Assembly (NCBI GenBank): GCA_964611875.1
Contig: CAZTBF010000002.1
Span: 184,439 to 248,438 of the forward strand
Length of the DNA stretch: 64,000 nucleotides
Direction of reading: 5' to 3'
Source of the DNA: an uncultured Gammaproteobacteria bacterium
Lineage (GTDB): Bacteria > Patescibacteriota > Patescibacteriia > UBA2169
In this document: one piece after another, positions 1-64,000 of the stretch
Position numbering within the stretch: position 1 is the stretch's first letter
Layout: the number at the start of each line of letters is the position of its first letter
Notes under the pieces: model-generated
Seen by the model: the letters and a program-made list of their open reading frames with translations, nothing else
Told to the model about the DNA's origin: nothing
The model's database searches: none
Translations under genes and position numbers: made by a program

Positions 1-143
1 GTTCAGGATGACGGGCGTAAGGTACATAGACAAGCATTCCCCCTCTTGTACTCAGGAGGGGGTAAGGGGGTGGTTGTTCCTCATCGCGTTATACACGAAC
101 CCTCCCCTAACCCCTCCCTGATTACAGGGAGGGGAATGTTTTG
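1..143. repeat. Intergenic C-rich hairpin repeat modules (window edge)
   Basis: GTTCAGGATGACG word at 1-13 recurs at 16137 and 63846. Hairpins CCCCCTC..GAGGGGG and CCCCTCCCTG..CAGGGAGGGG are present. The ACGAACCCTCCCC word is shared with 2650-2665. Confidence 0.6.
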
Positions 144-329
144 TTACGCGTACTCCTCATTAAATGCCTTATTCGCTGCAATGACTTCGGTGAAGTGTTT
201 GCGTGAGTAGTGTTCTGCTTTTTTGCCGACGTTAAAGTGGGAGACTGGTCTGTGGTAGCCCATAACGCGTGTCCATACTTCGCATTTGGTGCGTGTTTTT
301 TGTGTGGGTTGTTCTGTGGTGTGTTGCAT
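144..329 (-). CDS. nrdD: Class III (anaerobic) ribonucleotide reductase NrdD, detached C-terminal glycyl-radical fragment (61 aa)
   Basis: CEVWTRVMGYHRPVSHFNVGKKAEHYSRKHF matches the NrdD C-terminal C..RVxGY..(W/F)NxGKxxE..R glycyl-radical loop. It is on the same strand as the large nrdD ORF and directly downstream of it. Confidence 0.75.
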   Translation of the reverse strand: MQHTTEQPTQKTRTKCEVWTRVMGYHRPVSHFNVGKKAEHYSRKHFTEVIAANKAFNEEYA

Positions 330-343
330 ATGTTTTTGTTTGG

Positions 344-421
344 GACTACGGATTACAGATCCTGTACAGATTTACGAATAAAAACATCTGTATATTCGTA
401 CTAGATCTGTAATCCGTAGTC
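344..421. repeat. 78-bp palindromic (MITE-like) element with GACTACGGATTACAGAT termini
   Basis: Left end GACTACGGATTACAGATC (344-361) is the reverse complement of GATCTGTAATCCGTAGTC (404-421). Related copies lie at 2552 and 19390. Confidence 0.8.
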
Positions 422-426
422 ATTAA

Positions 427-2544
427 TTATTTATAAGATTCTTTATTGTTATAGGTTTCTCTATAGGTATCATCAAACCGCTCTCCTGCGATAACACCTG
501 CATCTTTGTCGCATACCGGGCAGTAGTCATACTCTCCGGCGAGGTAGCCATGTACTGGGCAAATGGAGAAGGTTGGGGTGATGGTTATGTAGGGTAATCG
601 ATATTTGCTGAGTATGGTTTTGACTAAGGAGCCACAGGTTTGGGCATCGCTTAGGCGTTCGTTCATGTAGCAGTGGAGTACGGTGCCTCCGGTGTATTTT
701 GTTTGGAGCACATCTTGTTTATCTAATGCTTCAAATACATCGTCGGTGTAGCCTACGGGGAGTTGGGAGGAGTTGGTGTAGTAGGGGGCAGCTTGGGTTC
801 CTGCTTGGAGTATTTTGGGGAATCGCTTTTGATCTTCTTTTGCAAAGCGGTAGGTGGTGCCTTCGCCGGGGGTTGCTTCGAGGTTGTATAAATGGTCGCT
901 TTCTTCTTGGTATGCTATGAGTTTTTCTCGCATTACGTCCATAATGCGTTCTGCGAATTGTTGGCCCCATGGGGTTGCTATGGTTTCTGCGTCGTGCGTG
1001 AAATTGCGTATGGCTTCGTTTAATCCGTTTAACCCGATGGTTGAAAAGTGGTTGCGCAAATACCCAAGGTATCGTTTGGTAAAGGGGAATAATCCTTTAT
1101 CGATCCATTTTTGTATTTCTTTCCGTTTGAGTTCGAGCGAGGTGTAGGCTAAGTCCATAAGGTGTTCTATTCGTTCGGTAAAGGCTGCTTCATCGCCTGC
1201 GTGCATGTATCCTATGCGTGCCATATTTATGGTGACGACTCCTATGGAGCCGGTCATCTCGGCACTGCCAAAGAGTCCGCCTCCACGCTTTTTGAGTTGG
1301 TTTAAATCGAGTTGTAGCCTGCAACACATACTGCGTACATCGCCGGGGTTCATGTCGGAATTGATAAAGTTTTGAAAGTACGGGGTGCCATATTTTGCGG
1401 TCATTTCAAAGAGTGGCTTGGTGTTTGGATCGTCCCAATCAAAATCTTTGGTGATGTTGTAGGTTGGTATCGGAAAAGTGAAGGTTCTGCCTTTGGCGTC
1501 GCCGGTACTCATTACTTCTATAAATGCTCGGTTGATCATGTCCATTTCTTTTTGTAATTCCCCAAAGGTGTAGGGGAATGGCTCTCCGCCGAGGAGGAGT
1601 TTTTTTTCTCGTAGATCATTGGGGCATACCCAATCGAGTGTTATGTTGGTAAACGGTGTTTGAGTTCCCCAACGGGAGGGGATATTTAAATTGAATACAA
1701 ATGACTGAATATTTTGATACACGTAGTTATATGTTTTTTCTTGTATGTAGGTATGCATTGCCTCGTGTGTGGCAAATTGCATGTCGTGCTTTCGGATATC
1801 TTCTAACAATTCCATTTTGTATTTGCGTACAAAGGGTGCGAGGTAGGTATCAAAACTGGAGAATGCTTGTGCGCCTGCCCATTCGTTTTGGAGGGTACCT
1901 AAAAAGTTGACCATTTGGGCGACTGCTGAGCTTAAATGTTTTGGTGGGTGTGATTCTATTTTTTCGGGTACGCCGTTGAACCCTTCTTCCAGTAATGCGC
2001 GCAAGCTCCAGCCTGCGCAGTATCCTGAAAACATATCTAAATCATGGATATGCATGTCTGCGTTGCGGTGGGCGTCTCCTACATTTTTTGGATAGATATG
2101 TGAGAGCCAATAGTTTGCGGTCATTTTTCCTGAGGTGTTGAGGATCATTCCTCCAAGTGAGTAGCCTTGGTTTGCGTTTGCGGATACGCGCCAATCGAGC
2201 TTTTCTAGATATTCGGATATGGTTTTTTCTACTTCTACGACCACGTTTTTATCGCTTCTGCTTTCTGCTCGTTTGGTGCGGTATTGTATGTATGCTTTGG
2301 CGAGTTCTGGATAGTTGTGTGCGATGAGTACTTTTTCTACGACATCTTGTATGTCTTCTACTGTTGGTATGGTATCGGCATAGTGTTCTTCGAGTTGGGT
2401 GAGTACATGTTTGGTGAGGGTGTGTGCATGTATATCTTTTGTTTTGCCTATTGCGTGTATTGCTTTTTCTATTGCTCGTTCTATTTTGGTGAGGTCAAAG
2501 TCTACGATTGCGCCGTTGCGTTTTTGTATTTTGAGTAATGACAT
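427..2544 (-). CDS. nrdD: Class III ribonucleotide reductase NrdD, large fragment (705 aa) lacking the glycyl-radical loop
   Basis: N-terminal ATP-cone (KIQKRNGAIVDFDLTKIERAIEKA) and a long class III RNR core. The C-terminal end has CPVHGY..YCPVC (zinc ribbon half), then a TAA stop. Confidence 0.9.
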   Translation of the reverse strand: MSLLKIQKRNGAIVDFDLTKIERAIEKAIHAIGKTKDIHAHTLTKHVLTQLEEHYADTIPTVEDIQDVVEKVLIAHNYPELAKAYIQYRTKRAESRSDKNVVVEVEKTISEYLEKLDWRVSANANQGYSLGGMILNTSGKMTANYWLSHIYPKNVGDAHRNADMHIHDLDMFSGYCAGWSLRALLEEGFNGVPEKIESHPPKHLSSAVAQMVNFLGTLQNEWAGAQAFSSFDTYLAPFVRKYKMELLEDIRKHDMQFATHEAMHTYIQEKTYNYVYQNIQSFVFNLNIPSRWGTQTPFTNITLDWVCPNDLREKKLLLGGEPFPYTFGELQKEMDMINRAFIEVMSTGDAKGRTFTFPIPTYNITKDFDWDDPNTKPLFEMTAKYGTPYFQNFINSDMNPGDVRSMCCRLQLDLNQLKKRGGGLFGSAEMTGSIGVVTINMARIGYMHAGDEAAFTERIEHLMDLAYTSLELKRKEIQKWIDKGLFPFTKRYLGYLRNHFSTIGLNGLNEAIRNFTHDAETIATPWGQQFAERIMDVMREKLIAYQEESDHLYNLEATPGEGTTYRFAKEDQKRFPKILQAGTQAAPYYTNSSQLPVGYTDDVFEALDKQDVLQTKYTGGTVLHCYMNERLSDAQTCGSLVKTILSKYRLPYITITPTFSICPVHGYLAGEYDYCPVCDKDAGVIAGERFDDTYRETYNNKESYK

Positions 2545-2551
2545 ATTATAT

Positions 2552-2593
2552 GACTACGGATTACAGATTAAGTACAGATATACGAATGTATTG
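2552..2593. repeat. Half copy of the GACTACGGATTACAGAT element, 7 nt from the nrdD ATG
   Basis: GACTACGGATTACAGATTAAGTACAGATATACGAATG matches the left arm of the 344 and 19390 copies. No right arm follows. Confidence 0.6.
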
Positions 2594-2700
2594 CTCCCCT
2601 CCTGCCAAGGAGGGGCTGGGGGAGGTTATGTGAATACTTGTTGGTCATCACGAACCCCCTCCGGCTCCCCCTTAGCAAGGGGGAGAGTAAGAAGGAAGAC
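2594..2700. repeat. C-rich hairpin repeat module homologous to 52-143
   Basis: Hairpins CCCCTCC-TGCCAA-GGAGGGG and CTCCCCC-TTAGCAA-GGGGGAG. GGGGCTGGGGGAGGTT and CACGAACCCCCTCC parallel GGGGTAAGGGGGTGGTT and CACGAACCCTCCCC at the window start. Confidence 0.55.
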
Positions 2701-2727
2701 ACAAAAAGCTCACCTTGTGGGTGAGCT
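2701..2727 (-). terminator. Intrinsic terminator after the Com-like gene
   Basis: AGCTCAC/GTGAGCT stem followed on the minus strand by TTTTTGT. Confidence 0.6.
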
Positions 2728-2751
2728 TCTGGAGCTTCGACGTGTGTATGT

Positions 2752-2979
2752 TTAGTTGTTCTCTGCTGTATGCCGTACGCGGTTGGGGCAGGGGTATATC
2801 ATGCAGAGGTACTTATCTGCTGGTTCTCCGTGTATTTCTACGAGCTTTCCGCATCCCTTGCATTTTATCTCGACCACGCTTTCTATGAGTACTCCTTTGA
2901 ATAGTAATTTGCCGCATGAGCATCTGTGTTCTTGGTATCCGGTTCCCATATGTTGGGGGTTGAGTATTATGTGTACCAC
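2752..2979 (-). CDS. Small Com-like (phage Mu Com type) zinc-ribbon protein
   Basis: HRCSCGKLLFKG..EIKCKGCGKLVEI resembles the Mu Com CxxC..LLFK..IxCxxC pattern (from memory). Confidence 0.55.
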   Translation of the reverse strand: MVHIILNPQHMGTGYQEHRCSCGKLLFKGVLIESVVEIKCKGCGKLVEIHGEPADKYLCMIYPCPNRVRHTAENN

Positions 2980-3155
2980 TATATATTGTGGTATGTACTA
3001 GTATACTCCTGTGTATTTTTTTTTGCAAAATGATAGGTGGGTGGATAACTTTATTCTTGGTATATTTATTGACAAAAAGAAAATATTTATGATATTATAT
3101 TTTGTTCTTTATAATAATGTTTCAAAATTCACACTTACACGAAATGAGGTTATAG

Positions 3156-3758
3156 ATGAATTCTTCAGATCCTTCGTTTAAGAAACGTGTTATTCGTTTG
3201 GCTGAAGAGGGTGTTAATCCTGGTGTTATCAAGTGGCAAAGAGAAATGTCAATTCATTTTGTAGATTGTGCTGATGGTACTGTTGGTCAGTGGGAGGCCT
3301 TTCATGCCCCGACATTTGTGAAAACGGTATCTGTTGCAGCATTTACCTCTGAAGGAAAAATGATATTAGTTCGAATGTTTCGATTTCCTGTCAGATCTTG
3401 GTGTATTGATTTACCTGGTGGGGACAATAAAGAAGGTGAATCTCTTAAAGATGCTGTAATGCGCGAACTACTTGAAGAGACTGGATATGCAACGGATGGT
3501 CCTGTAGATATTTTATCAAGCGGATACATTAGTACTGCGCATACGAACGTGCCTCATCTCATTTTTTATGCTTCCAATTGTTTTATTGCCCAAGAACCTG
3601 TCCGAGATGCTATGGAGGTTGCCTCGGGTATGGAAGTTGTGCTTATGAGTCCTACTCAAATAATGAGGAATATTGCAAATCTAAAGAACACATATGGTTA
3701 TGGCCTTTCTCGTGCACTTTTACTTCTTTCGTATGGTGGTACGGTGAAATTTGAGTAG
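3156..3758 (+). CDS. NUDIX hydrolase
   Basis: Nudix box GDNKEGESLKDAVMRELLEETGY (Gx5Ex7REUxEExGU). Confidence 0.85.
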   Translation: MNSSDPSFKKRVIRLAEEGVNPGVIKWQREMSIHFVDCADGTVGQWEAFHAPTFVKTVSVAAFTSEGKMILVRMFRFPVRSWCIDLPGGDNKEGESLKDAVMRELLEETGYATDGPVDILSSGYISTAHTNVPHLIFYASNCFIAQEPVRDAMEVASGMEVVLMSPTQIMRNIANLKNTYGYGLSRALLLLSYGGTVKFE

Positions 3759-3764
3759 TTATTT

Positions 3765-3801
3765 CCTCTCTACTATATAATGGTAGGGGGGATTTTTTTT
3801 T
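3765..3801 (+). terminator. Intrinsic terminator after the NUDIX gene
   Basis: CCTCTCTAC..GTAGGGGGG stem (two G-U pairs) followed by a T9 run. Confidence 0.55.
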
Positions 3802-3837
3802 GCTCATTTCCCTATTTTCCTATACGCTCAATAGACT

Positions 3838-5100
3838 ATGGATCAAAAAACAGCGCTGAAAATGTTGAAATCTGGTAAGAATGTGTTTCTCACGGGCCCT
3901 GCGGGGAGTGGGAAGACGTTTGTGTTGCGTGAGTTTATTGAGCATTTAAAAAAGAAGAATATTAAGCATGCGGTTACAGCTTCTACGGGTATTGCTGCCA
4001 CGCATTTGGATGGTACTACTATTCACTCATGGTCTGGCATTGGGGCGAAGGAGGTGCTGAAGGGGCGTGAGTTGCAAAAGCTTGCGGATAATGAGCACGT
4101 GGCTGAGCGGTTTTTGGCGTGTGATGTGTTGATTATTGATGAGATTTCTATGATTGATGCGCGTACGCTGAATCTGATTGATGAGGTGTGTATGGCGGTG
4201 AAGCGGAGTGTGCAACCGTTTGGTGGGTTGCAGGTTGTTGTGTGTGGTGATTTTTTTCAATTGCCTCCGGTGCGGAGTGATCGCTCGAAACCTATTTTGG
4301 CGTATCATGCGGATTCGTGGAAGCGGGCTCATTTTCGGGTGTGTTATTTGGAGGAGCAGTTTCGGCATGAGGATGAGGTGTTTATGCAGGTGTTGAATGA
4401 TATTCGGCATAACACTACTTCTTATGAAACCGAGGAATTGTTGCAATCGCGCTATTTGCAACCTGTTTCGAGTGAGGTGTATACGACCAAATTATTTGCT
4501 CGGAATGCGGATGCGGATCAGGTGAATGAGTTGGAGCTTGAGCGGCTCGCGGGGGATGCGTGTGTGTACCGTATGCGGACCAAGGGTAAAAAGGATTTGG
4601 TTTCTCAATTGCAAAAGGATTTTAACAAGGTGCCGAGGGAGTTGGTGTTGAAGGTGGGGGCGTTGGTTATGTTTACGAAGAACAATTTTGAGTTTGGGTA
4701 TGTGAATGGCACGCTTGGTGAGGTGGTGGATTTTTGGGAGGATGATGAGGAGGTGTTGTTGCCTGTTGTCCGGTTACGTTCGGGTAAGCGGATTCATGTT
4801 GGGTATAGTAGTTGGTCCATGGAGCATAATGATCAGGTGGTGGCTTCGCTTATTCAGGTGCCTGTTCGGCTTGCGTGGGCGATTACGATTCACAAATCGC
4901 AGGGGATGACGCTTGATACGGCTGAGATTAATTTGGGGAATACGTTTGGACATGGTATGGGGTATGTGGCGCTTTCACGGGTGCGTTCTTTGGATACGTT
5001 GAATCTGACTGGTTTTTCTCGGCGGGCGCTTTCTGTTGATCCTGAGGTTTCTGAGGTTGATGTGGTGTTTCGGCGGTTGTCTGAGGGGAAGAAAAGTTGA
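3838..5100 (+). CDS. PIF1/RecD-like SF1B DNA helicase
   Basis: Motifs GPAGSGKTF (Walker A), IIDEISM, GDFFQLPPV, HKSQGMT and YVALSRV. Confidence 0.85.
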   Translation: MDQKTALKMLKSGKNVFLTGPAGSGKTFVLREFIEHLKKKNIKHAVTASTGIAATHLDGTTIHSWSGIGAKEVLKGRELQKLADNEHVAERFLACDVLIIDEISMIDARTLNLIDEVCMAVKRSVQPFGGLQVVVCGDFFQLPPVRSDRSKPILAYHADSWKRAHFRVCYLEEQFRHEDEVFMQVLNDIRHNTTSYETEELLQSRYLQPVSSEVYTTKLFARNADADQVNELELERLAGDACVYRMRTKGKKDLVSQLQKDFNKVPRELVLKVGALVMFTKNNFEFGYVNGTLGEVVDFWEDDEEVLLPVVRLRSGKRIHVGYSSWSMEHNDQVVASLIQVPVRLAWAITIHKSQGMTLDTAEINLGNTFGHGMGYVALSRVRSLDTLNLTGFSRRALSVDPEVSEVDVVFRRLSEGKKS

Positions 5101-5110
5101 AAAAAATTTT

Positions 5111-5140
5111 AACGGTCGCGATGGGTGACCGTTGATTTTA
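5111..5140 (+). terminator. Intrinsic terminator, AACGGTC..GACCGTT family
   Basis: AACGGTCGCGATGGGTGACCGTT followed by a T-rich tract. It is related to the terminators at 8402, 9385 and 10026. Confidence 0.6.
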
Positions 5141-5184
5141 GGGGCTAAAAAGGGTAGGGTTAGTATGTACGTAGCCTAAAATAT

Positions 5185-5535
5185 ATGTCTGATATTTCCC
5201 CTGTTTTAGAAAAATTACTTGCTTTTAGAAAGGAGAGGGATTGGGAGCAATTTCATAAGCCGAAGGATTTGGCTTTATCTTTGGTTTTGGAGGCTTCGGA
5301 GGTGTTGGAACATTTTCAATGGAAGACGACTGAGGAGATTGAGGAGTATGTGAAATCGAATAAGGATGATATTGCTGAGGAGTTGGCTGATGTGTTTAAT
5401 TGGGTTATTTTGCTTTCTCATGATTTGGGGATTGATGTTGTTGATGCTGCGCATAAGAAGATTGAGAAGAATGGGTTGAAGTATCCTGTTGGGAAAGTGA
5501 ATGGTAAGTCGGATAAGTATGATAGGTATGAATGA
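5185..5535 (+). CDS. MazG-like all-alpha nucleoside triphosphate pyrophosphohydrolase
   Basis: LVLEASEVLEHFQWK and EELADVFNWVILLSHDLGIDV are typical of small MazG/dCTPase-like proteins. Confidence 0.8.
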   Translation: MSDISPVLEKLLAFRKERDWEQFHKPKDLALSLVLEASEVLEHFQWKTTEEIEEYVKSNKDDIAEELADVFNWVILLSHDLGIDVVDAAHKKIEKNGLKYPVGKVNGKSDKYDRYE

Positions 5536-5695
5536 TGAGGTTTGATTCCGTATAACATGCTGATTTGGTGTGCTATACAAAAACATTCCGTATAATTTCT
5601 AGTTATATGAAATACGTGTTTTTCTCTTGGGCTACCGCCCGCTCTTAAAAATAATCTGATTTTGTTCCTTAATTATTTAAGGAGGGGAAAACAAG

Positions 5696-7021
5696 GTGTC
5701 TTCTCCGCTACGCTACGAAGATAAATTTAAAAATATGATCAAACAACAAATTAAGTCAATAAGAGTAAAAGAATTATGTTTGTGGACTGAAAATCCCAGA
5801 GATCCAATGGATCCAAAAGATACAGATTACAATATAATCAAGAAAGCTATTGCAGATGAAAGATCAAAATGGAATTTGCAAAAAATAGTTGCAGAAATGG
5901 GTACTCATTACGACCTGAGCGAGCTACCAACTGTCGTAAAACTAGATAAAAAATTTATAGTATTTGATGGAAACCGCAGAATTGCGGTGCTGAAATATTT
6001 ACAAGATGAAGAGTTGTATGGAAAATTGGGTGGCGGACTTTTTTTTAAAGAAGAGCCAAAAGAATTAAGAGAACAGTTGGAAGTTCCATGTAATTTATGC
6101 ACGAAGGAAGTTGCCCTTACTAACATTGAAAGGAAGCATGTTAATAATGGTTCATGGGGTCCTCTAGAAAGAGAATATTTTTTACATATTCACAGAGGTC
6201 ACAAAAAAAGTTTATTTTTAAAATTCGAAGAACAAACAGGTGGCGCAATAAGTAATCACCCAAAAATGAATCAGAGGGTAGTGAAAGAAGAATTGTTGAC
6301 TAAGAAAAACTTAGAGGAAATAGGAATAAGCTTCAATGAAGACGAAAAGCTTGTCTCGAACATTTCAAACAGCGACACAAAAAAAGTAATAGATAACATC
6401 ATATCCACTGTTGAAGACTCAAAAGCATTAACTAGAGGTGCAAATCGTGGAAAATTAAAAGAAACCATTTTGCAAGAGCATCCAGAGATGAAAGACAAAT
6501 TGAAACCTTTTGACGACACAAAAAATAAGCACGTTATCAAAATAAATAGCAACATTGACAATGTTAAACCTCCAAGGAAAACACCAAAAACGAACAGTAA
6601 AAAAATACTGTTCGAGAGAACACTTGTCTTAAAGTCCGGAGATGTTAATAATCTTTACGGTGCAATTTTAAACGTTTATAATAAACATAAAGATGATAAA
6701 GACGTATGGCCAATAATAGGCATGTCACTACGATTATTGCTTGATGTGGCAGCACGATCTCATTATGAAGAAATTCCTGGAGCAACAAAACAAGACAAAG
6801 ATGCAATATATAAAGATTTTCTAAAAAAAGCAAAAAAACAAATGACGGACAAAAAAAATATTAACTATCTATCACTCACAAATGATTGGCTATCAGACAA
6901 ACACTCAATGGATGGCATGTTGGCAAAATATGCTCACGGAAATATAACAACCAATCTGAGTGATATTTTATCTAACTCTTATATCATTTCAGACATTTTA
7001 GAATTCTACTTTAAAAAATAA
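5696..7021 (+). CDS. ParB/Srx-fold N-terminal domain protein with Lys-rich middle and helical C-terminal region (function unknown)
   Basis: GTG start 10 nt after GGAGG. ENPRDPMD and FIVFDGNRRIAVLKYL match ParB-like nuclease/NTPase domain motifs. The gene is very AT-rich. Confidence 0.7.
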   Translation: MSSPLRYEDKFKNMIKQQIKSIRVKELCLWTENPRDPMDPKDTDYNIIKKAIADERSKWNLQKIVAEMGTHYDLSELPTVVKLDKKFIVFDGNRRIAVLKYLQDEELYGKLGGGLFFKEEPKELREQLEVPCNLCTKEVALTNIERKHVNNGSWGPLEREYFLHIHRGHKKSLFLKFEEQTGGAISNHPKMNQRVVKEELLTKKNLEEIGISFNEDEKLVSNISNSDTKKVIDNIISTVEDSKALTRGANRGKLKETILQEHPEMKDKLKPFDDTKNKHVIKINSNIDNVKPPRKTPKTNSKKILFERTLVLKSGDVNNLYGAILNVYNKHKDDKDVWPIIGMSLRLLLDVAARSHYEEIPGATKQDKDAIYKDFLKKAKKQMTDKKNINYLSLTNDWLSDKHSMDGMLAKYAHGNITTNLSDILSNSYIISDILEFYFKK

Positions 7022-7024
7022 ATT

Positions 7025-7879
7025 ATGTTTTATTCCCCTTTACGGTATCCAGGTGGAAAAAATAAACTAGCAAAATTTATTGCCAAAATTTGTGTAAATA
7101 ACGAGATTGACGGACACTACGTTGAACCATATGCAGGTGGTGCTTCTGTTGCTCTTTATTTATTAATCGAACAAAAAGTTAAAAAAATTACCATCAATGA
7201 TTATGATCGATCGATTTATGCTTTTTGGCATTCAGTAGTAAAAAATACGAATAAACTTTGTCGTTTAATTTCAGAAACCGAAGTCAATACTGAAAATTGG
7301 TTAAAAGCAACTGAAATACAAAAAAACAAATCAAAAGCAAATCTTTTGGATCTAGGTTTTTCTACCCTCTTTCTCAACAGAACTAACATATCTGGAATAA
7401 TTAATGCTGGCATAATCGGTGGGATCAATCAAAAAGGTAAGTATAAAATGGATTGCCGTTTTAATAAAAATGAACTTATCAAAAGAATTAAATTAATATC
7501 AAAACACAAAAAACAGATTGAACTCTATAATCTCGATGCACTTGATCTAGTAAAAAAAATACAAAAAGAATCAAACAATAAAAAAACAATTTTTTATTTT
7601 GACCCTCCATACTACCTAAAAGGGTCGTCTTTGTATATGAACTATTACAATGACACTCAGCACAAAAAAGTTGCCAGCACTATTAAAGGCATAAAAAAAA
7701 TTAATTGGATAGTTTCATACGACAATACTCCACAAATAGAATCCATCTACAAATGGGTTTCCAAAAAAAGAATAAAAAAATATACATTCAACCACTCAGC
7801 ATACCGGGCAAGAGAGGGAAAAGAGATATTATTTTTTAGCAAAAATTTACTGACACCAAAAGCTGTTTTTAATATATAA
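7025..7879 (+). CDS. D12-class (Dam-like) N6-adenine DNA methyltransferase
   Basis: Motifs SPLRYPGGKNKL, EPYAGGASV and YFDPPYY. The ATG lies 3 nt after the upstream stop. Confidence 0.85.
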   Translation: MFYSPLRYPGGKNKLAKFIAKICVNNEIDGHYVEPYAGGASVALYLLIEQKVKKITINDYDRSIYAFWHSVVKNTNKLCRLISETEVNTENWLKATEIQKNKSKANLLDLGFSTLFLNRTNISGIINAGIIGGINQKGKYKMDCRFNKNELIKRIKLISKHKKQIELYNLDALDLVKKIQKESNNKKTIFYFDPPYYLKGSSLYMNYYNDTQHKKVASTIKGIKKINWIVSYDNTPQIESIYKWVSKKRIKKYTFNHSAYRAREGKEILFFSKNLLTPKAVFNI

Positions 7880-7883
7880 GAGA

Positions 7884-7936
7884 TTTTTTGCTTCGGGAAT
7901 TTACCCCTTTGATTCCCCTCTTCCCGAAGCAAAAAA
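7884..7936 (+). terminator. Long hairpin closing the ParB-like/Dam unit
   Basis: TTTTTTGCTTCGGGA (7884-7898) pairs with TCCCGAAGCAAAAAA (7922-7936) around a 23-nt loop. Confidence 0.5.
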
Positions 7937-8020
7937 GGAGAAAAAACAAAATACAGATTCATTTTTAAGAGTGCCTAAGAGTACTTAGGCAAGAGAGAAA
8001 AACCCGTACATCATATAACA

Positions 8021-8091
8021 CAGCGTATGCGGTTCGCGCTTGCCTGACGGCAAATGCTCACCCAAGTTGCTACGCAACTTCGCATACGCTG
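8021..8091. repeat. 71-nt three-stem palindromic element
   Basis: 11-bp outer stem CAGCGTATGCG/CGCATACGCTG encloses TTGCC-TGAC-GGCAA and AAGTTGC-TAC-GCAACTT hairpins. Confidence 0.5.
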
Positions 8092-8127
8092 GAACGTTAG
8101 CTGAAATACAATTAAGATTAAACTCAT

Positions 8128-8403
8128 ATGTCCCACCTCATAACCCTCCTAATAGGCCTCCTTATCGGCTACTCCATCGGACGTGAACATACGCCCAAGC
8201 CAACCAACTCAAAAGAATCACGCAAAGAAAAAATACTCGCACACCTCGAAGAAAACGAAAAAATAACCAATAACGAAGTAGAAGCATTACTCGGAGTAGG
8301 CGACACCACCGCATACAAATACCTCCAAGAACTCGAAGAAGCAGGCACCATCCAACAACACGGAGAAACAGGAAAATACGTCTATTACACCCTCAAAAAG
8401 TAA
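8128..8403 (+). CDS. Membrane-anchored winged-helix DNA-binding protein
   Basis: N-terminal TM (LITLLIGLLIGYSIG) followed by a wHTH-like segment (ITNNEVEALLGVGDTTAYKYLQELEEAGTI). Confidence 0.7.
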   Translation: MSHLITLLIGLLIGYSIGREHTPKPTNSKESRKEKILAHLEENEKITNNEVEALLGVGDTTAYKYLQELEEAGTIQQHGETGKYVYYTLKK

Positions 8404-8430
8404 CGGTCACCCATGTGACCGTTAACTTTT
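8402..8430 (+). terminator. Intrinsic terminator AACGGTCACCCATGTGACCGTT plus T-run
   Basis: Perfect stem. The 28-nt string TAACGGTCACCCATGTGACCGTTAACTTTT is repeated identically at 9384-9411. Confidence 0.75.
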
Positions 8431-8597
8431 TTAAAGAGAAACTTTGTATTCATCTTAAGCATTTTGGTGTAAAAATTAGCTAATATAAGCATAATTAAAA
8501 ACATATTGCTTGCTTTTTTTGTTGTTTTATGATATAGTATAAAGTAACAAAAATCGTACAAAGGTAGTTTAAAATCCATTTTTTAGGAGGTGTTTTA

Positions 8598-9341
8598 ATG
8601 AAACACACGTCTTTTAGTATCATGATTATTCTGTTATTGGTACCGTTTATTGGGTGCACATTGAACAACTCTGTAGGGCCAAATGATGTTGATTTTCAAC
8701 ACCATCAACCAGCTGCAAAAGTGGTTGCCAAGGACTCACCACCTGCATGGATTGCTTTTCGTGTAGTTGATTCGAATGGCAAACCAGTGAATGGAGTCGA
8801 AGTTCGTTTTGGCAACAGTGTTGCTGGAAGACCATTTCAGTGGGCAGTTGGAGCAACTACCATTTTTGAAGGTATTGCTTCACTGGAGTTTCATGTATGG
8901 GAATATTTGCCCTACAATAGTGGCATGTATCAATATGTGATGTTGTATAAAGGAAAAGAGATTGATAAAGGACATAGTCTGCCCTTGAATGCCGGTCGCA
9001 TGACTGAAGTTCAATTTGAAATTGGTAACGGGTGGAAAATTTTAGATGAGTATCCACTTGGGCAAAAACCAATTCCAGTCCTGCGTCGTGATACTGAAGA
9101 GGAAATCATTTTTTCATTTTTGTTGAATGATCATAAACATTCCAATTATGAGCTATTTGCTGATTGGGCAAAAACTGGAGATTTTGCAGTTGAAGAGTAT
9201 ATGAGTATGCAGGTTAATTATATACTCTATAAAACACGTGGTACGTTTGTACTTCCTGCAGAAGCGATTGGCCGTGTTCGTGTAACACTTATTGATACAA
9301 CAAGTGTTGGACCAATCCAAACAATGTTCATTGATTTATAG
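8598..9341 (+). CDS. Putative lipoprotein, function unknown
   Basis: AGGAGG SD; signal peptide with lipobox LVPFIG-C. Confidence 0.75.
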   Translation: MKHTSFSIMIILLLVPFIGCTLNNSVGPNDVDFQHHQPAAKVVAKDSPPAWIAFRVVDSNGKPVNGVEVRFGNSVAGRPFQWAVGATTIFEGIASLEFHVWEYLPYNSGMYQYVMLYKGKEIDKGHSLPLNAGRMTEVQFEIGNGWKILDEYPLGQKPIPVLRRDTEEEIIFSFLLNDHKHSNYELFADWAKTGDFAVEEYMSMQVNYILYKTRGTFVLPAEAIGRVRVTLIDTTSVGPIQTMFIDL

Positions 9342-9349
9342 ATACAGAG

Positions 9350-9413
9350 CCCCTTTCACAGGATGTGAGAGGGGTTGTTTTTTTAACGGTCACCCATGTG
9401 ACCGTTAACTTTT
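9350..9413 (+). terminator. Tandem intrinsic terminators
   Basis: CCCCTTTCACA..TGTGAGAGGGG plus T-run, then AACGGTCACCCATGTGACCGTT plus T-run. Confidence 0.7.
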
Positions 9414-9511
9414 TATGCTAAAAACCATCTCTAGACAGAAAATACAAAGTATACTATACTTGTTTGTTTCAATCGTTCGTTTTATTCCCCTTCATAGAAA
9501 AGAGGTTTGCA

Positions 9512-9892
9512 ATGGCTAGGAATTCATTAGTAGATAAATTTCCAGACGGAGGGCGGTGGTTTCTTATGTTTGAAATTTGCTGCCACACCGAGATAATATA
9601 TTCGCATCCGTCTCGAAAAACTTTCATACGTATAGACCATAGAGTAAAAAAATACGAAACAGCACTAAAAAGGGCAACAAAAGTATGGTACGAGGTAATA
9701 GTTCCGGCAGCTGAAAAAAGAGAATTGTCTGTAGTGCTGCCCACTTTGGTGTTTGGGGGGTATATATTATTAGACGAATGGCATGAAAAACGCTTTGCAG
9801 AAAGACCTCCATTAACCCAGATTGGATCAGATGAAAAAGTAAAATTGCTCATGGATCAGCTAGAGGAAGATCTTATAGGAGGGAGCTATTAA
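9512..9892 (+). CDS. Hypothetical protein
   Basis: ATG at 9512 is preceded by AAGAGG, and a terminator follows at 9901. The ORF track start at 9464 is less likely. Confidence 0.55.
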   Translation: MARNSLVDKFPDGGRWFLMFEICCHTEIIYSHPSRKTFIRIDHRVKKYETALKRATKVWYEVIVPAAEKRELSVVLPTLVFGGYILLDEWHEKRFAERPPLTQIGSDEKVKLLMDQLEEDLIGGSY

Positions 9893-9900
9893 TTTACCTG

Positions 9901-9935
9901 ATCGGTCTACTTATACAGTAGATCGATTTTTTTTA
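9901..9935 (+). terminator. Intrinsic terminator
   Basis: ATCGGTCTACT..AGTAGATCGAT stem plus T8. Confidence 0.7.
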
Positions 9936-10132
9936 TAGAAAAGTTAGATTGTTTATTTTTGGTATACAATACATATTAAAAAGAACATCATCGTATTAGT
10001 AAGCACACTTACACTCATAACAGCTGGTCACATAGGGTGACCGTTACCTTTTTTATACATTGACAACACCCCCACACAAGCGTACCATAGCAAACACCAA
10101 AACGTTCATTCCAAAAAAACAAAGGAGCAACC

Positions 10133-10546
10133 ATGCCCTTATTCTTTTATCGGTTGTACGAAAAACATCCCGCACGAATTATAGCCGTTGGCTTATTGGC
10201 ACTTGCAATATTCATAACCTATATTTCGTTCGTTACTGTATCAAAACAGTTTAACGTAATGACAAGTATTATAATGGTAGTAATTTTCTGGTTTATAATG
10301 GTAATAGGGTGTTCACGATTACAGATACCCAACCGAAATCACGATTATAGTTTATTCGAAGAAATATTTGCTGAAATGGTAATGGACACCCATGCAGAGC
10401 GAATATTTTTGTTAAAGTTGTGGGGGATTAGGAATAACGGATACCGCCGTTTTTCATGTGGATTGGTATTGTACTTGGTCATTAAACCAATACAAAAAGT
10501 GTTCAACATCGTCCTACGCAAAATCAGACGCTACACCCAGAGATAA
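10133..10546 (+). CDS. Small integral membrane protein, function unknown
   Basis: AAAGGAG SD 6 nt upstream; two or three hydrophobic helices. Confidence 0.65.
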   Translation: MPLFFYRLYEKHPARIIAVGLLALAIFITYISFVTVSKQFNVMTSIIMVVIFWFIMVIGCSRLQIPNRNHDYSLFEEIFAEMVMDTHAERIFLLKLWGIRNNGYRRFSCGLVLYLVIKPIQKVFNIVLRKIRRYTQR

Positions 10547-10605
10547 TATACTCTGGGATTTTTTTATAAAAAAACCTTTGTATTTCTACAAAGGTTATAT
10601 TGTTA

Positions 10606-11193
10606 TTATACAACTCCCGCATCTTTGCGAAGCAACGGCATAAATCCAAGGCATCCTTTTTTGTATACCAAGAGTTGATATATGCAGTACCCATTCTCAA
10701 CTCGATCGTTACCGTACATGATACCAGGAATGTAGTCTTGTGTGTCGTTTTTCTCTACACCTTCAGGATGGATAGAAACAATAGTTCCAGAAATATGATC
10801 AAAATGACCGGTGGTATCAAGGTTTATCAACTCCATACCCACTGCAATCTTGCCCTCATCAATAAGTTTCAGAAATTGGCGATAGGTAATTCTGTGCTTC
10901 ATGCATACAGCAGTGTATGGAGATTCTTTGAAGGCTTCTTCTTCCGAAAGAACTTTCACTAAGGGGTGGCATAACTGTGGAATGCGAATCATGTTCATAT
11001 CAACAATGGTATTGTTGATCCAAAATAGCTGTATATTATGCATATTAAAAGGACTTCGAATAAACCAACCATGTTTTTCTTCATCCCCTTTGTTTGCCAC
11101 CTTCCAAATACGATTATTTGCATCACGAATTTCGTCACCAATGGAAAGAGTATTCCATTGATCTTGTGTAATAGATGTTTCGGGAGTATCCAT
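10606..11193 (-). CDS. Hypothetical protein (195 aa)
   Basis: Long ORF and last gene of a three-gene minus-strand unit. No motif recognised. Confidence 0.6.
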   Translation of the reverse strand: MDTPETSITQDQWNTLSIGDEIRDANNRIWKVANKGDEEKHGWFIRSPFNMHNIQLFWINNTIVDMNMIRIPQLCHPLVKVLSEEEAFKESPYTAVCMKHRITYRQFLKLIDEGKIAVGMELINLDTTGHFDHISGTIVSIHPEGVEKNDTQDYIPGIMYGNDRVENGYCIYQLLVYKKGCLGFMPLLRKDAGVV

Positions 11194-11297
11194 TATCTAC
11201 ATCTCCTATACCAGCTTGGTTAAAAGGATATAAAAAGAACACTATTGTATATCATTATATCTATGAGTTGTCAAAAGATAAAAAAATCCCCCATGAA

Positions 11298-11810
11298 TCA
11301 TGAGGGAGGAACAATCGGTTTTGGACTAATTTTTACATTAATCACATCTTCAATAGGAATACAGTACAATGTGTTATCAATACTTACAGATTGAAGAACA
11401 AACGAAGTACATACCTTTACTGGGGAGGTACTGTTTTGTTCTTGTAGTGCTTGTTCTGTTTTTTGAGAAGCAATCAATGCTCCATAACATGTATGTGTAA
11501 GCAACACTCGTTCGCCAGCAGAAAAATGAATGTCATGATCAAAATTGATAAGATCATCCGTGAGTAATTTTCTTCTCAAGACAGTAAAAAACATATTGCC
11601 AGTCAACTCAAGAGCCAATTGGTTCCATTGTCGAATAGCAGTATCACGCACCTGCGTAAGAGCATTAAACTCAGGTGTAGATGCTGGAGAGAGTCCCATA
11701 ATCTCTGCCTGATTAAGAAATGTCCATTCCTGAATAATGCGATGAGCAAACCTGAAAAGATCCTTTTTCTTTTTTGGATACAGGTGAATAAAGTCATCAT
11801 ACTGTTTCAT
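11298..11810 (-). CDS. Hypothetical protein (170 aa)
   Basis: Long ORF starting 12 nt downstream of the 86-aa ORF stop. No motif recognised. Confidence 0.6.
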   Translation of the reverse strand: MKQYDDFIHLYPKKKKDLFRFAHRIIQEWTFLNQAEIMGLSPASTPEFNALTQVRDTAIRQWNQLALELTGNMFFTVLRRKLLTDDLINFDHDIHFSAGERVLLTHTCYGALIASQKTEQALQEQNSTSPVKVCTSFVLQSVSIDNTLYCIPIEDVINVKISPKPIVPPS

Positions 11811-11822
11811 TGGAATACTCCT

Positions 11823-12083
11823 TTACACAATAGGCAAGTCAGATCCTTCTTGTAATGCTTCTACCGCTTGTTTCCTGAGTTCAAAATCATGCTGGATAAT
11901 AAAATGAAATTCTGTAGCCAGTTGATCGCTCCCCAAAATATAACCAATATTAGCACCACCAATGATGCATGTTTTTCCTGCTCGTTCTTCAGCACGAGCA
12001 AGAATAGTATCATGTGGTTCGGTTACTTTATCTGGATATTTTTCTAAATAAGCACTAATTGTTGAAAGAGCATACATATGCAC
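11823..12083 (-). CDS. Hypothetical protein (86 aa)
   Basis: First ORF of the minus-strand unit. No motif recognised. Confidence 0.5.
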   Translation of the reverse strand: MHMYALSTISAYLEKYPDKVTEPHDTILARAEERAGKTCIIGGANIGYILGSDQLATEFHFIIQHDFELRKQAVEALQEGSDLPIV

Positions 12084-12156
12084 CTCCCTTAATAGGTATG
12101 TGTCATAATCGAATTACCTATGTTGTATCCTAGATACCTTTTTTGGTCAAGCAGTA

Positions 12157-12185
12157 TTGCACCAAACGCCAGTATTTAGTATGCT
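12157..12185 (+). promoter_or_regulatory. Sigma70-like promoter of the SET gene (TTGCAC-17-TATGCT)
   Basis: The -10 ends 8 nt before the ATG at 12194 and there is no SD. Confidence 0.45.
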
Positions 12186-12193
12186 AAACACTC

Positions 12194-12607
12194 ATGAAAA
12201 AAGCAGGACGACCAAAACAACAACCCAAAAAAGTAGCAGTAAAACGATCCAAAGCAGGACTCGGATTATTTGCGGAAGAAGATATCAAACGAGATGAGTT
12301 CATCATAGAATACACCGGCGAACTCCTCACCACCGAAGAATCAGACGACCGACCAAATAAATACCTGTTCGAAGTAAACAGCCGATGGACCATAGACGGC
12401 AGCCCACGCAGCAACATCGCGCGCTACATCAACCACTCATGCAGGCCAAATTGTGAACCCGATATTTTTGGACACAAAATAAAAATCTACGCCATAAAAA
12501 ATATTAAAGCAGGGGAAGAGCTCGGGTACGATTACGGTAAAGACCACTGGAACGAATACATAAAACCTCATGGGTGTAAATGTGTGAAATGTAGTGAAAA
12601 AAAATAG
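12194..12607 (+). CDS. SET-domain protein lysine methyltransferase
   Basis: NHSCRPNC, GEELGYDYG and a C-terminal CKCVKC post-SET-like cluster. Confidence 0.85.
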   Translation: MKKAGRPKQQPKKVAVKRSKAGLGLFAEEDIKRDEFIIEYTGELLTTEESDDRPNKYLFEVNSRWTIDGSPRSNIARYINHSCRPNCEPDIFGHKIKIYAIKNIKAGEELGYDYGKDHWNEYIKPHGCKCVKCSEKK

Positions 12608-12705
12608 CCCAACAAGGGTAAGTAGTCGAGAAACAAAAAGACGTGTATGATATACATAGCTATTAAACGCACTCTCTAGCCCCCCGCAGGGGAATCTCTT
12701 ATCCT

Positions 12706-13560
12706 ATGCCAGATAAATTTAATGCAACCTGGGTCTCCCATTCATCAATAAGTGACTACCTTATATGCCCGCGCGCATACTATTTGAAAAACGTATATAA
12801 GGACCCACAAAGCAATCACAAAATAACCCTCATCACTCCAGCATTAGCGCTCGGCCAAACCGTGCACGAGATTTTGGAATCCTTGTCCGTATTACCCGTG
12901 CAAGAACGCGTACTCGCAAACTTAGTACCACAGTTCCAAAAAGCGTGGGAAAAAGTAAGCGGAGAAAAAGGAGGATTCACCAGTGTTTCGCAAGAAAAAA
13001 AATATAAAGAACGCGGAGAAGAAATCATGCGACGAGTGTTCAACAACCCTGGACCACTCAAGCATAAAGCTGTAAAAGTGCAAAAAGATTTGCTCTGGTA
13101 CTGGCTTTCGGAAGAAGATGAAATTATATTATGCGGAAAAATAGACTGGATGGAATATTTGGAACAAAGCGACGCCGTGCATATTATAGATTTTAAAACA
13201 GGGCAACACAAAGAAACCAACTCCATGCAGTTGCCGATTTATTATTTGCTCGCCACACACTCCCAAAAACGAAACGTGCAAAAAATGAGCTACTGGTATG
13301 TAGCGCTCGAAGACACCTTAACCGAACTCGAGTTGCCCAATATAGAAGAAGCACAAAAACAAGTGCTCGAAATAGCACGGAAAATAAAACTCGCACGCAC
13401 CCTCGAAAAATTTACCTGCCCGAAAAATGGGTGCAGAGCATGCGAACCATTTGAACGCATTATACAAGGAGAAGGAAAACTGGTAGCAACGGATGATTTT
13501 AATCGTGATCAGTATATTTTGCCAGACGCACCGGAAGAAGACGCAGAAGTAATTTTGTAA
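12706..13560 (+). CDS. Cas4/AddB-type PD-(D/E)XK nuclease with four-Cys cluster (stand-alone)
   Basis: N-terminal Cys (YLICPRAYYL), GKIDWME, IIDFKTG, QLPIYY and C-terminal CPKNGCRAC. Confidence 0.8.
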   Translation: MPDKFNATWVSHSSISDYLICPRAYYLKNVYKDPQSNHKITLITPALALGQTVHEILESLSVLPVQERVLANLVPQFQKAWEKVSGEKGGFTSVSQEKKYKERGEEIMRRVFNNPGPLKHKAVKVQKDLLWYWLSEEDEIILCGKIDWMEYLEQSDAVHIIDFKTGQHKETNSMQLPIYYLLATHSQKRNVQKMSYWYVALEDTLTELELPNIEEAQKQVLEIARKIKLARTLEKFTCPKNGCRACEPFERIIQGEGKLVATDDFNRDQYILPDAPEEDAEVIL

Positions 13561-13561
13561 T

Positions 13562-13828
13562 ATGCCGAAAAGACTCAGCTCCGTAACCGTACGTTGCAGA
13601 TGTGGCATGGAGTTATTTAAGTATCACAAAATGGGAACCGGAAGATTAGTAAAATGTTATCAATCCCGCATTACGCAGGACAACATAGGAGCAACACAAT
13701 CAAAAGAAAATGGGGAGGAGGTGTTGTGCCCCACATGCACCGCACGCATTGCAACCATACAGATGATAACAGGCAAGCCCGCTCTAAAGTTAAATCAAGG
13801 GCAAATACAGAATATTCATATACATTAA
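13562..13828 (+). CDS. Small zinc-ribbon protein (second Com-like CxCG..LFK protein)
   Basis: VRCRCGMELFKY and LCPTCTARI. Starts 1 nt after the nuclease stop. Confidence 0.55.
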   Translation: MPKRLSSVTVRCRCGMELFKYHKMGTGRLVKCYQSRITQDNIGATQSKENGEEVLCPTCTARIATIQMITGKPALKLNQGQIQNIHIH

Positions 13829-13829
13829 T

Positions 13830-14267
13830 ATGGCAAATCAAAATAAAACCAAACCAACCAAAATCAGTGTTTCTGCATACATACAAACACTTGATACCCC
13901 TGAGCAAAAAAAAGATGTTAAAACGATTATACAACTTTGGAAAGAGATTACTCCGTACAAACCAAAGATATGGGGAGAGAGTATTATTGGCTTTGGTGAG
14001 TATCACTATAAATACAAATCTGGCCGAGAGGGAGATTTCTTTTTAGTAGGGGCATCGGCACGCAAACAAAGCCTTACCATATATGCTATGAATGGCTGGG
14101 AAGAGTACAAGGCATTGCTTAAAAAACTTGGACCACATAAACTTGGTTCATCGTGTTTATATATAAAAAAAATAGAGGCAATACATCTACCAACCTTAAA
14201 ACAGTTGATGAAAAAAGCATACAAAGATACGTATGCATATATCAAAAAGGAGCATACGTTACAGTAG
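13830..14267 (+). CDS. DUF1801/YdhG-like protein
   Basis: Overall YdhG-like pattern (AYIQTL..KKDVKTIIQLWKEIT). Starts 1 nt after the upstream stop. Confidence 0.65.
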   Translation: MANQNKTKPTKISVSAYIQTLDTPEQKKDVKTIIQLWKEITPYKPKIWGESIIGFGEYHYKYKSGREGDFFLVGASARKQSLTIYAMNGWEEYKALLKKLGPHKLGSSCLYIKKIEAIHLPTLKQLMKKAYKDTYAYIKKEHTLQ

Positions 14268-14318
14268 GTAAAAGAGAGTATGTAATTCTAACGTTCTTTT
14301 AGTAGGAGGTACTGCACC

Positions 14319-14483
14319 ATGAGTAAACAACCCGTGGATCAGATACAATCAAAAAAAGATGACAATACAACTTCATCTCCATTAATACAGTTGCCACCAG
14401 ACAAATTACAAGAATACCATAATTTGATAAAGTGGCAGTTAGATTCTGCATACACTATTCGTGATTATTGTATTAATACCTAA
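14319..14483 (+). CDS. Small hypothetical protein (54 aa, below ORF-track cutoff)
   Basis: AGGAGG lies 9 nt upstream of the ATG. Translation is MSKQPVDQIQSKKDDNTTSSPLIQLPPDKLQEYHNLIKWQLDSAYTIRDYCINT. A hairpin plus T8 follows. Confidence 0.45.
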   Translation: MSKQPVDQIQSKKDDNTTSSPLIQLPPDKLQEYHNLIKWQLDSAYTIRDYCINT

Positions 14484-14515
14484 CCTGCACAATATGTGCT
14501 GGTTTTTTTTATAAC

Positions 14516-14545
14516 AAAAATCCGCCTTATCGGCGGAATTTTTGT
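14516..14545. terminator. Bidirectional terminator (TCCGCC..GGCGGA)
   Basis: A-run, stem and T-run. It lies immediately 3' of tRNA-His on the minus strand. Confidence 0.65.
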
Positions 14546-14546
14546 A

Positions 14547-14621
14547 TGGGGCGACTAGAGGGAATTGAACCCTCGTTAACGGGACCACAACCCGCTGTTC
14601 TACCATTGAACTATAGCCGCC
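14547..14621 (-). tRNA. tRNA-His (GTG) with encoded G-1 and CCA
   Basis: Hand-folded cloverleaf with acceptor GCGGCTA/TAGTCGC, an extra 5' G, anticodon loop TTGTGGT and T-loop TTCAATT. Confidence 0.9.
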
Positions 14622-14795
14622 GCGTCAAAGTCGGAACTTCGTGCTGCGCGTATCCCGTGAGTACACGGTATCCGCTTCGCACTACGTCCGCCTTTTCCTT
14701 TCAAATTTCTGCTTAACTTCGGAGTACCTCAGCCCAAGCAGAAATTTGTAACAAACATTTCACTTAACCTTCGCTACGCTACGGCCCAAGTGAAA
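14622..14795 (-). promoter_or_regulatory. tRNA 5' leader module (divergent body) with two CTTGGGC..GTTAAG hairpins
   Basis: Hairpins at 14703-14747 and 14758-14795 match those at 52167, 52464 and 55785. It ends in TTTGACGC next to tRNA position -1. Confidence 0.6.
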
Positions 14796-14855
14796 ATTTG
14801 GAATATACATATGTTGTTTAGCAATGAAGTGCTACCTTATATATATGCTTGCTCA

Positions 14856-14927
14856 TGCCCCCATCAGGAATCGAACCTAAATCTAGGGATTAGAAGTCCC
14901 TCGTTCTATCCATTGAACTATAGGGGC
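14856..14927 (-). tRNA. tRNA-Arg (TCT), no encoded CCA
   Basis: Hand-folded cloverleaf with acceptor GCCCCTA/TGGGGGC, anticodon loop CTTCTAA and T-loop TTCGATT. Confidence 0.9.
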
Positions 14928-15009
14928 TTAAGCCAACATACATGTTCGATTCGGAAGCATGACACGTCTGAATGTACCACGAACATTGTGTGAAAGTCAA
15001 TAACCAACA

Positions 15010-15948
15010 TCACCTCCTCGTCTTCCCATGAAAAGCCTTATGTACATCTTTTAATTGTTTGTTGGTAACGTGCGTGTAAATTTGAGTAGTGGTAATAGAA
15101 GCATGTCCGAGCATGGATTGTACCGCGCGGATATCGGCACCATTGTTTAATAGATCCGTTGCAAAGGAATGTCGTAGGGTGTGCGGGCTAATCTCTTTGG
15201 TAATACCTGCAACAACCGCGTACTTTGCAACCACACGTTGCACCGTGCGGGGAGTAATGCGGATATCTTTTTGTTCTTTGCGAGTATCCGACGAGCCAGC
15301 TTTATCGTGTGGAATAAACAATGCTGGTTCGGGGTCGCGTCTAAAATCGAGATATTGTTTTACCGCATCTTTAGCTGTAGAAGAAACAAACACCACACGC
15401 AACTTGCCACCTTTTCCGCGAATGGTAAATTCATCACGTTTAAAATTAATATGATCGCGATTCAGCTTTACCAATTCACCCACACGCAGGCCCGTAGAGA
15501 ATAATAGTTCGAGCAAAGCTTTGTCACGCAGCCGAACAATTTTTGTGCCCGGTGCGGTATCCGGAGCCTCGAGTAAGCGTTCTACATCATCCGCATCTAA
15601 AAAATCTACTTCACGCATTTCTTGCTTAGCAAGTTCTATTTTTTCTGGAGCAAGAGACGTAACATCTTGGCGAGCAAGATACTTTAAAAAGCTACGCAAA
15701 GCAATGAGGTGATAATTTTGTGTTTTGGTAGAAAGTTGCTGACCAGTATCTGGATCCTCGTATCTATTTAACCATAAACGATATTTGCGAATCATAGCTC
15801 CATCTATTGCTTGAGGGAGAGGGTTTTTTGCCCATTGCCCAAAACGGCGTAAATAAAAATCATAGTTACGCAGGGTTGCTTCGCTTCGTCCTTTTTCTAT
15901 TTCGAGGTATTCAAGGAAGTCGGTTATATGGGTGTTTATTTTTGGCAT
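15010..15948 (-). CDS. Tyrosine recombinase (XerC/XerD-like integrase)
   Basis: RHSFATDLL and LGHASITTTQIYTHV catalytic region, plus an N-terminal SAM-like domain. The ATG at 15948 is preferred because the ORF-track start at 16005 lies inside a repeat. Confidence 0.85.
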   Translation of the reverse strand: MPKINTHITDFLEYLEIEKGRSEATLRNYDFYLRRFGQWAKNPLPQAIDGAMIRKYRLWLNRYEDPDTGQQLSTKTQNYHLIALRSFLKYLARQDVTSLAPEKIELAKQEMREVDFLDADDVERLLEAPDTAPGTKIVRLRDKALLELLFSTGLRVGELVKLNRDHINFKRDEFTIRGKGGKLRVVFVSSTAKDAVKQYLDFRRDPEPALFIPHDKAGSSDTRKEQKDIRITPRTVQRVVAKYAVVAGITKEISPHTLRHSFATDLLNNGADIRAVQSMLGHASITTTQIYTHVTNKQLKDVHKAFHGKTRR

Positions 15949-15999
15949 GTTTTTGGTGGAGAGGGGGAGTTGGGGAATTGGAGAGTGCCTGAACCTGAA

Positions 16000-16120
16000 C
16001 GTCATCTCGACCGTAGTGAATCGTTGTACTCAACGATGAACGGAGTGGAGAGATCCCTTTCATACAAATAGCACGTTCAAGGGATTCCTCGACTCGGGAG
16101 TACCCTCGCTCGGAATGACG
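16000..16120. repeat. MITE/REP-like element with CGTCATCTCGACCG / CGCTCGGAATGACG imperfect inverted termini
   Basis: About 75-80 percent identical by eye to 46165-46296 and has internal hairpins. Its minus strand contains GGGTACTCCCGAG. Confidence 0.7.
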
Positions 16121-16136
16121 GGATGAGTATCTCTAC

Positions 16137-16167
16137 GTTCAGGATGACGAGAGAGAGTTCTCTCTCC
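16137..16167. repeat. GTTCAGGATGACG word plus GAGAGAG-TTC-TCTCTC hairpin
   Basis: The same 13-mer occurs at 1-13 and 63846-63858. Confidence 0.4.
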
Positions 16168-16233
16168 CAGATTCCTAGATTCCAGGATTCCATAACTCCT
16201 GCATACCATACATTTTACGACACTTACCCGCTA

Positions 16234-16262
16234 TTGACAAATCAACCTATTTTACGTAATAT
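16234..16262 (+). promoter_or_regulatory. Sigma70-like promoter of rpsO (TTGACA-17-TAATAT)
   Basis: Consensus -35 with exact 17-nt spacer. Confidence 0.6.
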
Positions 16263-16274
16263 CTAGTCACATTA

Positions 16275-16318
16275 CGATTGCTTGGGTATCGACTGATCGC
16301 CGATACACTCGGCAATCG
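16275..16318 (+). promoter_or_regulatory. rpsO 5' leader hairpin (candidate S15 autoregulatory site)
   Basis: CGATTGC/GCAATCG outer stem and GTATCG/CGATAC inner stem, about 25 nt upstream of the ATG. Confidence 0.35.
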
Positions 16319-16342
16319 CTTATCATTATATACATAACTATT

Positions 16343-16717
16343 ATGTTGGATCGCAAGAAAAAAGATCGCATTATTGCGAAATACAAGACCCATGATAAAG
16401 ACACAGGGTCACCAGAAGTGCAGATTGCTATTCTCTCAGCAGAAATTAAAGATCTCACTGATCACTTAAAAACCCATAAGAAAGATTTTTCTTCTCGCCG
16501 TGGGTTGATCAAAAAAGTGTCTCAACGCCGTAAGTTACTCCAATACTTACAACGCGAAGATAGTGATTCATATGAAGACATTATCAAAAAATTGAAAATC
16601 AAACGTCGTGCAGAGCACACCATTGCAAAAGAAGATCCAGTTATGGAAGCTCGTGAAGCAGCAGAAGCAGCAGGTGAAAATGATGATGAAGAAGATGCAG
16701 ACGAAGACATGGAATAA
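16343..16717 (+). CDS. rpsO: Ribosomal protein S15 with ~35-aa acidic C-terminal extension
   Basis: DTGSPEVQIAILSAEIKDLTDHLKTHKKDFSSRRGL..., then an EAAEAAGENDDEEDADEDME tail. Confidence 0.9.
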   Translation: MLDRKKKDRIIAKYKTHDKDTGSPEVQIAILSAEIKDLTDHLKTHKKDFSSRRGLIKKVSQRRKLLQYLQREDSDSYEDIIKKLKIKRRAEHTIAKEDPVMEAREAAEAAGENDDEEDADEDME

Positions 16718-16725
16718 TATCAACA

Positions 16726-16759
16726 CACCCCACACTCGCGAGAGTTGGGGTGTTTTGTT
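16726..16759 (+). terminator. Intrinsic terminator after rpsO
   Basis: CACCCCA..TGGGGTG stem plus TTTTGTT. Confidence 0.6.
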
Positions 16760-16770
16760 ATACTATATAT

Positions 16771-18837
16771 ATGTTTAAACCACGACACATACTCTTTCTT
16801 TTTGTAGGTATATTATGTATGCCTGTTTTTGCGCATGCACAAGAAGTACCTGCTGCACCTGTACAGTTTACCGCAACGCAAATAGAGCAAAGTGCACAAG
16901 TGCTCTTACAATGGAGTGCTCCAAGTGCAGGAGGAACTGGACGATATCGTATTTATCGATCAGACACCGAAACTATTTCTCCAACTGCAGATGTATTACT
17001 TGCACAACGTGCAAGTACACAATTTATTGATGTCAGTGTGCAACATGGATTAACCTATTATTATGCAATCGCCACTTTGGATGGAGAAGTTATTTCAGTA
17101 CTTACTCCAGTACAGGCAATTACCATTACCTCTCTGCGTGCAGAAGACACCAAACAGGGTGGGGAAGTCCTCATTACATGGGATGCAACGAGCGATCCTG
17201 TTGATGTGTATCGTTCGGATGATCCAGAAAAAATAGGAAGACGCATCGGTACCCGTATTACCACTTCACAGCTTTTGGACGATGATGCAGAAACAGGAAT
17301 TACACAATATTACCGGTTACGATTTCGAAGAAGTACGGGTACGAGTGACCCAACCGAAGCCGTAGCAGTCATCCCAACAGATACCATTCCGCCGCCACCA
17401 CCACGCAATGCACGTGCCCGTATTACAGATGATGGTGAAGTTCGGTTAAGTTGGAGTAGCCCAACTGGTGAATCAGAGGTAACGTATGCGGTATTTCGAT
17501 CAACCAGTAGTGGTAATGACGGCGAAGAGCGAACACAAACAGACAAACGGTCCTATACCGAAACAGGCCTGCGGGATAAAGAAATATATTATTACCGTGT
17601 ACAAGCACTAGATGCAGGTGGAAATCGTTCTCGCTTTACCGATTATATAAAAGTAACTGTTGTAAATGAAACGAATTTAGATAGTCGTGTTGCAGAGTTG
17701 CAAGCCGTTGCAACCGGACGCTCGGGTCAGATTACTCTTACGTGGAGAAATCCTTCACGTGATTCTTTTTCATATAATGAGGTATATAGAAGCACACAAC
17801 AAGGAGTGCGAGGAACGCTAATAAAATCAAAGTTACGAAGCACAACATTGTCTGATACAAAGCTAACGAATAATGTTCGATACTATTATACTATTGAATC
17901 ATATACGAGAGATGATATTTCTTTAGGAACGAGTATCCAAGTATCTGTCGTTCCCTTTGATGAAAAAGCAACACAAAAAAACACTCCAACTGGACCACCA
18001 TGGGTAACACGAGTACGCACACAAGACGAGGGAGATGGTTTACATATTACGTTGCGATGGAATAACCCTCCATTACATGAGTACCACTCAATTTCAATAT
18101 ATCGCAGTACCGCACTTGGTGATATTGGTGAACGCATTGTTTCAAACATACGTACCAGTACCTATACAGATAGTGCGGGAATTATTTCTGATACTGAGTA
18201 CTATTACATTATTCGAACCGTAGATAGTACCGGTGCCGAATCAAACAATACCCAACAGGTGCGTGGACTTGCAACCGTTGCGCTTGCAGGAGAGGGAGCA
18301 GATACGGATAGTGATGGTGACGGGTTATCAGATGCATATGAACGTGCGTTTGCGTTACATCCACGTATTCCAAATGACACCAGCATAGATGAAGATCAAG
18401 ATGGTTTAACTCTTGCACAAGAAGCACAATATGGAACCAACCCATGGAGTGATGATACCGATGAAGATGGGTATCCAGATGCAACAGAAATAGCAAATGG
18501 GTATGATCCTGATGGTGATGGACGTAAGCAACAAGTGCAACAAACACGAAACAACCTAGCGTCTGGTAATTATGCGTATAGCAAACAACGATTAGGTAGC
18601 TTGCAAGAAGAACAAACCCTTGCAAGTGAATTACGCGTGCAACTCGAGGATGTGTTTGGACGCAATCGTATTCCAAATCCTCGTTCACATTGGCCAACCC
18701 TCGTGAATGCATATATCTATGGAGGGTACACCGCAGATGAAATAGCCAACACCTTGCGATTTGGTCCTGGATTAGTACACCCAACACTTCCTGCTGAGGT
18801 ATGGCGAACCACCGCGGAATACCAACGAAAACGTTAG
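16771..18837 (+). CDS. Secreted protein with about five fibronectin type III-like repeats and thrombospondin type 3 (DxDxDG) repeats
   Basis: Signal peptide MFKPRHILFLFVGILCMPVFAHA. Repeated W..YR/YYY FN3-like units, then DTDSDGDGLSD, DEDQDGLT and DTDEDGYPD. Confidence 0.85.
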   Translation: MFKPRHILFLFVGILCMPVFAHAQEVPAAPVQFTATQIEQSAQVLLQWSAPSAGGTGRYRIYRSDTETISPTADVLLAQRASTQFIDVSVQHGLTYYYAIATLDGEVISVLTPVQAITITSLRAEDTKQGGEVLITWDATSDPVDVYRSDDPEKIGRRIGTRITTSQLLDDDAETGITQYYRLRFRRSTGTSDPTEAVAVIPTDTIPPPPPRNARARITDDGEVRLSWSSPTGESEVTYAVFRSTSSGNDGEERTQTDKRSYTETGLRDKEIYYYRVQALDAGGNRSRFTDYIKVTVVNETNLDSRVAELQAVATGRSGQITLTWRNPSRDSFSYNEVYRSTQQGVRGTLIKSKLRSTTLSDTKLTNNVRYYYTIESYTRDDISLGTSIQVSVVPFDEKATQKNTPTGPPWVTRVRTQDEGDGLHITLRWNNPPLHEYHSISIYRSTALGDIGERIVSNIRTSTYTDSAGIISDTEYYYIIRTVDSTGAESNNTQQVRGLATVALAGEGADTDSDGDGLSDAYERAFALHPRIPNDTSIDEDQDGLTLAQEAQYGTNPWSDDTDEDGYPDATEIANGYDPDGDGRKQQVQQTRNNLASGNYAYSKQRLGSLQEEQTLASELRVQLEDVFGRNRIPNPRSHWPTLVNAYIYGGYTADEIANTLRFGPGLVHPTLPAEVWRTTAEYQRKR

Positions 18838-18843
18838 ATTTCG

Positions 18844-18872
18844 TTGACAATATACCTATATTTCTTTATAGT
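18844..18872 (+). promoter_or_regulatory. Sigma70-like promoter (TTGACA-17-TATAGT) of the NYN gene
   Basis: Consensus boxes. The ATG is 17 nt after the -10 and there is no SD. Confidence 0.6.
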
Positions 18873-18889
18873 AAGCAATCAGTTCTTCT

Positions 18890-19387
18890 ATGATACAACA
18901 CAAAGCGCAACGAGTAGGCGTATTCGTCGATGTACAGAATATGTATTACTCAGCTAAAAATTTATTTGATGCAAAAGTAAACTTTAAAAAGATACTTGAT
19001 GAAGCAGTAGGCACACGACAATTAGTACGTGCCATTACCTATGTAGTAAAAGGACCACAGTCCGAAGATGATAACTTTTTTCTTGCCCTTGAAAAAATGG
19101 GGTACGAAGTAAAGGTAAAAGAACTACAAGTATTTTTAGGCGGAGCAAAAAAAGGAGATTGGGACGTTGGCGTGTGTATGGATGCCATTCGTATGGCAGA
19201 AAAGTTGGATGTAGTTGTATTGGTTTCTGGTGACGGGGATTTTGTACCGCTCATCAATTATCTAAAATACAGTAATGGATGTGTGGTAGAAGTTATGGCA
19301 TTTGCAAAAACAGCATCAAGTAAATTACAAGAAGAAGCTGACGCTTTTACCGATTTAGGTGAACAAAAAAAGTTTTTAATAAAATAG
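18890..19387 (+). CDS. NYN/LabA-like domain protein (putative RNase)
   Basis: VGVFVDVQNMYYS and VVLVSGDGDFVPL motifs. Confidence 0.85.
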   Translation: MIQHKAQRVGVFVDVQNMYYSAKNLFDAKVNFKKILDEAVGTRQLVRAITYVVKGPQSEDDNFFLALEKMGYEVKVKELQVFLGGAKKGDWDVGVCMDAIRMAEKLDVVVLVSGDGDFVPLINYLKYSNGCVVEVMAFAKTASSKLQEEADAFTDLGEQKKFLIK

Positions 19388-19389
19388 AT

Positions 19390-19532
19390 GACTACGGATT
19401 ACAGATTTTTTACAGATATACAAAAGTAGGGGACAGGCATGCCGGTATCCTACAGCATAGCCATCATCCTAAAGAATGTTTAGCATGACGAGACGCATCT
19501 GTATATCAGTACTCGATCTGTAATCCGTAGTC
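19390..19532. repeat. 143-bp member of the GACTACGGATTACAGAT palindromic element family
   Basis: Termini at 19390-19406 and 19515-19532 are inverted repeats identical to the 344-421 termini, with a longer unique core. Confidence 0.8.
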
Positions 19533-19647
19533 TTTAATAAGTAAGCAATACTCAACGATTCGAATGACATCCTAATGACACGAATACACGTTATTCGCAT
19601 TATTCGGATGTTTCTCGTCGTTTGGGATTGCACAAAGGAGTTTTTAT

Positions 19648-21861
19648 ATGTCCGAACAACAAACGTTCGAGGTTTCAGTAGGCAAAGATACCTATTCTTT
19701 TACTACTGGACAACTTGCATTGCAAACCAATGCAAGCGTATTAGCACGTATCGGTGGAACCGAAGTGCTTGCAACAGTGGTTATGTCACCCTCCCCTCGT
19801 GAAGATGTGGGGTATTTCCCACTTATGGTGGACTTTGAAGAAAAGTTATACGCCGCAGGAAAAATTAAAGGATCTCGTTTTGTAAAACACGAAGGACGTC
19901 CGACCGATGCAGCTGTGCTCTCTGGTCGGTTAATTGACCGTGCGTTGCGTCCATTGTTTCCAGATTGGTTACAAAATGATGTGCAGGTCGTACTGACTGT
20001 CCTTTCTTTTGATAAAGAACATGATCCAGACATTGTTGGTTTAAATGCAGCAGCAGCAGCATTAACTATTTCAGATGTACCATGGCAAGGACCGATTGCT
20101 GGTTTGCGTGTGGCATATCATGATGGTGAATGGATTCCAACACCAACGTATGCACAACTTGCAACATCACAAATAAATATTGTGGTTGCTGGTGCAGAGG
20201 ATCGTACGCTTATGCTTGAGGCAGATGCTCACGAAGCAAAAGAAGACCTTGCATACGAAGGTATTGTGTATGCGCAAAAGCAATTTGCACCAATGATTGC
20301 ATTGTTTGAAGAAATGCGTGAAAAAATGGGTAAAGAAAAGTACACTCAACCAACAGAAGAACCAAGTGATGACGAAGAAGCAGATACGTCAAACATTGAT
20401 CCTCAAAAAGAAGCAGAAACATATGTTGCAGAACATATTGATGCTGTTATGTTTACCGGTCCAAAAGAAACCAAGTCTTCTCGTAAAGCTGCGGTAAAAC
20501 AGATGATGCATGATTTGGATGAGCACTTAAAGGAAAAGCAAGTTGGTAAAGATAAACGTAAAAAAGCAATGGGCTTTGCTGAAAAGGCAATTGAACATGC
20601 TATTACAGAAGCAATTATTAAGAATGAAAAACGTGTAGATGGACGTGCGATTGATGAAATCCGTCCGCTCAGTTTAAGTACCGGTATTCTTGCACGTACG
20701 CATGGTTCTGGATTGTTTACTCGTGGGGAAACACAAGTACTCTCAGTAACGACTCTTGATTCACCTGGTGCAGAGCAAATTCTTGATACCTTAGAAGAAG
20801 ATGATACGAAAAAGCGCTATATCCACCACTACAACTTCCCACCATTTTCTGTTGGTGAAGCTCGGCCATTACGTGGACCAGGAAGACGTGACATTGGTCA
20901 TGGTGCATTAGCAGAAAAAGCATTAGTACCGGTGTTACCTTCGAAAGAAGATTTTCCATACACTATTCGTGTGGTATCTGAAACATTGGGATCAAATGGT
21001 TCTTCATCTATGGCTTCTGTGTGTGGTTCAACACTCGCGTTACTTGATGCTGGTGTGCCACTAAGCAAGAGTGTTGCTGGTGTTGCTATGGGGCTTGCCT
21101 CAAACGACAAGGGAGACTATAAGATTTTAACCGATTTGCAAGATCTTGAAGATGGTAAAGGTGGTATGGACTTTAAGGTTGCCGGAACTCGTGACGGAAT
21201 TACCGCAATTCAACTTGATACCAAGACCCTTGGTCTTTCAAATAAGATTGTAGAAGAAACATTAACTCGTGCACGTGACGGACGTTTCGAATTGCTCGAT
21301 GCAATTGAAAAGGTGATTAGCACACCAAATGAACTTTCAGAATTTGCACCACGCATTACCTCATTACAAATTGATCCAGAAAAGATTCGTGTGGTGATTG
21401 GTACTGGTGGTAAAACCATTAACGAAATTATTGAAGCAACCGGAGTTGAAATTGATATTGATGATAGTGGACTCGTTATGATCACCGCAGAAAATCCAGA
21501 AGCATCCGACAAAGCTCGTGAATGGATTGAACGACTCACGACCGATGTTGAAGCAGGACAAAAGTATCATGGTAAGGTTGTCCGTATTATGGACTTTGGT
21601 GCGTTCGTAGAAATTCTTCCAGGCAAGGATGGCTTGGTACATATTTCAAACCTTGCACAAGGTCATGTAAACAATGTTGAAGATGTGGTGAAGGTTGGTG
21701 ATGCACTTGATGTAGAAGTGATTGAAGTTGATGACATGGATCGTATCAACTTAAAAGTACAAGGCGTAGAAAAAAAAGAACGTGAAGATCGCGGACCACG
21801 CAAACCACATGGACAACGTCCACCACGTGGCGGCAGTGATAGAGGAGGACGTCGATCATAA
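19648..21861 (+). CDS. pnp: Polyribonucleotide nucleotidyltransferase (PNPase)
   Basis: Two RNase PH domains plus KH and S1 (GKVVRIMDFGAFVEI). AAAGGAG SD. Acidic internal insert and RGG-like basic tail. Confidence 0.95.
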   Translation: MSEQQTFEVSVGKDTYSFTTGQLALQTNASVLARIGGTEVLATVVMSPSPREDVGYFPLMVDFEEKLYAAGKIKGSRFVKHEGRPTDAAVLSGRLIDRALRPLFPDWLQNDVQVVLTVLSFDKEHDPDIVGLNAAAAALTISDVPWQGPIAGLRVAYHDGEWIPTPTYAQLATSQINIVVAGAEDRTLMLEADAHEAKEDLAYEGIVYAQKQFAPMIALFEEMREKMGKEKYTQPTEEPSDDEEADTSNIDPQKEAETYVAEHIDAVMFTGPKETKSSRKAAVKQMMHDLDEHLKEKQVGKDKRKKAMGFAEKAIEHAITEAIIKNEKRVDGRAIDEIRPLSLSTGILARTHGSGLFTRGETQVLSVTTLDSPGAEQILDTLEEDDTKKRYIHHYNFPPFSVGEARPLRGPGRRDIGHGALAEKALVPVLPSKEDFPYTIRVVSETLGSNGSSSMASVCGSTLALLDAGVPLSKSVAGVAMGLASNDKGDYKILTDLQDLEDGKGGMDFKVAGTRDGITAIQLDTKTLGLSNKIVEETLTRARDGRFELLDAIEKVISTPNELSEFAPRITSLQIDPEKIRVVIGTGGKTINEIIEATGVEIDIDDSGLVMITAENPEASDKAREWIERLTTDVEAGQKYHGKVVRIMDFGAFVEILPGKDGLVHISNLAQGHVNNVEDVVKVGDALDVEVIEVDDMDRINLKVQGVEKKEREDRGPRKPHGQRPPRGGSDRGGRRS

Positions 21862-21879
21862 TTTCTGATGACGCAATTG

Positions 21880-21910
21880 CCCCGCCTCTTTCGAGAGGCG
21901 GGGTTTTGTT
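21880..21910 (+). terminator. Intrinsic terminator after pnp
   Basis: CCCCGCCTC-TTTCGA-GAGGCGGGG plus TTTTGTT. Confidence 0.8.
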
Positions 21911-21944
21911 TACACATGAAAATTGCGCATGGTACAATACGAGT

Positions 21945-23558
21945 ATGTTACGAAACAAGCCGAACAAATCAGTTGATCAATTGTTTTTAGGAGTAGGAGT
22001 AAACAAAAGTGTGATGTTAAGTCGTACACGACATCACTTTTTTATCGTGCCGTATGTGTTTGTTGCATGTGTTGTTCTTATGCTCTGTGCTTTGGTGTAT
22101 TGGTATCTTACCCAACCACGTGCGGTACTCGTTTCACACTTGCCACACACCACGCAGTGGTATGTTTCTGTTCCGCTTCCCAAGCAAGAAACGTTTATGC
22201 AACGCATGTTGTTTTGGAAAGAACCAACCACACGTGATATCACGGTGCGTGCTCTTGCCTCGCAACTTTCTTTTATGCAGATTGCTGGTCGTACTCTGCA
22301 AGAGTCAGTACTTCCATACAGTTCTGGACGCTACGAAATGGCACAACTGAATGATACGGATGTGGTATTTGCAACGACCATGCCACACTATACTGAATGG
22401 ATTGCGTCACTTGATATCCCAAAAGGAACAGAGGAAGGAACACTGCCTGAGGTATCAGGGTGGATAACCCTGCATACCCCTACACACGCATGGGTATGGA
22501 AAAAGGTAGGAGATCATGTGTATATAGCCAATAGCCCAGAAGCACTTGCATCAATAACTCAAAAGAGAAGCACCACCCTTGAAACGGTGTTGGACGCACC
22601 AAAACATACACAAGCAACACTGTATATTGCCTCAAAGAACGTATTACAGGATTCAGGCAATGCAATTGCGCAGTTATTTGGATCGAATACGACTTATCCG
22701 ATCAGTATTTTTGCAGTACACAAAGGAAAAAATGAAATTCGTTTGCTTACACATACCGGTCTTGAAGTGCCACAAACATATAGTGGTACCAGACCAGTAT
22801 TGCAAACATTAGTACATCTATCGGACGCCACATATGGTTTGTATAGCAAACAGGCTGGTAAAAGTTATGCTCGTTGGCAGACATATCTCAGTTCCGCAGA
22901 TTTAAACAGAAACCTTCGTATACAATCGTTATCAGAACAGTTGCATGGGCTGTATGCTTTCTCTATACGAGAGCCGATATTTGAGCTTCCGTCCGCAGTA
23001 TTTATGTATGCAGATGCTGCAAAAGATCGTACCGAATATCAGTGGGTATACTTGATAGATGATGTATCGAATAATGTTGCTACAAGTAGTATAGAGACTT
23101 TTGAGACTATTGGTTCCACACTTTTTGCACAGAGATATCCAGAGCAGCAACGTGTGTTACTCCCTGATGGTACCACTATGATAGAGAACATTGCAGATAC
23201 CAGTAGTGTTGTATGGGAACAAGGCACTATAGAACTGGCAGGTACCACCATTGCAGTGTCTCAATTGTTTGATACAGAAGGGAATCTGTTCATGCTTGTT
23301 GGTCGTGTTTCTGGTTTAGGTACTTTTATGAGTAACACCATGGAGAGAATAGAACATATTGTCTCACAATTTCAGGAATACGTTTTATACGATAGCAGTG
23401 ATACCGTATGTGATACGTCTCATGAGTCACTTTTTGAGTTTCAGATGAGTGGAAAGGTGCTTGCATCTACTCTTGGCGACACTTCCGTCGTAGAAAATAT
23501 CTTTGTGTATGAATCTGTGACCGGTGAAACTGAAGCATGCGTTGCATTACAAAAATAA
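21945..23558 (+). CDS. Membrane-anchored hypothetical protein
   Basis: ATG at 21945 lies 6 nt after an extended -10 (TGGTACAAT). One N-terminal TM helix, with no motif recognised otherwise. Confidence 0.7.
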   Translation: MLRNKPNKSVDQLFLGVGVNKSVMLSRTRHHFFIVPYVFVACVVLMLCALVYWYLTQPRAVLVSHLPHTTQWYVSVPLPKQETFMQRMLFWKEPTTRDITVRALASQLSFMQIAGRTLQESVLPYSSGRYEMAQLNDTDVVFATTMPHYTEWIASLDIPKGTEEGTLPEVSGWITLHTPTHAWVWKKVGDHVYIANSPEALASITQKRSTTLETVLDAPKHTQATLYIASKNVLQDSGNAIAQLFGSNTTYPISIFAVHKGKNEIRLLTHTGLEVPQTYSGTRPVLQTLVHLSDATYGLYSKQAGKSYARWQTYLSSADLNRNLRIQSLSEQLHGLYAFSIREPIFELPSAVFMYADAAKDRTEYQWVYLIDDVSNNVATSSIETFETIGSTLFAQRYPEQQRVLLPDGTTMIENIADTSSVVWEQGTIELAGTTIAVSQLFDTEGNLFMLVGRVSGLGTFMSNTMERIEHIVSQFQEYVLYDSSDTVCDTSHESLFEFQMSGKVLASTLGDTSVVENIFVYESVTGETEACVALQK

Positions 23559-23613
23559 TGCATCAAAAAAAAATTTTCTAAGTAAAAAATAAAAAAGTCT
23601 AGTAAAATGCATC

Positions 23614-23642
23614 TTGACTTTTGCGTTTAGGTATGCTAAAAT
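23614..23642 (+). promoter_or_regulatory. Sigma70-like promoter (TTGACT-17-TAAAAT)
   Basis: Near-consensus boxes with exact 17-nt spacer in a 540-bp ORF-poor gap. Confidence 0.65.
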
Positions 23643-23648
23643 GGATAT

Positions 23649-24086
23649 ATCAATGTTGAACTTTAACAACGCAAACGTTTAATCGCACTTTGGTGACACA
23701 CTTCTGTTCAGAAAATGCATATCGCGTTGTTATGAATACAGGTGTGTCTCTACTCTCTATCAAAAAAACATGAAGGCCGACCTTCATACAAAAACAAAAA
23801 TAAAAAACAAACGGTGTCTGGCAGGGAAACAAAAAAAACTTTCACAATCGGCGTACATCTATTCAGAGATGATACGACCACTCAGATGGTAGAGGCAATT
23901 AAACAAACATCTAAGTCGGAATGATGTATGACATTACTGTTTGATGTCACATTGCTGAGTTCTGTAGGCATGTGTATAGGGTACTCCTATATAGATGTCT
24001 ACGGAGCTCAGCTGCGCCAAGCAGTCCAAGGGCGTAGTTGAGCCACTTAATTAAAAAGCGGGCGTTCAATACGCCCTCTTTTTTTT
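23649..24086 (+). ncRNA. Candidate ~440-nt structured non-coding RNA (class unknown)
   Basis: Lies between the promoter and a hairpin plus T8 terminator (24057-24086). Hairpins at 23695-23748, 23770-23787, 23929-23949 and 23964-24002 are separated by A-rich linkers. There is no convincing ORF. Confidence 0.45.
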
Positions 24087-24097
24087 GAAAAAAAATT

Positions 24098-24490
24098 ATG
24101 TTACACTTTTTGCATATGACACACACACAAACACATCTTGATGATGCATTCATTGCACAGCAAAAAGAAAAACTTACCACCGAAAAAGAACGCCTTGTTC
24201 AGGAATTACAAAAAAGAGGTAAAGCAGACAGTAAGGATCCAACAAACTACACCGCAAGCTACCAAGAGTATGGTGATGATGAGGAATCAAACGCTGCTGA
24301 GTATGCAAACCATGAAACAGATATTGCCATTGTGAACGAACTTGAACAACAATTACAAAAAACAGTTGCAGCATTACAACGTATTGAGGATGGCACCTAT
24401 GGGTTAGACATTGATACTCAAGAACCGATTGAACAAAAAAGATTAGAGGCAGTACCTGCTGCAGAACATTGTATAAAAAAAGATGCGTAA
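24098..24490 (+). CDS. DksA/TraR-family-like protein lacking the C4 zinc-finger cysteines
   Basis: Coiled-coil N-terminus and C-terminal IEDGTYGLDIDTQEPIEQKRLEAVPAAEHCIKK, which parallels YGxCxxCGxxIxxxRLxAxPxAxxCxxC. Confidence 0.6.
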   Translation: MLHFLHMTHTQTHLDDAFIAQQKEKLTTEKERLVQELQKRGKADSKDPTNYTASYQEYGDDEESNAAEYANHETDIAIVNELEQQLQKTVAALQRIEDGTYGLDIDTQEPIEQKRLEAVPAAEHCIKKDA

Positions 24491-24929
24491 ACCTGTATAC
24501 CTCACCGTGGGAGCGTTGCTGATTATACTCGTTGATCAAGCGTTGAAATATAGTGTACGAACAAACCCCTTCTTCCAAGATGGGGTTTTTGTGCTTCATG
24601 ATTGGTTTGGTATACGATATTTTCATAATACTAATCTTGCATTAAGTATTCCATTTCCAAATACTATTGCTCTTGTTAGTATGATTGTCATTTTATGTGG
24701 ACTTGGCATATTGCTTGTGCGCTCACACTATTGGCGAACACAATGGGGCATGTACTTGGTTATTGCAGGTGCTGTTTCGAATATCTATGATCGTATGTTG
24801 TTTGATGGTGTGATTGATTATATTGTTATTCCTTTTGGAGGCATTATTAATCTTGCAGACGTTGCTGTGGTGTGTGGTGCTTGTGGGTTACTACTGTATT
24901 CTCAAAAAGCGTTTACACGAGAAAGATAA
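24483..24929 (+). CDS. lspA: Lipoprotein signal peptidase II
   Basis: Motifs NTNLALSI, SNIYDRMLFDGVIDYI and INLADV. Overlaps the upstream stop by 8 nt. Confidence 0.85.
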   Translation: MRKPVYLTVGALLIILVDQALKYSVRTNPFFQDGVFVLHDWFGIRYFHNTNLALSIPFPNTIALVSMIVILCGLGILLVRSHYWRTQWGMYLVIAGAVSNIYDRMLFDGVIDYIVIPFGGIINLADVAVVCGACGLLLYSQKAFTRER

Positions 24930-24969
24930 TTGAATAATTCTTTATACTACTTTGCTATGCTATGGATAT

Positions 24970-26484
24970 ATGTTAACTCATGTTCATGCATGTGCATTAG
25001 TAGGGCTTGATGGCCGAGCCATTACCATTGAGGTAGATGTTTCAAATGGATATCCTGGAATGACCATTGTTGGTTTACCAGACAAAGCCGTTGATGAATC
25101 TCGCCAACGTATTCCCACTGCCATTCGGAATGCAGGTTTTGAGTATCCCTTTACCAAAAAGACCGTGGTTAATTTAGCGCCAGCTGATGTACGTAAGGAA
25201 GGTGCGAGTTTTGATTTACCTATTGCAGTTGGGGTGTTGCTTTCAACAGGACAGCTGCCTGAGTTGTCTGACACATCGTTGCTTATGGGAGAACTGGCAC
25301 TTGATGGAACCGTCCGTCCAACACATGGTATGCTTTCTGCTGCATTGTTTGCTGAAGCACATGGGTATACGACTATTTATGTACCAAAAGCAAACGCACC
25401 TGAGGCATCGCTCGTGCAAAACATAACCGTGATTCCTATCACATCACTTAAATCCTTTGTTGATCATGTAACCGGTGTTGCACCTATTGTGCCTGCACAG
25501 TATGTACCAACCACACATAAGCAGGAAACATATGGTGTTGATTTTGCACATGTAAGTGGGCAAGAACAGGCAAAGCGAGCATTAGAAATAGCTGCTGCTG
25601 GGGCACATAACATTGCATTGAGCGGGCCACCCGGAAGTGGTAAAACATTGTTAGCACGTGCATTGGTTTCTATTTTGCCCGGAATGACTATGGACGAACA
25701 ACTAGAAGTAACAAAAATTTATAGCGTATCAGGAAGATTACCTACGGGCGTTTCGTTAATACATGAACGTCCCTTTCGTACACCACACCATACGTCTTCT
25801 GGTGTTGCATTAGTTGGGGGTGGGGCATATCCTCGTCCTGGTGAAATTAGTTTGGCACACCGTGGGGTATTGTTTTTAGATGAGTTTCCCGAGTTCTCTC
25901 GCCAAGTATTAGAAAACCTTCGGCAACCATTGGAGGATGGAAAAGTAACGGTATCACGTGCACAGGGAAGTGTCATGTTCCCTGCACGGTTTATGTTGGT
26001 TGCATCACAAAATCCATGCCCATGCGGATATGTTGATGATCCAACAAAAACCTGCATCTGTAGTCAAACACAAGTATTAAAATATCGGAGTAAGATTTCG
26101 GGTCCAATTATAGATAGAATTGATTTGCATGTAGAGGTACCGCGTGTCCCTTTTGAAAAATTAGCACATGAAACACCTGCTGAAGCATCACAACAGGTAC
26201 AAGAGCGTGTTGAACGTGCTCGTACCATTCAGCAACAGCGTTTTGCCAACACGCACTATGTTACCAATAGTGAAATGGGTCCGCATGCGGTAAAAGAGTG
26301 GTGTGTGCTTGATGCAACAACAAAAACACTCCTTGGTAATGCAGTACAGAGCTTAGGATTATCTGCACGTTCAATACATCGTGTCATAAAAGTTGCACGA
26401 ACTATCGCGGATCTTTCAGATGTTCCTGACATTCAACCGGCCCACATTGCAGAAGCACTGCAATATCGACCTAAGCATGGATAG
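24970..26484 (+). CDS. comM: YifB/ComM Mg-chelatase-like ATPase
   Basis: Lon-protease-like N-domain, GPPGSGKTL Walker A and LFLDEFPEF. The start is taken at [10 protein letters not shown]. Confidence 0.9.
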
Positions 26485-26485
26485 T

Positions 26486-27889
26486 TTACAAGTAATCAAG
26501 TGGGTTTACCCGATTACCATTTGAACGTACCTCAAAGTGAATATGTGGTCCGGTTGATCGTCCTGTTGATCCAATATTTGCAATAACTTCTCCTTTTTTC
26601 ACACGGTCACCTTTTTTAACTAACAATTTACTGCTATGAGCGTATAGTGTGTGCAAACCATTTCCATGGTCAATAACAATGTAGAGACCATATCCACCAC
26701 TATTCCAGCCTGCGGTAATAACCACACCATCTTCTGCTGCATAAATTGGTTGGCCTATTGGTGCACCAATATCAATACCCGTATGGCGCCAACCTCTATA
26801 GTATTGCGTAATACGATGCGAGGTGGTTGGCCAGTTAAATTTGCCAGCCACAGCAGGAGCAGGAGTAAAAATACTCTTAATACTTGCTAAGCCTGATGAG
26901 GTAGTAACCGTAGGGCGAGCTGCTGGTGGGGGAATACCATCTGGGACAATAAGTTTTGCACCAATTTTAAGTTCAGAAGCATCTGCTAATTTATTCACTT
27001 CTAAAATATCTTCTTCTTCAGCTTTGTATTTCGCCGCAATGGCACGGAGCGTATCACCACGTGAGACAGTGTATGTAACACCTGTTACAGGGAGAATAAC
27101 TAACTCTTGTCCTGGTTTAATAAAATCGCGTGGGCCAAGTTTGTTTTCCCACAAAATAGTATTGGTACTGAGTTGGAATTTTTCTGCAATTTCAGAAATG
27201 GTGTCACCATCTTCTACGACATAGGTAATAATACTGTCACGTAGCTGTGGGGTAATATCTGTTGCCAATACATTTGGGCGAACCAGTGAACCAGAATCAT
27301 CGGTAACCAAGGTATTTAATTCATCTACTGGAATATTTCCTGATGGAGCAACTTGGCTACTCACCCCTATATCTGATAATGCAATGGCGTTATTTTCAGC
27401 AACCGGTGCTTGAGATACGGTATCTTCTGAAATAATGCCTTCCTCTACAATGAGTTCAAAATCACTGTTTTGTGCAAGCAGGGTATAGAGGCTTGAATGT
27501 CTGCCTACTTCTTCTGGGCGTACTTCGCGTGCTTTTAGGTTGCTGACCCCTGCAAAGAGTGTGAGTACGGTAAGCCCTCCGTATAACATAACGTTTCGAG
27601 AAAAGTTATCGCCAAATTCGTTGCGGAAATAATCTTGTGCTCGTTTTGTTTTGTGGCTGACCCAGTTTGCTTTGCTATATATAGGAAGTGCGAGGTACCG
27701 AATACTGAATCGTAATACTTTTGAACCAACATATTTTATGACCAACAATACACCACCAATAATTTTAAGCACCAACACAACAATACTACTCAAAAGTCCG
27801 AGTAGTTGTACTGCGTTTTTTTGTGCGAGCATGCGATTTCTCGAATACCCTCGTGTTGCGTTGTAGGTTGGTCTTTTCTTAAATGCCAT
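26486..27889 (-). CDS. Membrane-anchored LysM (x2) / M23 peptidoglycan endopeptidase
   Basis: LysM repeats GDTISEIAEKF and GDTLRAIAAKY. M23 motifs HTGIDI, LYAHSS and GPHIHFEV. Confidence 0.85.
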   Translation of the reverse strand: MAFKKRPTYNATRGYSRNRMLAQKNAVQLLGLLSSIVVLVLKIIGGVLLVIKYVGSKVLRFSIRYLALPIYSKANWVSHKTKRAQDYFRNEFGDNFSRNVMLYGGLTVLTLFAGVSNLKAREVRPEEVGRHSSLYTLLAQNSDFELIVEEGIISEDTVSQAPVAENNAIALSDIGVSSQVAPSGNIPVDELNTLVTDDSGSLVRPNVLATDITPQLRDSIITYVVEDGDTISEIAEKFQLSTNTILWENKLGPRDFIKPGQELVILPVTGVTYTVSRGDTLRAIAAKYKAEEEDILEVNKLADASELKIGAKLIVPDGIPPPAARPTVTTSSGLASIKSIFTPAPAVAGKFNWPTTSHRITQYYRGWRHTGIDIGAPIGQPIYAAEDGVVITAGWNSGGYGLYIVIDHGNGLHTLYAHSSKLLVKKGDRVKKGEVIANIGSTGRSTGPHIHFEVRSNGNRVNPLDYL

Positions 27890-27957
27890 GTGGCGTATCT
27901 AGTAATAGTAGTATAACGTATTTTTGAGGTTTATGTTACATGAAAAACTGATATTTG

Positions 27958-27986
27958 TTGATTTTTTAGCCGAAAAAGCGTATGAT
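27958..27986 (+). promoter_or_regulatory. Sigma70-like promoter of leuS (TTGATT-17-TATGAT)
   Basis: The -10 ends 12 nt before the ATG at 27999 with no SD. This argues against the ORF-track TTG start at 27924. Confidence 0.55.
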
Positions 27987-27998
27987 ATGGGCATTACT

Positions 27999-30900
27999 AT
28001 GAGTTACGACCACAAAGCAATTGAGGCAAAATGGCAAAAACGCTGGAAAGATGAGCGTGTGTTTGAAGTGGATAATACCGTTGATGCTGAAAAGAAAAAG
28101 TACATTTTAGACATGTTTCCGTATCCTTCTGGTGCGGGGTTACACGTTGGGCACCCTGAAGGCTATACTGCAACGGATATTTACTCTCGATATCTACGTA
28201 TGAAGGGTTTTTCTGTGTTGCACCCAATGGGGTGGGATGCTTTTGGCTTGCCTGCAGAAAATTATGCAATTAAATCTGGCGTGCATCCTAAAGAAAGTAC
28301 TGAAAAAAATATAGAAACCTTTACCCGACAAATTCAATCTCTTGGATTTAGTTATGATTGGTCTCGTGAGGTAAATACATCCTCTCCAGAATATTATAGA
28401 TGGACGCAGTGGATTTTCTTACAACTCTACAAAGCAGGATTAGCATATAAAAAGGAAGCACCCGTAAACTGGTGTGATGACTGCCAAACCGTTCTTGCAA
28501 ATGAACAGGTGGTAGATGGAAAATGTGAACGTTGTGGACACGAGGTGATTCAAAAAAATCTTGCTCAGTGGTTTTTTAAGATTACGGGGAATAGTTCTGA
28601 GTTCGAAGGCGATAGTTCAAAGAAAACTAACTATGTTATTTTGCATGGTTATACAGGATCTCCTGATAGTGATTTTCATCCATGGTTAAAATCTGAATTG
28701 GAAGCACGTGGATATTCCGTGCAAGTTCCACTTTTACCGAATACAGATAACCCTACAGTTATGGAACAAGTTTCGTATGTTCTTGAAAACTGTACCTTTG
28801 ATGAGCATACTATTGTATTAGGACATAGTTTGGGGGCAGTTGTTGCACTTAAAGTGTTAGAAACACTTAATAAGCCAATTCAAAAATTAGTATTAGCAGC
28901 TGGATTTATAGAAGCAGAATTTTTAGATAAAGAACGCCCGTTTAAAGATACCTTTGATTGGAGTTTTGATTTTGAACGTATAAAAAAGAATGTCTCTTCA
29001 TATGTATATCTACAAGCTCAAAATGATACAGCTGTGCCAGCACAGCAAGCAGTAGCAATGCAAAAAGAATTGGGAGGTGGTATTGTATCATTTGTTGCAG
29101 AAGATGATCATATTTGTGGTGGTCAAGAACCGACAGTGCTTGAGCATGTGCTCGCAGAGGCTTCAAGTTATCCAGAGCGTTTACTCAATAATTTAGATAC
29201 GCTCGATTGGCCAGATCCTATTAAGCACATGCAACGAAACTGGATCGGAAAAAGCGATGGAGCGGAATTAGAATTTAAAATTTCAAATTCTGAATTTAAA
29301 ATTTCTGTTTTTACTACGCGTCCAGATACGTTATTTGGTGCAACGTACATGGTACTCGCACCAGAGCATGAGCTTGTACAGAAATTGAAAGAAACTATCA
29401 AAAACTGGGGTGCTGTTGAGGACTATATAAAGGAGGCACAATCAAAAAGCCAACTTGAGCGTACAGATCTCGCAAAAGAAAAAACAGGCGTGCCATTAGA
29501 AGGTGTTACCGCAGTAAACCCAGCTACAGGTGAAACTATTCCTGTATGGATTGCGGATTATGTATTAGCTTCGTATGGTACGGGTGCAATTATGGCAGTT
29601 CCTGCACATGATGAACGTGATTTTGCATTTGCTACCAAATATAACTTGCCGATTAAAAATGTTATTGAGCCAGATTTAGGGTATTGGAAATCAGATATAA
29701 GTAGTATTGAAAAAGAGATGCAAGAAGATTTGAATTCTTCTAAAACTCCTGAAAATGAAGCTAAGTGGCAAGAAAAACAAGACAAGGAATTTGAATCATA
29801 TTGTAAAGATGTTAAAGAAGGAAAAATTGTTTATCCTGGACCAGGTAAAATTCTTAACTCTGACATATATGAAGGTTTGTATTCAACAGAAAAGGATGCC
29901 ATTTTTCAAAAACTAAAAGAAAATAGTTTAGGTCATAGTGCTGTTCAACATAAACTCAGAGATTGGCTCATTAGCAGACAACGCTACTGGGGAACACCAA
30001 TTCCTATTGTGTATGATCCAGAAGGGAACCCACATCCAGTGAAAGAGGAACATCTTCCATTAGAACTTCCAACGGATGTTGATTTTAAACCAAAAGGAAC
30101 TTCTCCACTTGGTAGTTCTGAAAGCTACAAAGCATTAGCAGAAAAACTCTACGGAAAAGGTTGGTATTTTGAAATTGATACCATGGATACCTTTGTTGAT
30201 TCATCATGGTACTTTTTGCGATATACAGATGCACATAATGACAAAGTATTTGCATCGCCAGAAGCATTGCAAGCATGGTTGCCAGTAGACACCTACGTTG
30301 GTGGTGCAGAACATGCGGTATTGCATCTTATGTATGCACGATTTTTCTGCATGGCATTACACGATCTTGGGCATCTTTCTTTTGAGGAACCATTTATCAA
30401 ACTCCGCAATCAAGGACTTATCATGGGGCCAGACGGGCAAAAAATGTCTAAGTCACGAGGGAATGTCATTAATCCAGATGAAGTGATTGAAAATCTTGGA
30501 GCAGATACCATGCGTTTGTATGAAATGTTTATGGGGCCCTTGGAAGAATCAAAGCCATGGAGTACGGACGGTATTATTGGAGTGCGTAGATTTATAGAAC
30601 GCGTGTGGCATGCCGAGCAGTTTGTGGTAGAAACTATTGAAGACAAGAAACAATCACAGGATATAGACAGAGGATTACATCAGCTTATTAAGAAAGTACA
30701 AGAAGATATAGAATCTTTTGGTTTCAATACCGCTATTTCACAAGGAATGATTTTTATCAATATGGTGTATAAAGCAGGAGCTATTACTCAAGCACAATGG
30801 GATGTATTTCTCACTGTATTACATCCCTTTGCTCCGCATATCACTAATGAACTATGGGAAAAACGAGGACATACTACCTTGCTTGAAAAAGAGGATTGGC

Positions 30901-31121
30901 CAACATACGATGAATCATTGCTCGTAGAGGATGAAGTGACATACGTGATTCAGGTAAATGGAAAAGTACGTGCCAATATTGTTGCAGCAGCAAATGCTTC
31001 AGAATCAGATATTGTTGCACAAGCGCAAGCAGAAGAAAACGTACAACATCAATTACAAGATAAAAAAATCGTAAAACAGATTTTTGTACCAGGGAAACTG
31101 TTGAATTTTGTAGTGAAGTAG
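27999..31121 (+). CDS. leuS: Leucyl-tRNA synthetase carrying an inserted alpha/beta serine hydrolase domain
   Basis: HVGHP, KMSKS, Zn module CDDC..CERC, CP1 editing domain (TTRPDTLFGATY..AHDERD), and the C-terminal anticodon-binding and tRNA-binding regions. Confidence 0.9.
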   Translation: MSYDHKAIEAKWQKRWKDERVFEVDNTVDAEKKKYILDMFPYPSGAGLHVGHPEGYTATDIYSRYLRMKGFSVLHPMGWDAFGLPAENYAIKSGVHPKESTEKNIETFTRQIQSLGFSYDWSREVNTSSPEYYRWTQWIFLQLYKAGLAYKKEAPVNWCDDCQTVLANEQVVDGKCERCGHEVIQKNLAQWFFKITGNSSEFEGDSSKKTNYVILHGYTGSPDSDFHPWLKSELEARGYSVQVPLLPNTDNPTVMEQVSYVLENCTFDEHTIVLGHSLGAVVALKVLETLNKPIQKLVLAAGFIEAEFLDKERPFKDTFDWSFDFERIKKNVSSYVYLQAQNDTAVPAQQAVAMQKELGGGIVSFVAEDDHICGGQEPTVLEHVLAEASSYPERLLNNLDTLDWPDPIKHMQRNWIGKSDGAELEFKISNSEFKISVFTTRPDTLFGATYMVLAPEHELVQKLKETIKNWGAVEDYIKEAQSKSQLERTDLAKEKTGVPLEGVTAVNPATGETIPVWIADYVLASYGTGAIMAVPAHDERDFAFATKYNLPIKNVIEPDLGYWKSDISSIEKEMQEDLNSSKTPENEAKWQEKQDKEFESYCKDVKEGKIVYPGPGKILNSDIYEGLYSTEKDAIFQKLKENSLGHSAVQHKLRDWLISRQRYWGTPIPIVYDPEGNPHPVKEEHLPLELPTDVDFKPKGTSPLGSSESYKALAEKLYGKGWYFEIDTMDTFVDSSWYFLRYTDAHNDKVFASPEALQAWLPVDTYVGGAEHAVLHLMYARFFCMALHDLGHLSFEEPFIKLRNQGLIMGPDGQKMSKSRGNVINPDEVIENLGADTMRLYEMFMGPLEESKPWSTDGIIGVRRFIERVWHAEQFVVETIEDKKQSQDIDRGLHQLIKKVQEDIESFGFNTAISQGMIFINMVYKAGAITQAQWDVFLTVLHPFAPHITNELWEKRGHTTLLEKEDWPTYDESLLVEDEVTYVIQVNGKVRANIVAAANASESDIVAQAQAEENVQHQLQDKKIVKQIFVPGKLLNFVVK
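28587..29168 (+). other. In-frame ~194-codon YdeN/RBBP9-type serine hydrolase domain inserted in LeuRS
   Basis: NYVILHGYTGSPDSDFHPWLK, GHSLG nucleophile elbow, QNDTAVP (Asp) and EDDHI (His). Flanked by LeuRS motifs QWFFKIT and YPERLLNNLDTLDWPD. Confidence 0.75.
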
Positions 31122-31207
31122 GAAGAAGATATAAGGTATAAGGTGTAAGAAGTAAGATTGTGTTACCACTACTTCTTACACCTTACTTCTTATATCTTTA
31201 TCTTTTT
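31122..31207. repeat. TAAG-rich long imperfect palindrome
   Basis: GGTGTAAGAAGTA pairs perfectly with TACTTCTTACACC, and the arms extend imperfectly to about 30 nt each. Confidence 0.65.
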
Positions 31208-31209
31208 AC

Positions 31210-31806
31210 ATGGAAATTATTCAAGCCTTGGACGTTGATTACCAAGCTATCGCTCAATCGCTACGAGAGGGAAACGTTATTATCTATCCAACTGATACCG
31301 CATATGCACTTGGTGCAGATGCAACCAATGCACAAGGGGTTGCACGAATTTTTGATGTAAAACAACGTGATACAGATAAAACACTATCACTTATCGTTGC
31401 AGACAGAGCCATGGCAGAAACATGGCTCGAGTTTTCTCCACTTGCAACAGAACTTGCTGATACCTATTGGCCAGGTCCACTCACACTAACACTTCCACAT
31501 AAAAAAGAAGGCTTGATGCCCGAAACCATGCATGAAGGTTTTGTTGCGGTACGTATGCCTAATGAAGAACACGCTGTACTCATTGCCGAGGCACTTGGGG
31601 CTCCGATTGTTTCAACTTCTGCAAATACCTCTGGTACCGGTCCACAATATAGTATGCAAGAAGTGGTTGCATCACTTGCGGATAGAGCCGAGCTTGTTTC
31701 ATCTGGCATTGATGCTGGTATGTTACCAAACAAAGGGGTATCAACCATTGTAAAAGTATGGAATAATACAAAGGAAATACTTCGAGAGGGGGTTATTACT
31801 TTATAA
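31210..31806 (+). CDS. tsaC: L-threonylcarbamoyladenylate synthase (TsaC/YwlC-type)
   Basis: Motifs YPTDTAYALGADATN, WPGPLTLTL and VSTSAN. Confidence 0.85.
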   Translation: MEIIQALDVDYQAIAQSLREGNVIIYPTDTAYALGADATNAQGVARIFDVKQRDTDKTLSLIVADRAMAETWLEFSPLATELADTYWPGPLTLTLPHKKEGLMPETMHEGFVAVRMPNEEHAVLIAEALGAPIVSTSANTSGTGPQYSMQEVVASLADRAELVSSGIDAGMLPNKGVSTIVKVWNNTKEILREGVITL

Positions 31807-31819
31807 AAAATAAAAACAC

Positions 31820-33016
31820 ATGCGCGTAAATTTTATTAAAACGGTTAAAACATTATTTGCAACAAAAATTACTCGACAAGTACGAGAATTGTATCTTTCG
31901 AGTGGGATTGTAAATTTTGCGGTTGCCATGGTGGCAATTTTTGAACCTATTTATTTATATAAGCAAGGCTTTAGTTTAACGCAGGTCTTGTATTTTTATC
32001 TTGCCGTATATATAGGATATTTGTTTACCATTTCATTAGGTGCAAAATTTGCGCGGAGATTTGGATATGAAAAAGCAATACTCTTAGGATCTCCATTTCT
32101 TGCGGTGTTTTATATTTCTTTGCACTTGATACAAACAAACCATCTGTTTGTGTATGCAGCCGTTGCTGCCCTGATTATTCAAAAGACATTTTATTGGCCA
32201 GGATACCTTGCTGACTTTGCACGATTTGGACAAAGTAATGAGCGAGGTAGGGAAGTGAGCAATCTGCTCGTACTTACTTCTGCTGTTGCTATCCTTGGAC
32301 CGTTTGTTGGTGGTTTTATTATTAGTACCTGGGGCTTTGGTATGTTATTTACGGTTGCAACCGTTTTAATTCTTGCTTCGAATCTTCCACTTCTTTCAAC
32401 ACCCGAAAAATTTACCCCAGTGCCATTTTCATATAAGGATTCTTTTAAAAGAATGTTCACCAAAGAGAATCGGAGAAACCTTATTGGGTTTTTAGGGTAT
32501 GGGGAAGAATTAATAGCCATGGTTATTTGGCCCATTTTTATTTTTACGGTAATGACTGACTTTTTAGAAATTGGTTCCTTAATTGCTTTAGCAACACTTA
32601 CGACGACCGTGATTATTCTCTTTGTTGGGAAAATGGTTGATGCGGGAAAGCGAGAGAGACGATCAATTTTAAAATTAGGTTCGGTGTTTAATAGTGCTTC
32701 GTGGTTTTTACGTATTTTAGTTGGTGGACCACTTGGAGTATTTTTAGTTGATGCACTTTCGCGCACCACAAAAAATGTTATTGTGGTTCCTATGATGGCA
32801 ATGACCTATGATCATGCAAGTAAGACTAGTGTGATGAAAACCATTATCTTTTTTGAAATGGCACTCATTTTAGGAAAAATTATTGCTATTGTGTTATCGA
32901 TTGTGGCCCTTGTCTTTATACCAAACTCATTTACGTTACTCTTTATTATTTCAGCATTGATGACCTTGCTTTATTCACTTGTTAAGTATGATCCTATTAA
33001 ATTAGGTACCAAATAA
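31820..33016 (+). CDS. MFS-type transporter
   Basis: About 12 hydrophobic helices in a two-halves organisation. Confidence 0.7.
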   Translation: MRVNFIKTVKTLFATKITRQVRELYLSSGIVNFAVAMVAIFEPIYLYKQGFSLTQVLYFYLAVYIGYLFTISLGAKFARRFGYEKAILLGSPFLAVFYISLHLIQTNHLFVYAAVAALIIQKTFYWPGYLADFARFGQSNERGREVSNLLVLTSAVAILGPFVGGFIISTWGFGMLFTVATVLILASNLPLLSTPEKFTPVPFSYKDSFKRMFTKENRRNLIGFLGYGEELIAMVIWPIFIFTVMTDFLEIGSLIALATLTTTVIILFVGKMVDAGKRERRSILKLGSVFNSASWFLRILVGGPLGVFLVDALSRTTKNVIVVPMMAMTYDHASKTSVMKTIIFFEMALILGKIIAIVLSIVALVFIPNSFTLLFIISALMTLLYSLVKYDPIKLGTK

Positions 33017-33020
33017 TAGT

Positions 33021-33881
33021 GTGCAGTTAACTGATCTCGAAACCATACAATATATTGCAAAGAAACATAAGATACATCCATCTAAAGCATATGGGCAGCA
33101 TTTTTTAATTGATCAAGATGTATTAGACGAAATGGTGCGTATTGCTGATATCCGATCAAAAGAAAACATTGTAGAAATAGGGCCAGGACTCGGTGTACTT
33201 ACGCAGGAATTGGTTGCGAAACAAGCCAATGTTGTTGCAATAGAAAAAGATCCTGCATTGATACATCACTTAGAAACCGTATTTGGCAAAGATATTACGC
33301 TGGTACATGAAGATGTCTTACGCATTACGAATGAAGCTATTCCTACCTATTTCAATAAAAAAGAAGAAGTATCGGCTAACCGATATAGAATTATTGCTAA
33401 TATTCCGTATAGTATTACCGGAGCATTACTCAAGAAATACATATCGAATACGACACCAAAACCAACAGAAATGATGGTGTTAGTACAAAAGGAAGTAGCA
33501 GAACGAGTATGTGCTGAACCTGGGAATATGAGTTTATTGTCTTTATCTGTACAGTTATATGGCGATCCTTCATACCTTTTTACCGTCCCGAGTGAAAGCT
33601 TTTGGCCCGCACCGAAAGTAGATTCAGCCGTGCTCTATATTAAGTATATTCAAGAAAAGCCACGCTATACGATTGCCGATATTGATACCTTTTGGCGCAT
33701 TGCACGCATTGGTTTTTCTTCCCCTCGGAAACAGATACATAATAATTTAGTAGCAGGGCTTTCGAAAGAGAATAGAGATGCAATTGAACAGGCACTTGCT
33801 GTTGTTGGTATTTCTCCACGTGCACGAGCGCAAGAATTATCTGTTGAAGATTGGGTAAAACTTACACACGAACTTGCATAA
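33021..33881 (+). CDS. rsmA: 16S rRNA (adenine1518/1519-N6)-dimethyltransferase
   Basis: GTG start. Motifs KAYGQHFL, EIGPGLGVLT and ANIPYSIT. Confidence 0.9.
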   Translation: MQLTDLETIQYIAKKHKIHPSKAYGQHFLIDQDVLDEMVRIADIRSKENIVEIGPGLGVLTQELVAKQANVVAIEKDPALIHHLETVFGKDITLVHEDVLRITNEAIPTYFNKKEEVSANRYRIIANIPYSITGALLKKYISNTTPKPTEMMVLVQKEVAERVCAEPGNMSLLSLSVQLYGDPSYLFTVPSESFWPAPKVDSAVLYIKYIQEKPRYTIADIDTFWRIARIGFSSPRKQIHNNLVAGLSKENRDAIEQALAVVGISPRARAQELSVEDWVKLTHELA

Positions 33882-33908
33882 GTAGTAGGTCATACATACC
33901 AGTACTAA

Positions 33909-33933
33909 AACGTGTAACAGTACACGTTTTTTT
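33909..33933 (+). terminator. Intrinsic terminator after rsmA
   Basis: AACGTGTA-ACAG-TACACGTT plus a T-run. Confidence 0.7.
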
Positions 33934-33934
33934 G

Positions 33935-33964
33935 TTGAATATTTTTATATGTTTATGATATAAT
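33935..33964 (+). promoter_or_regulatory. Sigma70-like promoter (TTGAAT-18-TGATATAAT) of the giant-protein operon
   Basis: Extended -10 with consensus TATAAT. Confidence 0.6.
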
Positions 33965-33987
33965 ATTTGTATCTAACACAACTTGAT

Positions 33988-34554
33988 ATGCAGCGATTTC
34001 ATATTATTTTATTTTCAGTTTTTGCAGTTCTTTCTGTTGTCTTTGGTTTTATTCAGATTGGTAAAAATGTAACATTGTCGTTTAATGTTCCTGATGAATT
34101 ATTATCTGAAGAAGCTACGAACACCGTAACACAACAATTCACTGATACTGATCAAGATGGTCTTTCTGATATTGAAGAAATACAGGTGTACTACACAAGT
34201 CCATATATTGCTGATTCAGATTCTGATGGCGTAAGCGATGCTGATGAAGTTGCACTCGGGACAAACCCAAATTGTCCTGAAGGCACGGATTGTTCTGGTG
34301 ATGGAATAGTTCAAAGCACCGAAGTGGATGAGGTGTCCACTGGAGAAATAGACCCAGAAACATTAGAAACGTTAGAAGTGCTCAGCACCATTCAGGGTGG
34401 CGGTATTCCTGATCCAGAGAAAGTTCGTAACGTATTGAGAAGTTCTGGTGTGAGTGATGAAGAACTTGCCGGTGCATCCGATGAAGAACTTTTGGAATTG
34501 ATGCTTGTGGTTATGGAACAAGTTCAAGCACAACTACAGCAACCAGCTGAATAA
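33988..34554 (+). CDS. Membrane-anchored acidic protein with thrombospondin type 3 repeats
   Basis: TM helix IILFSVFAVLSVVFGFIQI, then DTDQDGLSD and DSDSDGVSD. Confidence 0.75.
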   Translation: MQRFHIILFSVFAVLSVVFGFIQIGKNVTLSFNVPDELLSEEATNTVTQQFTDTDQDGLSDIEEIQVYYTSPYIADSDSDGVSDADEVALGTNPNCPEGTDCSGDGIVQSTEVDEVSTGEIDPETLETLEVLSTIQGGGIPDPEKVRNVLRSSGVSDEELAGASDEELLELMLVVMEQVQAQLQQPAE

Positions 34555-34559
34555 CACAC

Positions 34560-37500
34560 ATGAAAAAATCAAAACAAACAAGACATAAAAATCGCATAGG
34601 TATAGGTATTGTTTCAGCATGTCTTGCTTTTTTTGTTTTTGCACAACCTGCACACGCTATTCTTGGTATTGGAGACATTAGCATTACGGCAGGTGACATC
34701 CCTCGTACTATTGAAAAAATTGTAGGGAACATTGTACAGAAGTTTGGATCACGTGCTTTTTATCAAGCATTGAGAAGTGTGACCTATCAATTAGCACAAG
34801 ATACTGCAGTATGGGTTGCCTCAGGGGATAGAGGGAAAAAACCGTTAATTTTTACTGATTTTAAAAAAGGACTCTCAAGTGTGGGTGATGAAGTTGCTGG
34901 AAAGTTTTTGGTAAACCTTTCAAGCTTTGATGGAGGGATCCCTGTTAATTTGTGTAGCTCAGAAAGTTTAAAGAAACGAAGTGCTTTGGTTATTGGAGTT
35001 TCAAAATCGGTTCGTGATTTTGATATTTTTGCAGACACACAATTTGCAGACATAAACAATGATATTGGGCAACGAGGTTGTAGCTTATCAAAAATTAGTG
35101 ACAATGTTACTGAAGCAGCAAAATACTATAAAGAGAGTGCTGAGGCAACCGCACAGAGTTTGAAAAATTTACAAAGTGGTTTTGATACGGGTAAAACCGA
35201 TATTAGTACGTTTTTAGTGTTGCAAGAATATGCATCAAAAGAAAAAGCTGATACAAAATTACAAGTACAACTTGATGCAAGTAAGGGAGTTGTTGAGGGC
35301 AAGGATGCTGTTGGAAATGTCAAAAATGCTGCTGAAGACGTAAAACGTGTCCAAGATCAAATTACCGAAAAAGCAATTAATCCAAATCCTGCACAGGTGA
35401 CTGGAGACATTTTTGTTGATGCATTTCAAATATTTACTAACACTCTTGCACAAACATATTTACAACGTTTGAGTAGTGGATTTTACCCTCTGAGAAAAAC
35501 AGCTTCTCCAGATAGCTTTGTGTCACGTATTGGGGGAGAAGGATCAAGTTCTCGTCGAGCACTGCTTGCAAGTTTTAGTGAATTTTCTCCAGAGAATGTG
35601 TTGGATGTTGGTTCTCCTGGTGAAATTGATTTATTTAGTGAAATGGCATCATGTCCCCCGGGCAATTTGCAATCACCATATCATTGTTTACTGAGTAGAG
35701 GATTACAACAAGCAGTACAAGAAGGTATTACAGTACGACAAGCACTTGAAAGAGGATTGCTTGATCCAAATATGCTGTTCCCGCAAGAGCATGATAACAC
35801 CCAACCAGTGCTTTCTATAGAAAACATTAGAAAGCTTCGCTTTTTGCGAGTAGTGCCTCTTGGTTGGGAAATAGCAGCAGAACGTGCGTATGAGCGTGGA
35901 CAGGTTCGTTTAGGTACGGTGGTGCAGTGTTTTGAAGATAGTCAAAGTCCAAATGACCCACAAGCCCCTGCTTCCTGTGTAACCAGTACGCAAAATCCTG
36001 ATGCAGAAAATCCTTACTACCATTTAATTGATCCAACGTGGTTGCTTGATATCCCACAGCAGTTTTGTCGAGCACAAGGGTATGGCAATATTCCAGAACA
36101 TGAACGCTCTCCAAACAGAACACAGGCTTGTGTTGATTTACAAAGTTGTATTGAAACCGATGCTCAAGGAAATTGTGTTGCCTATGGGTATTGTACTCGT
36201 GAAAGAAACACGTGGCAGTTATCTGGTGAACAGTGTGAAGAACAGTACGCAACCTGTACCACATTTACCGCTTCAGATAATAGTACGCTTTCATTGCTCA
36301 CTAATTCATTAAATACAGAAGGATGTACTCTCCAAAATGCTGCTGGATGCCAATGGTATAGCCGGTTACGTAATCCGAATGAATCAGCTTCAGACAGAAG
36401 TGATGATTGGTATGATTTCCCATCGAATCGTATTTATCTCAATAGTCGTTCACAAAGCTGTGGCGTAAATCAAAAAGGATCAGAAGAAATTATTCCCTTT
36501 ACTCAAGGAATAAATTTAGTAAAGAATGGTGATTTTAGTGAAGATCTTTTTACGAAACGTGTCCCTGCTTCTGAAAATACTGTTGCATACCCAACCTATG
36601 ATGATGGGGGGTGGAAATTTACTGCTCTGAATAATAGTGGGCGTACCATTGATAGTGGTACCGATCCTTTTTATTTGTATCATGATACTCGATATGGTTT
36701 AGAAGCAATTAAGCCTGATCTTGCTGAACAAATTGTTCATTTAAAACCACGTACGTACTATACCCTTTCGTTTGATGTGCAATCATTAGATGAAAATACT
36801 GTTGCTGATGTGCGCGTTCAAATGGCACGATTAGAACAAATACGAAATGTATCCTTTCAAGGAGTAGCAGGAAGTGATACTGCGTATGATACCAGTATCG
36901 AGTCAACGACTTTAGCATTACGTATTGCGAACGTTCCTTCTAGTGAACCTGTTCGGTATGCTGCAACATTTTATAATACAGCACGAAGTGTAAGTACCGT
37001 TAATATTGAACTACGTGGAAATCTTTTATATGACAACATACAACTTGAGCCAATTAGTTTAGCAGAAGGAATTCGTGCAAAAGATCAGGTTGATGCATTT
37101 CTCCAAACAACCACAGGTGCTGTTGCTTCATTAGAGGCAAAGCAAGAATATGTAAACACGGTGCCATCAAATGCAAAAAACATTGCATCTCCAACCACAC
37201 CATATGGGTCATATAATGATAATCAAAAAAATAAACGAGTAGTATTTGCAGAGGCTGACAGTTGTACTGATGTTGAAGCAAGTGCGGTACGGTATACTCG
37301 TGCACGAGATGGGAAACAAACTATTGCACGTCTGACACCAAATGGCTTGTGTGCACAACAATGTAATGGCATGAATCAGTTTCTTGCCATACCAACACCT
37401 ATAGAAAAACTGGTAGATCAAAGTGCGGTTGCACATCGTGCATATTTTATTCCTTCACGCGCACAGTCTTGTCAGGCTCAAGATGTGGGGTGTGAGGTAT

Positions 37501-40500
37501 TTACCAATACGTCGAGTGGTACTGAACAGCGAGAGTATTACAGTAAAATAGAATCATGTGTTGCGGACACAAACCCGAATACCGCAACATTCTTTACTTG
37601 GGAAGGAACTGATACTGCAGGATTTCAATTGCGTGCGTGGCAATTTTTGGCAGAAGAACCTGAATCAAGTACTGATACACAATTGGGTCCGTGTGCTGCA
37701 TTCCCACAAGGGTTACGGCAGCAAGGGGGCATTTCTCCTGAAAATGCACAATGTCAGGGAGTGCAAGTATGTAGCCTAAATCCTGCTGATGAAAATTATA
37801 GTTCGACTTGTCGAACCTATTTAGATGTGAACGGTGTTGAATATACCCGAGACAGCACACGTTTAGTTACAGCATCAAACGAGTGTACTACATACCGACG
37901 AACGAACACGGTTAATGGGGTACAAGAACAATGGTATTTTATTCCAAATGAAGCAAATACTTGTAGACCTACTGCCATTGGGTGTCGTGAATATAAAGGA
38001 GCATTAGGAAATGTGACACAGACTATTTTTAACACTACTTTTGAAAACAATGTCACTGATCAATGGAGTAATGGAACCTTATCACCAGAAGCTATTGTTG
38101 CAGGAGAATCCTCTCTCCGCATTAGTGGGGGGACTGATGTTTCTCGTCCTGTTACCCTTGTAAACCCTGTTGGGAAATCATATCTGTTACGGTTTAATGC
38201 AAAAGCAGAGAATACAAATGGAGTATTAAATCTTATTCGTTTTGGTGTTACCGCTAATGGCACACAGCTCGATAGGTCTTTCATTGATGCTTCGACCGAT
38301 GCTCCTCTTGCACTCACAACAGATTGGCGTTCATATACTGTGGGGCCAGTACTGTATGAATCATTAGGTGGGGAATATGATACACAAAATCCACGAATAA
38401 TAATTCGTGCCCAAAATGGAAATGTCTTTATTGATGATATTGAGTTGGTTGAAGTACAAGATAGATTTTATGTGACCGATCAATCTACTCGAGCACAAGA
38501 AAATGGAGGAACCCAACCAAATGGTTGTTATACACAAAATTCAAATTACACCAATCCCGTATATGCCCGATGTGAAGCCTATACCGATAGCGCACGTAAC
38601 ACCTATTTTGTTGAAACATTTGATCAACTGTTCTCAGAAGAAGCATTGAGCTGTACCGCGGCAATTGTAACGAATAATTACACATATCCGTATAGTGAGC
38701 GATTCTTCCAAAAGAATAGTGTTGCTGCAGCTCCAGAGCTTCCAATAGATGTTCGTGCCGATAGGCTTGAGTATCGTAGATTGGTTGCACAAAATGTGGT
38801 GGTACCACAGGCTGCTGGTTGTACAGAGGTCGGATTACAAAAAACTGATTTGAGTGGTACGTATTGGCAAACAACGTATCGTACCATTGATCCCGATACT
38901 TTTGGACAGACATTGTGCCAAGATGCAAGTGTTGGGTGTGGTTCGTTTACCACAACCGAAGGGGCACAATATACTTTTAGAGATCCTCGTCAAAATGGAA
39001 ACATGTGTGAATGGAGTGCAGAAGCTCGTGGTGGTTTAGGTGGATGGGTTAAACAAGGAAGCGATGACCCGTGTGAAACTAATGATGCTCGCACCTGTCC
39101 TTCGGATCAAAATGCATGTACTGCGTATGCCGCATATAATGACGCAGCAAACATTGGATTAAGTGATACTCTCTTTTATCGTTCAAACACATTAACGAGT
39201 GGAGATTGTCAAAGTGAAGATATTGGTCTTGGTTGTGTGAGTTTCGTAGAACGATATGCAGATGACGGAGCACTCAAGGGTTCGGTATTGCCTGGGCAAG
39301 AACCCGGTATTCGAGTGTTGCAGGGAACACAACAACGACAATGTACTGAATGGCTTGCTCCAACAACAACTTCAACTATAGATGATCCTCGTACCAGAAG
39401 TAAGCGTGTGGTGAGTTATGATATTGGGCGATGTCAAAAATTAAGTCCAACAGGTGAATGTGTTACCTGGGTAGAACCTCTTGATGGAAGTGGGGTATAT
39501 CCTGCTGCGTATCTTGCAGATGATAACCAAACACCAACACGATTTTCTGTGAGCGCATACCAAAACAGATACACGTCAGTGACCGGCAACCCACAAACAC
39601 TGTTTAGTGGTGCATGGGAATATACTGGATATTCTTCTGCTGAACAATATCCAGCAGATGTGTTACAACAGTTTAATGGAGATAACCCAGTACTTGGTGT
39701 TTCTCGTGGAGGAACCTATCGTTGTCCTGCAGGGCAATGTAATGCAACAACACTCTATGCAACAGGATCTTCCTTTGGAACGGCTAATTTAGTTGGTATG
39801 TATGCGGTAATTGAAGATACTGACCTTGCTGGTGAAATACGTGAAATTGTTGGTAATAATCCAGGGCAACTCTTTATTTCTCCTGATTTTCCATTTTCTA
39901 CCGATCCTGAAGGTGCTGCTTTCCGTATTGTTGATGGTTCTGCTATTGAGTGTCGTGCTTACCCAGAAGAAGATGCGCCATTTGACCGTGGAGGTATTCG
40001 AGAGAGAGCAGCGTATACTGATATAGTTGATTTTACCGGTAATGCTGCATTACAAAACCTTACCTTATGTGAAGAAAGTGGTAAGGCATGTAGCTGTTCA
40101 TATAAAAAAGTCCAAACAGATACTGAAACCGTATACCTGAGCAAACAAACAACAAAACAACTTCCAGAGGATACACGTTCAGTAACCGATTTTGATGGAT
40201 GGCAAGGATATTGTTATGAATATGATTATGAGACTTTGGATCCAAATGGTAATCCTGTGTGTTTATCGTGGTGGCCTGTTGATGTTCCTGTTGGGGTAAC
40301 TAATATTTTTGATAATCACCCAAGTGCTGGGTTTGTTTCAAGTCAGCCATTATACTATTGTTTGGATGCTCAAAGTAATTTAAGGCAATCAATTCCAAAC
40401 GTTACTTTTGTTGAAGCAAAGAATAACACGTATGTGCTGGCACTTGAAAATGCAACTGGAAATTCAGTTGATGCTTTTAAAGCACACTTTAATACTGGTA

Positions 40501-43500
40501 CTGGATGGGTGCGACGCGATGCCACGAACCCAAAAGATGGGTATCATTTATTGCAACGTTTAGCAGATACCGATGGCCCTGAAAATGCATCAGGTATTAT
40601 GCAATTTAGTGTAAAACCTGATTCATTCTTTAGTACCTTAAAGGAATATGATATTGATTCAATTGTTTTGAAAGTTCGTAATAGTGAACATCAACGAGAA
40701 TGGCCAGGAGCTGGTGAAGAATTTGCGCTTTCTCGAAAAGGCCTTGCTATGAGCTTATTGACCAATCCTGAAATTGCAGATGAAAATAGGTGGACGGTTT
40801 TATGGTGTGGAGGAAAAGAAGATGCAAAATGTAGTTTTGGTGACGTGTATAGTTGGGATAAATTTAAACCATTTCTTGAACACACCAATGAAATTGTTGC
40901 ACCAAATGCAGAACATCCTGCAGATAACGATTTATGTTGGGGGCAAGCAGAAGTAAATGGTCAAAATATTTCTATAGATGCGAATGGTGGAACAAATATT
41001 TTTGGTATTCGAGCTATCTTTACAGATGAAAATGGTAATGCACCAGCTGGTTCAACGTATGCAACTGTTACTACTCAAGAACCACACTCATTCCTTGGAT
41101 TTGAAGGAGGGTTATGTGACAATACTGGTAGCGGTGGTTGGGTTGATTTTGAAGTTGTTTTTAAAGTACGTGAATGGTGTTCTGCTGTAGCTCAAGTAGA
41201 TACAAGTGGACAAAATGAAGCATGGAGTGGACGATTAGGAGGAAAAGCACAAGTTGCTTCTGGACTCTGTACACTTGAACCAGGGAATGAACGAGCTGCA
41301 TTTTGTTATAGTAATGCAGATTGTGCAGGGGAGAGAACCTGCCAATTGCATTTTGAAGTAGCCGATACTACTGGATTTATGAGTGGTGTCTATCAGGATC
41401 CGACCCAGAGATTCACTTTACAAACGGATGCTCAGCCATTTGGATCTATTGTTCCTCCAACAGATACCTTATTTGATCCAACACAATGGGATTCTCGTGA
41501 TGATACCTATCTTTTTGAACGCCTCGAGAATGGTTCACTTGTACAGGAAGAGCGTACTCTTGAGCCAGGGAAGCAACCTATTTACGTGGAGATTCCACAA
41601 GGGCAAGTACGTGCGGGCACACCCCTTGCATGTACTCGAGGTGCTGAGTGTTTATTACCTCCACATACTAATACTTCTGCTCAATCAGATGCCTTTACTG
41701 GCCTCTCAGGTGGTATTACTGCATTACGTAATTTGTTTACTCGCATTTTTGGTATTTGGATATTTAATCCAGAAACCGTAACCTACGAAGAACGCACCTC
41801 TGAACAGTTAGATATTGGTTTTGATTATTCGCAAGATGCCTCAGATGCTGGTCAATGTCCGGTGATACAAGATATTGAAAAAACAGCAACAGGTGATGCT
41901 ATTGTGTTTGATCCAACAACAGCGAATCCACAAAATTGGAATCCTATTGCAGATAGCTCAGGAAGAATAGCTGGGCGTAATTGTCCTTCCCCATCAGATG
42001 ATGTTGCACGTGCTGGTCGATACTCAATCAACGGACAAGCAGTTCCTCATCTTGCTGGTGTGGTGCAACAGAAACAACAAGTGCAAGTAGGGGAAGAAGT
42101 AAAATTGCAATTTTATGCATTTAATTATAATGGTGAGCAATTACCATTACGTACGATTACTATTGATTGGGGTGATGCTGGTGCCCCAACAATTATTACA
42201 GGTAATTTTAAGAATCATCGACCTGATTGTTCAAACCTTGGTGCAAATTATGGACAAACAGATCGAGCCTGTGATAGCAATTATTTTGAATTTAGACACG
42301 TATACCGAACATTAGGAAATAAATGGCCAATCGTTACTATTGAGGACAATTGGGGTAAACGTACGGTTGCACAGTATGCAGAAACTGGCGAACCAGTATT
42401 AGAAATTTATGATCAGTCTCGTGATATCCCATTAGAGTTTATTAACGTTGCACAACCAAGTGATGCTGCAGAGTTTCAGTGGGTTGCAACACCAAACAAA
42501 CTGGTGGTGAATTCGTTTAGAGTTGTAGTTACAACTATTGGTCAAAATGGAGACGTTTCAACGCAACCTTCTCAAACTGTTTCTGTTTCTGGTGGTGGTG
42601 ATGCAGCATATGAAGGGAACATACGTATTTCTAAAAATACTGACACCTCTATTATTACGATTACAGTACAAGGGTGTAATAATGAAAATCCAGAGCAACC
42701 AGTATGTGGTGCACTCTATAGAAAAAGCGAAGGAAACCCTCCTCGTATTGTCGATAACTTTCGTGTAGATAGTGGTATCGAAACGACCATTAACAAAGCA
42801 CAAGGTTCTGTGGTCACTGCAACATGGGACAGTTTGCCAGAGGCAGAATATTATCAAGTTGAAGTTTCTAAAGATAATGGAACATATGTTGCTGTGCGAC
42901 GTGAGGTGCGTAGCTATGCTGTGGTATATGAGCAACATACAAAAACGACCGATATTCGCATTCGTGCATGTAATGCTGTTGGCTGTGGTGCTCCTACTTC
43001 GATTAAGCGAGTATGGTATACCCCTACTGCGGTAACTGGTTTTGGACATACCCCGACACAACCATATCAAAATACACAAGTTACCGTAACCTGGAGCCAA
43101 AATGTGATTGCAGATCAATACATTGTATCGTATGGATATAATAACAGATCAAAAGTTGAACAATCAGTATCTACTCCGTATTTCACGTTACCTGTACAAT
43201 TTGGGGCAACAAATGCACAAGTGAGGGTGAGTGCTTGTAATACCAACACAACACATTGTGGAAGTGCCTCAAACGAATACACTATACCGTATACGTCCCC
43301 GCAGACAGATTGGCGGATTGCTTTTAGTGCTATTGGTGATCCTGCTGGCACCACCGGATGTGAAAGTCAGTACGGGCAAAACCATATTTGTAGTGCGAGT
43401 GAATTTAACAGTTATGCATTTAATCCTGTTGCATCTATTGATCGATCTACATTGCATATATTTGATACTGACTTACAACAGCGCATTGGACAAAAAGATT

Positions 43501-43754
43501 TTGCAGGGATTAAAGCAACAAAGGAGTACGTGGTAACACAAAATGGAACATATACTTTTTCTATATCAAGTGATGATGGTTCTGAATTTTGGGTGCGAAG
43601 ACAAGGACAACAATTGTTGCATCTAGACAATGGTGGTGACCATGGTACCACAGGGAAACAAGGTGCGGTAACACTTACTCCTGGCACCTATCAGTTGGAA
43701 TTTATTGGTTGGAATAACGATGGTGGTTCTGAATTCCATGTAAATCTTCCATAA
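34560..43754 (+). CDS. Giant (3064 aa) Cys-rich secreted/surface protein with lectin/CBM-like modules, FN3-like modules and C-terminal PA14 domain
   Basis: Signal/anchor IGIVSACLAFFVFAQPAHA. NGDFSE..YDNIQLEP spans ~36515-37055 and a second module ends in IDDIELVEV at ~38035-38460. FN3-like units are at ~42738-43300. PA14-like GTYTFSISSDDGSEFWV..GTYQLEFIGWNNDGGSEF spans ~43300-43751. Confidence 0.9.
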   Translation: MKKSKQTRHKNRIGIGIVSACLAFFVFAQPAHAILGIGDISITAGDIPRTIEKIVGNIVQKFGSRAFYQALRSVTYQLAQDTAVWVASGDRGKKPLIFTDFKKGLSSVGDEVAGKFLVNLSSFDGGIPVNLCSSESLKKRSALVIGVSKSVRDFDIFADTQFADINNDIGQRGCSLSKISDNVTEAAKYYKESAEATAQSLKNLQSGFDTGKTDISTFLVLQEYASKEKADTKLQVQLDASKGVVEGKDAVGNVKNAAEDVKRVQDQITEKAINPNPAQVTGDIFVDAFQIFTNTLAQTYLQRLSSGFYPLRKTASPDSFVSRIGGEGSSSRRALLASFSEFSPENVLDVGSPGEIDLFSEMASCPPGNLQSPYHCLLSRGLQQAVQEGITVRQALERGLLDPNMLFPQEHDNTQPVLSIENIRKLRFLRVVPLGWEIAAERAYERGQVRLGTVVQCFEDSQSPNDPQAPASCVTSTQNPDAENPYYHLIDPTWLLDIPQQFCRAQGYGNIPEHERSPNRTQACVDLQSCIETDAQGNCVAYGYCTRERNTWQLSGEQCEEQYATCTTFTASDNSTLSLLTNSLNTEGCTLQNAAGCQWYSRLRNPNESASDRSDDWYDFPSNRIYLNSRSQSCGVNQKGSEEIIPFTQGINLVKNGDFSEDLFTKRVPASENTVAYPTYDDGGWKFTALNNSGRTIDSGTDPFYLYHDTRYGLEAIKPDLAEQIVHLKPRTYYTLSFDVQSLDENTVADVRVQMARLEQIRNVSFQGVAGSDTAYDTSIESTTLALRIANVPSSEPVRYAATFYNTARSVSTVNIELRGNLLYDNIQLEPISLAEGIRAKDQVDAFLQTTTGAVASLEAKQEYVNTVPSNAKNIASPTTPYGSYNDNQKNKRVVFAEADSCTDVEASAVRYTRARDGKQTIARLTPNGLCAQQCNGMNQFLAIPTPIEKLVDQSAVAHRAYFIPSRAQSCQAQDVGCEVFTNTSSGTEQREYYSKIESCVADTNPNTATFFTWEGTDTAGFQLRAWQFLAEEPESSTDTQLGPCAAFPQGLRQQGGISPENAQCQGVQVCSLNPADENYSSTCRTYLDVNGVEYTRDSTRLVTASNECTTYRRTNTVNGVQEQWYFIPNEANTCRPTAIGCREYKGALGNVTQTIFNTTFENNVTDQWSNGTLSPEAIVAGESSLRISGGTDVSRPVTLVNPVGKSYLLRFNAKAENTNGVLNLIRFGVTANGTQLDRSFIDASTDAPLALTTDWRSYTVGPVLYESLGGEYDTQNPRIIIRAQNGNVFIDDIELVEVQDRFYVTDQSTRAQENGGTQPNGCYTQNSNYTNPVYARCEAYTDSARNTYFVETFDQLFSEEALSCTAAIVTNNYTYPYSERFFQKNSVAAAPELPIDVRADRLEYRRLVAQNVVVPQAAGCTEVGLQKTDLSGTYWQTTYRTIDPDTFGQTLCQDASVGCGSFTTTEGAQYTFRDPRQNGNMCEWSAEARGGLGGWVKQGSDDPCETNDARTCPSDQNACTAYAAYNDAANIGLSDTLFYRSNTLTSGDCQSEDIGLGCVSFVERYADDGALKGSVLPGQEPGIRVLQGTQQRQCTEWLAPTTTSTIDDPRTRSKRVVSYDIGRCQKLSPTGECVTWVEPLDGSGVYPAAYLADDNQTPTRFSVSAYQNRYTSVTGNPQTLFSGAWEYTGYSSAEQYPADVLQQFNGDNPVLGVSRGGTYRCPAGQCNATTLYATGSSFGTANLVGMYAVIEDTDLAGEIREIVGNNPGQLFISPDFPFSTDPEGAAFRIVDGSAIECRAYPEEDAPFDRGGIRERAAYTDIVDFTGNAALQNLTLCEESGKACSCSYKKVQTDTETVYLSKQTTKQLPEDTRSVTDFDGWQGYCYEYDYETLDPNGNPVCLSWWPVDVPVGVTNIFDNHPSAGFVSSQPLYYCLDAQSNLRQSIPNVTFVEAKNNTYVLALENATGNSVDAFKAHFNTGTGWVRRDATNPKDGYHLLQRLADTDGPENASGIMQFSVKPDSFFSTLKEYDIDSIVLKVRNSEHQREWPGAGEEFALSRKGLAMSLLTNPEIADENRWTVLWCGGKEDAKCSFGDVYSWDKFKPFLEHTNEIVAPNAEHPADNDLCWGQAEVNGQNISIDANGGTNIFGIRAIFTDENGNAPAGSTYATVTTQEPHSFLGFEGGLCDNTGSGGWVDFEVVFKVREWCSAVAQVDTSGQNEAWSGRLGGKAQVASGLCTLEPGNERAAFCYSNADCAGERTCQLHFEVADTTGFMSGVYQDPTQRFTLQTDAQPFGSIVPPTDTLFDPTQWDSRDDTYLFERLENGSLVQEERTLEPGKQPIYVEIPQGQVRAGTPLACTRGAECLLPPHTNTSAQSDAFTGLSGGITALRNLFTRIFGIWIFNPETVTYEERTSEQLDIGFDYSQDASDAGQCPVIQDIEKTATGDAIVFDPTTANPQNWNPIADSSGRIAGRNCPSPSDDVARAGRYSINGQAVPHLAGVVQQKQQVQVGEEVKLQFYAFNYNGEQLPLRTITIDWGDAGAPTIITGNFKNHRPDCSNLGANYGQTDRACDSNYFEFRHVYRTLGNKWPIVTIEDNWGKRTVAQYAETGEPVLEIYDQSRDIPLEFINVAQPSDAAEFQWVATPNKLVVNSFRVVVTTIGQNGDVSTQPSQTVSVSGGGDAAYEGNIRISKNTDTSIITITVQGCNNENPEQPVCGALYRKSEGNPPRIVDNFRVDSGIETTINKAQGSVVTATWDSLPEAEYYQVEVSKDNGTYVAVRREVRSYAVVYEQHTKTTDIRIRACNAVGCGAPTSIKRVWYTPTAVTGFGHTPTQPYQNTQVTVTWSQNVIADQYIVSYGYNNRSKVEQSVSTPYFTLPVQFGATNAQVRVSACNTNTTHCGSASNEYTIPYTSPQTDWRIAFSAIGDPAGTTGCESQYGQNHICSASEFNSYAFNPVASIDRSTLHIFDTDLQQRIGQKDFAGIKATKEYVVTQNGTYTFSISSDDGSEFWVRRQGQQLLHLDNGGDHGTTGKQGAVTLTPGTYQLEFIGWNNDGGSEFHVNLP

Positions 43755-43761
43755 TACTATA

Positions 43762-43790
43762 TTGACTTCACACAGCTCATCTGGTACGAT
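43762..43790 (+). promoter_or_regulatory. Sigma70-like promoter of efp (TTGACT-17-TACGAT) overlapping a hairpin
   Basis: The -10 ends 12 nt before the ATG. CACAGCTCATC/GATGAGCTGTG hairpin at 43771-43798. Confidence 0.45.
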
Positions 43791-43802
43791 GAGCTGTGTT
43801 AT

Positions 43803-44366
43803 ATGGCACAAATTTCTCTCGGACAAATTAGAACAGGACAAGCACTTGTGTACAATAATGAGGCATATGTGGTTGTTGATAGTGCCCACCATAAAAAAGG
43901 ACGTGGTGGTGCTGTGGTGCGTACAAAATTGAAACACATTGCCAATGGAAATGTTATTGAAGCTACCTTTCAAGGAAATGATAAAGTAGAGCTCGCTGAC
44001 GTGGTTCGTAAAAAAGTACAATATTTATATGCAGATGATTCGTCTATGCACCTCATGGATGAAAACTATGAACAGTTTACGTTGGACAAAGAATCTGTTG
44101 CAGATCAGTTATTGTATTTAAAAGATGGAGAATCTGTTGATGTTGCGTTTATAGATGGAAAACCAGCAACCGTTCAATTGCCACCAAAAGTTGAACTGTT
44201 AGTTACCGAAGCTCCTCCAGCGGTAAAAGGAGACACCGCAAATAACGCAACCAAAGATGTAACTTTAGAAACAGGATTGCATGTACAAGCACCATTATTT
44301 ATTAAAGATGGTGATGTATTACGTATTAATACAGAAACAGGCGAGTACGTAGAACGTGCAACCTAA
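43803..44366 (+). CDS. efp: Elongation factor P
   Basis: Full-length EF-P pattern with loop HHKKGRGGAVV. Confidence 0.95.
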   Translation: MAQISLGQIRTGQALVYNNEAYVVVDSAHHKKGRGGAVVRTKLKHIANGNVIEATFQGNDKVELADVVRKKVQYLYADDSSMHLMDENYEQFTLDKESVADQLLYLKDGESVDVAFIDGKPATVQLPPKVELLVTEAPPAVKGDTANNATKDVTLETGLHVQAPLFIKDGDVLRINTETGEYVERAT

Positions 44367-44417
44367 GTTTTATTGATACGATTTCTGATGTATACTACTA
44401 GTAGTTAGATGTAGAAC

Positions 44418-45044
44418 ATGTTTAGTGCACGACACAATAGTTTAAATATTATCCTCTTGATAGTCCTTATTGGCGCATTACTTGCGTTAAGTGGTTGGCT
44501 TGCATATCATGCAGGACGCAATGTTGCAGAGGGTGAAGCATTGGTCCGTGCACAACAACGTATTATTCAAAATCCAACGGAAGTAGTATTAACCACCATT
44601 TCACTTGCCGAAAATGCTCGCCTTGAAGATGCAACAGGTATTACCTATTTAGATATAGAAGGTGGTCGTGGTGAAGTAGATGTGGTATTGCCTGAAAACA
44701 TTGGATTGCCAGAAGGAATGATGTTTGAGGCGTGGTTAGTTGATGCGGGAAAACTTGGTGGTCTTGGTACGAGTTCAGTATCAGAACAAGATCAACAATT
44801 TGGCACCCCTTTTGCAAATTTAGATTTTAGTGGCAATGTAGATGCAGCTCCATACGCTCATTCAATGGGTACATTAGTATGGGATGCTGTACGAGGAAGT
44901 TATCATGTCTATTTTGAAACACATAATATGCTTACTCCCTATGATGCCGTTATGGTTACCGTTGAGTCAGATGGAAACCAACAAGATTACGACCCTCGAC
45001 CAGGTACACCAATACTGATTGGGGAAATTACATTAGCACAATAA
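44418..45044 (+). CDS. Membrane-anchored hypothetical protein
   Basis: N-terminal TM helix IILLIVLIGALLALSGWLAY. No catalytic motif recognised. Confidence 0.65.
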   Translation: MFSARHNSLNIILLIVLIGALLALSGWLAYHAGRNVAEGEALVRAQQRIIQNPTEVVLTTISLAENARLEDATGITYLDIEGGRGEVDVVLPENIGLPEGMMFEAWLVDAGKLGGLGTSSVSEQDQQFGTPFANLDFSGNVDAAPYAHSMGTLVWDAVRGSYHVYFETHNMLTPYDAVMVTVESDGNQQDYDPRPGTPILIGEITLAQ

Positions 45045-45050
45045 TTGAGT

Positions 45051-45512
45051 ATGAATTTTAAATATATCGGGATACTTGCACTCACACTGGTTCTTGCTGG
45101 TTGTGGTGCACAAACAAATACAAATGTGACTGCAGATGTTGCAACTGAAAATAGCACCAGTATGATGCAGGAGAAAGCACCTGTGGTTCGATTAACCAGT
45201 CCTCAAGAAGGGCAAGTACTTGCCTCACCATTTCTTGTTGGTGGAGAAGCCCAATTTGCTGATAATACCGTACATGTACGTGTAACAAATACTGCAGGGG
45301 ATAGTTTAATTGAGGAAACTACCTTAGTGAAAGCAGAAAATGGTGAAAAAGGTCCGTTTGGGGTACTTATTAACTTTGCCTTTCAAGCAACTGATACTGG
45401 ATATGTAGAGGTATATGGTATTGATCCAACTTCTGGCAAAGAAATTGGATTATCTTCTGTAGCTGTTTCGTTTGATATTAGTAGTAGTGGAAGTGCTGGT
45501 GTTGCCCAATAG
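45051..45512 (+). CDS. Lipoprotein with Gmad2-type Ig-like domain
   Basis: Lipobox LVLAG-C. LTSPQEGQVLASPFLVGGEA..VHVRVTN..GPF pattern. Confidence 0.7.
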   Translation: MNFKYIGILALTLVLAGCGAQTNTNVTADVATENSTSMMQEKAPVVRLTSPQEGQVLASPFLVGGEAQFADNTVHVRVTNTAGDSLIEETTLVKAENGEKGPFGVLINFAFQATDTGYVEVYGIDPTSGKEIGLSSVAVSFDISSSGSAGVAQ

Positions 45513-45648
45513 GGTGTGGATTACTTTTATTCTAATCTTAGTAAAAAAGGCGTTTGAATATTAAGTAGACGCCTTTTTAAATACGTTTTTATGGGTATTC
45601 ATGCTATCATATAGATAAGCGAAAGCGCATACAATTAATTGGAAACGT

Positions 45649-45843
45649 ATGGAAAATACAAACGAAATGCCACAAAATGAGGGTGGGCAGCCAATGCCAG
45701 AAAATCAAAACCAAACACAAAATGCTCCTATGCAGGAACAAGCACCTGCACAAGTCGGTGAATCAAAATCATCTATGAAAATGATTCTCCCTATTGTGTT
45801 GGTTGTGATCGTTATTGCATTGATCGTTTGGCTGGTTGTCTAA
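45649..45843 (+). CDS. Small C-terminally anchored membrane protein
   Basis: Gln/Asn/Pro-rich N-terminus and TM helix ILPIVLVVIVIALIVWLVV. Confidence 0.5.
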   Translation: MENTNEMPQNEGGQPMPENQNQTQNAPMQEQAPAQVGESKSSMKMILPIVLVVIVIALIVWLVV

Positions 45844-45866
45844 TAGCTGTACTTGTGTAATACTAA

Positions 45867-45893
45867 CCCCGCTTTTAACAGAAGCGGGGTTTT
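45867..45893 (+). terminator. Intrinsic terminator
   Basis: CCCCGCTT-TTAACAG-AAGCGGGG plus TTTT. Confidence 0.75.
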
Positions 45894-45899
45894 GATTAT

Positions 45900-46142
45900 A
45901 TGACAGACACATTTGAACAAACAATACATACGACATTACAAGAACTTGAGCCGTATGTGCATTCACATGGAGGCACTATTGAGTTTGTTTCGTACACACA
46001 TCCTTTTGTACATGTTCGGTTAAAAGGTTCGTGTGAAACGTGTCCAATTTCTGTGATTACTTTGAAATTAGGTATTCAAAAAAAACTTCGAGAACATGTT
46101 GAGGATATCGAAGTTGTTGCCGTTGAGGAAGAGTTAGAATAG
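45900..46142 (+). CDS. NifU C-terminal-like Fe-S cluster protein
   Basis: HGGTIEFVSY..VHVRLKGSCETCPIS CxxC motif. Confidence 0.8.
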   Translation: MTDTFEQTIHTTLQELEPYVHSHGGTIEFVSYTHPFVHVRLKGSCETCPISVITLKLGIQKKLREHVEDIEVVAVEEELE

Positions 46143-46164
46143 TAGCATTAAGTTTCTTTCTACT

Positions 46165-46296
46165 CGTCATCTCGACCGAAGTTCATCGTTGTACTCAACG
46201 ATGAACTGAGTGGAGAGATTCCTTATATATCAACAAGATTCCTCCTCTCGGGAGTACCCGCCTGTCGGCGAGGAATGGCACTCGGCCGGAATGACG
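46165..46296. repeat. Second copy of the CGTCATCTCGACCG..GGAATGACG MITE/REP-like element
   Basis: Aligns with 16000-16120, including GTTCATCGTTG-TACT-CAACGATGAAC and CTCGGGAGTACCC. Confidence 0.7.
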
Positions 46297-46302
46297 TATT
46301 GC

Positions 46303-47736
46303 TTATGACGGGTTGTTTTCAACAACCTTTCGCATAGCCATATGCGAGCTTTGCGTTTCTTCAAGCAAACTACTTTCGTTGATGTACAGGTGTTTGCGAT
46401 CTTTAATCACAAATGTTCCATTGATCATAAGGTCGCGAACATAGCGTCCACCATGTGTGGTAATGTTTCCTAATAACGTTACCGGATTATTTTCGTCATA
46501 CGGAATAAAACCTCTGTCTTTGAGTTTCCAAAAACACAAGTCTGCTTTTGCACCAGGAATAATACGTCCACGTGGTTCGTGCAATACACGTGCACCATTG
46601 GTGGTCATCATTTTAAAGAGAGAACCAAACTTTACCGTACGGTTGTATAGGTGGGTGATGCGTGTTTGGTATGCTTCAGTTAAAATATCTAATCTGCTTT
46701 TACTTACCACACTATCTGTTCCAAGGGTGAGTTGAGGAAATGCACCTGCTTCTTCAAATTTCCAAAAATCAAACGTACCACTTTTATGAATAATGTTTGA
46801 AGTTGGCAGATGTGAAATGCCTACTTTGTTATCTGCCAGTTTTTTAATATCCTCATCTGACACATGTATCACATGGGAAACAATAGTGTTGCTGTTGAGT
46901 AATCCATATTTTTCTAATGTTTGCACTTCAGTAAGACCATGTTTTTTTATACACTCATCGGCAACCATTTCACTTTCTGCCATGTGGCAAGTGAACAAAA
47001 TATTATAGGTGTCTACCAACTTTTTGATTTTTTTGAGTGCCTCACCATCTGCTTTGTACAGATAATGGAGAGAGGCTGCAAGTTGAGAGGTGTATGTATC
47101 TTTATGTAAAATAAGATTTTCAAGTAGCTCAGGGGTGTTTTCTGGATGAGAATTTGAAACTACACTTAATGCATTGATCACACGTTGTTTGGTGTGTTTT
47201 GTTGCTTCCTCTATTGGTTCAAAGACTCCGTAGTGAGAGAGGGTGGTGGTAACCCCATGCTTTTGTTGCTCGGTAAGATCACCAATGGTTGCAATGGTGT
47301 AATGTTCATCTGCCATGGCGCGTTCCCACAAAGGCATGGCTGCTATGGTTTCATCCACTCCTTCGCCTTCATCAAGCATCATGGCACTACGCATGAGGTA
47401 CATGGGTGGGTGGGTATGCGTGTTAATAAGCCCAGGAGTAACAACGGTTCCGCCACGTTTGCCAGCGTCATACACCACATCAAAATCTTGTGTAGATACT
47501 TTATCCGCAGGAAGTACGTCTTCTATAGTATCTCCTTGTATGATAATGGAATGATTTTCAAGCGTTTTTACTCGGTCATCTTCGTTGCAGGTAAATAAAA
47601 ACGGCACGTTATGCACGAGAACACGTGAGTACTCAGTGTTTCGTATATCGTACCGACTATGTTCGGATGATCCTTTTGAAAGTGTTTCCGAACTGGTAAT
47701 GCGTTTAAGAGTATCGTCTGATAATGCTGCTTTCAT
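46303..47736 (-). CDS. Amidohydrolase-superfamily deaminase (MtaD/guanine deaminase-like)
   Basis: PGLINTHTHPPMY metal-binding HxH motif, with the later His and Asp positions conserved. Located downstream of guaA. Confidence 0.75.
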   Translation of the reverse strand: MKAALSDDTLKRITSSETLSKGSSEHSRYDIRNTEYSRVLVHNVPFLFTCNEDDRVKTLENHSIIIQGDTIEDVLPADKVSTQDFDVVYDAGKRGGTVVTPGLINTHTHPPMYLMRSAMMLDEGEGVDETIAAMPLWERAMADEHYTIATIGDLTEQQKHGVTTTLSHYGVFEPIEEATKHTKQRVINALSVVSNSHPENTPELLENLILHKDTYTSQLAASLHYLYKADGEALKKIKKLVDTYNILFTCHMAESEMVADECIKKHGLTEVQTLEKYGLLNSNTIVSHVIHVSDEDIKKLADNKVGISHLPTSNIIHKSGTFDFWKFEEAGAFPQLTLGTDSVVSKSRLDILTEAYQTRITHLYNRTVKFGSLFKMMTTNGARVLHEPRGRIIPGAKADLCFWKLKDRGFIPYDENNPVTLLGNITTHGGRYVRDLMINGTFVIKDRKHLYINESSLLEETQSSHMAMRKVVENNPS

Positions 47737-47779
47737 GGGTGTATGGTAGGGGAAATTGGTTGTTTTGTAAAGAATACCA

Positions 47780-49567
47780 TTATTCCCATTCTATGGTTCC
47801 TGGTGGTTTGTTTGTTGTGTCATAGAATACATAATCAATCGGGAATTGTGTTGTGATGTCCTGTGTGAGCTTTTCAAGCAACGCATGATCCATGCGGTAA
47901 AAATGTGCGGTCATGGCCTCTTGAGACTCTATTGGACGCAATACAATGGATTGATAGTGTGTATGCCCCACAGGAATAAGCACCACAGGAAATTGCCATA
48001 TAGCATGATACAAACCAGCTTCTCTAATAGTTTGCATAACCAGTGCATCAATATCTTGTAAAAGCGTAATACGTTCTTGCGTGAGTGTTTGTTGTGTCGG
48101 CGCAAGTTCTATAGCCTTTTCTTGTGGGTTCAGAAGCACCATGGTGCGGTTAATAACCTTTGATGCATTCGTAATGGTACTTGAAAGTTCATCAATCTGT
48201 TCCCAATCATTCATACCCCAAAAAGCGAGCGGGTGTTCGTAGGTTCTATTATCTCCTTGCACTCCAACAGATTGTATCGGGACAATGCTGTGTTTAATAC
48301 TTTGTAGTAGTGTTGGATCTGTATCTATTGGTGGTAGGTCATCTTTTTCTGCGTTGGTACATAACATGCGAATAGCAAGGCCAGGCCCAGGGAATGGGTG
48401 GCGATCTATCATATGTTGTGGCAACCCAAGTAAAGTACCAATGTGGCGCACTTCATCTTTATAAAAGTCTGAAATTGGTTCCACTACCTTTCCTTCTGCT
48501 ATAAGTTTTTGAATAGCATCTACACGATTATGATGTGTTTTTATGGTGTCTGCATGTTTGGTACCACCTGTTTCAATGGTATCTGGGTAAATAGTTCCTT
48601 GCCCAAGGAGCCATTCATCGGAATCAAGTCCGAGTTTTTGTGATACCTGTTCGCGTATATCTAAAAATACTTTTCCAATGATCTTTCTTTTTTCTTCTGG
48701 TTCTACAATTCCTTTTAGCGCATCTAAAAAATGAACATGTGCATCGTGTACATGAATATTATTAAAACCTGCTTGGGAGAGGTTTTGTGTTATCTCTTGT
48801 GATTCATCTTTACGCATGAAACCGGTATCAACATACAAACCATACACACGTTCTTTCCCTAATGCTTTGGTTGCGAGTGCAAAGGCAACACTTGAATCCA
48901 CTCCACCGCTGACCAGCATAAACACTTTTTTATCCGCAACCTGTGTTTGGATCTGAGTAAGAATATCTTCAACCACATGCTCAATGTTCCAGTTTTTTTC
49001 AGCACGGCAGATAGTAAACACAAAATGTTTGAGCATGGTAAGACCTTCGGTGCTGTGGTGTACCTCTGGATGAAATTGTAATCCAATAATGGTGTTCGTT
49101 TCATTTGCTACGGCAGCGTTTGGGCAATCTTTAGTGGTACCAATGACGCGAAAATCTGGAGGGAGTTGTGTAACGGTATCGCCATGACTCATCCATACTT
49201 GTGTTTTGTGTGCAATGTTTTCTAAAAGCGCTGAGGCATCCGTAATCGTAAGTGTTGCTTTTCCATATTCTCTAATAGTCCCTGCTTCAACAGTACCACC
49301 AAGTGTTTTTGCAATGAGTTGGTGCCCATAACACAAACCAAGTATCGGCACTCCTCGTTCAAATAATGCGGTGTCTATTTGAGGAGCATTTTCATCATAT
49401 ACGGATTGTGGTCCTCCCGATAAAATAATACCAACCACATCTGGTGGAAGGTCTTTTGCATCAATATCTGCGGGATATAAGTCAGCACGTACTTCGAGTT
49501 CGCGAATACGACGTGCAATGAGGTGTGTATACTGAGAACCAAAATCTAAAATGGCAATATGGTGCAT
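47780..49567 (-). CDS. guaA: GMP synthase (glutamine-hydrolysing), long form
   Basis: GATase LDFGSQY and CYGHQ, ATP-PPase SGGVDSS and C-terminal PPGTIEWE. The ATG at 49567 is preferred over the TTG at 49573. Confidence 0.95.
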   Translation of the reverse strand: MHHIAILDFGSQYTHLIARRIRELEVRADLYPADIDAKDLPPDVVGIILSGGPQSVYDENAPQIDTALFERGVPILGLCYGHQLIAKTLGGTVEAGTIREYGKATLTITDASALLENIAHKTQVWMSHGDTVTQLPPDFRVIGTTKDCPNAAVANETNTIIGLQFHPEVHHSTEGLTMLKHFVFTICRAEKNWNIEHVVEDILTQIQTQVADKKVFMLVSGGVDSSVAFALATKALGKERVYGLYVDTGFMRKDESQEITQNLSQAGFNNIHVHDAHVHFLDALKGIVEPEEKRKIIGKVFLDIREQVSQKLGLDSDEWLLGQGTIYPDTIETGGTKHADTIKTHHNRVDAIQKLIAEGKVVEPISDFYKDEVRHIGTLLGLPQHMIDRHPFPGPGLAIRMLCTNAEKDDLPPIDTDPTLLQSIKHSIVPIQSVGVQGDNRTYEHPLAFWGMNDWEQIDELSSTITNASKVINRTMVLLNPQEKAIELAPTQQTLTQERITLLQDIDALVMQTIREAGLYHAIWQFPVVLIPVGHTHYQSIVLRPIESQEAMTAHFYRMDHALLEKLTQDITTQFPIDYVFYDTTNKPPGTIEWE

Positions 49568-49573
49568 GTTCAA

Positions 49574-49670
49574 AGGTATAAGGAGTAAGAAGTAAGTAAT
49601 AAGGAATGTGCTATTTCTTATTACTTATTTCTTACATCTTACTTCTTTTCTACTCTTTACGCTCCTTCTT
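49574..49670. repeat. TAAG-rich long imperfect palindrome in the guaA/guaB divergent region
   Basis: AGGTATAAGGAGTAAGAAGTAAGTAATAAGGAAT - GTGCT - ATTTCTTATTACTTATTTCTTACATCTTACTTC. Confidence 0.6.
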
Positions 49671-49681
49671 GGATAGGGTAG

Positions 49682-51175
<1,494 letters not shown>

Positions 51176-51205
51176 GTGGTAAGATGTAAGAAGTAAGAAA
51201 CGCGA

Positions 51206-51562
51206 TTATTGTTTCCGTATATATTTTGTATACCCTGCAAGTAATTTCCCAACTTCTCGTGCTATTTCCATTAAGTATATTCCTTTTTCTTTTGTAATAT
51301 AGTTAAGATTATAACTTAATAGTATATAGTATTTTATTTCCTCAAGTGATCCTTCTGCAATAGTATTGTAGTGTATTTTATGTTTGTTACTTTTTCTTTT
51401 ACTTCCTTCCGCTATATTTGCAGGTATTGAAACTGCTGATCTTCTTATTTGAGAGGTAAGTCCAAATTTTTCTGTATTGGGATATGCTTGTGTTGTGATA
51501 TACATATTAAGTACTAATGTATGTGCTTTTTGCCATACCTGTAGTTTTCGAAAATTTTCCAT
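51206..51562 (-). CDS. Four-helix-bundle protein of the 23S rRNA intervening-sequence protein family
   Basis: Motifs LQVWQKAH, IRRSAVSIPANIAEG and EGSLEEIKYY. Confidence 0.85.
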   Translation of the reverse strand: MENFRKLQVWQKAHTLVLNMYITTQAYPNTEKFGLTSQIRRSAVSIPANIAEGSKRKSNKHKIHYNTIAEGSLEEIKYYILLSYNLNYITKEKGIYLMEIAREVGKLLAGYTKYIRKQ

Positions 51563-51632
51563 ATAAAAAAACTCCTAATAATAATATGGAGCTTAAAGCC
51601 CCCTCCTATTTCTTATATCTTATAACTTACTT

Positions 51633-52097
51633 CTAGAACATTATAATGACCCAGGTTAAAATAATCAACAATGGTATTTGTAACATGAAGCCTTGCTTGG
51701 TGGTGAGTTTTGTTTTTATGATGTTGTGGAGTGCACTGTGTTTTTTACGGTACCATCGGAGGAATGGTGCATCTGTGAGCTCATGAAATCCCCATAGAGC
51801 ATCGGGTACTATGCCTCCTGCTATTCCTGCAAACATACCGAGGAGTTGGTCTACTGGGGAGTTAAGGGTCCAGAATATAAAGAAGAAAAAAAGTATGGTA
51901 AAATCTGATCCTACGACGAAAAATAATTTACTTCGAGCAGATTTGAGCCAGGTAACTTTTTTGGTTACTTCTTCATCTCCATGAGGAATAATATCCAATA
52001 TAAAATGTGAGACAACACCAATAAGGAATGCTACGAATGGATCTGATATAAATTGTCCTATTGCTCCACCTACTGCGGAGTGGATGGTGATATACAT
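51633..52097 (-). CDS. Integral membrane protein (YdjM/DUF457-like, tentative)
   Basis: Four hydrophobic helices and an HFILDIIPHGD motif. Confidence 0.6.
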   Translation of the reverse strand: MYITIHSAVGGAIGQFISDPFVAFLIGVVSHFILDIIPHGDEEVTKKVTWLKSARSKLFFVVGSDFTILFFFFIFWTLNSPVDQLLGMFAGIAGGIVPDALWGFHELTDAPFLRWYRKKHSALHNIIKTKLTTKQGFMLQIPLLIILTWVIIMF

Positions 52098-52166
52098 GGA
52101 TATAGTATAGCAAAAAGGGTTGAATAAATGAATAAAATATGATATACAATAATAGTTCTACATAGA

Positions 52167-52283
52167 CTTTACCGCTTGCTCCGAGGTTAAGTGGTAAAGT
52201 GAAAGGAGTATGCGTATGAAGGGTGTAGTGGATTCTGTAGCGTAGCGAAAGAATACACGGAACCCGTAATGCGATTACGACGC
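52167..52283 (+). promoter_or_regulatory. Conserved tRNA 5' leader module, copy 1
   Basis: Hairpin CTTTACC..GGTAAAG around CTTG..CTCCGAGGTTAAG, followed by an ~80-nt block shared with 52505-52589 and 55699-55784. A TTGAAT-17-TATACA promoter lies at 52120-52148. Confidence 0.6.
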
Positions 52284-52360
52284 GCCGGGGTAGCTCAGTT
52301 GGTTAGAGCGGAGGACTCATAAGCCTCAGGTCGACGGTTCGATCCCGTCCTCCGGCACCA
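52284..52360 (+). tRNA. tRNA with CAT anticodon (elongator Met or Ile2), CCA encoded
   Basis: Hand-folded with acceptor GCCGGGG/CTCCGGC, anticodon loop CTCATAA, T-loop TTCGATC and a C11-G24 elongator-type pair. Confidence 0.85.
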
Positions 52361-52463
52361 AACCCGCCTTTGGCGGGAAACATCAAACACCAAACATCAA
52401 TAACCAATAAATTGACGTTTGCACTATAGTCTGTTAGCATAGCAACCAATGCCTTATTAATCA

Positions 52464-52589
52464 TTTTGTACTTGGGCCAAGGTACTCCGAGGTTAAGTAC
52501 AAAATGAAGAGGAATAGGCGCATGAAGGGTGGAGTGGTTTCCTAAGCGTAGCGTAGGAAAACACGGAACCCGCAATGCGACTATGACGC
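52464..52589 (+). promoter_or_regulatory. Conserved tRNA 5' leader module, copy 2
   Basis: Hairpin TTTTGTACTTGGGCCAAGGTACTCCGAGGTTAAGTACAAAA plus the conserved block. A possible TTGACG-17-TAGCAT promoter lies at 52412-52440. Confidence 0.6.
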
Positions 52590-52664
52590 CGCGGGGTAGA
52601 GCAATGGCAGCTCGCCAGGCCCATAACCTGGAGGTTGCGGGTTCAAGTCCCGCCCCCGCTACCA
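52590..52664 (+). tRNA. tRNA-Met (CAT), initiator-like, CCA encoded
   Basis: Hand-folded with a C1xU72 mismatch, A11-U24 pair, anticodon loop CCCATAA and T-loop TTCAAGT. Confidence 0.8.
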
Positions 52665-52668
52665 AAAA

Positions 52669-52694
52669 ACACTCTCGACATGAGGGTGTTTTTT
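52669..52694 (+). terminator. Intrinsic terminator after the tRNA pair
   Basis: ACACTCTC-GACAT-GAGGGTGT plus a T-run. Confidence 0.65.
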
Positions 52695-52776
52695 GATGTG
52701 TAACAATAGGGTACTTACCGTAATATCCAATATATAGTATACTGAAAGCTCACATTAAGAATGTATATATATAAGT

Positions 52777-53571
52777 ATGGAAATGATAGAAGTAAAAAAT
52801 TTAACAAAAAAATTTGGAGATGTCACAGCGGTTGATGATATTTCTTTTTCTGTTCCTAAAGGAGAAATTTTTGCCTTTTTAGGACCAAATGGTGCGGGTA
52901 AATCAACCACCATTAAAATGCTTACTACATTATTACATGCAACAAGTGGGAGTATTGTGCTTAACGGGCATGATCCAGCAAAGAATCCACATGAAGTGCG
53001 TCGATCTTTTGGTATTGTATTCCAAGATACCAGTTTAGATGATGAGCTCACCGCATGGGAAAATATGGAGTTTCATGGAGTACTCTATAACGTAGAAAAA
53101 AACGTACGACGTAAACGCACCGAAGAACTGTTGTCTTTTGTTGATCTTATCGATAGAAAAGATAGTTTAGTAAAAGAATTTTCTGGCGGGATGAAACGTC
53201 GACTTGAAATTGCACGAGGGCTATTACATCATCCCAAAGTTATCTTTTTAGATGAACCAACACTTGGGCTTGATCCACAAACACGTAATCACATGTGGGA
53301 CTATTTGTATCGCTTAAATAAAGAAGAGGGAACCACTATTTTTTTCACCACACATTATATGGAAGAAGCAGATCGAGCAGCACAACGTATTGCGATTATT
53401 GATCATGGTAAGATCATTGCTCTTGGTACCTCAGCTTCTTTAAAAGAAGAAACAAACACCAATTCCCTTGAAGACGCCTTTTTAGCATTAACCGGCAAAA
53501 CTATGCGTGTCGAAAATAGTAATGCAATTGATAATTTACGCGCTATGGGGCGCATGTGGGGGAGAAAATAA
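52777..53571 (+). CDS. ABC transporter ATP-binding protein (ABC-2/DrrA-like)
   Basis: GPNGAGKST, SGGMKRRLEIA and VIFLDEPTLGLD. Confidence 0.9.
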   Translation: MEMIEVKNLTKKFGDVTAVDDISFSVPKGEIFAFLGPNGAGKSTTIKMLTTLLHATSGSIVLNGHDPAKNPHEVRRSFGIVFQDTSLDDELTAWENMEFHGVLYNVEKNVRRKRTEELLSFVDLIDRKDSLVKEFSGGMKRRLEIARGLLHHPKVIFLDEPTLGLDPQTRNHMWDYLYRLNKEEGTTIFFTTHYMEEADRAAQRIAIIDHGKIIALGTSASLKEETNTNSLEDAFLALTGKTMRVENSNAIDNLRAMGRMWGRK

Positions 53572-53572
53572 T

Positions 53573-54319
53573 ATGCAAACGATATATATTTTGTGGCTGA
53601 GACAATTAAAGCGATATGTGCGTTCTCGTTCTCGGATTGTTGGCTCATTGGGACAACCTATTTTATTTTTGCTTGCACTGGGATATGGATTTGGTTCGGT
53701 ATATAAGCAAGCAGGACAAGGTGATTATTTAACCTTTTTGGCCCCTGGTGTTATTGGCATGAGTATTATTTTTACCGCAATATTTACCGGTATGGAAATT
53801 ATTTGGGATAGACAGTTTGGTTTTTTAAAAGAAACCATGGTTGCTCCAGTCTCTCGTTTTCATATTATGTTAGGACGAACCCTTGGTGGGGCAACTGTTT
53901 CTGCTTTGCAAGGGCTTATCGTACTTGTTATCGCACTTATTGCGGGGTTCCGTCCTGCACACCTTGCGGGGATTGTTCCCCTTATTGGACTCATGTTTTT
54001 GGTTGGATTATTATTTGCTTCTTTAGGTACACTGATTGCTTCTCGTTTAGAGGATATGCAGGGCTTTCATCTGATTATTAATTTTTTGGTCATGCCACTC
54101 TTTTTTCTTTCGGGTGCTTTATTCCCTTTGGCAGGGTTACCAAAAGCATTAGCAATTGCAGCTCTTATTGATCCATTATCCTATGGTATTGATTCCTTTC
54201 GACATGTATTAATTGGTATGAGTCATTATAGTCTTGGTGTTGATGTGCTTGTGTTGAGTTGTATTACGTTATTCTTTTTGGTCCTTGGTGGTTGGTCTTT
54301 TTCTAAAATAGAAGTATAA
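53573..54319 (+). CDS. ABC-2 type transporter permease
   Basis: ATG at 53573 lies 1 nt after the ATPase stop. Six hydrophobic helices. Confidence 0.85.
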   Translation: MQTIYILWLRQLKRYVRSRSRIVGSLGQPILFLLALGYGFGSVYKQAGQGDYLTFLAPGVIGMSIIFTAIFTGMEIIWDRQFGFLKETMVAPVSRFHIMLGRTLGGATVSALQGLIVLVIALIAGFRPAHLAGIVPLIGLMFLVGLLFASLGTLIASRLEDMQGFHLIINFLVMPLFFLSGALFPLAGLPKALAIAALIDPLSYGIDSFRHVLIGMSHYSLGVDVLVLSCITLFFLVLGGWSFSKIEV

Positions 54320-54325
54320 GTACAA

Positions 54326-54362
54326 AAAAATAGGGGACGGTTTCAAACCGCCCCCTATTTTT
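54326..54362. terminator. Bidirectional terminator (ATAGGGGACGGTTT..AAACCGCCCCCTAT)
   Basis: A-run, 14-bp stem and T-run between convergent genes. Confidence 0.75.
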
Positions 54363-54364
54363 AT

Positions 54365-55516
54365 TTACGCAATCGCCGATTTCCACTTATTAATAAGCTG
54401 TGAGAAAAAGAGTGGAATAATAAACATAAACACCACACTGGAAGCAATGACTACTGAGTAAATGTCATAGCCAATAACCTCATTATCAAATAAGAATTTA
54501 ATAATAATAATACTGGTACTAAAACGCACCGAAAGACCAATACCCAGTATGGTAGAACCTTTGAGTCCCAATTCCTTTTTACCCATAAGGTAGCTGCCAA
54601 TGATTTTTACTCCGATAGAGACACTTGCAACAAGTAATACCAAGAGTGGAGCCGAAACAAGATAAGCAATATCCAGACCTGCACCAATCCACACAAAAAA
54701 GAGGGGAGCAAAGAAACCATAGGTAAGTGACTTGATCTCATCATCAATAAAAGAGAGTCGTTGATCATGAATAAAGAGACGAACCGATACCCCTGCAAGA
54801 ATAGCAGCAAGCGGTGCGGATGCTGCATATGAGCCTATGCCAATGAAGATAAAAAACACAAAAAGAATAAACAAGAATAATGTTTCGATGCTGATAAAGG
54901 TAAATTGGTCACGTTTTTTGCCAAAGAGTCTGAAAGCAAAAGTCATAAGGAGTACAATTGCCAGTGAACCAAGAATAACAAAAATATTACCTTCTACCTG
55001 TGTACCAACAACAATACTTGCAAAGAGTAAGAGTAAAATTTCAATAACATCATCTGCCGTACCAATACCAATAATAGCTTGTCCAAGTGTGGTATTAATA
55101 AGTTTAAATTCATGCAAAATAGGTACTAAAATAGCTTCGCCTACCGTTGCAAAGCTTAATGCAACCAAGAGTGAAATTATCCAGGAATAATCAAATACAT
55201 AGTGAACAATGAGCGATCCAACAATACCTTCAAGAAAAATAATGACAAAAGCAGAAGTAAAAATAAAACTACTTTTTTTCTTTAATTTTTCTATGTTGAG
55301 TTCAAACCCAACAAGAAACAACAGTAAGTACATCCCGAGATGTGCAAAGAGAGTAAATGTTTCAGAAGAGGTAATGTCCGAAAAGGGGTTGCGAATAGCA
55401 AGCAGTGTACCAATAAGAAGCGCAGCAAAAATCCAAGGTATACGAACCTTTTCGAGTAATTTGCCCAATAGGAGCGTTCCAATAAAAATAAGGGCAATAA
55501 AAATAAAGATATTCAT
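54365..55516 (-). CDS. Cation:proton antiporter (CPA2/Kef-type membrane domain)
   Basis: About 11-12 TM helices with IGIGTADDVIEILLLL. The ATG at 55516 is preferred because the longer ORF runs into the tRNA terminator. Confidence 0.8.
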   Translation of the reverse strand: MNIFIFIALIFIGTLLLGKLLEKVRIPWIFAALLIGTLLAIRNPFSDITSSETFTLFAHLGMYLLLFLVGFELNIEKLKKKSSFIFTSAFVIIFLEGIVGSLIVHYVFDYSWIISLLVALSFATVGEAILVPILHEFKLINTTLGQAIIGIGTADDVIEILLLLFASIVVGTQVEGNIFVILGSLAIVLLMTFAFRLFGKKRDQFTFISIETLFLFILFVFFIFIGIGSYAASAPLAAILAGVSVRLFIHDQRLSFIDDEIKSLTYGFFAPLFFVWIGAGLDIAYLVSAPLLVLLVASVSIGVKIIGSYLMGKKELGLKGSTILGIGLSVRFSTSIIIIKFLFDNEVIGYDIYSVVIASSVVFMFIIPLFFSQLINKWKSAIA

Positions 55517-55577
55517 AGGAGTATATATGTTTCTTATATAGTACTCAATTACCTGACGGGTGTAAACCTTGGTGTTA

Positions 55578-55613
55578 AAAAACAAACGTTCCACCGAGGT
55601 GGAACGTTTGTTT
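55578..55613 (-). terminator. Intrinsic terminator 3' of tRNA-Leu
   Basis: AAACAAACGTTCCACC..GGTGGAACGTTTGTTT long stem with T-runs. Confidence 0.7.
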
Positions 55614-55698
55614 TGGTGCCGGAGGAGAGACTCGAACTCTCACACCTTGCGGTACACGATTTTGAGTCGTGCGTGTATACCAGTTTCACCACTCCGGC
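55614..55698 (-). tRNA. tRNA-Leu (CAA), long variable arm, CCA encoded
   Basis: Hand-folded at 85 nt with acceptor GCCGGAG/CTCCGGC, anticodon loop CTCAAAA and T-loop TTCGAGT. Confidence 0.9.
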
Positions 55699-55829
55699 GC
55701 GGCGTCGTAGTCGCATTGCGGGTTCCGTGTATTCCTTCACTACGTTACGGAATCCACTCCACCCTGCATGCGCCTACTCCTTTCAATTTTTTACTTAACT
55801 CGCGAGTACACGAGCCCAAGTAAAAAATT
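55699..55829 (-). promoter_or_regulatory. Conserved tRNA 5' leader module, copy 3
   Basis: Minus-strand AATTTTTTACTTGGGCTCGTGTACTCGCGAGTTAAGTAAAAAATT hairpin plus the conserved ~85-nt block ending in TACGACGCCGC. Confidence 0.6.
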
Positions 55830-55874
55830 AGTAAAAACAGGATAACATGGCTATTCTAAACTAATCATAGTGCA

Positions 55875-55903
55875 TTGTCAAAGGTGGATAATTTCATTAT
55901 AAT
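55875..55903 (+). promoter_or_regulatory. Sigma70-like promoter of parA (TTGTCA-17-TATAAT)
   Basis: The -10 ends 8 nt before the ATG at 55912, so the mRNA is effectively leaderless. Confidence 0.6.
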
Positions 55904-55911
55904 ATATACAT

Positions 55912-56682
55912 ATGGCACGAGTGATAAGTGTGGTAAATCAGAAAGGTGGAGTCGGCAAAACAACAACCGCAGTAAACCTAGCAACGTATTTAGCAGCGTT
56001 AGGAAAGTACGTACTGCTCGTTGATTTAGATCCGCAAGCAAACGCAACCAGCGGAATAGGGATAGCGCATCAAGACCTATCAGCAGGACTCTACGAAGTA
56101 TTAAGTGGCGAACGCGAGTTGCGCTCTGTTATCCAACCACACGAATTAGAGGGATTACGTATTCTTCCTGCAACCAACACCCTTGCCGGAGCATCGGTTG
56201 AATTAGTAAATGTTGAGCGACGAGAATACCGATTATTAGATGTGATGGATCAAATTCGCCATGAATATGATTACGTGATTATTGATTGTCCTCCTTCGTT
56301 AGGATTGCTTACTATCAACGGGTTAGTTGCCGCAGACGAAGTGTTGATACCAGTGCAAGCAGAATATTACGCATTAGAAGGGTTAGGACAGCTCATGAAA
56401 ACTATTGAGCTCATTCGCCAAGGGATTAAACCAGAACTTGGGGTACTCGGTGCGGTAATAACCATGTTTGATGGACGAGCAAAGCTTTCTGAGCAAGTGA
56501 TGCATGAGTTGTATCAATATTTTCCAGATAAAATTTTTAGAAGTGTTATTCCACGAAATGTACGCTTAACCGAAGCACCTTCGTACGGACGTTCTATTTT
56601 GCACCATGATCCAAAATCAAAAGGAGCAAAAGCATACGAACGCCTTGCACGAGAATTATTAGAATTACATGATCGAGAATAA
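55912..56682 (+). CDS. parA: Chromosome partitioning ATPase ParA/Soj
   Basis: NQKGGVGKTTTAVNLA deviant Walker A. Confidence 0.95.
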   Translation: MARVISVVNQKGGVGKTTTAVNLATYLAALGKYVLLVDLDPQANATSGIGIAHQDLSAGLYEVLSGERELRSVIQPHELEGLRILPATNTLAGASVELVNVERREYRLLDVMDQIRHEYDYVIIDCPPSLGLLTINGLVAADEVLIPVQAEYYALEGLGQLMKTIELIRQGIKPELGVLGAVITMFDGRAKLSEQVMHELYQYFPDKIFRSVIPRNVRLTEAPSYGRSILHHDPKSKGAKAYERLARELLELHDRE

Positions 56683-56691
56683 TCATCCACT

Positions 56692-57615
56692 ATGGCAAAA
56701 CAAAAACAAACAGGATTAGGTAGAGGATTAGGTTCGCTTATTCCAAAACCGACTATTCCAAGTCCTTCGGAAGACACATCTGAAGCAACTTCAACTAAGC
56801 CAACATTGAGTGAGGGTGGGTTAGATACCACTGTCGCAGAATCAGATATTTTAGAAGTGTCTGTTGATGACGTGCATTCAAATACCTATCAGCCACGTAA
56901 ATATTTTTCTGAAAAGCATTTAAACGAATTAGCTGACTCTATTAAAGAACATGGTGTTTTGCAACCTTTGGTTGTTATCCCGCGTAAAGAAGGTGGCTAT
57001 GAATTGATTGCAGGTGAAAGGCGTTTGCGCGCTTCTAAACAAGCAGGTAAAAAACATGTGCCAATTATTGTGCGCCAAGCAAGCGAGCTTGAGCGTTTAG
57101 AATTGGCATTGATTGAAAATATTCAGCGTGCAGATTTAAACCCCATAGAAGAAGCATGGAGCTATCAAAAATTAAACGATGAATTTGGATTAACCCACGA
57201 GCAAGTAGCAAAACGAGTAGGGAAGAGCCGTTCCACCATTACCAATGCATTGCGCATGTTACAGTTGCCAGAAAATATTCAACAAGCCATTGCAGAAGGA
57301 AAAATAACCGAAGGGCATGCAAAAGTGCTCATGGAAATTAAAGATGAAGACAGACGCGCCGAATTATTTGAACGAGTACTCAAAGAAAAACTAACGATTA
57401 CCGATACCGCAGAAGAAGTAAAAAAGGTAGCCGTAAACAGACATACACGTACCGTACGCAAAGATCCAACCCTAGGGGCATATGAACAAGAATTACGAGG
57501 GCTACTGGGTACCAAAGTTTCTATTAAAAAACGAGGCAAGCATGCCGGTATTGTGCAAATAGAATACTACGGTGATGAAGAATTCCAAGCATTGCTTGAA
57601 AAATTGAGAGGGTAA
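56692..57615 (+). CDS. parB: Chromosome partitioning protein ParB/Spo0J
   Basis: GLGRGLGSLI, LIAGERRLRA and ENIQRADLNPIEE, plus an HTH. Confidence 0.95.
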   Translation: MAKQKQTGLGRGLGSLIPKPTIPSPSEDTSEATSTKPTLSEGGLDTTVAESDILEVSVDDVHSNTYQPRKYFSEKHLNELADSIKEHGVLQPLVVIPRKEGGYELIAGERRLRASKQAGKKHVPIIVRQASELERLELALIENIQRADLNPIEEAWSYQKLNDEFGLTHEQVAKRVGKSRSTITNALRMLQLPENIQQAIAEGKITEGHAKVLMEIKDEDRRAELFERVLKEKLTITDTAEEVKKVAVNRHTRTVRKDPTLGAYEQELRGLLGTKVSIKKRGKHAGIVQIEYYGDEEFQALLEKLRG

Positions 57616-57620
57616 AAAAT

Positions 57621-57672
57621 AATGGGGGTATGGTAGGGGTAGAAAATTTTCTACCCCTACCATACCCCCATT
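57621..57672. terminator. Bidirectional terminator, 26-bp perfect palindrome arms
   Basis: AATGGGGGTATGGTAGGGGTAGAAAA / TTTTCTACCCCTACCATACCCCCATT between convergent parB and rel. Confidence 0.8.
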
Positions 57673-57675
57673 TTT

Positions 57676-59136
57676 TTACCCCCGTAAACTCGTAATCGTC
57701 TCCCATAAACTTTTGGGAGATTTTTGTTTTATTTTTTCACGTGCGGCACGTGTTTTAACAAATTTAAGCCAGTCTCGGTTTGGGCCTTTGCGGTTTTTAT
57801 CTATGACAATTTCAACCATGTCGCCACTTTTTAATGACGTATCTAAAGAAGCCATTTGATTGTTAATACGAGCGGCAATGGTTTTATCTCCAATTTCGGT
57901 ATGAATATGATACGCAAAATCTACGGGGGTAGAGTTTTCTGGTAAATCAATCACATCTCCTTTTGGGGTAAATACAAAAATGCGATCCTGAAATACATCA
58001 ATTTTGAGTGAGTCGAGGAATTGTTGCCCGTCTGTTATTTCTTGTTGCCAGTTTGAAAGGTCTGTTACCCAATCAAAATGTTTGTCTAAGAGAATAGAGC
58101 CTTTTTCATCGTAATGCCAATGTGCTGCCACACCATATTCTGCTGCAAGGTGCATTTCTGGCGTACGAATTTGTACTTCAACCGTATGCCCTTTATCAAA
58201 GAAAATAGTGGTATGTAATGATTGATATCCATTTGGCTTAGGTTGTGCAATATAATCTTTAATTCTGCTTGGAATTGGTTTCCATTGACTATGAATAACA
58301 CCTAAGGTTTGGTAACAATCTGCAATTGTTGGTACCACAATACGCACCGCAACAATGTCGTGAATACGCTTTATTTCATTTTCATGGTTCTGTAGTTTTT
58401 TATATAAACTAAAGAGATCTTTTGCCCTACCTGAAATTTCTACCATGGTAATGTCTTCTTGTTTGAGTGCTTTGGTAACTGCTTTTTTAAGTTCAGCTAC
58501 AGCTGCTTCACGTTCGCTGTATTGCTTTTCCAGTACTTCTTTTAATTCGGTATATTCTTTTGGATAGAGATATTTAAAAGAAAGATCTTCTAATTTTCCT
58601 TTGAGTTGCCAGATTCCGAGTCTGTTTGCAATAGGTGCATAGATTTCTAGTGTTTCAAGGGCAATGCGTTCTTTTTTTTCTTGGGGGAGGGCATCTAACG
58701 TTTCGAGGTTATGAAGACGATCCGCAAATTTAATAAAAATAACCCGAATGTCAGAAGCCATTGCCACAAACATTTTTCGTAGATTTTCCGTATAGCGTTC
58801 CATACCACGGTACTTCAATTTACCCAGTTTGGTAATACCTTCTACTAAATGTGCTACTTCTTTACCAAATTGTTTTTTAACATCGGCAAGTGTGCGTTCG
58901 GTATCTTCTGGCACGTCGTGCAACAACCCTGCGATAATGGTGTCTTGATCAAGATGATAGAGTGCGAGTGTTTTTGCGGTTTCGAGCGGATGATTAATAT
59001 AAGGTTCACCACTTTTACGCATTTGTCCGTTGTGTGCCTCTTTTGCATATTCATAGGCAAGACGAACCAAGTCCGTATCCACACGAAGTTTTTCTTGTTC
59101 GATAATTTTGATCAACGAATTGACGGATGATGACAT
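57676..59136 (-). CDS. rel: RelA/SpoT-homolog (p)ppGpp synthetase/hydrolase, short form ending after the TGS domain
   Basis: HD domain HDVPEDT, a synthetase domain and TGS (FTPKGDVIDLPENSTPVDFAY). No ACT-type C-terminus. The ATG at 59136 is preferred over the TTG at 59175. Confidence 0.9.
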   Translation of the reverse strand: MSSSVNSLIKIIEQEKLRVDTDLVRLAYEYAKEAHNGQMRKSGEPYINHPLETAKTLALYHLDQDTIIAGLLHDVPEDTERTLADVKKQFGKEVAHLVEGITKLGKLKYRGMERYTENLRKMFVAMASDIRVIFIKFADRLHNLETLDALPQEKKERIALETLEIYAPIANRLGIWQLKGKLEDLSFKYLYPKEYTELKEVLEKQYSEREAAVAELKKAVTKALKQEDITMVEISGRAKDLFSLYKKLQNHENEIKRIHDIVAVRIVVPTIADCYQTLGVIHSQWKPIPSRIKDYIAQPKPNGYQSLHTTIFFDKGHTVEVQIRTPEMHLAAEYGVAAHWHYDEKGSILLDKHFDWVTDLSNWQQEITDGQQFLDSLKIDVFQDRIFVFTPKGDVIDLPENSTPVDFAYHIHTEIGDKTIAARINNQMASLDTSLKSGDMVEIVIDKNRKGPNRDWLKFVKTRAAREKIKQKSPKSLWETITSLRG

Positions 59137-59183
59137 AGTATAGTTAGAGTAGTCCTGTGGGGTGTGATTTGTCAAATAAAAAA

Positions 59184-59222
59184 ATAGTAGGGGATGGTTT
59201 TAAACCATCCCCTACTATTTTT
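59184..59222. terminator. Terminator hairpin (ATAGTAGGGGATGGTTT..AAACCATCCCCTACTAT)
   Basis: A-run, 17-bp stem and T-run between topA and rel. Confidence 0.75.
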
Positions 59223-59223
59223 T

Positions 59224-61668
59224 TTATTCAGCCTTTTTCTTCTTTGCACCACCGCCCCACGCTCGTTTTGGTGCTTTTCGTTTCTTTTCAAGCATTTCTA
59301 CTGCTTCATCAAAGGTGATATCTTTTGGTTCGGTATTCTTTGGTACGGACTTGTTTGTTTTTCCGTCTGTAATGTATGGACCAAATCTTCCATTTTTTAC
59401 CACAATGTTTCCACCTGAGTTTGGATCAGTTCCGAGTTCTGCGATTGGTTCATTCATCTTTTTACGGATTGCTGCTGCATTAGCAAACACTTCGAGCGCT
59501 TGGGTAATGGTAATGGTGTGCGGATCATAGTCATCTGGAGGGAGAGAGACCGTTTGTTTTCCTGCTTTGAGGTATGGACCAAAACGACCGACATCTGCAA
59601 TCATTTCTTCACCTTCTTTATTTTTACCGACCACACGTGGCAACTCAAGTAAGTAGAGTGCTTCTTCTAAGGTAATGGTTTCGAGGCTTTGTCCTTTTTC
59701 AAGCGAAGCGCTACGTGGTTTTTCTTCTTCGGGAGTATCTTGTTCTTTTTCTGGTGTTTCTTCTTCATCTTCTGCATCCTTTTTTTTCTTTTTAGTCTTT
59801 TTCTTTGGTTTGCCATGATACTCACCGAGTTGTACATATGCACCAAAGCGTCCTGTTTTTCCAAACACGGTAAGACCAGTTGCTGGATCAACACCGATTT
59901 CACGTGATTGCATGATATCTTCCTTTTTCACTTCTTCTGTTTTTTCGGTGAGATTTTTTTTGAATGGTTCGTAAAAATCATTAATGGCTTGTTCCCAGCC
60001 AAGTTTGCCTTCTGCTATGTCATCAAGTTCTTCTTCAAGTTTTGCGGTAAAAGCATAGTCTGACACATTTTTAAAATGTTCTACTAATAAGTCGGTTACC
60101 ACAAAGGCAATGTCTGTTGGTTTGAGTCTGCGGTTTTCAATACGTTCAACATAGCCGCGATCAATAACCGTACTAATAGTTGGGGAGTAGGTTGAAGGGC
60201 GTCCAATTTCATGATCTTCGAGTGCTTTTACCAATGATGCATCGCTGTATCGTGCTGGAGGTTCGGTGAAATGTTGGTTTGCATTGAGTTCTGCACATAC
60301 AACGGTTTCTTTTTCTTCGAGCTCTGGGAGAAGGTTCTCTCTTTGAGTAAATGGATAGAGTTTTAAGAATCCATCAAATTTAATGGTTTGTCCTGTTGCA
60401 CGGAAGGTGTATTGTGCATCTGTTTTGGTACCAATATCAATACTGGTGTTGCTCATAATAGCTTCAGGCATTTGTGAGGCTACTGCACGTTGCCAAATAA
60501 GGCGATAGAGCTTGAATTGACGGTCATCCAAGTATGCCTTTACCGATTCTGGATCACGAAGTGCTTCGGTTGGGCGAATTGCTTCGTGTGCTTCTTGTGC
60601 TGTTTTTGAACGTGCTTTAAATACGCGTGGTTCTGCAATGGTGTATTCTTTCCCAAGATTTTTTTCAAGATATTCGTGTGATTCTGTTAGGAATTTTTGT
60701 GACAGTGAAACAGAGTCCGTACGCATGTAGGTAATCAAACCAACTGAACCCTCATCACCAATATCAATACCTTCATACAATTGTTGTGCAAGTCGCATGG
60801 TTTGTTTTGAAGAATATCCTAACTTACGGTTTGCTTCTTGTTGCAGGGTAGAGGTGGTAAATGGTGCTGCAGGATTTTTCTTTGTTTCTTTCTTTTTAAT
60901 AGCGTCTATGGTATATGTTGCATCTTTCAGTGCTGCATGTAGTTGTTGTGCATGTTTTTCATCACCAATTTCAAATTTATCAAGAGAGTCACCATTAATT
61001 GCGTGTAACTTTGCAGGGAAAAATCCTTCTGGAAGATTTTTTTCATCAATTGCTCCGGTATGTGTTGCGCCTTCTTTATTAAAGAATGCATCAAGGGTCC
61101 AGTATTCTTGTGCTTTAAATTGAAGAATTTCACGTTCACGTTCAACAATTAATCGTACGGCTACTGATTGTACCCGACCAGCAGAAAGTCCACGCGCTAC
61201 TTTTTTCCATAAGAAAGGGGAGAGTTCGTATCCAACTAAACGATCCAAAATACGACGTGCTTGTTGCGCATCTACTCGTTGCATATCAATGGTGCGTGGA
61301 TGTTCGAGGGATTCTTCTATTGCGTGTTTGGTGATTTCGTGGAAGGTAATACGTTTTATTTGCTCTGGCTTTGGTTTTAGAATTTCTGCAAGATGCCATG
61401 CAATTGCTTCTCCTTCGCGGTCCTCATCAGTTGCGAAATAGATATGCTTTGCCTTTTTTGCTGCTGTTTTAAGCTCTGATACTACTTTTTTCTTTTCAGT
61501 ATCAACCACATAGGTTGGTTTATAGTTATCGTCTACATCAACCCCGATGCTTGATTTTGGTAAATCACGCACATGCCCAAAAGATGATTTTACGGTAAAA
61601 CCACTTTTAAGAAATTTGCTTATAGTTTTTGCTTTGGTTGGGGATTCGACAATAACGAGGTCTGACAT
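59224..61668 (-). CDS. topA: DNA topoisomerase I
   Basis: Toprim VIVESPTKAK, catalytic-Tyr region ITYMRTDS and Cys-less C-terminal GRFGPY repeats. Contains a K/E-rich insert KKKTKKKKKDAEDEEE. Confidence 0.95.
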   Translation of the reverse strand: MSDLVIVESPTKAKTISKFLKSGFTVKSSFGHVRDLPKSSIGVDVDDNYKPTYVVDTEKKKVVSELKTAAKKAKHIYFATDEDREGEAIAWHLAEILKPKPEQIKRITFHEITKHAIEESLEHPRTIDMQRVDAQQARRILDRLVGYELSPFLWKKVARGLSAGRVQSVAVRLIVEREREILQFKAQEYWTLDAFFNKEGATHTGAIDEKNLPEGFFPAKLHAINGDSLDKFEIGDEKHAQQLHAALKDATYTIDAIKKKETKKNPAAPFTTSTLQQEANRKLGYSSKQTMRLAQQLYEGIDIGDEGSVGLITYMRTDSVSLSQKFLTESHEYLEKNLGKEYTIAEPRVFKARSKTAQEAHEAIRPTEALRDPESVKAYLDDRQFKLYRLIWQRAVASQMPEAIMSNTSIDIGTKTDAQYTFRATGQTIKFDGFLKLYPFTQRENLLPELEEKETVVCAELNANQHFTEPPARYSDASLVKALEDHEIGRPSTYSPTISTVIDRGYVERIENRRLKPTDIAFVVTDLLVEHFKNVSDYAFTAKLEEELDDIAEGKLGWEQAINDFYEPFKKNLTEKTEEVKKEDIMQSREIGVDPATGLTVFGKTGRFGAYVQLGEYHGKPKKKTKKKKKDAEDEEETPEKEQDTPEEEKPRSASLEKGQSLETITLEEALYLLELPRVVGKNKEGEEMIADVGRFGPYLKAGKQTVSLPPDDYDPHTITITQALEVFANAAAIRKKMNEPIAELGTDPNSGGNIVVKNGRFGPYITDGKTNKSVPKNTEPKDITFDEAVEMLEKKRKAPKRAWGGGAKKKKAE

Positions 61669-61683
61669 AAATAAAGAGGGAAA

Positions 61684-62937
61684 TTAATGAGTTTTTCGAT
61701 GGGTGAGTATATACTCTTCACTGATCCAGTGCTCCCGGAGGGCACCGGTCATATAAAAGGATCCAGTAATAAGGAGTGCATCATTCTTTTTAATCTTTTG
61801 CATTGTTCGCTTGAGTGCTTTGTGTGCATCTGGCTCTATTGTTGCGTGTGTGGTGTGTGATGCAAGTTGTTGTGCGATATATGCATTTTTTGCTGCTGCT
61901 TCGAATTCGGTAAAGATAAACTGTTTCGTATAGGGTTGTAATAGCTTAATCATTTTTTGTGCATCTTTATTCGAGCTACTGGCAAAGATAGTATACAGTG
62001 TATCATATGTCAACTTTTTAAGATTGTGGACAACGTTTCGTATTTTATCTGGATTGTGTGATCCATCTAATATAATGAGTGGATGTTGTTGCATGATTTC
62101 GAATCTGCACGGGAGTTTGGTACGTTGTATTCCTTCGTGTATATGCTTGTCTGCAATACCAATATGCTGTGTAATTGCTGTTGCTAATTTTTGATTTGCA
62201 TCATCAAATTTTTTTGCAGGAATATGATGAAAGGTTGCTTTTTTTTGTGTACAGATTTTTTTGAAAAGCGAAATAAGTTTTGATCTGCGTTCGGTACTAA
62301 AAAAGTGTCCGTGTGGTCGTATGATTCCTGCTTTTTCTGTTGCTATTTTGCTGAGCGTGTTCCCGAGTAGTTTCATGTGATCAAGCCCAACATTGGTATT
62401 ACCACAGATTGCTTTTGGGATAATCATACCTGCGTCATAGGTGCCTCCGCATCCAACTTCGAGTACTGCCCAGTTGCATTTTTTTTGTTTAAAGTAGAGA
62501 AGTGCCATACCAAAAAATATCTCAAAGTACGAAGGGCGTCCATACTTGTATGAGGTGTCCATTTTTTCAATTGCTGGTTGTACTTTGTTAACCAATGCTA
62601 CAAATTCTTTTGGTGATAGTAAGAGATCATTCACTTTGATTTTTTCTATAGAGGTTGTTGCATATGGTTGAGTAAATGAGCCAACGGTATTACCTGCAGA
62701 TTGTAGAATGTTATGTATGTAATTGGTCGTTGTTCCTTTTCCTGCGGTACCTGAAATGTGCACAAAACGAATTCCTCGGTAGGGGTTACCGAGGAGTTTT
62801 ACAAATTCGCGTGTGCGTTCCACATATTGTTGTGGGTTCGCACTATGAGTTTTCATGTATGCAGTATCGTGTGGTGTTGAAGCAAGTGTTTCGAGGTAGT
62901 GTACTGCATCGTGATATGTTTTGAGATTTTTTTTCAT
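61684..62937 (-). CDS. folC: Folylpolyglutamate synthase/dihydrofolate synthase-like Mur ligase family protein
   Basis: P-loop HISGTAGKGTT and FolC-like length and organisation. Confidence 0.8.
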   Translation of the reverse strand: MKKNLKTYHDAVHYLETLASTPHDTAYMKTHSANPQQYVERTREFVKLLGNPYRGIRFVHISGTAGKGTTTNYIHNILQSAGNTVGSFTQPYATTSIEKIKVNDLLLSPKEFVALVNKVQPAIEKMDTSYKYGRPSYFEIFFGMALLYFKQKKCNWAVLEVGCGGTYDAGMIIPKAICGNTNVGLDHMKLLGNTLSKIATEKAGIIRPHGHFFSTERRSKLISLFKKICTQKKATFHHIPAKKFDDANQKLATAITQHIGIADKHIHEGIQRTKLPCRFEIMQQHPLIILDGSHNPDKIRNVVHNLKKLTYDTLYTIFASSSNKDAQKMIKLLQPYTKQFIFTEFEAAAKNAYIAQQLASHTTHATIEPDAHKALKRTMQKIKKNDALLITGSFYMTGALREHWISEEYILTHRKTH

Positions 62938-62940
62938 GGA

Positions 62941-63060
62941 GAAGAAAAGTAATGTGTGGTAATGAGATTGTAATGAATAGTAATAAAGTAGTAATGAAAT
63001 GGTAATGCATTACTACACGTTACAACCTCATTACTACTTCATTCCCTCTATACTACGAGT
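62941..63060. repeat. GTAATG-rich long imperfect palindrome
   Basis: Centred on GGTAATGCATTACTA (~63004-63011). Arms are built from GTAATG / CATTAC words. Confidence 0.55.
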
Positions 63061-63075
63061 AGTATATCTTAATTA

Positions 63076-63714
63076 TTATTCTTGGCTTGTCTTACCACTC
63101 TTCAACCAATGCACAATACCGTATACAAACGGTGTATCAATAAATGCAAAGGCTACTTTAATTAACCACCATGGAATAATAAGTGAGAACACGAAGGCAA
63201 CATCAAATTTTGGTGTCATTTGGTAGAATGCCAAAAACATGAATAAGGTAGTATCTAAGAATTGGCTGACAAAGGTTGAAAGGTTATTACGTAGCCATAA
63301 AAATTTACCGTGTGTTTTCTTTTTCCAAAAATCAAATGCCCAGATATCATGTCCTTGGCTCAGTACAAATGCAATTAAACTTGCGAGCATGATACGTATT
63401 GAACTAGAGAAAACACTGACATAACTTTCATTATTGGTAAATCTATCTGCTGGTGGAAGATATACTGCAAGTGCAACGACAATCATAATAAGGATGACAG
63501 ATACCATTGATCCATATACGAGTTCTTGTGCTTTCTTTTTACCATACACTTCAGAAATAGCGTCAGTAATTAAGAAAGTGAGCGGTAACACAAAAATACT
63601 GACGGACATGTTAATACCGAGTATGGTCGTTATTTTTGACCCTATTAAATTTGCGGTTATCATTGAACTCACAAATATGGATGTGAGAATAGTTAGTTTT
63701 TGTTGTTCTAACAT
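63076..63714 (-). CDS. yhhQ: Queuosine-precursor transporter YhhQ (VUT family)
   Basis: PLTFLITDAISEVYGKKKA, FVLSQGHDIWAF and six TM helices. Confidence 0.8.
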   Translation of the reverse strand: MLEQQKLTILTSIFVSSMITANLIGSKITTILGINMSVSIFVLPLTFLITDAISEVYGKKKAQELVYGSMVSVILIMIVVALAVYLPPADRFTNNESYVSVFSSSIRIMLASLIAFVLSQGHDIWAFDFWKKKTHGKFLWLRNNLSTFVSQFLDTTLFMFLAFYQMTPKFDVAFVFSLIIPWWLIKVAFAFIDTPFVYGIVHWLKSGKTSQE

Positions 63715-63834
63715 AAGTAGTTACAAGGTTAAAGTGAATAGTTACATACGTCCATTATTGTAATGCATGTGCTGAATGTAACCTACATATAGCTTTATGA
63801 TTACATTGATGTCGGACGTTTATAAAATACAAGA

Positions 63835-63858
63835 TCCTGAATCAAGTTCAGGATGACG
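63835..63858. repeat. ATCCTGAA..TTCAGGAT hairpin carrying the GTTCAGGATGACG word
   Basis: The same 13-mer occurs at 1-13 and 16137-16149. Confidence 0.4.
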
Positions 63859-63893
63859 ATACTATTTATATTATTAGTATCTATGAGTATCGC

Positions 63894-64000
63894 TTATGTT
63901 ATAACATAGTTCATTGAGCCAAGATGTGTAATCATGCCTTTCATTTCCATGAGGGCTAATGTTGCATTTATATCCTGAATTGGCATCTTGGTCAAGCGAG
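63894..64000 (-). CDS. dprA: 3' end of a DprA-like gene (partial, runs off the window)
   Basis: Minus-strand translation ..RLTKMPIQDINATLALMEMKGMITHLGSMNYVIT* resembles the DprA C-terminal winged-helix tail. Only 35 codons are visible. Confidence 0.4.
   Translation of the reverse strand, partial: RLTKMPIQDINATLALMEMKGMITHLGSMNYVIT

Follow-up and report, generated by a model that had tools for sequence, protein, structure and literature searches.

The chromosome of a Patescibacteria (Parcubacteria-group) bacterium carries a self-contained cassette of two genes that very probably belongs to the PD-λ-5 family, as an intact though divergent representative, and, by the analyses described here, is likely to be a defense cassette of that family. 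It consists of a predicted ParB/Srx-fold protein (gene A) and a D12-class N6-adenine methyltransferase (MTase; gene B), and lies in a 64-kb stretch of DNA, referred to here as the window, that was analyzed in full. An earlier note on this DNA had proposed a restriction–modification (R-M)-like or other defense module, a proposal strengthened by a family match to PADLOC models and by linkage of gene A to the MTase in 78 of 78 loci. The two findings that the note had named as arguing against it were a match to a non-defense family and a lack of synteny elsewhere; gene A gives no such match, and the pair is syntenic in other genomes. Novelty is not borne out, as the standard PADLOC models recognize the pair and place both genes in PD-λ-5. 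The pair is an already known kind of system, with a prototype validated in 2022.

The PD-λ-5 prototype comes from E. coli ECOR7 (Vassallo et al. 2022, Nat Microbiol; PMC9519451). The E. coli pair affords broad phage protection, strongest against T-even phages, and also restricts unmodified λvir and T7; its cloning required an mrr-deleted host, and the system was labeled "ParB/HEPN, methyltransferase" and "RM+Abi" (PMC9519451). The T-even phages are the ones best restricted by the prototype, though their glucosyl-hmC DNA resists most classical restriction enzymes.

Organization and base composition of the cassette

The features of the cassette are as follows.

5563..5734, + strand: upstream leader, with AGGAGG at 5680-5685 and an open GTG at 5696 followed through 13 codons (MSSPLRYEDKFKN)
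5735..7021, + strand: gene A, PD-Lambda-5_A-type, 428 aa from the ATG (441 aa if GTG 5696 is used)
5744..6025, + strand: predicted ParB/Srx (ParB-CTPase-fold) N-domain of gene A, residues ~17-110, from Foldseek and BFVD
6053..6481, + strand: predicted middle helical domain, residues ~120-262, from fold alignments and hhalign
6482..6625, + strand: Lys-rich linker of variable length, residues ~263-310, with a conserved RKTP motif
6626..7018, + strand: predicted C-terminal six-helix domain, residues 311-441, from a domain model
7022..7024, + strand: 3-nt gene A/B spacer between stop and start, without a Shine–Dalgarno (SD) sequence
7025..7879, + strand: gene B, predicted D12-class N6-adenine MTase, PD-Lambda-5_B-type, 284 aa from an ATG
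7884..7936, no strand assigned: inverted repeat with 16-bp perfect arms and a 21-nt loop, 5 nt past the gene B stop

The reading frames described in the earlier note, 5696..7021 (+, 441 aa, GTG) and 7025..7879 (+, 284 aa, ATG), are both present and co-directional, and all of the motifs that it named (ENPRDPMD, FDGNRRIAVLKYL, LAKYAHGN, SPLRYPGGK, EPYAGGASV, and YFDPPYY) are found in the translations. Gene B does start 3 nt past gene A, with a TAA stop, an ATT spacer, and an ATG. The junction, TTTAAAAAATAA-N(1-5)-ATGTTTTAT, is conserved and the same in the three closest relatives (L082, L084, and L086), an arrangement that would fit termination-reinitiation coupling. A search for public sequencing runs that might bear on expression or on an operon returned none. 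The note had also put the start of gene A at an SD-preceded GTG, and AGGAGG is indeed found 10 nt upstream of that codon, but the comparative data favor ATG 5735. Judged from the homologous sequences, this ATG (428 aa), and not GTG 5696, is the family-conserved start: nearly all gene A homologues (at least 984) are called from the M14-equivalent position, and the closest relatives have an in-frame stop 12 to 18 nt upstream of the equivalent ATG (in L082 and L083, the equivalent GTG frame meets TAA 12 nt ahead of it). Residues 1 to 9 are disordered in the AF2 model. The leader DNA can be aligned with that of the 80%-identical relative L082 from ~5563 up to the ATG and gives no alignment with L084 or L086. 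No sigma-70-like promoter was found on the + strand of the leader (5563..5734), and the leader RNA fold is unremarkable (z = -1.9). An origin of the SSPLRY leader as the remnant of an upstream MTase, as in L084, is ruled out, since the L084 MTase begins MNYIGSK.

The hairpin at 7884-7936, described earlier as a boundary with a 15-bp stem, is present with 16 perfect base pairs, but its role as a boundary finds no comparative backing, as it is absent from the three closest relatives. Its folding energy is -21 kcal/mol (z = -3.4), and an equally stable fold occurred in 0 of 200 shuffles. A canonical or repeated terminator is ruled out because the U6 and A6 runs lie inside the stem and leave no free U-tail on either strand, the terminator scan did not call the hairpin, and the arm sequence is unique within the window; the hairpin may act as a local transcription stop. 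An Rfam search of the untranslated regions of the cassette and of the downstream structured element gave no match, and searches for direct repeats that might represent att sites, flanking either the cassette or the segment at 2.4-16.2 kb, gave chance-level matches only.

The earlier hand counts of G+C (19/60, 12/60, 28/60, and 29/60) are exact, and of all 2184-bp stretches in the 64 kb, the one holding the pair has the lowest G+C content (0.314 versus a mean of 0.400, sd 0.023), with 0.08% of such stretches equally low. The description of the pair as compositionally foreign is nevertheless only partly right because its GC3, 0.28 and 0.25 for the two genes, is host-like (0.23-0.35 in housekeeping genes). 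The deficit falls on codon positions 1 and 2, and the low GC follows from proteins that are rich in Lys (14%), Asn (7-9%), and Ile (8-11%). Furthermore, the flanking genes used for comparison are themselves atypically GC-rich (GC3 of 0.53 for Pif1 and 0.48 for wHTH).

Domain architecture and relationship to PD-λ-5

Gene A matches 20 PD-Lambda-5_A PADLOC models (best 1.8e-14), of which PDLC03998 covers residues 18-389, and 47 of 47 gene A homologues match PD-Lambda-5_A models only (21 models) and no other ParB-containing defense family. This agrees with a profile–profile comparison of the gene A alignment (A1) with the E. coli family, in which hhalign returned a probability of 98% (E = 2.9e-13) over 213 columns spanning residues 17-235, with IERKH opposite VxLKH. 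By a stepping-stone search via the MTase gene, we reached a prototype-like E. coli locus (L088) at a P2-prophage hotspot, where gene A matches PDLC03998 (5e-168) and the two genes together take up 2,460 bp, as against 2,461 bp in the table of Vassallo et al. A tblastn search with gene A against annotated phages and plasmids gave no match.

Sequence-level domain searches of gene A were otherwise negative. Pfam and NCBIfam gave nothing even at E ≤ 10, a scan of the 47 homologues revealed no consistent family and no ParBc, DUF262, or HEPN, a PDB sequence-profile search gave no match for full-length gene A and noise for the C-terminal profile, and no canonical nuclease domain (PD-(D/E)XK, HNH, GIY-YIG, or PLD) was detectable. 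The AF2 model (pLDDT 85.4) and Foldseek, by comparison, point to a ParB/Srx N-domain followed by a ParB-like helical domain, which upholds the earlier assignment of a ParB-like N-terminus. The N-domain harbors the invariant motifs ENPR (32-35) and DGNRR (91-95; Box II/P-motif-like), with which the E. coli prototype aligns NPRF and EGNRR. Its top Foldseek match in the PDB is Noc (7nfu_A, E 2.2e-3, prob 1.0), followed by the ParB CTPases 7bnr, 7bnk, and 6sdk, the pNOB8 ParB-N (5k5d), and sulfiredoxin (6ky4), with probabilities to Noc, ParB, and Srx of 0.8 to 1.0; in the BFVD fold search, all seven matches at E ≤ 1e-3 are ParB/Srx. We conclude that the N-domain is, as modeled, a ParB/Srx fold, an assignment that rests on structure because Pfam ParBc goes undetected at the sequence level. 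ParB-CTPase folds bind CTP, ATP, or GTP via the Box II Arg (PMC12704722).

The middle domain conserves C132, C135, ERKH (145-148), W154, and R159 without exception, and when Noc/ParB and phage "ParB/Spo0J HTH" proteins are aligned by Foldseek, ~270-336 columns are covered, which reaches past the N-domain; this domain is likely equivalent, in the model, to the HTH/DNA-binding region of ParB. The linker that follows is gap-rich and variable in alignment A1, retains an invariant T296, and falls below a pLDDT of 50 over residues 288-300.

The C-terminal domain is confidently modeled (pLDDT 90.2, pTM 0.86) and harbors the invariant residues N318, Y321, R346 (MSLRLL), H414 (KYAHG), and S428. A Foldseek search with this domain gave no significant match (all E ≥ 1.2), and the matches with TM 0.38-0.51 and rmsd 5.5-6.4 Å, at these same E values, are all HEPN (5yep_C, 8xeh_D, 4nqf_B, 7bxo_D, and 6m6w_H). 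The Rx4-6H motif of HEPN domains is missing: the sole invariant Arg and His, R346 and H414, are 68 residues apart, and the residues directly preceding H414 are L-A-K-Y-A. The modeled bundle can be termed weakly HEPN/DUF4145-like, which matches the vague likeness noted earlier and holds for the prototype in its original description too. The DUF4145 match of the prototype itself has a probability of 35.6% (PMC9519451). In a weak BLASTP match (E 0.007), R346 and H414 fall opposite R402 and H473 of the E. coli protein PD-λ-5A (spacing 68 versus 71 aa), and a domain-versus-domain hhalign comparison, likewise weak (E 0.03, 1.6% probability), also places the Arg and His in register. The alignment of the C-terminal profile with the whole prototype profile was rejected as spurious, as it misses the R/H register.

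Gene B matches PF02086 (3.7e-22), has a Dam-like, alpha-type motif order, and conserves PLRYPGGK together with the SAM-binding and catalytic motifs EPYAGGA (motif I) and DPPYY (motif IV) in 11 of 11 sequences, in agreement with the complete D12-class N6-adenine MTase that had been read from the DNA. It matches the PADLOC PD-Lambda-5_B model PDLC04018 over its full length at 2.5e-115, which beats every generic MTase model (3.7e-92 for a PADLOC Type II MTase model), and is 44 to 48% identical to E. coli PD-λ-5-type MTases (44% for L088 and 48% for L081). Gene B is not a Dam equivalog because it scores below the TIGR00571 Dam cut-off (66.9 versus 114.85 bits). From its sequence, gene B is a catalytically intact D12 N6-adenine DNA MTase of the PD-Lambda-5_B clade. 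Palindrome avoidance within the window gave no visible hint of a target motif for the MTase, with CTAG alone depleted and GATC at expectation.

Taken against the prototype, the pair shares two genes in the same order with a tight junction, the first encoding a protein that joins a predicted ParB N-domain to a C-terminus with weak HEPN/DUF4145 likeness and the second a D12 m6A MTase. Homology extends over the ParB domain and the middle domain (98% probability, 213 columns) and over the MTase (44-48% identity), whereas that of the C-terminal domain is statistically insecure, though Arg and His are in register. Gene A is shorter here (428 versus 501 aa) and ~23-31% identical where alignable, and the pair lies in a Patescibacteria chromosome, whereas the prototype occupies an enterobacterial prophage hotspot of the P2 type. 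Phage protection was shown for the E. coli ECOR7 system, whereas the pair in the window is known from its sequence.

Linkage and distribution of the pair

Across phyla, genes A and B are found as an obligate pair. In the 78 loci with room for a neighbor, a gene-B-like MTase always adjoins gene A, within 300 bp in 70 of them, and the linked pair is found across many bacterial phyla and DPANN archaea, which bears out the gene-neighborhood check proposed for it. The neighbors of the pair in the window are not co-conserved with it; in the closest relatives, the two genes are adjacent too, yet the flanks are unrelated. Alphaproteobacteria, Coriobacteriia, and E. coli (L089) have the two genes in convergent orientation, and sequence identity is higher for the MTase (34-79%) than for gene A (32-60%). 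MTases of the gene B clade are also found beside an OLD-like ATPase-Toprim protein, with or without gene A, giving the modular variants A+MTase, A+OLD-like+MTase, and OLD-like+MTase, which suggests that effectors are swappable around one marking enzyme. The family comprises 937 representative clusters at 50% identity and is patchily distributed over unrelated phyla, in prophage hotspots, satellites, ICEs, and R-M clusters.

Candidate mechanisms

The literature searched yielded no published mechanism for PD-λ-5. We lean toward an R-M-like mechanism that combines m6A self-marking with an NTP-binding, ParB-like effector. The MTase would place m6A on host DNA at a short motif, and the ParB-like protein would use its ParB N-domain and HTH module for nucleotide-dependent DNA binding, tell unmarked incoming DNA apart, and then damage nucleic acid, either by its ParB/Srx active site or by the C-terminal R...H (HEPN-like) domain. 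The cassette would then be a compact R-M-like system, possibly with an Abi-type second activity. As in Type II R-M systems, a second protein is obligately coupled to a stand-alone MTase with intact catalytic motifs, the genes are co-directional or convergent, the MTase is the better conserved partner, and the cassette moves into unrelated sites; convergent order is tolerated in Type II R-M systems too, and an MTase more conserved than its partner is typical of R-M pairs. Unlike in those systems, the partner lacks a recognizable endonuclease fold, its ParB-CTPase-fold domain would imply nucleotide-dependent behavior, and the effector gene lies ahead of the MTase gene, 3 nt away. Gene A seems to be co-translated ahead of the MTase, which is awkward for classical R-M in a naive host.

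EcoprrI-PrrC and similar "R-M + Abi" pairs couple an R-M module to a HEPN-type suicide nuclease, and Anantharaman et al. (2013, as cited in PMC9519451) reportedly described HEPN/DUF4145 domains attached to R-M systems. Vassallo et al. read PD-λ-5 through this concept of R-M plus a HEPN-type suicide nuclease (PMC9519451). In contrast to EcoprrI-PrrC, both functions would here share one 428-aa protein with a putative HEPN domain, and the two-gene form lacks an ABC-ATPase domain.

An Abi or toxin–antitoxin (TA)-like module is unlikely, if the best placed of the alternatives. Gene A would then be a latent toxin triggered by phage, acting as a HEPN-like RNase or as a ParB/Srx NTP-degrading or nicking enzyme, and the MTase mainly an antidote or sensor, not a self-marker. 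The labels "RM+Abi" and, for gene A, "ParB/HEPN" given by Vassallo et al. (PMC9519451) speak for such a module, as do the geometrically reasonable C-terminal fold matches, which are HEPN toxins of HEPN-MNT pairs only, the effector-first, tightly coupled order, which resembles stoichiometric co-expression in TA systems, and the superior activity of the prototype against T-even phages, whose DNA resists classical restriction. However, the HEPN match lacks statistical support and the canonical Rx4-6H, convergent and separately transcribed arrangements are common and atypical of TA pairs, and the catalytic motifs of the MTase are all kept across variants; these motifs and the mrr-deleted cloning host required for the prototype imply real DNA methylation.

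We regard as improbable a Type IV-like modification-dependent restriction in which gene A would attack modified phage DNA and the MTase would have a separate or protective role. Known Type IV enzymes carry ParB-superfamily domains at their N-termini, and gene A shares with GmrSD, BrxU, and SspE an effector headed by a ParB/Srx-superfamily nucleotide-binding domain (PMC12839542); the prototype is, moreover, strongest against hypermodified T-even phages. Those enzymes, however, are built of a ParB-like DUF262 and a DUF1524 HNH domain, neither of which gives a signal in gene A or its 47 homologues, and the PADLOC models for GmrSD, BrxU, and SspE are unmatched. They also act on modified DNA and need no cognate MTase, whereas gene A has an MTase beside it in 78 of 78 loci and the prototype restricts unmodified λvir and T7 as well.

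Still less probable is a non-defense epigenetic module in which a ParB-like regulator, comparable to DndB or IbrB, controls or reads a Dam-like methylase. DndB belongs to the ParB superfamily and regulates a DNA modification system, UniRef names one relative of the E. coli protein "IbrB-like-binding regulator," and the middle domain resembles the ParB HTH region, but the prototype in E. coli shows an anti-phage phenotype directly, the patchy spread in mobile and defense sites is typical of defense cargo and not of core regulation, and some variants have an OLD-type nuclease-ATPase as an insertion or a replacement. Finally, a partition ParB lying by chance beside an orphan Dam methylase is effectively ruled out: although the top structural matches are ParB, Noc, and Spo0J, and gene A has in common with the ParB/Noc CTP-dependent clamps a predicted N-terminal CTPase fold, the helical DNA-binding region next to it, and a GxRR-type P-motif, it adjoins a MazG-like gene and the MTase and no ParA or partition gene, has no Pfam ParBc, HTH, or dimerization-domain match, ends in a different six-helix domain, and is strictly linked to the MTase, not to ParA.

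We tentatively raise the possibility that gene A proteins are ParB-style nucleotide-gated DNA clamps that would read adenine methylation while loaded on or sliding along DNA. Killing would fall to an interchangeable module, be it the R...H bundle at the C-terminus, an OLD-type ATPase-Toprim protein, or the two together. This idea fits the modular variants A+MTase, A+OLD-like+MTase, and OLD-like+MTase. A ParB-CTPase fold tied functionally to a DNA MTase on mobile elements is also found in phage ParB/MTase fusions, which are single polypeptides with N6_N4 or SAM-MTase domains and are suspected of anti-defense, whereas here there are two proteins, a D12-class MTase, and a defense phenotype, shown in the E. 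coli prototype (PMC12704722 for the fusions). If true, the clamp model would define a distinct restriction class built on a ParB-CTPase switch, not on a helicase or translocase motor. The pair places PD-λ-5 in the context of a very large family that reaches ultra-small Patescibacteria and DPANN archaea and has OLD-type modular relatives, and it offers targets for mutagenesis and structure determination (the GNRR P-motif, ERKH, C132/C135, R346, H414, and the compact 428-aa variant) that could reveal whether a ParB-CTPase switch drives restriction.

Gene content and family assignment of the cassette

The cassette consists of two genes (residues of the first are numbered on its 441-residue form):

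5696-7021 (+), gene A, ParB-like protein of 441 residues from GTG 5696, or 428 residues from ATG 5735
7025-7879 (+), gene B, D12-class adenine methyltransferase (MTase) of 284 residues

Both ORFs had been proposed in an earlier note and are confirmed, as are all motifs quoted from their translations and the 3-nt spacing between them (stop TAA, spacer ATT, then ATG). Gene B is recognized as the complete D12-class N6-adenine MTase claimed there (PF02086, 3.7e-22); its score falls under the NCBIfam Dam cut-off, and it is thus not a Dam equivalog. Gene A finds no sequence match in Pfam, NCBIfam or the PDB, permissive thresholds included, and 47 of its homologues likewise fall into no consistent family in a Pfam/NCBIfam scan. 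PADLOC, however, assigns both genes to PD-λ-5. Gene B matches PD-Lambda-5_B over its full length (2.5e-115), whereas gene A matches 20 PD-Lambda-5_A models (best 1.8e-14, with one spanning residues 18-389) and no other family; all 47 homologues match PD-Lambda-5_A models only. We consider these profile matches decisive for the family assignment. PD-λ-5 was discovered via functional selection in E. coli ECOR7 (PMC9519451), and the pair is very probably a divergent new member of this described, experimentally validated family. The earlier reading of the pair as a restriction–modification (R–M)-like or defence module is supported by this membership, the system being one already known and found by standard tools.

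The strong Shine–Dalgarno–GTG start proposed for gene A stands in part. An AGGAGG sequence does lie 10 nt 5' of the GTG, but the conserved protein start is ATG 5735: the M14 equivalent is the start in database gene calls and in nearly all homologues, the close relatives L082/L083 (80% identical) and L084 carry an in-frame stop 12 to 18 nt 5' of the ATG and no alternative start, and residues 1 to 9 are disordered in the AF2 model. The GTG extension is at best window-specific. The open, GTG-initiated leader (5696-5734) encodes MSSPLRYEDK, which echoes the D12 MTase N terminus MFYSPLRYPGGK with differing synonymous codons, and in L082 this stretch has decayed to FSSFRCEND-stop; the leader may be what is left of the beginning of an MTase gene. 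One candidate source, the MTase upstream of the cassette in L084, belongs to another subtype and does not account for the leader.

The hairpin at 7884-7936, put forward as a boundary of the unit, is a real structure whose two 16-nt arms pair perfectly around a 21-nt loop (dG −21 kcal/mol, z = −3.4, 0 of 200 shuffles folding equally well), yet it is no conserved part of the cassette and is not present 3' of it in the three closest relatives. Its arm occurs once in the window; the U6 and A6 runs lie within the stem, leaving no free U-tail on either strand, and the hairpin is not among the calls of the terminator scan. The interval separating the cassette from the wHTH gene (8128) contains a GC-rich 71-nt element (8021-8091, +) with a very stable three-way-junction fold, made of an 11-bp closing stem CAGCGTATGCG/CGCATACGCTG and two internal hairpins (dG −37.7 kcal/mol in a 96-nt context, z = −4.5, 0 of 200 shuffles folding equally well). 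Only one copy occurs in the window, an Rfam search gives no match, and the element is not a tRNA.

The four 60-nt G+C counts on which the pair had been called compositionally foreign are exact (19, 12, 28 and 29 of 60), and the pair is the lowest-GC 2,184-bp stretch of the window (0.314 versus a mean of 0.400, sd 0.023; 0.08% of windows are as low). The pair is thus compositionally distinct, but GC alone is no proof of recent foreign origin, given host-like GC3 values of 0.28 (gene A) and 0.25 (gene B), comparable to those of the housekeeping genes for PNPase (0.26) and LeuRS (0.27). It is the first and second codon positions that account for the deficit, a consequence of the high Lys, Asn and Ile content of both proteins, and the flanking comparator genes are themselves unusually GC-rich (GC3 0.53 for the Pif1-like helicase, 0.48 for the wHTH gene).

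Predicted structure of gene A and relationship to the E. coli loci

The AF2 model of full-length gene A (pLDDT 85.4) bears out the ParB-like N-terminal domain anticipated in the earlier note, with PDB matches in a Foldseek search to Noc, ParB CTPases, pNOB8 ParB-N and sulfiredoxin (probabilities 0.8–1.0, E 2e-3 to 5e-2). In a viral structure library, seven entries match with E ≤ 1e-3 (the best at 8.9e-6), and nearly all of them carry the name ParB/Sulfiredoxin or ParB/Spo0J-HTH; these alignments extend over ≈270 to 336 columns, and the helical domain that follows the N-terminal domain thus appears to be ParB-like as well. Invariant residues include ENPR (32–35), DGNRR (91–95), C132 and C135, ERKH (145–148), W154 and R159, of which the GNRR and KH motifs are common to the window family and the E. 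coli-type family. GNRR corresponds to Box II, or the P-motif, the arginine of which is needed for NTP binding in ParB-CTPase-fold proteins, which are able to bind CTP, ATP or GTP (PMC12704722). The model points to an NTP-binding-type ParB fold joined to a ParB-like DNA-binding region.

Residues 304 to 441, modelled separately (pLDDT 90.2, pTM 0.86), have no significant structural neighbour (E ≥ 1.2). The reasonable superpositions are exclusively on HEPN proteins (TM 0.38–0.51, rmsd 5.5–6.4 Å; globin matches, TM ≈0.2), which agrees with the weak HEPN/DUF4145 likeness suggested previously, but the domain lacks an Rx4-6H motif. The HEPN label of the prototype is itself a DUF4145 HHpred match of only 35.6% probability (PMC9519451). 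A HEPN identity for this modelled domain is therefore no more than plausible.

Since gene A has no tblastn match in annotated phage and plasmid collections, we reached complete E. coli genomes through the MTase gene instead. The prophage loci recovered there include two in which the MTase is accompanied by a hypothetical or ParB/Srx-annotated protein:

L088 (E. coli NCTC9008), P2-like prophage, between the replication endonuclease and portal genes: 501-residue hypothetical protein and MTase
L089 (E. coli), lambdoid prophage: MTase convergent with a "ParB/Srx family N-terminal domain-containing" protein

The L088 pair spans 2,460 bp, versus 2,461 bp for the prototype in the table of Vassallo et al. 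(PMC9519451), and its A protein matches PDLC03998 at 5e-168. Gene B shares 44% identity with the MTase of L088. Against the A protein of this locus, gene A aligns at the N terminus (31% over 93 residues, E 4e-6) and the C terminus (27% over 84 residues, E 0.007), the latter placing R346 opposite R402 and H414 opposite H473. A window-family profile matches a 27-sequence E. coli-type profile with 98% probability (E = 2.9e-13) over 213 columns, corresponding to gene A residues 17 to 235, that is, the ParB domain and the entire middle domain. Profile alignment of the C-terminal domains keeps R/R and H/H in register, with a best E value of only 0.03.

Linkage, spread and modular variants

Gene A relatives are encoded on 145 stretches of the species-representative genome set, 80 loci of which were fetched. 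These span Patescibacteria, Bacteroidota, Spirochaetota, Alpha- and Gammaproteobacteria, Actinomycetota and DPANN archaea (Pacearchaeota, Woesearchaeota and Nanoarchaeota). A gene-B-like MTase adjoins the gene A homologue in all 78 loci with room for it, within 300 bp in 70 and convergently in 13; the two genes are obligately linked. The MTase is the better conserved partner (34–79% versus 32–60% identity). In an exhaustive profile search, 937 clusters (50% identity) reach E ≤ 1e-3, and 150 reach the stricter E ≤ 1e-30. The NUDIX, Pif1-like helicase, MazG-like and wHTH neighbours in the window do not travel with the pair, and the closest relatives occupy unrelated settings (beside pheST, within an R–M cluster, among hypothetical genes). 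The pair is a self-contained mobile cassette.

In L084 (70% identical), the cassette lies directly 3' of a second R–M-like cluster composed of an N6_N4 MTase, an IceA-like protein, an HTH protein and a second D12 MTase, of the MNYIGSK type, with 4 nt between its end and the ParB-like gene; the region (1213-6150) looks like a defence or R–M island.

Six loci carry an additional gene of ≈520 residues between A and the MTase. The product is an OLD-family-like ABC-ATPase with a Toprim domain (Pfam AAA_15/AAA_21; ATPase-Toprim_I-B, GajA-like and PtuA-like in PADLOC). In E. coli, the same MTase clade is also found with an OLD-like ATPase as its sole partner, with no ParB protein, at e14-type and P2-type prophage sites:

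L001 1498-3066, L010 7320-8894, and also L006, L030, L036 and L050: OLD-like gene inserted in the cassette
L081 4024-5757, L087 1476-3185 and L090 4013-5710 (E. coli): OLD-like gene paired with the MTase

The E. coli and inserted ATPases share 30% identity over their full length (E = 3e-63), and the PADLOC models matched do not name the ATPase–MTase pair as a system. A single marking enzyme whose partners can be exchanged or stacked fits, and is predicted by, R–M-like logic. Immediately 3' of the three-gene variant in L001 is a reverse-transcriptase gene (3995-5197, −; RVT_1, 1.2e-20), which may belong to a retron or to another type of RT-based defence.

The host belongs to the Patescibacteria/Parcubacteria group, and its PNPase is 66 to 72% identical to those of named members. 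The region from ≈400 to 16000 encodes NrdD, NUDIX, Pif1/RecD-like helicase, MazG-like, wHTH/DUF977 and PD-(D/E)XK/Cas4-like nuclease proteins to the left of a tRNA pair and a recombinase gene:

14547-14927, tRNA-His/tRNA-Arg pair
15010-16005 (−), tyrosine recombinase

Several genes here have GC3 values of 0.42 to 0.53, versus 0.23 to 0.35 elsewhere in the window. The region could represent an integrated element, or else a mosaic island, in which the cassette resides; a search for att repeats found none. An identical 31-nt palindromic terminator-like element, TAACGGTCACCCATGTGACCGTTAACTTTTT, occurs at 8401-8431 and 9384-9414, each 3' of one of two neighbouring genes, with related GGTCxC...GTGACCGTT hairpins at 5114-5133 (3' of the Pif1-like gene) and 10026-10045; together these copies form a family of repeated terminators or REP-like elements, distinct from the cassette hairpin. 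The window holds several further intergenic repeat families: GACTACGGATTACAGAT-type inverted copies that flank nrdD and precede the PNPase gene (339-427, 2547-2590, 19385-19538), a 65-nt repeat of 89% identity after two distant genes (16000-16064, 46165-46229) and a 115-nt duplication of 80% identity bearing both tRNA-Met genes (52179-52599). Elsewhere, the LeuRS ORF (27924-31121, 1065 residues) contains an inserted alpha/beta-hydrolase domain (Ser_hydrolase/Abhydrolase_1, residues ≈237–389), and 34560-43754 (+) is a single 3,064-residue ORF.

Mechanistic implications

The defence phenotype of E. coli PD-λ-5 is described with an mrr-deleted cloning host (PMC9519451); our literature search found no mechanistic study of the system. 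Gene B is predicted to be an intact MTase, and in an R–M-like scheme m6A would mark host DNA as self, the ParB-like protein would tell apart unmarked DNA in a nucleotide-dependent manner, and it would then damage nucleic acid, using either the ParB/Srx site or the R...H domain at its C terminus. Three features do not sit easily with simple R–M: the effector gene comes first in a coupled order, gene A has no classical nuclease fold, and the prototype prefers T-even phages. A live rival to this R–M-like scheme is therefore one that adds an Abi component or works by Abi alone. The significance of the cassette lies in the mechanism of PD-λ-5 and in the reach of the family into ultra-small bacteria and archaea.

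Follow-up and report, generated by a model that had tools for sequence, protein, structure and literature searches.

A structured, separately transcribed non-coding RNA upstream of (dksA)-lspA-comM in Patescibacteria

What does a bacterial transcription unit encode when it has a strong promoter and a terminator of its own, and a credible reading frame is lacking? The question is raised by positions 23614–24086 of the 64-kb stretch of Patescibacteria DNA analyzed here (hereafter the window), which the initial annotation described as an orphan, hairpin-rich, non-coding unit of ~440 nt that matches no known family. Our analysis supports this description: an RNA-derived contig of a homologue covers the RNA and not its neighbors, sequence changes track base pairs and not codons, and the element is conserved in relatives. 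We conclude that the region is a genuine gene for a non-coding RNA (ncRNA) that is transcribed on its own and highly folded. Patescibacteria are ultra-small bacteria with tiny genomes and few recognizable regulators, and hardly any of their RNAs have been studied by experiment.

Extent, conservation and expression of the RNA gene

A consensus scan identified a promoter at 23614–23642 (all features are on the + strand unless indicated otherwise), consisting of the -35 box TTGACT, a 17-nt spacer and a TG-extended -10 box TAAAAT, with a score of 10 out of 12. This near-consensus sigma-70 promoter ranks first among the 8 promoter-like sites in 22500–25500, in agreement with the claim that it is among the best in the window. 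The 29-mer TTGACTTTTGnnTTTAGnTnTGCTAnAAT, which covers the whole promoter, is kept in the homologues and occurs a single time in the window. The intrinsic terminator that had been proposed to close the unit was recovered in a terminator scan as GGGCG..CGCCC followed by T8 (24060–24086). The predicted transcription start lies at 23649, 7 nt past the -10 box, by alignment with the homologous locus L095, whose metatranscriptome contig begins at position 970. Driven by its own strong sigma-70 promoter, the RNA would run from approximately 23649 to the U-run that ends at 24086. Its length is ~440 nt in the window and about 320–360 nt in relatives without the 5' insert described below.

A homologue search with the 550-aa protein encoded upstream found only the protein itself, after which homologous loci were sought via ComM. 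The same element is present in 17 distinct Patescibacteria (CPR) sequences, always upstream of (dksA-like)-lspA-comM. It adjoins these genes in the same orientation even where the upstream neighbor gene differs, and directly precedes lspA in loci without dksA. Conservation of the RNA is evident at the nucleotide level and includes the promoter, whereas the neighboring DksA-like protein is only ~50% identical. Using nhmmer with an HMM of the family, no match was obtained in L009 or L163–L166. Covariance model R1 recovered L009 clearly (E = 1e-7), and L163, L165, and L168 at borderline E-values, similar to those that antisense matches reach on core loci; L164 and L166 were called homologous by eye only. 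As judged from these matches, L009 clearly appears to hold a diverged version of the RNA, and three other distant loci are borderline candidates. As a separate observation, the RNA is tied to a DnaA-box array in more distant loci, perhaps the ancestral state.

The view that no credible ORF lies within the unit holds across the family. No ORF is conserved among the 17 homologues, each of which has its ORFs at other positions and in other frames; the three codon positions vary to the same extent, without 3-periodicity, and 141 of 179 gap runs (79%) are not multiples of 3. ORFs of 37–60 codons are present, including a 60-codon ORF at 23742–23924 and a 37-codon ORF at 23928–24041, the latter annotated by a public gene caller on Logan contigs L001 and L003. 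However, with the reading frames differing between homologues, most gap runs breaking the frame, codon positions varying equally and substitutions in the helices being compensatory, the probability that the unit is a gene for a small protein is negligible.

Evidence for expression comes from environmental RNA. A groundwater metatranscriptome (X26) contains a 211-nt contig, at depth 10, that is 100% identical to positions 970–1150 of L095. It starts 7 nt past the TACAAT box of this homologue (which ends at 963) and covers the 5' half of the RNA only; no X26 contig falls on the flanking genes lspA and comM of L095. In a second metatranscriptome, a contig contains the conserved core of another homologue, and the Tara-sample metatranscriptomes X21–X23 yielded no contig of L006. 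The existence of a discrete transcript is thus supported at contig level, for the 5' half, and from homologues and not the window genome. We read the RNA as abundant and stable.

Secondary structure and conserved single-stranded elements

The + strand of 23648–24086 is predicted to fold at -145 kcal/mol, compared with -97 ± 6 for shuffled sequences (z = -7.6; 0 of 100 shuffles as good), and the - strand has a z of -4.8. A consensus fold was tested in an earlier version on 13 sequences (alignment A3) and in a later version on 17. Among the 17 homologues, 91.5% of cells are paired in the tested fold, and 37 of the 65 pairs show compensatory changes; slid controls gave 36–47% pairing and none of 500 shuffles matched it. 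The fold comprises a closing helix P1, hairpins P2 and P3, a pseudoknot formed by the P2 loop, the P6–P8 arm and a long terminator hairpin, P9. In the consensus and the single-sequence folds the RNA is multi-domain, with unpaired 5' and 3' ends.

The window carries a lineage-variable 5' extension (23650–23748) with hairpin P0, the stem of which (GACACAC/GTGTGTC, 23695–23748) is present in the minimum free energy (MFE) fold. This hairpin, already described in the initial annotation, is real but confined to a lineage-specific 5' insert of ~100 nt, found in 5 of the 13 A3 sequences (the window, L091, L005, L145, and L123) and missing from the other 8. A pseudoknot had been suggested between its loop and 23665–23672; this candidate pairing has counterparts of differing sequence in L091, L145, and L123 (by eye), but the main pseudoknot (PK1) is formed by the P2 loop with GUCGG at 23915–23919.

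In P1, 23747–23758 (UCUCUACU.UCU) pairs with 23884–23895 (AGA.GGUAGAGG); 97% of its cells are paired, and the sequence CTCTACT does not vary. The hairpin ATGAAGG..CCTTCAT (23770–23787) noted initially corresponds to the conserved P2, with compensatory changes in all 7 pairs. Its loop reads ACCRAC in 17 of 17 sequences, and CCGAC within it (23777–23781) is the 5' strand of PK1. The 3' strand of the pseudoknot, located inside a conserved AAGUYGGA, is paired with the P2 loop in 100% of cells. At the middle pair of PK1, 12 sequences have G-C and 5 have A-U, the latter across several subgroups, and L168 retains the pseudoknot with other letters (UUUCGAC/GUCGAAA). P3 (23852–23876), in which CAG is kept in the loop, is likewise compensatory in 7 of 7 pairs and also appears in the MFE fold.

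Further 3', helix P6 is formed by CUGUUUG (23937–23943) and CAAGCAG (24018–24024), with 96.6% of cells paired. The hairpin TGACAT..ATGTCA (23929–23949) seen in the initial annotation competes with this conserved helix; it is specific to the window and not conserved. The P7/P8 arm (23954–24012) rises from a conserved base, GCUGA/UCAGC, into a long hairpin that is variable and has the apex GGUACUCC in the window genome; the hairpin previously recognized at 23964–24002 is the tip of this conserved but variable arm. P7 is paired in 97.6% of cells (4 of 5 pairs compensatory) and the base of P8 in 98.9% (6 of 6), and single-sequence folds recovered the arm in 12 of 13 sequences. Within the P9 terminator module (24029–24086), a long helix joins 24029–24036 to 24070–24077 (93.5% of cells paired, compensatory changes in 6 of 11 pairs), a short alternative hairpin occupies 24060–24076 (80% paired), and the U8 run follows at 24079–24086. 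Since L007, L004, and L109 keep P9 without the U-run and have added a second terminator, P9 belongs to the body of the RNA. In this 3' part alternative pairings are found; the pairing of segments A and B is strong in the window, L091, L005, L145, and L123, and a short hairpin of segments C and D is also possible.

Several single-stranded elements are strongly conserved as well. A-tract 1 (23788–23811), a linker of the type (YAAAAA)n, is present in 17 of 17 sequences with a length of 23–30 nt and is practically free of G (A 77%, C 14%, U 9%, G 0.5%; 2 G in 426 nt). It is followed by the conserved block CGGUGUCUGG-CA-GGGAAAC (23812–23830) and by A-tract 2 (23831–23839), of the type AAACAAAAAC, both found in the alignment of all core sequences; GGTGTCTG and GGGAAACAAAAA are invariant in 17 of 17. 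Both A-tracts are unpaired in the consensus fold, and each contains 1–6 overlapping matches to AAnAAnAA. Tracts similar to A-tract 1 also lie 3' of P2 in L009, L163, L164, L165, and L168, so that the A-tracts are the single-stranded element best retained in distant versions. Outside the core family, L009 included, the conserved 22-nt block is not retained, and it therefore cannot be a universal functional site. Complements of the conserved block and of AAGUCGGA were sought as targets in trans in the window and 11 loci, and none was conserved in position. The word GGTACTCC occurs 5 times in the window where 0.7 are expected; 2 of these copies lie in tRNA spacer hairpins, which bears out its reported recurrence in tRNA-leader hairpins, and the copy within the RNA sits in a non-conserved part.

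Control in cis or action in trans

The fixed, co-oriented place next to (dksA)-lspA-comM would fit control in cis or another functional tie. A very long 5' leader or attenuator, whose terminator conditionally releases dksA-lspA-comM in a riboswitch-like or protein-dependent manner, could account for this position, which is kept in every locus and even with a different upstream gene, and for lspA directly following the RNA where dksA is missing. Moreover, three segments show complementarity either to the terminator's 3' strand or to one another (A', A, B, C, D); in two clades D co-varies with B as well as with C, and when the folds of L091, L145, and L123 are truncated they adopt the A:B pairing instead. 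In spite of this, we consider a leader unlikely. In both candidate folds the terminator's 3' strand, which precedes the U-run, has a partner, either B (P9, 93.5%) or C (80%), and hence no anti-terminated state is evident. The alternative pairings are found in 76–80% of cells, compared with 94–98% for P7 and P9. The metatranscriptome contig covers the RNA and not lspA or comM, the second terminator of L007, L004, and L109 looks constitutive, and riboswitch leaders are not known to reach a length of 320–445 nt. A riboswitch-like switch between A':A + B:D and A:B + C:D was tried as the main model and rejected, as D is paired both ways and the alternative helices are less conserved.

Putative promoters between the RNA and the downstream genes would also argue against a leader. 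In the window, a candidate TG-extended -10-like box of the dksA-like gene (TGtTACACT, 24099–24107, by eye) lies outside the RNA, and most homologues have, by eye and as consensus matches, boxes resembling TGnTAnAAT in the interval from the terminator to the next start codon. In most core loci these -10-like boxes, mostly TG-extended, directly follow the terminator at 8–16 nt before the start codon; in distant loci they are positioned further upstream, in spacers of 60–185 nt. Because the downstream genes carry their own putative promoter, the RNA is unlikely to serve mainly to control dksA-lspA-comM through terminator readthrough.

We infer that the RNA most likely acts in trans and not as a leader of dksA-lspA-comM. 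With slightly better than even confidence, we propose an independent gene for an abundant, stable and structured ncRNA that acts in trans and putatively docks or sequesters a protein. The 5' domain closed by P1 would hold P2, the (YAAAAA)n tract, the CGGUGUCUGG..GGGAAAC block, the second A-tract and P3, and pairing of the P2 loop with GUYGG just 3' of P1 would tie this domain to the remainder of the RNA, in which the long P6–P7–P8 arm is followed by the long irregular terminator hairpin P9. At its weakest step, the proposal holds that this scaffold may present a site for protein docking or sequestration, made up of the A-rich tracts together with the conserved block. Read as ARN triplets, the A-tracts (about 18–25 nt each) could form a protein-binding motif; ARN-type motifs are bound by Hfq-type rings or S1/KH-type proteins. 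Signature motifs of Hfq and CsrA were absent from the six-frame translations of the 64-kb window.

A catalytic or other ribonucleoprotein (RNP) role is as compatible with the fold as docking. The RNA might be catalytic or self-processing, or might serve a lineage-specific enzyme as its RNA subunit, with the invariant joiners as active site. Only a few large bacterial ncRNAs have a complex fold, several of these being catalysts, and ribozymes and large RNP RNAs have an invariant core with peripheral helices of variable length. The compact multi-helix fold with its long-range pseudoknot and invariant unpaired nucleotides is reminiscent of this, as is the length variation of the peripheral P0, P5, and P8. 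On the other hand, no ribozyme family matches, the block that is invariant in the core family does not persist in L009 or more distant loci, and no processing site is evident, with one RNA contig starting at the predicted transcription start. Catalysis or self-processing is, in our estimation, distinctly improbable.

Comparison with known RNAs

Searching the 64-kb window with the covariance models of Rfam 15 returned tRNAs only. For 23400–24250 (851 nt) at E ≤ 10, the best matches were miRNA and snoRNA models far below the gathering threshold; L156, L161, and L163–L166 gave no family match either, and ARAGORN reported no tmRNA in the window and 7 loci. These searches agree with the initial assessment by eye, in which no match to RNase P RNA, tmRNA, SRP RNA, 6S RNA or common riboswitch cores was recognized. 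Full-text literature searches found no description of this RNA. As no described RNA family matched, we regard the RNA as new.

A highly diverged RNase P RNA, tmRNA, 6S RNA or SRP RNA missed by standard models would be another explanation. In its size and abundance, and in having a strong promoter, pseudoknots and A-rich joiners, the RNA resembles a typical housekeeping RNA; none of the four was found elsewhere in the 64-kb window, and the vicinity of a DksA-like RNA polymerase factor is thematically close to 6S RNA or Ms1. Against this stand the Rfam searches, negative even at E ≤ 10 in 851 nt and in six related loci, and the structure itself, which make this explanation very improbable. The RNA is similar to tmRNA in its length, pseudoknot and A-rich single strands, but its unpaired ends leave no acceptor-like stem, there is no tRNA-like acceptor/T-arm domain and no conserved tag reading frame, and ARAGORN was negative. 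It shares with bacterial RNase P RNA the length, the long-range pseudoknot pairing, the A-rich joiners and a probable housekeeping expression. However, its helix order is incompatible with P1–P4, and CR-I to CR-V are absent, including by eye the blocks GGAAAGUCC (CR-I) and ACAGAA..GGCUUA (CR-V) that form P4. Like 6S RNA and Ms1, it appears to be stable and abundant and has a strong promoter of its own, here next to a DksA-like polymerase-binding factor, but with unpaired ends it is not a single irregular rod with a central bubble, and neither Rfam 6S nor Ms1 matches. The GNRA-capped helix 8 of SRP (4.5S) RNA, with its GGAA cap and conserved loops, was not seen in the sequence; the apex of P8 varies in length and sequence. 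Two further resemblances were set aside: the SRP-like words CUGUUU and AAGCAG are judged coincidental, as they pair together around the variable arm, and a hammerhead-like combination of GAAAC and GUC lacks stem II.

The large RNAs OLE, ROOL, GOLLD, raiA, and HEARO are a parallel in general character. They too exceed 300 nt, have many helices supported by covariation, are lineage-restricted and abundant in RNA data, and have functions that cannot be read from the sequence. They differ from the present RNA in architecture, host phylum and the (dksA)-lspA-comM neighborhood, and none matches it in Rfam. Large bacterial RNAs with complex folds whose function has been solved are ribozymes, RNP scaffolds or global regulators. 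We hold it an even question whether the RNA represents a new class, namely large ncRNAs with a pseudoknot and high expression that are shared by a broad Patescibacteria (CPR) branch and have a function with no described bacterial counterpart; if so, a ribozyme or RNP peculiar to the lineage, or a global regulator that sequesters protein, would be among the candidates. Strong selection on an RNA of 330–445 nt that has a near-consensus promoter and shows signs of high expression points to an important, uncharted function. The alignment, the tested structure with its pseudoknot, the predicted start and the covariance model make it searchable in CPR genomes and directly accessible to probing. Its place next to a DksA-like polymerase factor, and the DnaA boxes in distant relatives, suggest hypotheses on the control of transcription or replication.

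For the proposed action in trans, we favor an analogy with protein sequestration by the CrcZ/CrcY sRNAs of Pseudomonas, RNAs of ~400 nt that trap Hfq/Crc. The analogy would be functional, as the hosts belong to different phyla and no sequence or structural homology to crcZ was found (Rfam negative). The promoter is of the sigma-70 type with an extended -10 box, not CbrB/RpoN-dependent, and the RNA described here has a pseudoknot supported by covariation and a closed 5' domain. What the two have in common is that each is encoded by a separate gene of ~400 nt, has a promoter and an intrinsic terminator of its own, and carries several single-stranded, A-rich AAnAAnAA/ARN motifs between stable hairpins.

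A conserved, expressed and non-coding transcription unit

The gap between a 550-codon ORF (window positions 21906–23558) and the 130-codon DksA-like ORF (24098–24490) covers positions 23559–24097, and the initial annotation had placed here a hairpin-rich transcription unit matching no known RNA family. A consensus scan identified a TG-extended promoter, TTGACT-17-TAAAAT (23614–23642, score 10/12), ranking best among the eight promoter-like sites within 22500–25500, and an intrinsic terminator made of GGGCG-TTCAA-CGCCC and a T8 run (24060–24086). The + strand of 23648–24086 folds at -145.4 kcal/mol, compared to -96.6 ± 6.4 in dinucleotide shuffles (z = -7.6), and - strand folding is weaker (z = -4.8). 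Five tRNAs are the sole Rfam 15 matches in the window, a permissive Rfam scan of 23400–24250 returned only miRNA and snoRNA matches far below threshold, and ARAGORN found no tmRNA in the window. Together, these scans, the fold statistics and the negative searches demonstrate that the unit is present at 23614–24086, exceeds chance and resembles no family covered by these searches.

A public gene caller predicts a 37-codon gene inside the RNA, as expected if the unit encodes a small protein. However, open frames shift in position and frame between homologous sequences, variable columns are equally distributed over the three phases (70/88, 59/83, and 64/85), and most gap runs (141/179) break the frame, their lengths being no multiple of three. 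The predicted gene is therefore spurious, in line with the earlier claim that the unit contains no credible ORF, and the product is a non-coding RNA.

When the DksA-like protein was used to scan genomes, five MAGs were recovered (L004–L008, protein identity 48–53%), labeled as Parcubacteria group (one), only as "bacterium" (two) or as Gammaproteobacteria (two, probably wrong). Upstream of dksA, the DNA of each of the five matches the non-coding stretch of the window (nhmmer E 1e-14 to 1e-26), across the entire promoter TTGACTTTTGnnTTTAGnTnTGCTAcAAT, so that the region is indeed kept in relatives at the nucleotide level. Searching metagenomes for the invariant word ACGGTGTCTGG-N(1–4)-GGGAAAC gave 72 loci, 12 of which are true homologues, and four of the look-ups via ComM homologues added four further sequences. 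The set comprises 17 distinct sequences, aligned as A3 (13 sequences) and A4 (17 sequences). By the names of their sources, the ComM relatives come from Patescibacteria group, Parcubacteria group, Sungbacteria, and Magasanikbacteria, which places the group in the Patescibacteria. L004 and L005 (CAZSGI010000007.1 and CAYOXH010000007.1) are titled "uncultured Gammaproteobacteria"; this label looks wrong, as in RNA and gene order they agree with Patescibacteria loci, to which their ComM clusters are 99% identical.

In loci with enough flanking sequence, the gene order is PNPase, a protein of approximately 530 aa without Pfam family, the RNA, the DksA-like gene, lspA and comM, closed by a LysM/M23 peptidase gene on the opposite strand. 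The DksA-like gene is missing in two family members, L095 (1267–1707) and L106 (6766–7149), where the RNA lies directly 5' of lspA; the tie of the RNA to dksA is thus not obligatory. The DksA-like protein of the window (24098–24490) has lost the four zinc-finger cysteines, with one Cys left, and falls below the cut-off for Pfam zf-dskA_traR (E = 1e-3), a family that its relatives in the distant loci L163 and L168 still match. The 550-aa upstream protein (21906–23558) matches no Pfam family and carries a hydrophobic helix at its N-terminus, and a word-indexed search found no relative. In the core-family loci read, its place is occupied by proteins of 513–548 aa (a partial ORF in L095), and the protein appears to be lineage-specific, with no assigned function.

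Homologues of the RNA are expressed in nature, well above their neighbors. In a groundwater metatranscriptome (X26), a 211-nt contig with a depth of 10.3 is 100% identical to L095 970–1150 (+ strand), and no X26 contig covers the L095 upstream ORF, lspA or comM. A marine metatranscriptome contains a 175-nt contig carrying the conserved core of another homologue. This contig-level evidence gives the presence and 5' limit of the homologous RNAs, not the 3' end. The X26 contig starts at L095 970, 7 nt past the -10 box TACAAT (ending at 963), and alignment with L095 would place the transcription start of the window at approximately 23649. The first 30 nt of this contig are the reverse complement of 1121–1150, joined to 970, and probably reflect snap-back cDNA or an assembly artefact at the RNA 5' end. 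A second X26 contig departs from the L095 locus at 1156.

Pseudoknotted architecture and alternative pairings

RNAalifold, a covarying-diagonal search and single-sequence folds reached a single architecture, which was then tested explicitly. Across the 17 sequences, 91.5% of cells form standard pairs, compared to 36–47% when the partners are slid by 1–3 columns, and 37 of 65 pairs show compensatory change, a value reached by none of 500 shuffles. On the + strand, the closing helix P1 pairs 23747–23758 with 23884–23895 (97% of cells paired), and encloses P2 (23770–23787) and P3 (23852–23876), both with compensatory change in 7/7 pairs. These are followed by P6 (23937–23943 with 24018–24024, 96.6% paired), P7/P8 (23954–24012, 97.6% and 98.9%) and P9 (24029–24036 with 24070–24077, 93.5%, compensatory 6/11). 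The P2 loop CCRAC (23777–23781) forms a pseudoknot, PK1, with GUYGG (23915–23919) in 17/17 sequences; in the middle, 12 sequences have a G-C pair and 5 an A-U pair, the latter spread over several subgroups. Between P2 and P3, two single-stranded A-tracts flank the conserved block CGGUGUCUGG-NN-GGGAAAC; A-tract 1 is 23–30 nt long, consists of YAAAAA units and is 77% A, with 2 G in a total of 426 nt. Of the hairpins listed in the initial annotation, P2 and the P8 tip were confirmed, whereas TGACAT..ATGTCA (23929–23949), a competitor of P6, is not conserved. The 5' hairpin P0 (23695–23748, approximately 100 nt) is lineage-specific, present in the window, L091, L005, L145, and L123 and absent from the other eight A3 sequences.

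The variable P8 apex carries GGTACTCC, a word noted before to recur in hairpins of the tRNA regions. It occurs five times in the window (0.7 expected), at 14721–14728(-), 16097–16104(-), 23980–23987(+), 46251–46258(-), and 52481–52488(+), always at a hairpin tip. Two copies lie in homologous tRNA-gene spacer hairpins (His/Arg and Met/Met) and two others in another repeated hairpin with GGGTACTCCCGAG. The word may act as a species-specific loop, used by a protein or in processing.

A cis-acting leader is one alternative for an RNA that precedes the DksA-like gene, lspA and comM, and alternative helices can form in its 3' part. Segment A (CCAGCUGCG) has two possible partners, A' (P7) and B (CGCAGUUGG), the latter being preferred in truncated folds of L091, L145, and L123. 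The terminator 3' strand D likewise has two, B (P9) and C, the latter giving the short hairpin of the terminator scan. Both B and C co-change with D in the L005 clade and L157, and conservation is lower for the alternative helices, with 76% and 80% of cells paired. Upstream of the U-run, D is base-paired in either state, so that no anti-terminated state is apparent. L007, L004, and L109 retain P9 without a U-run and have added a second hairpin with T7, which argues that P9 belongs to the RNA body.

The downstream genes look to have their own promoter. In most loci a -10-like box, usually TG-extended, matches the consensus immediately past the terminator: at 24099–24107 (+) in the window, at approximately 1301–1309 in L095 (TGCTACAAT, before ATG 1318), and also in L005, L006, L120, L091, L145, L123, L009, L164, and L166. 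As this candidate box lies just 8–16 nt before the start codon in most core loci, the mRNAs seem to have little or no leader; the distant loci have it further upstream, within spacers of 60–185 nt. In the window, the position of the box within 24099–24118 (the corresponding L095 stretch is 1301–1320) favors ATG 24116 over ATG 24098 as the DksA-like start.

Diverged versions and DnaA-box-like arrays

Loci found via ComM homologues of 57–60% identity retain dksA-lspA-comM, preceded by other genes. In every one of them, 420–970 nt without genes lie before dksA, and this gap contains a TTGACA/TATAAT promoter, a long terminator hairpin and an RNA built in the same way, with P1 (ending in ..GGUAGAG-like sequence), P2, an A/C-rich tract such as CAAAAACAAACAUCAAA, P3, and a 3' arm that is long. 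R1, a covariance model covering the 5' domain, detects L009 (E = 1.4e-7), where PK1 is kept and the GGUGUCUGG block is not. Matches to L163 (E 0.02–0.035), L165 (0.03–0.07), and L168 (0.02–0.09, with PK1 kept as UUUCGAC/GUCGAAA) are borderline and require caution, as antisense matches on core loci reach E ~0.1. The controls without the cluster, L167 and L169, gave nothing better than E ~2. L164 and L166 have no R1 match and are alike by eye only; Rfam and ARAGORN were negative on the distant loci.

The distant loci share a conserved DnaA-box-like array (TGTGGATAA, 3 nt, TGTGGAAAA, 11 nt, TGTGGATAA) 130–170 nt upstream of the RNA promoter, followed by a very AT-rich stretch (L163 3251–3291, L164 3447–3487, L165 3420–3460, L166 2913–2972, L168 2407–2480, and weakly L009 3284–3303). 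The array could be an oriC or a DnaA-regulated promoter; it is absent from the core family and the window. A second small cluster (TTATCCACA, TTATACACA, and TGTGTATAA) lies between lspA and comM in L165 (4919–4960), and the two L165 clusters together would flank the RNA-dksA-lspA block.

Possible function and relation to known RNAs

Besides a small protein and a cis leader, we considered a diverged universal RNA and a ribozyme. The RNA lacks the defining features of tmRNA, RNase P RNA, 6S RNA, SRP RNA and a terminator/anti-terminator leader. The putative separate promoter of the next gene, the constitutive terminator, the size and the stable-RNA-like promoter suggest that the RNA acts in trans. 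We favor a scaffold that would expose to a protein the G-free A-tracts and also, in core-family members, the invariant block, which would make the RNA a sponge or an RNP subunit. Among unpaired elements, the A-tracts persist best in the distant versions, and they read as approximately six ARN triplets, the motif class bound by Hfq-type rings. S1/KH proteins, RNA polymerase and the neighboring DksA-like protein are equally open as partners. CrcZ is an Hfq-trapping RNA of approximately 400 nt with AAnAAnAA motifs, and such A-rich motifs are the sole defining feature it shares with the RNA. The chance that the function is also new seems about even. As the RNA matches none of OLE, ROOL, GOLLD or raiA, and a full-text literature search found no description of it, we rate it as a new family of the same general kind as these four: large, lineage-restricted structured non-coding RNAs with unassigned function.

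Follow-up and report, generated by a model that had tools for sequence, protein, structure and literature searches.

The window (the whole stretch of 64,000 nucleotides that was analysed) contains the gene leuS, which encodes a bacterial-type leucyl-tRNA synthetase (LeuRS) and lies in a single unbroken open reading frame at 27924..31121 on the + strand of the ORF listing. The real start of leuS appears to be the ATG at 27999 (MSYDHKAIEAKWQ), since the N-terminus predicted from this codon agrees with those of the orthologues P0005 and P0015; the in-frame TTG at 27924, upstream of this ATG, is probably not the start. The host protein scored 1010.8 bits with the model TIGR00396 (leuS_bact), for which the cut-off is 548.4, and the match falls into two stretches with an insert between them. 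The Pfam families tRNA-synt_1, tRNA-synt_1_2 and Anticodon_1 were also matched. The gene order at the locus (LysM-M23 peptidase, leuS, Sua5-YciO-YrdC, MFS and KsgA) is common to that of a locus encoding plain LeuRS (L081). The features of the gene are as follows:

27999..31121, + strand: leuS, bacterial-type leucyl-tRNA synthetase, 1040 aa plus stop
28143..28154, + strand: HIGH signature in the form HVGH, aa 49-52 (sequence reading)
28566..28586, + strand: QWFFKIT strand, the final host element 5' of the insert, equivalent to T. thermophilus LeuRS up to residue 198
28587..28628, + strand: native 14-aa low-complexity linker GNSSEFEGDSSKKT, part of the host and outside the cassette
28629..29168, + strand: RBBP9/YdeN-type alpha/beta serine hydrolase cassette, aa 211-390 (PF06821, AF2 and Foldseek)
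28629, + strand: NYVILHG, start of the hydrolase
28644..28649, + strand: His216-Gly217, HG motif after strand 1 (H9 and G10 conserved in at least 90% of alignment A1)
28821-28835, + strand: GHSLG nucleophile elbow (sequence reading)
28827..28829, + strand: predicted nucleophile Ser277 in GHSLG, codon agt (aligns to GHS of YdeN and RBBP9)
29025..29027, + strand: predicted catalytic acid Asp343 in QNDTAVP, codon gat (module alignment)
29109..29111, + strand: predicted catalytic His371 in EDDHI, codon cat (module alignment)
29151-29168, + strand: LAEASS, C-terminal linker of the cassette, inside its limits
29169..29312, + strand: host helix YPERLL..DWPD and beta-hairpin leading into CP1, which holds site B EFKISNSEFKIS
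29235..29714, + strand: CP1 editing domain, Pfam limits aa 413-572 (PF13603, 211 bits)
29313-29330, + strand: TTRPDT, CP1 motif, aa 439-444 (sequence reading)
29604-29621, + strand: AHDERD, CP1 motif, aa 536-541, within GTGAIMAVPAHDERD (sequence reading)
29667..29846, + strand: extra segment of ~53 aa at site C, low-complexity and predicted helical, facing a gap against T. thermophilus LeuRS 364-375
30441..30455, + strand: KMSKS signature, aa 815-819 (sequence reading)

The host enzyme is colinear with T. thermophilus LeuRS. CP1 follows ZN1 and aligns to residues 197-363 of the T. thermophilus protein, and the full-length AF2 model predicts helices at 560-606, in the site C segment. HIGH, KMSKS, TTRPDT and AHDERD are all retained. 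The sequence indicates that this LeuRS is the housekeeping enzyme of this tiny-genome bacterium, with complete synthetic and CP1 editing sites. An earlier note, written from the DNA letters, had described a LeuRS of about 1040 residues in which about 194 codons, read as an RBBP9/YdeN-type hydrolase with a Ser-Asp-His triad, were placed in frame between the Zn module and CP1 as an addition and not a replacement. The length agrees with the frame opened by the ATG, the retained motifs bear out the addition, and mapping on T. thermophilus LeuRS confirmed the placement in the interval from ZN1 to CP1, between residues 198 and 199. The count is exact (28587-29168, from the end of QWFFKIT at 28586 to the start of YPERLL at 29169) and can be refined. 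The first 14 codons match the own linker of orthologues, found at the same place and with the same length, directly before YPERLL, as GNSPSDENLEADRS (P0005/L001) and GSSPNTERLEADKS (P0015/L081); the foreign part is therefore ~180 aa (28629-29168).

There is hardly any doubt about the identity and fold of the insert, which is a complete serine hydrolase of the RBBP9/YdeN fold with a predicted intact triad, looped out from a surface linker. The Pfam family PF06821 (Ser_hydrolase), which together with tRNA-synt_1 had been proposed for checking, matched the insert alone with 41.1 bits (E = 2.3e-10) and the whole protein with 36.9 bits (cut-off 22). A phmmer search of the PDB returned YdeN (1uxo, 4.6e-11) and RBBP9 (1e-6). 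AF2 folded the module alone with a pLDDT of 95.7 and a pTM of 0.92, and the best Foldseek matches of this model were YdeN (1uxo, TM 0.84) and RBBP9 (7oex, TM 0.83), all matches being alpha/beta hydrolases. No match on the insert was obtained for YbaK/ProX (PF04073), AlaX (tRNA_SAD) or DTD by family-profile search or Foldseek. Across 55 aligned modules the Ser and the His are invariant (55/55 each), while the Asp is present in 52/55 and replaced by Glu in the other three. In the full-length AF2 model the core is confident and the module has a pLDDT of 24-52; the alignment rows mostly carry the module at site B, and the low values are ascribed to the near lack of aligned rows for the site-A copy of the window.

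The module shares with RBBP9 and YdeN (PF06821) the same compact fold of ~180 aa (TM 0.83-0.84). The triad S75/D138/H165 of RBBP9 corresponds to S70/D136/H164 in module numbering, and both have an HG motif after strand 1. His216-Gly217 would be an oxyanion-hole element, a role that we assume from general knowledge of alpha/beta-hydrolases. RBBP9 and YdeN are free-standing proteins, whereas the module of the window is embedded in frame in an aminoacyl-tRNA synthetase (aaRS). The identity to either protein is only 21-23%, and Glu108 of RBBP9, which binds the alpha-amine, is by our own reading not matched by any conserved residue of the aligned modules.

An intein was considered and rejected. No Hint or intein family was among the Pfam matches and splice-junction residues are lacking, the junctions KIT/GNSS..NYV and ..LAEASS/YPE being without the intein Cys/Ser/Thr and His-Asn pattern. 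Like inteins, the module lies in frame in conserved essential proteins, is patchily distributed, shows precise presence and absence and spreads horizontally. Unlike inteins, it has no Hint fold, splice residues or homing endonuclease, and it would stay in the mature protein and keep its triad. Site B of the window, which is without a module and has the length of the plain orthologue P0015 (EFAVKGSKSSIKVFTT), contains an exact 14-nt direct repeat GAATTTAAAATTTC (29271 and 29292) that encodes EFKIS-NS-EFKIS and was considered as an excision scar. This reading was dropped because P0074 has a similar EFRIQNSEFRIR at a module-free site B and because the length equals that of plain orthologues. The repeat is read as the probable two strands of a native hairpin with biased codons.

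Of the 120 LeuRS clusters nearest to the query, which are from Patescibacteria, 52 contain the same module; orthologues with and without the insert, both of which the earlier note had proposed to seek, occur in related genomes. Among the species-representative genomes of GTDB there are at least 103 module-bearing loci, some of them in metagenome-assembled genomes (MAGs) labelled DPANN archaea, a label taken from record titles only. This locus scan was run with alignment A2, which comprises closer relatives than the diverse alignment A1. The genes flanking the DPANN-labelled loci (AlaRS, TyrRS/TrpRS and proteins without matches) are not diagnostic for archaea. An exhaustive profile search yielded 8178 homologues with E<=1e-3, and 452 when the limit was E<=1e-30; the two proteins returned by a word-indexed search with the insert alone reflect the limits of the word index, not rarity. 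Further hosts of the module are IleRS, ValRS, AlaRS, SecA and TsaD, and LeuRS is by far the most frequent host. Distant members of the family are fused to M1, S51 and S33/S9 peptidases, NUDIX and methyltransferase domains, the peptidase fusions being confined to a distant branch of free-standing type outside the insert clade. The author of the earlier note knew of no aaRS carrying this hydrolase fold, and our literature search for a LeuRS/hydrolase architecture likewise found no description.

Five module sites (A, A', B, C and D) were distinguished in LeuRS. The commonest placement is site B, just before TTRPDT, and the placement in the window (site A) is rare, ~45 residues upstream of the usual site. 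Among the top-120 list and 80 GTDB loci, no protein besides that of the window carries a main-clade module at exactly this site; a junction-spanning query for site-A proteins returned short fragments of plain LeuRS only, and L032 has a module at a point near, but different from, that of the window. The same LeuRS loops are also used by unrelated NUDIX, Ham1, His_Phos and nucleotidyltransferase-like modules. Site C of relatives holds NUDIX, hydrolase or nucleotidyltransferase-like modules, and one inserted module type is PF10706, of the aminoglycoside nucleotidyltransferase family. The IleRS of Nanosynbacter contains a NUDIX and two hydrolase modules, one hydrolase module lying immediately before the editing motif TTTPWT, a position judged homologous to LeuRS site B.

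Several comparisons indicate that the cassette moves independently of its host gene. The module of the window nests within the site-B clade and is 65% identical to that of P0005. The LeuRS proteins P0005 and P0015 share 81-86% identity and differ by a precise indel of ~180 aa. Another pair, P0028 and P0078, has flanks that are 98% and 92% identical, whereas the CP1 regions are 71% identical and the inserts differ. Pairwise identities of core and module are correlated with only r = 0.42. The window and L002/L004 (labelled DPANN) share 60% identity in the module and 44-45% in the core, whereas the window and L054 share 48% in the module and 69% in the core. GC3 is lower in the module than in the host at 62 of 70 loci (0.183 against 0.286 in the window). 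From the disagreement of module and host trees, the precise presence or absence in near-identical LeuRS genes and the lower GC3 of the module, in-frame horizontal mobility of the cassette is judged highly probable. The site-A copy of the window would be the result of a move inside leuS or of a second insertion event that involved a closely related cassette. Since close relatives have plain LeuRS, the module is dispensable for LeuRS function.

Six free-standing genes belong to the same clade; four of these are found directly upstream of leuS, and the other two are not beside an aaRS gene. For P0133, P0126 and P0138, which have the same orientation as the leuS that follows them, the distance to leuS is 6-36 bp. 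P0136 is the first gene of a string of abutting genes (L086) that consists of hydrolase, hydrolase, YbaK-type tRNA_edit (PF04073), Ham1 and an archaeal-type LeuRS. A more distantly related free-standing hydrolase is located ~1 kb upstream of leuS at L013. The chance that a random gene lies directly upstream of leuS is estimated at ~1 in 1000. The earlier note had suggested an extra proofreading, deacylation or unrelated moonlighting activity. The positions of the free-standing genes, once together with a YbaK-type deacylase, give comparative support to a functional coupling of the hydrolase to LeuRS, which is considered likely. As read from these sequences, the cassette family of Patescibacteria and DPANN-labelled MAGs has three leuS-linked forms: an open reading frame abutting the 5' end of leuS, an in-frame insert at loops around CP1 and, more rarely, an insert in another host.

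That many ultra-small bacteria and archaea carry the module within leuS or shortly before it suggests a so far undescribed activity that assists the charging of tRNA, and the best reading of the sequences is that of an accessory hydrolase tethered to, and associated with, LeuRS. Because the insertion point varies, a new editing site docked in one precise position is unlikely, and as free-standing versions also exist, the domain probably does not provide a precisely docked third active site. The hydrolase would instead act in trans while being kept at high local concentration beside LeuRS, and the carbonyl group attacked by Ser277-Asp343-His371 would be that of an alpha-aminoacyl substrate, as in the chemistry of RBBP9. 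The likeliest substrates would be erroneous products of LeuRS, namely mischarged tRNA-Leu or released non-cognate aminoacyl-adenylate, and the hydrolase would be a tethered trans-editing factor that supplements CP1. This explanation, its least certain step included, is plausible but falls somewhat short of being probable. That least secure part, quality control of aminoacyl esters or anhydrides as the activity of the module, is put forward by analogy as a tentative assignment that may well prove wrong.

The editing chemistry is supported by RBBP9, an aminopeptidase whose substrates must have a free alpha-amine and whose reaction passes through an aminoacyl-Ser intermediate (PMC8866121). Several findings count against editing: SecA and TsaD are also hosts; NUDIX and Ham1, which are other LeuRS inserts, have nucleotides as substrates rather than acyl esters; a conserved counterpart of Glu108 is absent; relatives with plain LeuRS exist; and 2 of the 6 free-standing genes are not beside an aaRS gene. 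The fusions of distant members to peptidase, NUDIX and methyltransferase domains would agree just as well with a hydrolase of general function that cleaves peptides or metabolites. We know of no alpha/beta-hydrolase that acts as an aminoacyl-tRNA or aminoacyl-adenylate hydrolase.

CP1 of LeuRS, IleRS and ValRS is likewise a hydrolytic domain inserted in the class Ia Rossmann fold, and the new module sits at its edges. CP1, which is intact in the LeuRS of the window, differs from the module in having another fold, no serine nucleophile, universal occurrence and a fixed position, whereas the module is an optional, mobile element whose position varies. The trans-editing factors YbaK/ProXp, AlaX and DTD resemble the module in being autonomous hydrolases that occur both free and fused to aaRS, and a YbaK-type gene shares the L086 string upstream of leuS with free-standing copies of the hydrolase. 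The folds of these factors are unrelated to that of the module, and to our knowledge deacylation of tRNA is not known for any alpha/beta-hydrolase. Other aaRS with appended domains (IleRS with GNAT in NCBIfam NF040702; eukaryotic GST, WHEP and EMAPII) also retain their core function; the module differs from these domains in being internal and not terminal, in being an alpha/beta hydrolase and in being exchanged between sites, hosts and lineages.

Two other readings of the module are each regarded as unlikely. According to the first, the hydrolase is an RBBP9-like aminopeptidase that frees N-terminal hydrophobic residues, chiefly Leu, from scavenged peptides, and its placement beside LeuRS feeds the charging reaction of highest flux in organisms unable to make amino acids. 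Patescibacteria and DPANN are auxotrophic scavengers, RBBP9 itself is an aminopeptidase, every aaRS host is specific for an aliphatic amino acid (Leu, Ile, Val or Ala), and fusions to M1 aminopeptidase, S51 dipeptidase and S33/S9 peptidase-type hydrolases occur among more distant members of the family. Those fusions, however, belong to the distant free-standing-type branch and not to the insert clade, the string that includes a YbaK-type deacylase and Ham1 is more in line with sanitation than with supply, and there is no precedent for channelling a free amino acid that far.

According to the second, which is considered improbable to the same degree, the module is uncoupled from LeuRS and has an unrelated job of its own. 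It would ride in conserved essential genes, where surface loops tolerate inserts, conserved flanks serve as homology arms for spread by recombination and expression is guaranteed in minimal genomes. The many hosts (LeuRS, IleRS, ValRS, AlaRS, SecA and TsaD) and many sites, the unrelated NUDIX, Ham1, His_Phos and nucleotidyltransferase-like modules in the same LeuRS loops, the cassette swaps between near-identical LeuRS genes and the discordant module and host histories, with frequent gain and loss, are as expected from such a passenger. Homology arms, however, cannot explain the 4 of 6 free-standing genes that abut the 5' end of leuS, one of these leuS genes encoding an archaeal-type LeuRS, which has little in common with bacterial-type LeuRS at the sequence level. 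The low chance of such a position for a random gene and the predominance of LeuRS among the hosts also speak against a passenger.

A third reading, in which the module destroys adenylate-mimicking inhibitors of LeuRS (agrocin-84/TM84-like or microcin-C-like compounds) at LeuRS itself, as would the NUDIX, Ham1 and nucleotidyltransferase-like inserts, is given little credence. Natural adenylate mimics that target LeuRS are known (PMC5059758). Small molecules linked to nucleotides are conceivable substrates for every inserted module type, PF10706 belongs to an aminoglycoside nucleotidyltransferase family, and the module resembles resistance genes in its patchy, mobile distribution. Against this, the hosts SecA and TsaD are left unexplained, and the known detoxifying enzymes (MccF, MccE and HIT-type) have folds that differ from the alpha/beta module. 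An assembly chimera or decaying remnant, to which only the lower GC3 of the module relative to the rest of the gene might point, can be practically dismissed in view of the continuous reading frame, an identical stretch of 4566 nt with 0 mismatches in an independent Logan assembly of run SRR15635857, the intact triad, the confident fold prediction and dozens of homologous architectures.

The tethered accessory hydrolase, in its most specific form, would make the RBBP9/YdeN fold an unrecognised class of quality-control enzyme: a serine deacylase for mischarged tRNA-Leu or non-cognate adenylate, dedicated to LeuRS and carried, beside NUDIX and Ham1, as a horizontally mobile, in-frame plug-in cassette upstream of leuS or in several CP1-proximal loops of Patescibacteria and DPANN. 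This form is offered as a conjecture, and we consider it somewhat unlikely in full.

Synthetases are the textbook case of fidelity and functions gained by domain acquisition, and an alpha/beta-hydrolase module is undescribed among the domains they have acquired. The cassette is an optional enzyme with a conserved triad that is tied to one synthetase across two domains of life, the archaeal side being DPANN by record titles. Strains of Nanosynbacter are culturable, which makes their related IleRS, with its NUDIX and two hydrolase modules, accessible to experiments. If the module is not an editing enzyme, it would represent enzyme domains that hop in frame among the loops of essential genes without intein machinery. 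If it is, a new fold and covalent acyl-serine chemistry would be added to translational proofreading, which would hint at a specific fidelity problem in ultra-small symbionts.

The leuS gene of the window lies in one open reading frame on the + strand (27924-31121). Orthologue N-termini read MSNYDHKAIEKKWQ or MKDYDHKSIEKKWQ, which places the real start at the ATG at 27999 and gives a protein of 1040 aa. The enzyme is a LeuRS of the bacterial type, matching NCBIfam TIGR00396 in two stretches with 1010.8 bits (cut-off 548.4). Pfam identified tRNA-synt_1, the LeuRS editing domain PF13603 (aa 413-572, 211 bits) and Anticodon_1, and PF06821 Ser_hydrolase was matched between tRNA-synt_1 and PF13603 (aa 212-364, 36.9 bits, cut-off 22). 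Every motif quoted in the earlier note was found at its place by direct reading. The LeuRS host is complete: HVGH, TTRPDT, AHDERD and KMSKS are all kept, so that the hydrolase is, as that note held, an addition and not a replacement.

Features of the window leuS product (motifs by direct reading; triad from the alignment of 55 modules)
aa 49-52, HVGH
aa 190-196, QWFFKIT
aa 211-217, NYVILHG
aa 275-279, GHSLG
28827-28829, + strand, nucleophile Ser277
aa 341-347, QNDTAVP
29025-29027, + strand, acid Asp343
aa 368-372, EDDHI
29109-29111, + strand, His371
aa 391-396, YPERLL
aa 439-444, TTRPDT
aa 536-541, AHDERD
aa 815-819, KMSKS

Alignment with Thermus thermophilus LeuRS (1H3N) pairs window residues 3-197 with 4-198 and 389-557 with 197-363. 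The insert therefore falls exactly between T. thermophilus residues 198 and 199, past ZN1 and ahead of the helix into CP1, which bears out the location between the Zn module and CP1 proposed earlier. The gene is preceded by that for a LysM-M23 peptidase (opposite strand) and followed by those for Sua5/YciO/YrdC, an MFS transporter and KsgA, and this neighbourhood also occurs in a relative with a plain 805-aa LeuRS, identifying the window gene as the orthologous housekeeping leuS. The leucine-specific domain (T. thermophilus residues ~580-636) is absent from the window LeuRS (region 29994-30440, aa 666-814), and its ZN2-type positions lack cysteines (IVYDPEGNP for MVHCEACGV and AEKLYGKGW for TCPKCGGPA of T. 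thermophilus). Elsewhere in the window, a 3066-aa open reading frame (34551-43751) has no Pfam match at E<=1e-4. The GMP synthase (47783-49624, - strand) has 614 aa, about 90 aa above the usual length, with GMP_synt_C matched only at aa 532-613. Its extra length may be another internal insertion; a guessed middle segment, in an assumed frame, gave no Pfam match.

The insert by itself matches PF06821 with 41.1 bits (E 2.3e-10), and phmmer against the PDB found Bacillus subtilis YdeN (1uxo, 4.6e-11) and human RBBP9 (1e-6). An AF2 model of the module from a 23-sequence alignment reached pLDDT 95.7 and pTM 0.92, and Foldseek ranked RBBP9 (7oex, TM 0.83) and YdeN (1uxo, TM 0.84) far ahead of other alpha/beta hydrolases; the module pLDDT of only 24-52 in the full-length model is an alignment artefact. 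All 55 aligned modules, 53 of which sit in a LeuRS or LeuRS fragment, keep the nucleophile Ser and the His; the acid position holds Asp in 52 of them and Glu in three, and the HG motif after strand 1 is likewise conserved. These results agree on a complete RBBP9/YdeN-type hydrolase with an intact triad, as first read from the sequence, and not on a degenerate linker. The insert had been delimited as 194 codons (28587-29168). Orthologues carry a 14-residue linker of like composition directly ahead of YPERLL, so the first 14 codons (GNSSEFEGDSSKKT) are native and the foreign segment is 28629-29168. An assembly artefact is ruled out: a second contig encodes the identical protein, and an independent Logan assembly of SRR15635857 matches window 27556-32121 over 4566 nt with 0 mismatches.

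The whole-protein search matched mostly Patescibacteria LeuRS, both with and without the insert, plain forms being ~790-850 aa long. Among the best 120 clusters at 90% identity, 52 carry the hydrolase module, 16 a Nudix box and eight both; further clusters bear Ham1 (PF01725) or a PF10706 nucleotidyltransferase-like domain. Public records name such proteins only "leucine--tRNA ligase" or "hypothetical protein". Modules were located relative to five landmarks (QWFFKIT, DWP, TTRPDT, AHDERD and LRDW).

Insertion sites of the module in LeuRS
Site A, between KIT and DWP: 4 modules, of which one is the window's and three (P0064, P0081, P0097) form a separate lineage
Site A', between YADRLL and IDWP: Curtissbacteria locus L032
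Site B, in the hairpin directly before (I/V)xVFTTRPDT: 45 modules
Site C, ~20 residues past AHDERD, the loop holding NUDIX in others: 4 modules
Site D, ~25 residues past LRDW: further cases in the representative library

The module itself is widespread; what is unusual in the window is its placement. In a neighbour-joining tree the window module nests in the site-B clade as sister to that of P0005 (65% identity); it is 63% identical to those of P0004 and P0006 and only 29-33% to the remaining site-A modules. The window's own site B is plain, with a length equal to that of the plain orthologue. Thus, either the window copy has moved by ~45 residues, or a closely related cassette was inserted anew. 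An exact 14-nt direct repeat, GAATTTAAAATTTC, in two copies 21 nt apart (29271-29305, encoding EFKIS-NS-EFKIS), falls exactly on site B, the usual module position in relatives. A similar EFRIQNSEFRIR stands at site B of P0074, which holds no module there; an excision scar was therefore rejected, and the repeat is taken to encode both strands of the hairpin that is native at this site. The LeuRS proteins P0050 and P0132 contain two modules apiece. Site C of the window (29667-29846, aa 557-616) has an extra segment of ~53 aa after AHDERD, low-complexity and predicted helical, which may be what is left of a linker or an extension particular to this lineage; in relatives this loop holds NUDIX, a second hydrolase or the PF10706 domain.

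Judged by sequence comparison, the module appears to behave as a mobile cassette. Plain, hydrolase-bearing and NUDIX-bearing LeuRS are interleaved in the core tree (750 columns), and the window core shares 72% identity with a plain LeuRS and 71% with those that bear a module at site B. P0015 is plain and P0005 carries a site-B module; their two halves are 86% and 81% identical, and a precise ~180-aa indel separates the two proteins. Of P0028 and P0078, one bears a site-B hydrolase and the other a different insert at site C. Identity between them is 98% across the opening 236 aa, 92% across the closing 413 aa and only 71% in CP1; this pattern is the hallmark of a recombinational cassette swap and indicates that close strains have exchanged the CP1 region as a whole by recombination. 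Core and module pairwise identities correlate with r = 0.42 only (67 LeuRS): module and core identities are 60% and 44-45% for the window and L002/L004, 48% and 69% for the window and L054, and 68% and 42% for L002 and L005. GC3 is lower in the module than elsewhere in the gene at 62 of 70 loci (mean difference -0.061; extremes 0.32 vs 0.62 and 0.26 vs 0.50; window 0.183 vs 0.286). ValRS, IleRS, AlaRS, SecA and TsaD also host modules of this clade, and those of ValRS, AlaRS, SecA and TsaD are closest, outside their own host type, to LeuRS-embedded modules (44-51% identity). In the Nanosynbacter-type IleRS (TIGR00392, 708 bits) NUDIX and a hydrolase module stand directly before the TTTPWT editing motif, a position judged homologous to LeuRS site B, and a second, divergent hydrolase follows ~45 residues further on. 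The IleRS of L074-L080 (e.g., L080:2438-7057, Nanosynbacter), a lineage with culturable members, have 1450-1700 aa; NUDIX and the first hydrolase module lie directly ahead of their CP1 motif AWTTTPWTLPAN.

With each GTDB species represented by one genome, scanning gave 103 loci; among the 80 retained are MAGs whose titles name Woesearchaeota, Pacearchaeota or Nanoarchaeota and whose LeuRS is of the bacterial type. A site-B module in such a LeuRS was seen in MAGs titled with these names or "archaeon" at L002, L003, L004, L006, L007, L009, L013, L014, L016, L017, L043, L044, L049 and L051; the type was confirmed by TIGR00396 for L002 (927 bits), the others being colinear with the plain bacterial LeuRS P0012. 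In these loci the module is 52-60% identical to that of the window, against only 42-45% for the core in the four of them compared, which suggests transfer between Patescibacteria and DPANN, the archaeal label being that of the record titles only; the flanking genes checked are not diagnostic of archaeal origin.

An exhaustive profile search returned 8178 homologues at E<=1e-3 and 452 at E<=1e-30. These include bona fide free-standing proteins of ~180 aa with a Met start, which end just past the last helix and share 47-55% identity with the module of the window. The genomic setting was read for all six free-standing members closest to LeuRS-embedded modules (55-61% identity). P0133 and P0126 lie 36 bp (same strand) and 6 bp (on 11 contigs) upstream of a plain leuS, respectively, and P0138 lies 24 bp upstream of a NUDIX-bearing leuS. 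P0136 (L086:5001-9882) heads a string of abutting or overlapping genes encoding two hydrolases, PF04073 tRNA_edit (YbaK-type), a Ham1-like protein and an archaeal-type LeuRS (TIGR00395, 784 bits). P0140 and P0143 adjoin no aaRS gene, and neither do the more distant P0002, P0192 and P0205. By our estimate, four of six directly upstream of leuS, in genomes of about a thousand genes, is beyond chance, and recombination through leuS homology arms cannot explain the placement because one partner is the archaeal-type LeuRS. The three module types inserted in LeuRS (serine hydrolase, Ham1 and NUDIX) therefore also share operons with leuS, in one case next to a member of a recognised aminoacyl-tRNA deacylase family (PF04073), and the module is probably functionally tied to LeuRS. 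At L013:1690-2256 a 189-aa hydrolase from a more distant branch is encoded as a protein of its own, ~1 kb upstream of a LeuRS already bearing a site-B module. The more distant P0207, P0253 and P0226 are two-domain Ser_hydrolase-NUDIX or NUDIX-Ser_hydrolase proteins; these fusions echo the co-insertion in LeuRS and IleRS and may reflect a shared substrate or pathway.

Alongside the autonomous fold, conserved triad, complete host and leuS association, all demonstrated, the module's equally demonstrated variable position and free-standing equivalents imply that geometry is not critical. The domain would be a trans-acting hydrolase tethered beside LeuRS, rather than a third active site docked at a precise position. 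RBBP9, the best-characterised family member, is an aminopeptidase that needs a free alpha-amine and acts via an aminoacyl-serine intermediate (PMC8866121). Such chemistry would also cleave aminoacyl esters or anhydrides. On this basis we tentatively favour, at somewhat less than even chances, supplementary quality control of LeuRS products, in which mischarged tRNA-Leu or released non-cognate aminoacyl-adenylate would be removed. However, the SecA and TsaD hosts, the fusion of more distant members to peptidase, NUDIX and methyltransferase, and the fact that close relatives do without the module speak against quality control, and we know of no alpha/beta-hydrolase precedent as a deacylase. That the module is instead an aminopeptidase, as RBBP9 is, supplying leucine seems unlikely, and we give the same low weight to a passenger unrelated to LeuRS, a reading opposed to the functional tie suggested by the leuS operons. 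Detoxification of adenylate-mimicking inhibitors is very improbable.

Literature searches turned up neither an alpha/beta hydrolase, NUDIX or Ham1 domain described within LeuRS nor such cassette behaviour, and a 2026 survey of domain insertions cites LeuRS for CP1 itself only. The window LeuRS is of a known kind, the aaRS with an accessory hydrolytic domain, but differs in a module that appears mobile in frame and is associated with leuS across both domains of life. Two features are unusual: the apparent in-frame mobility, and a leuS link that spans bacteria and DPANN-titled MAGs.
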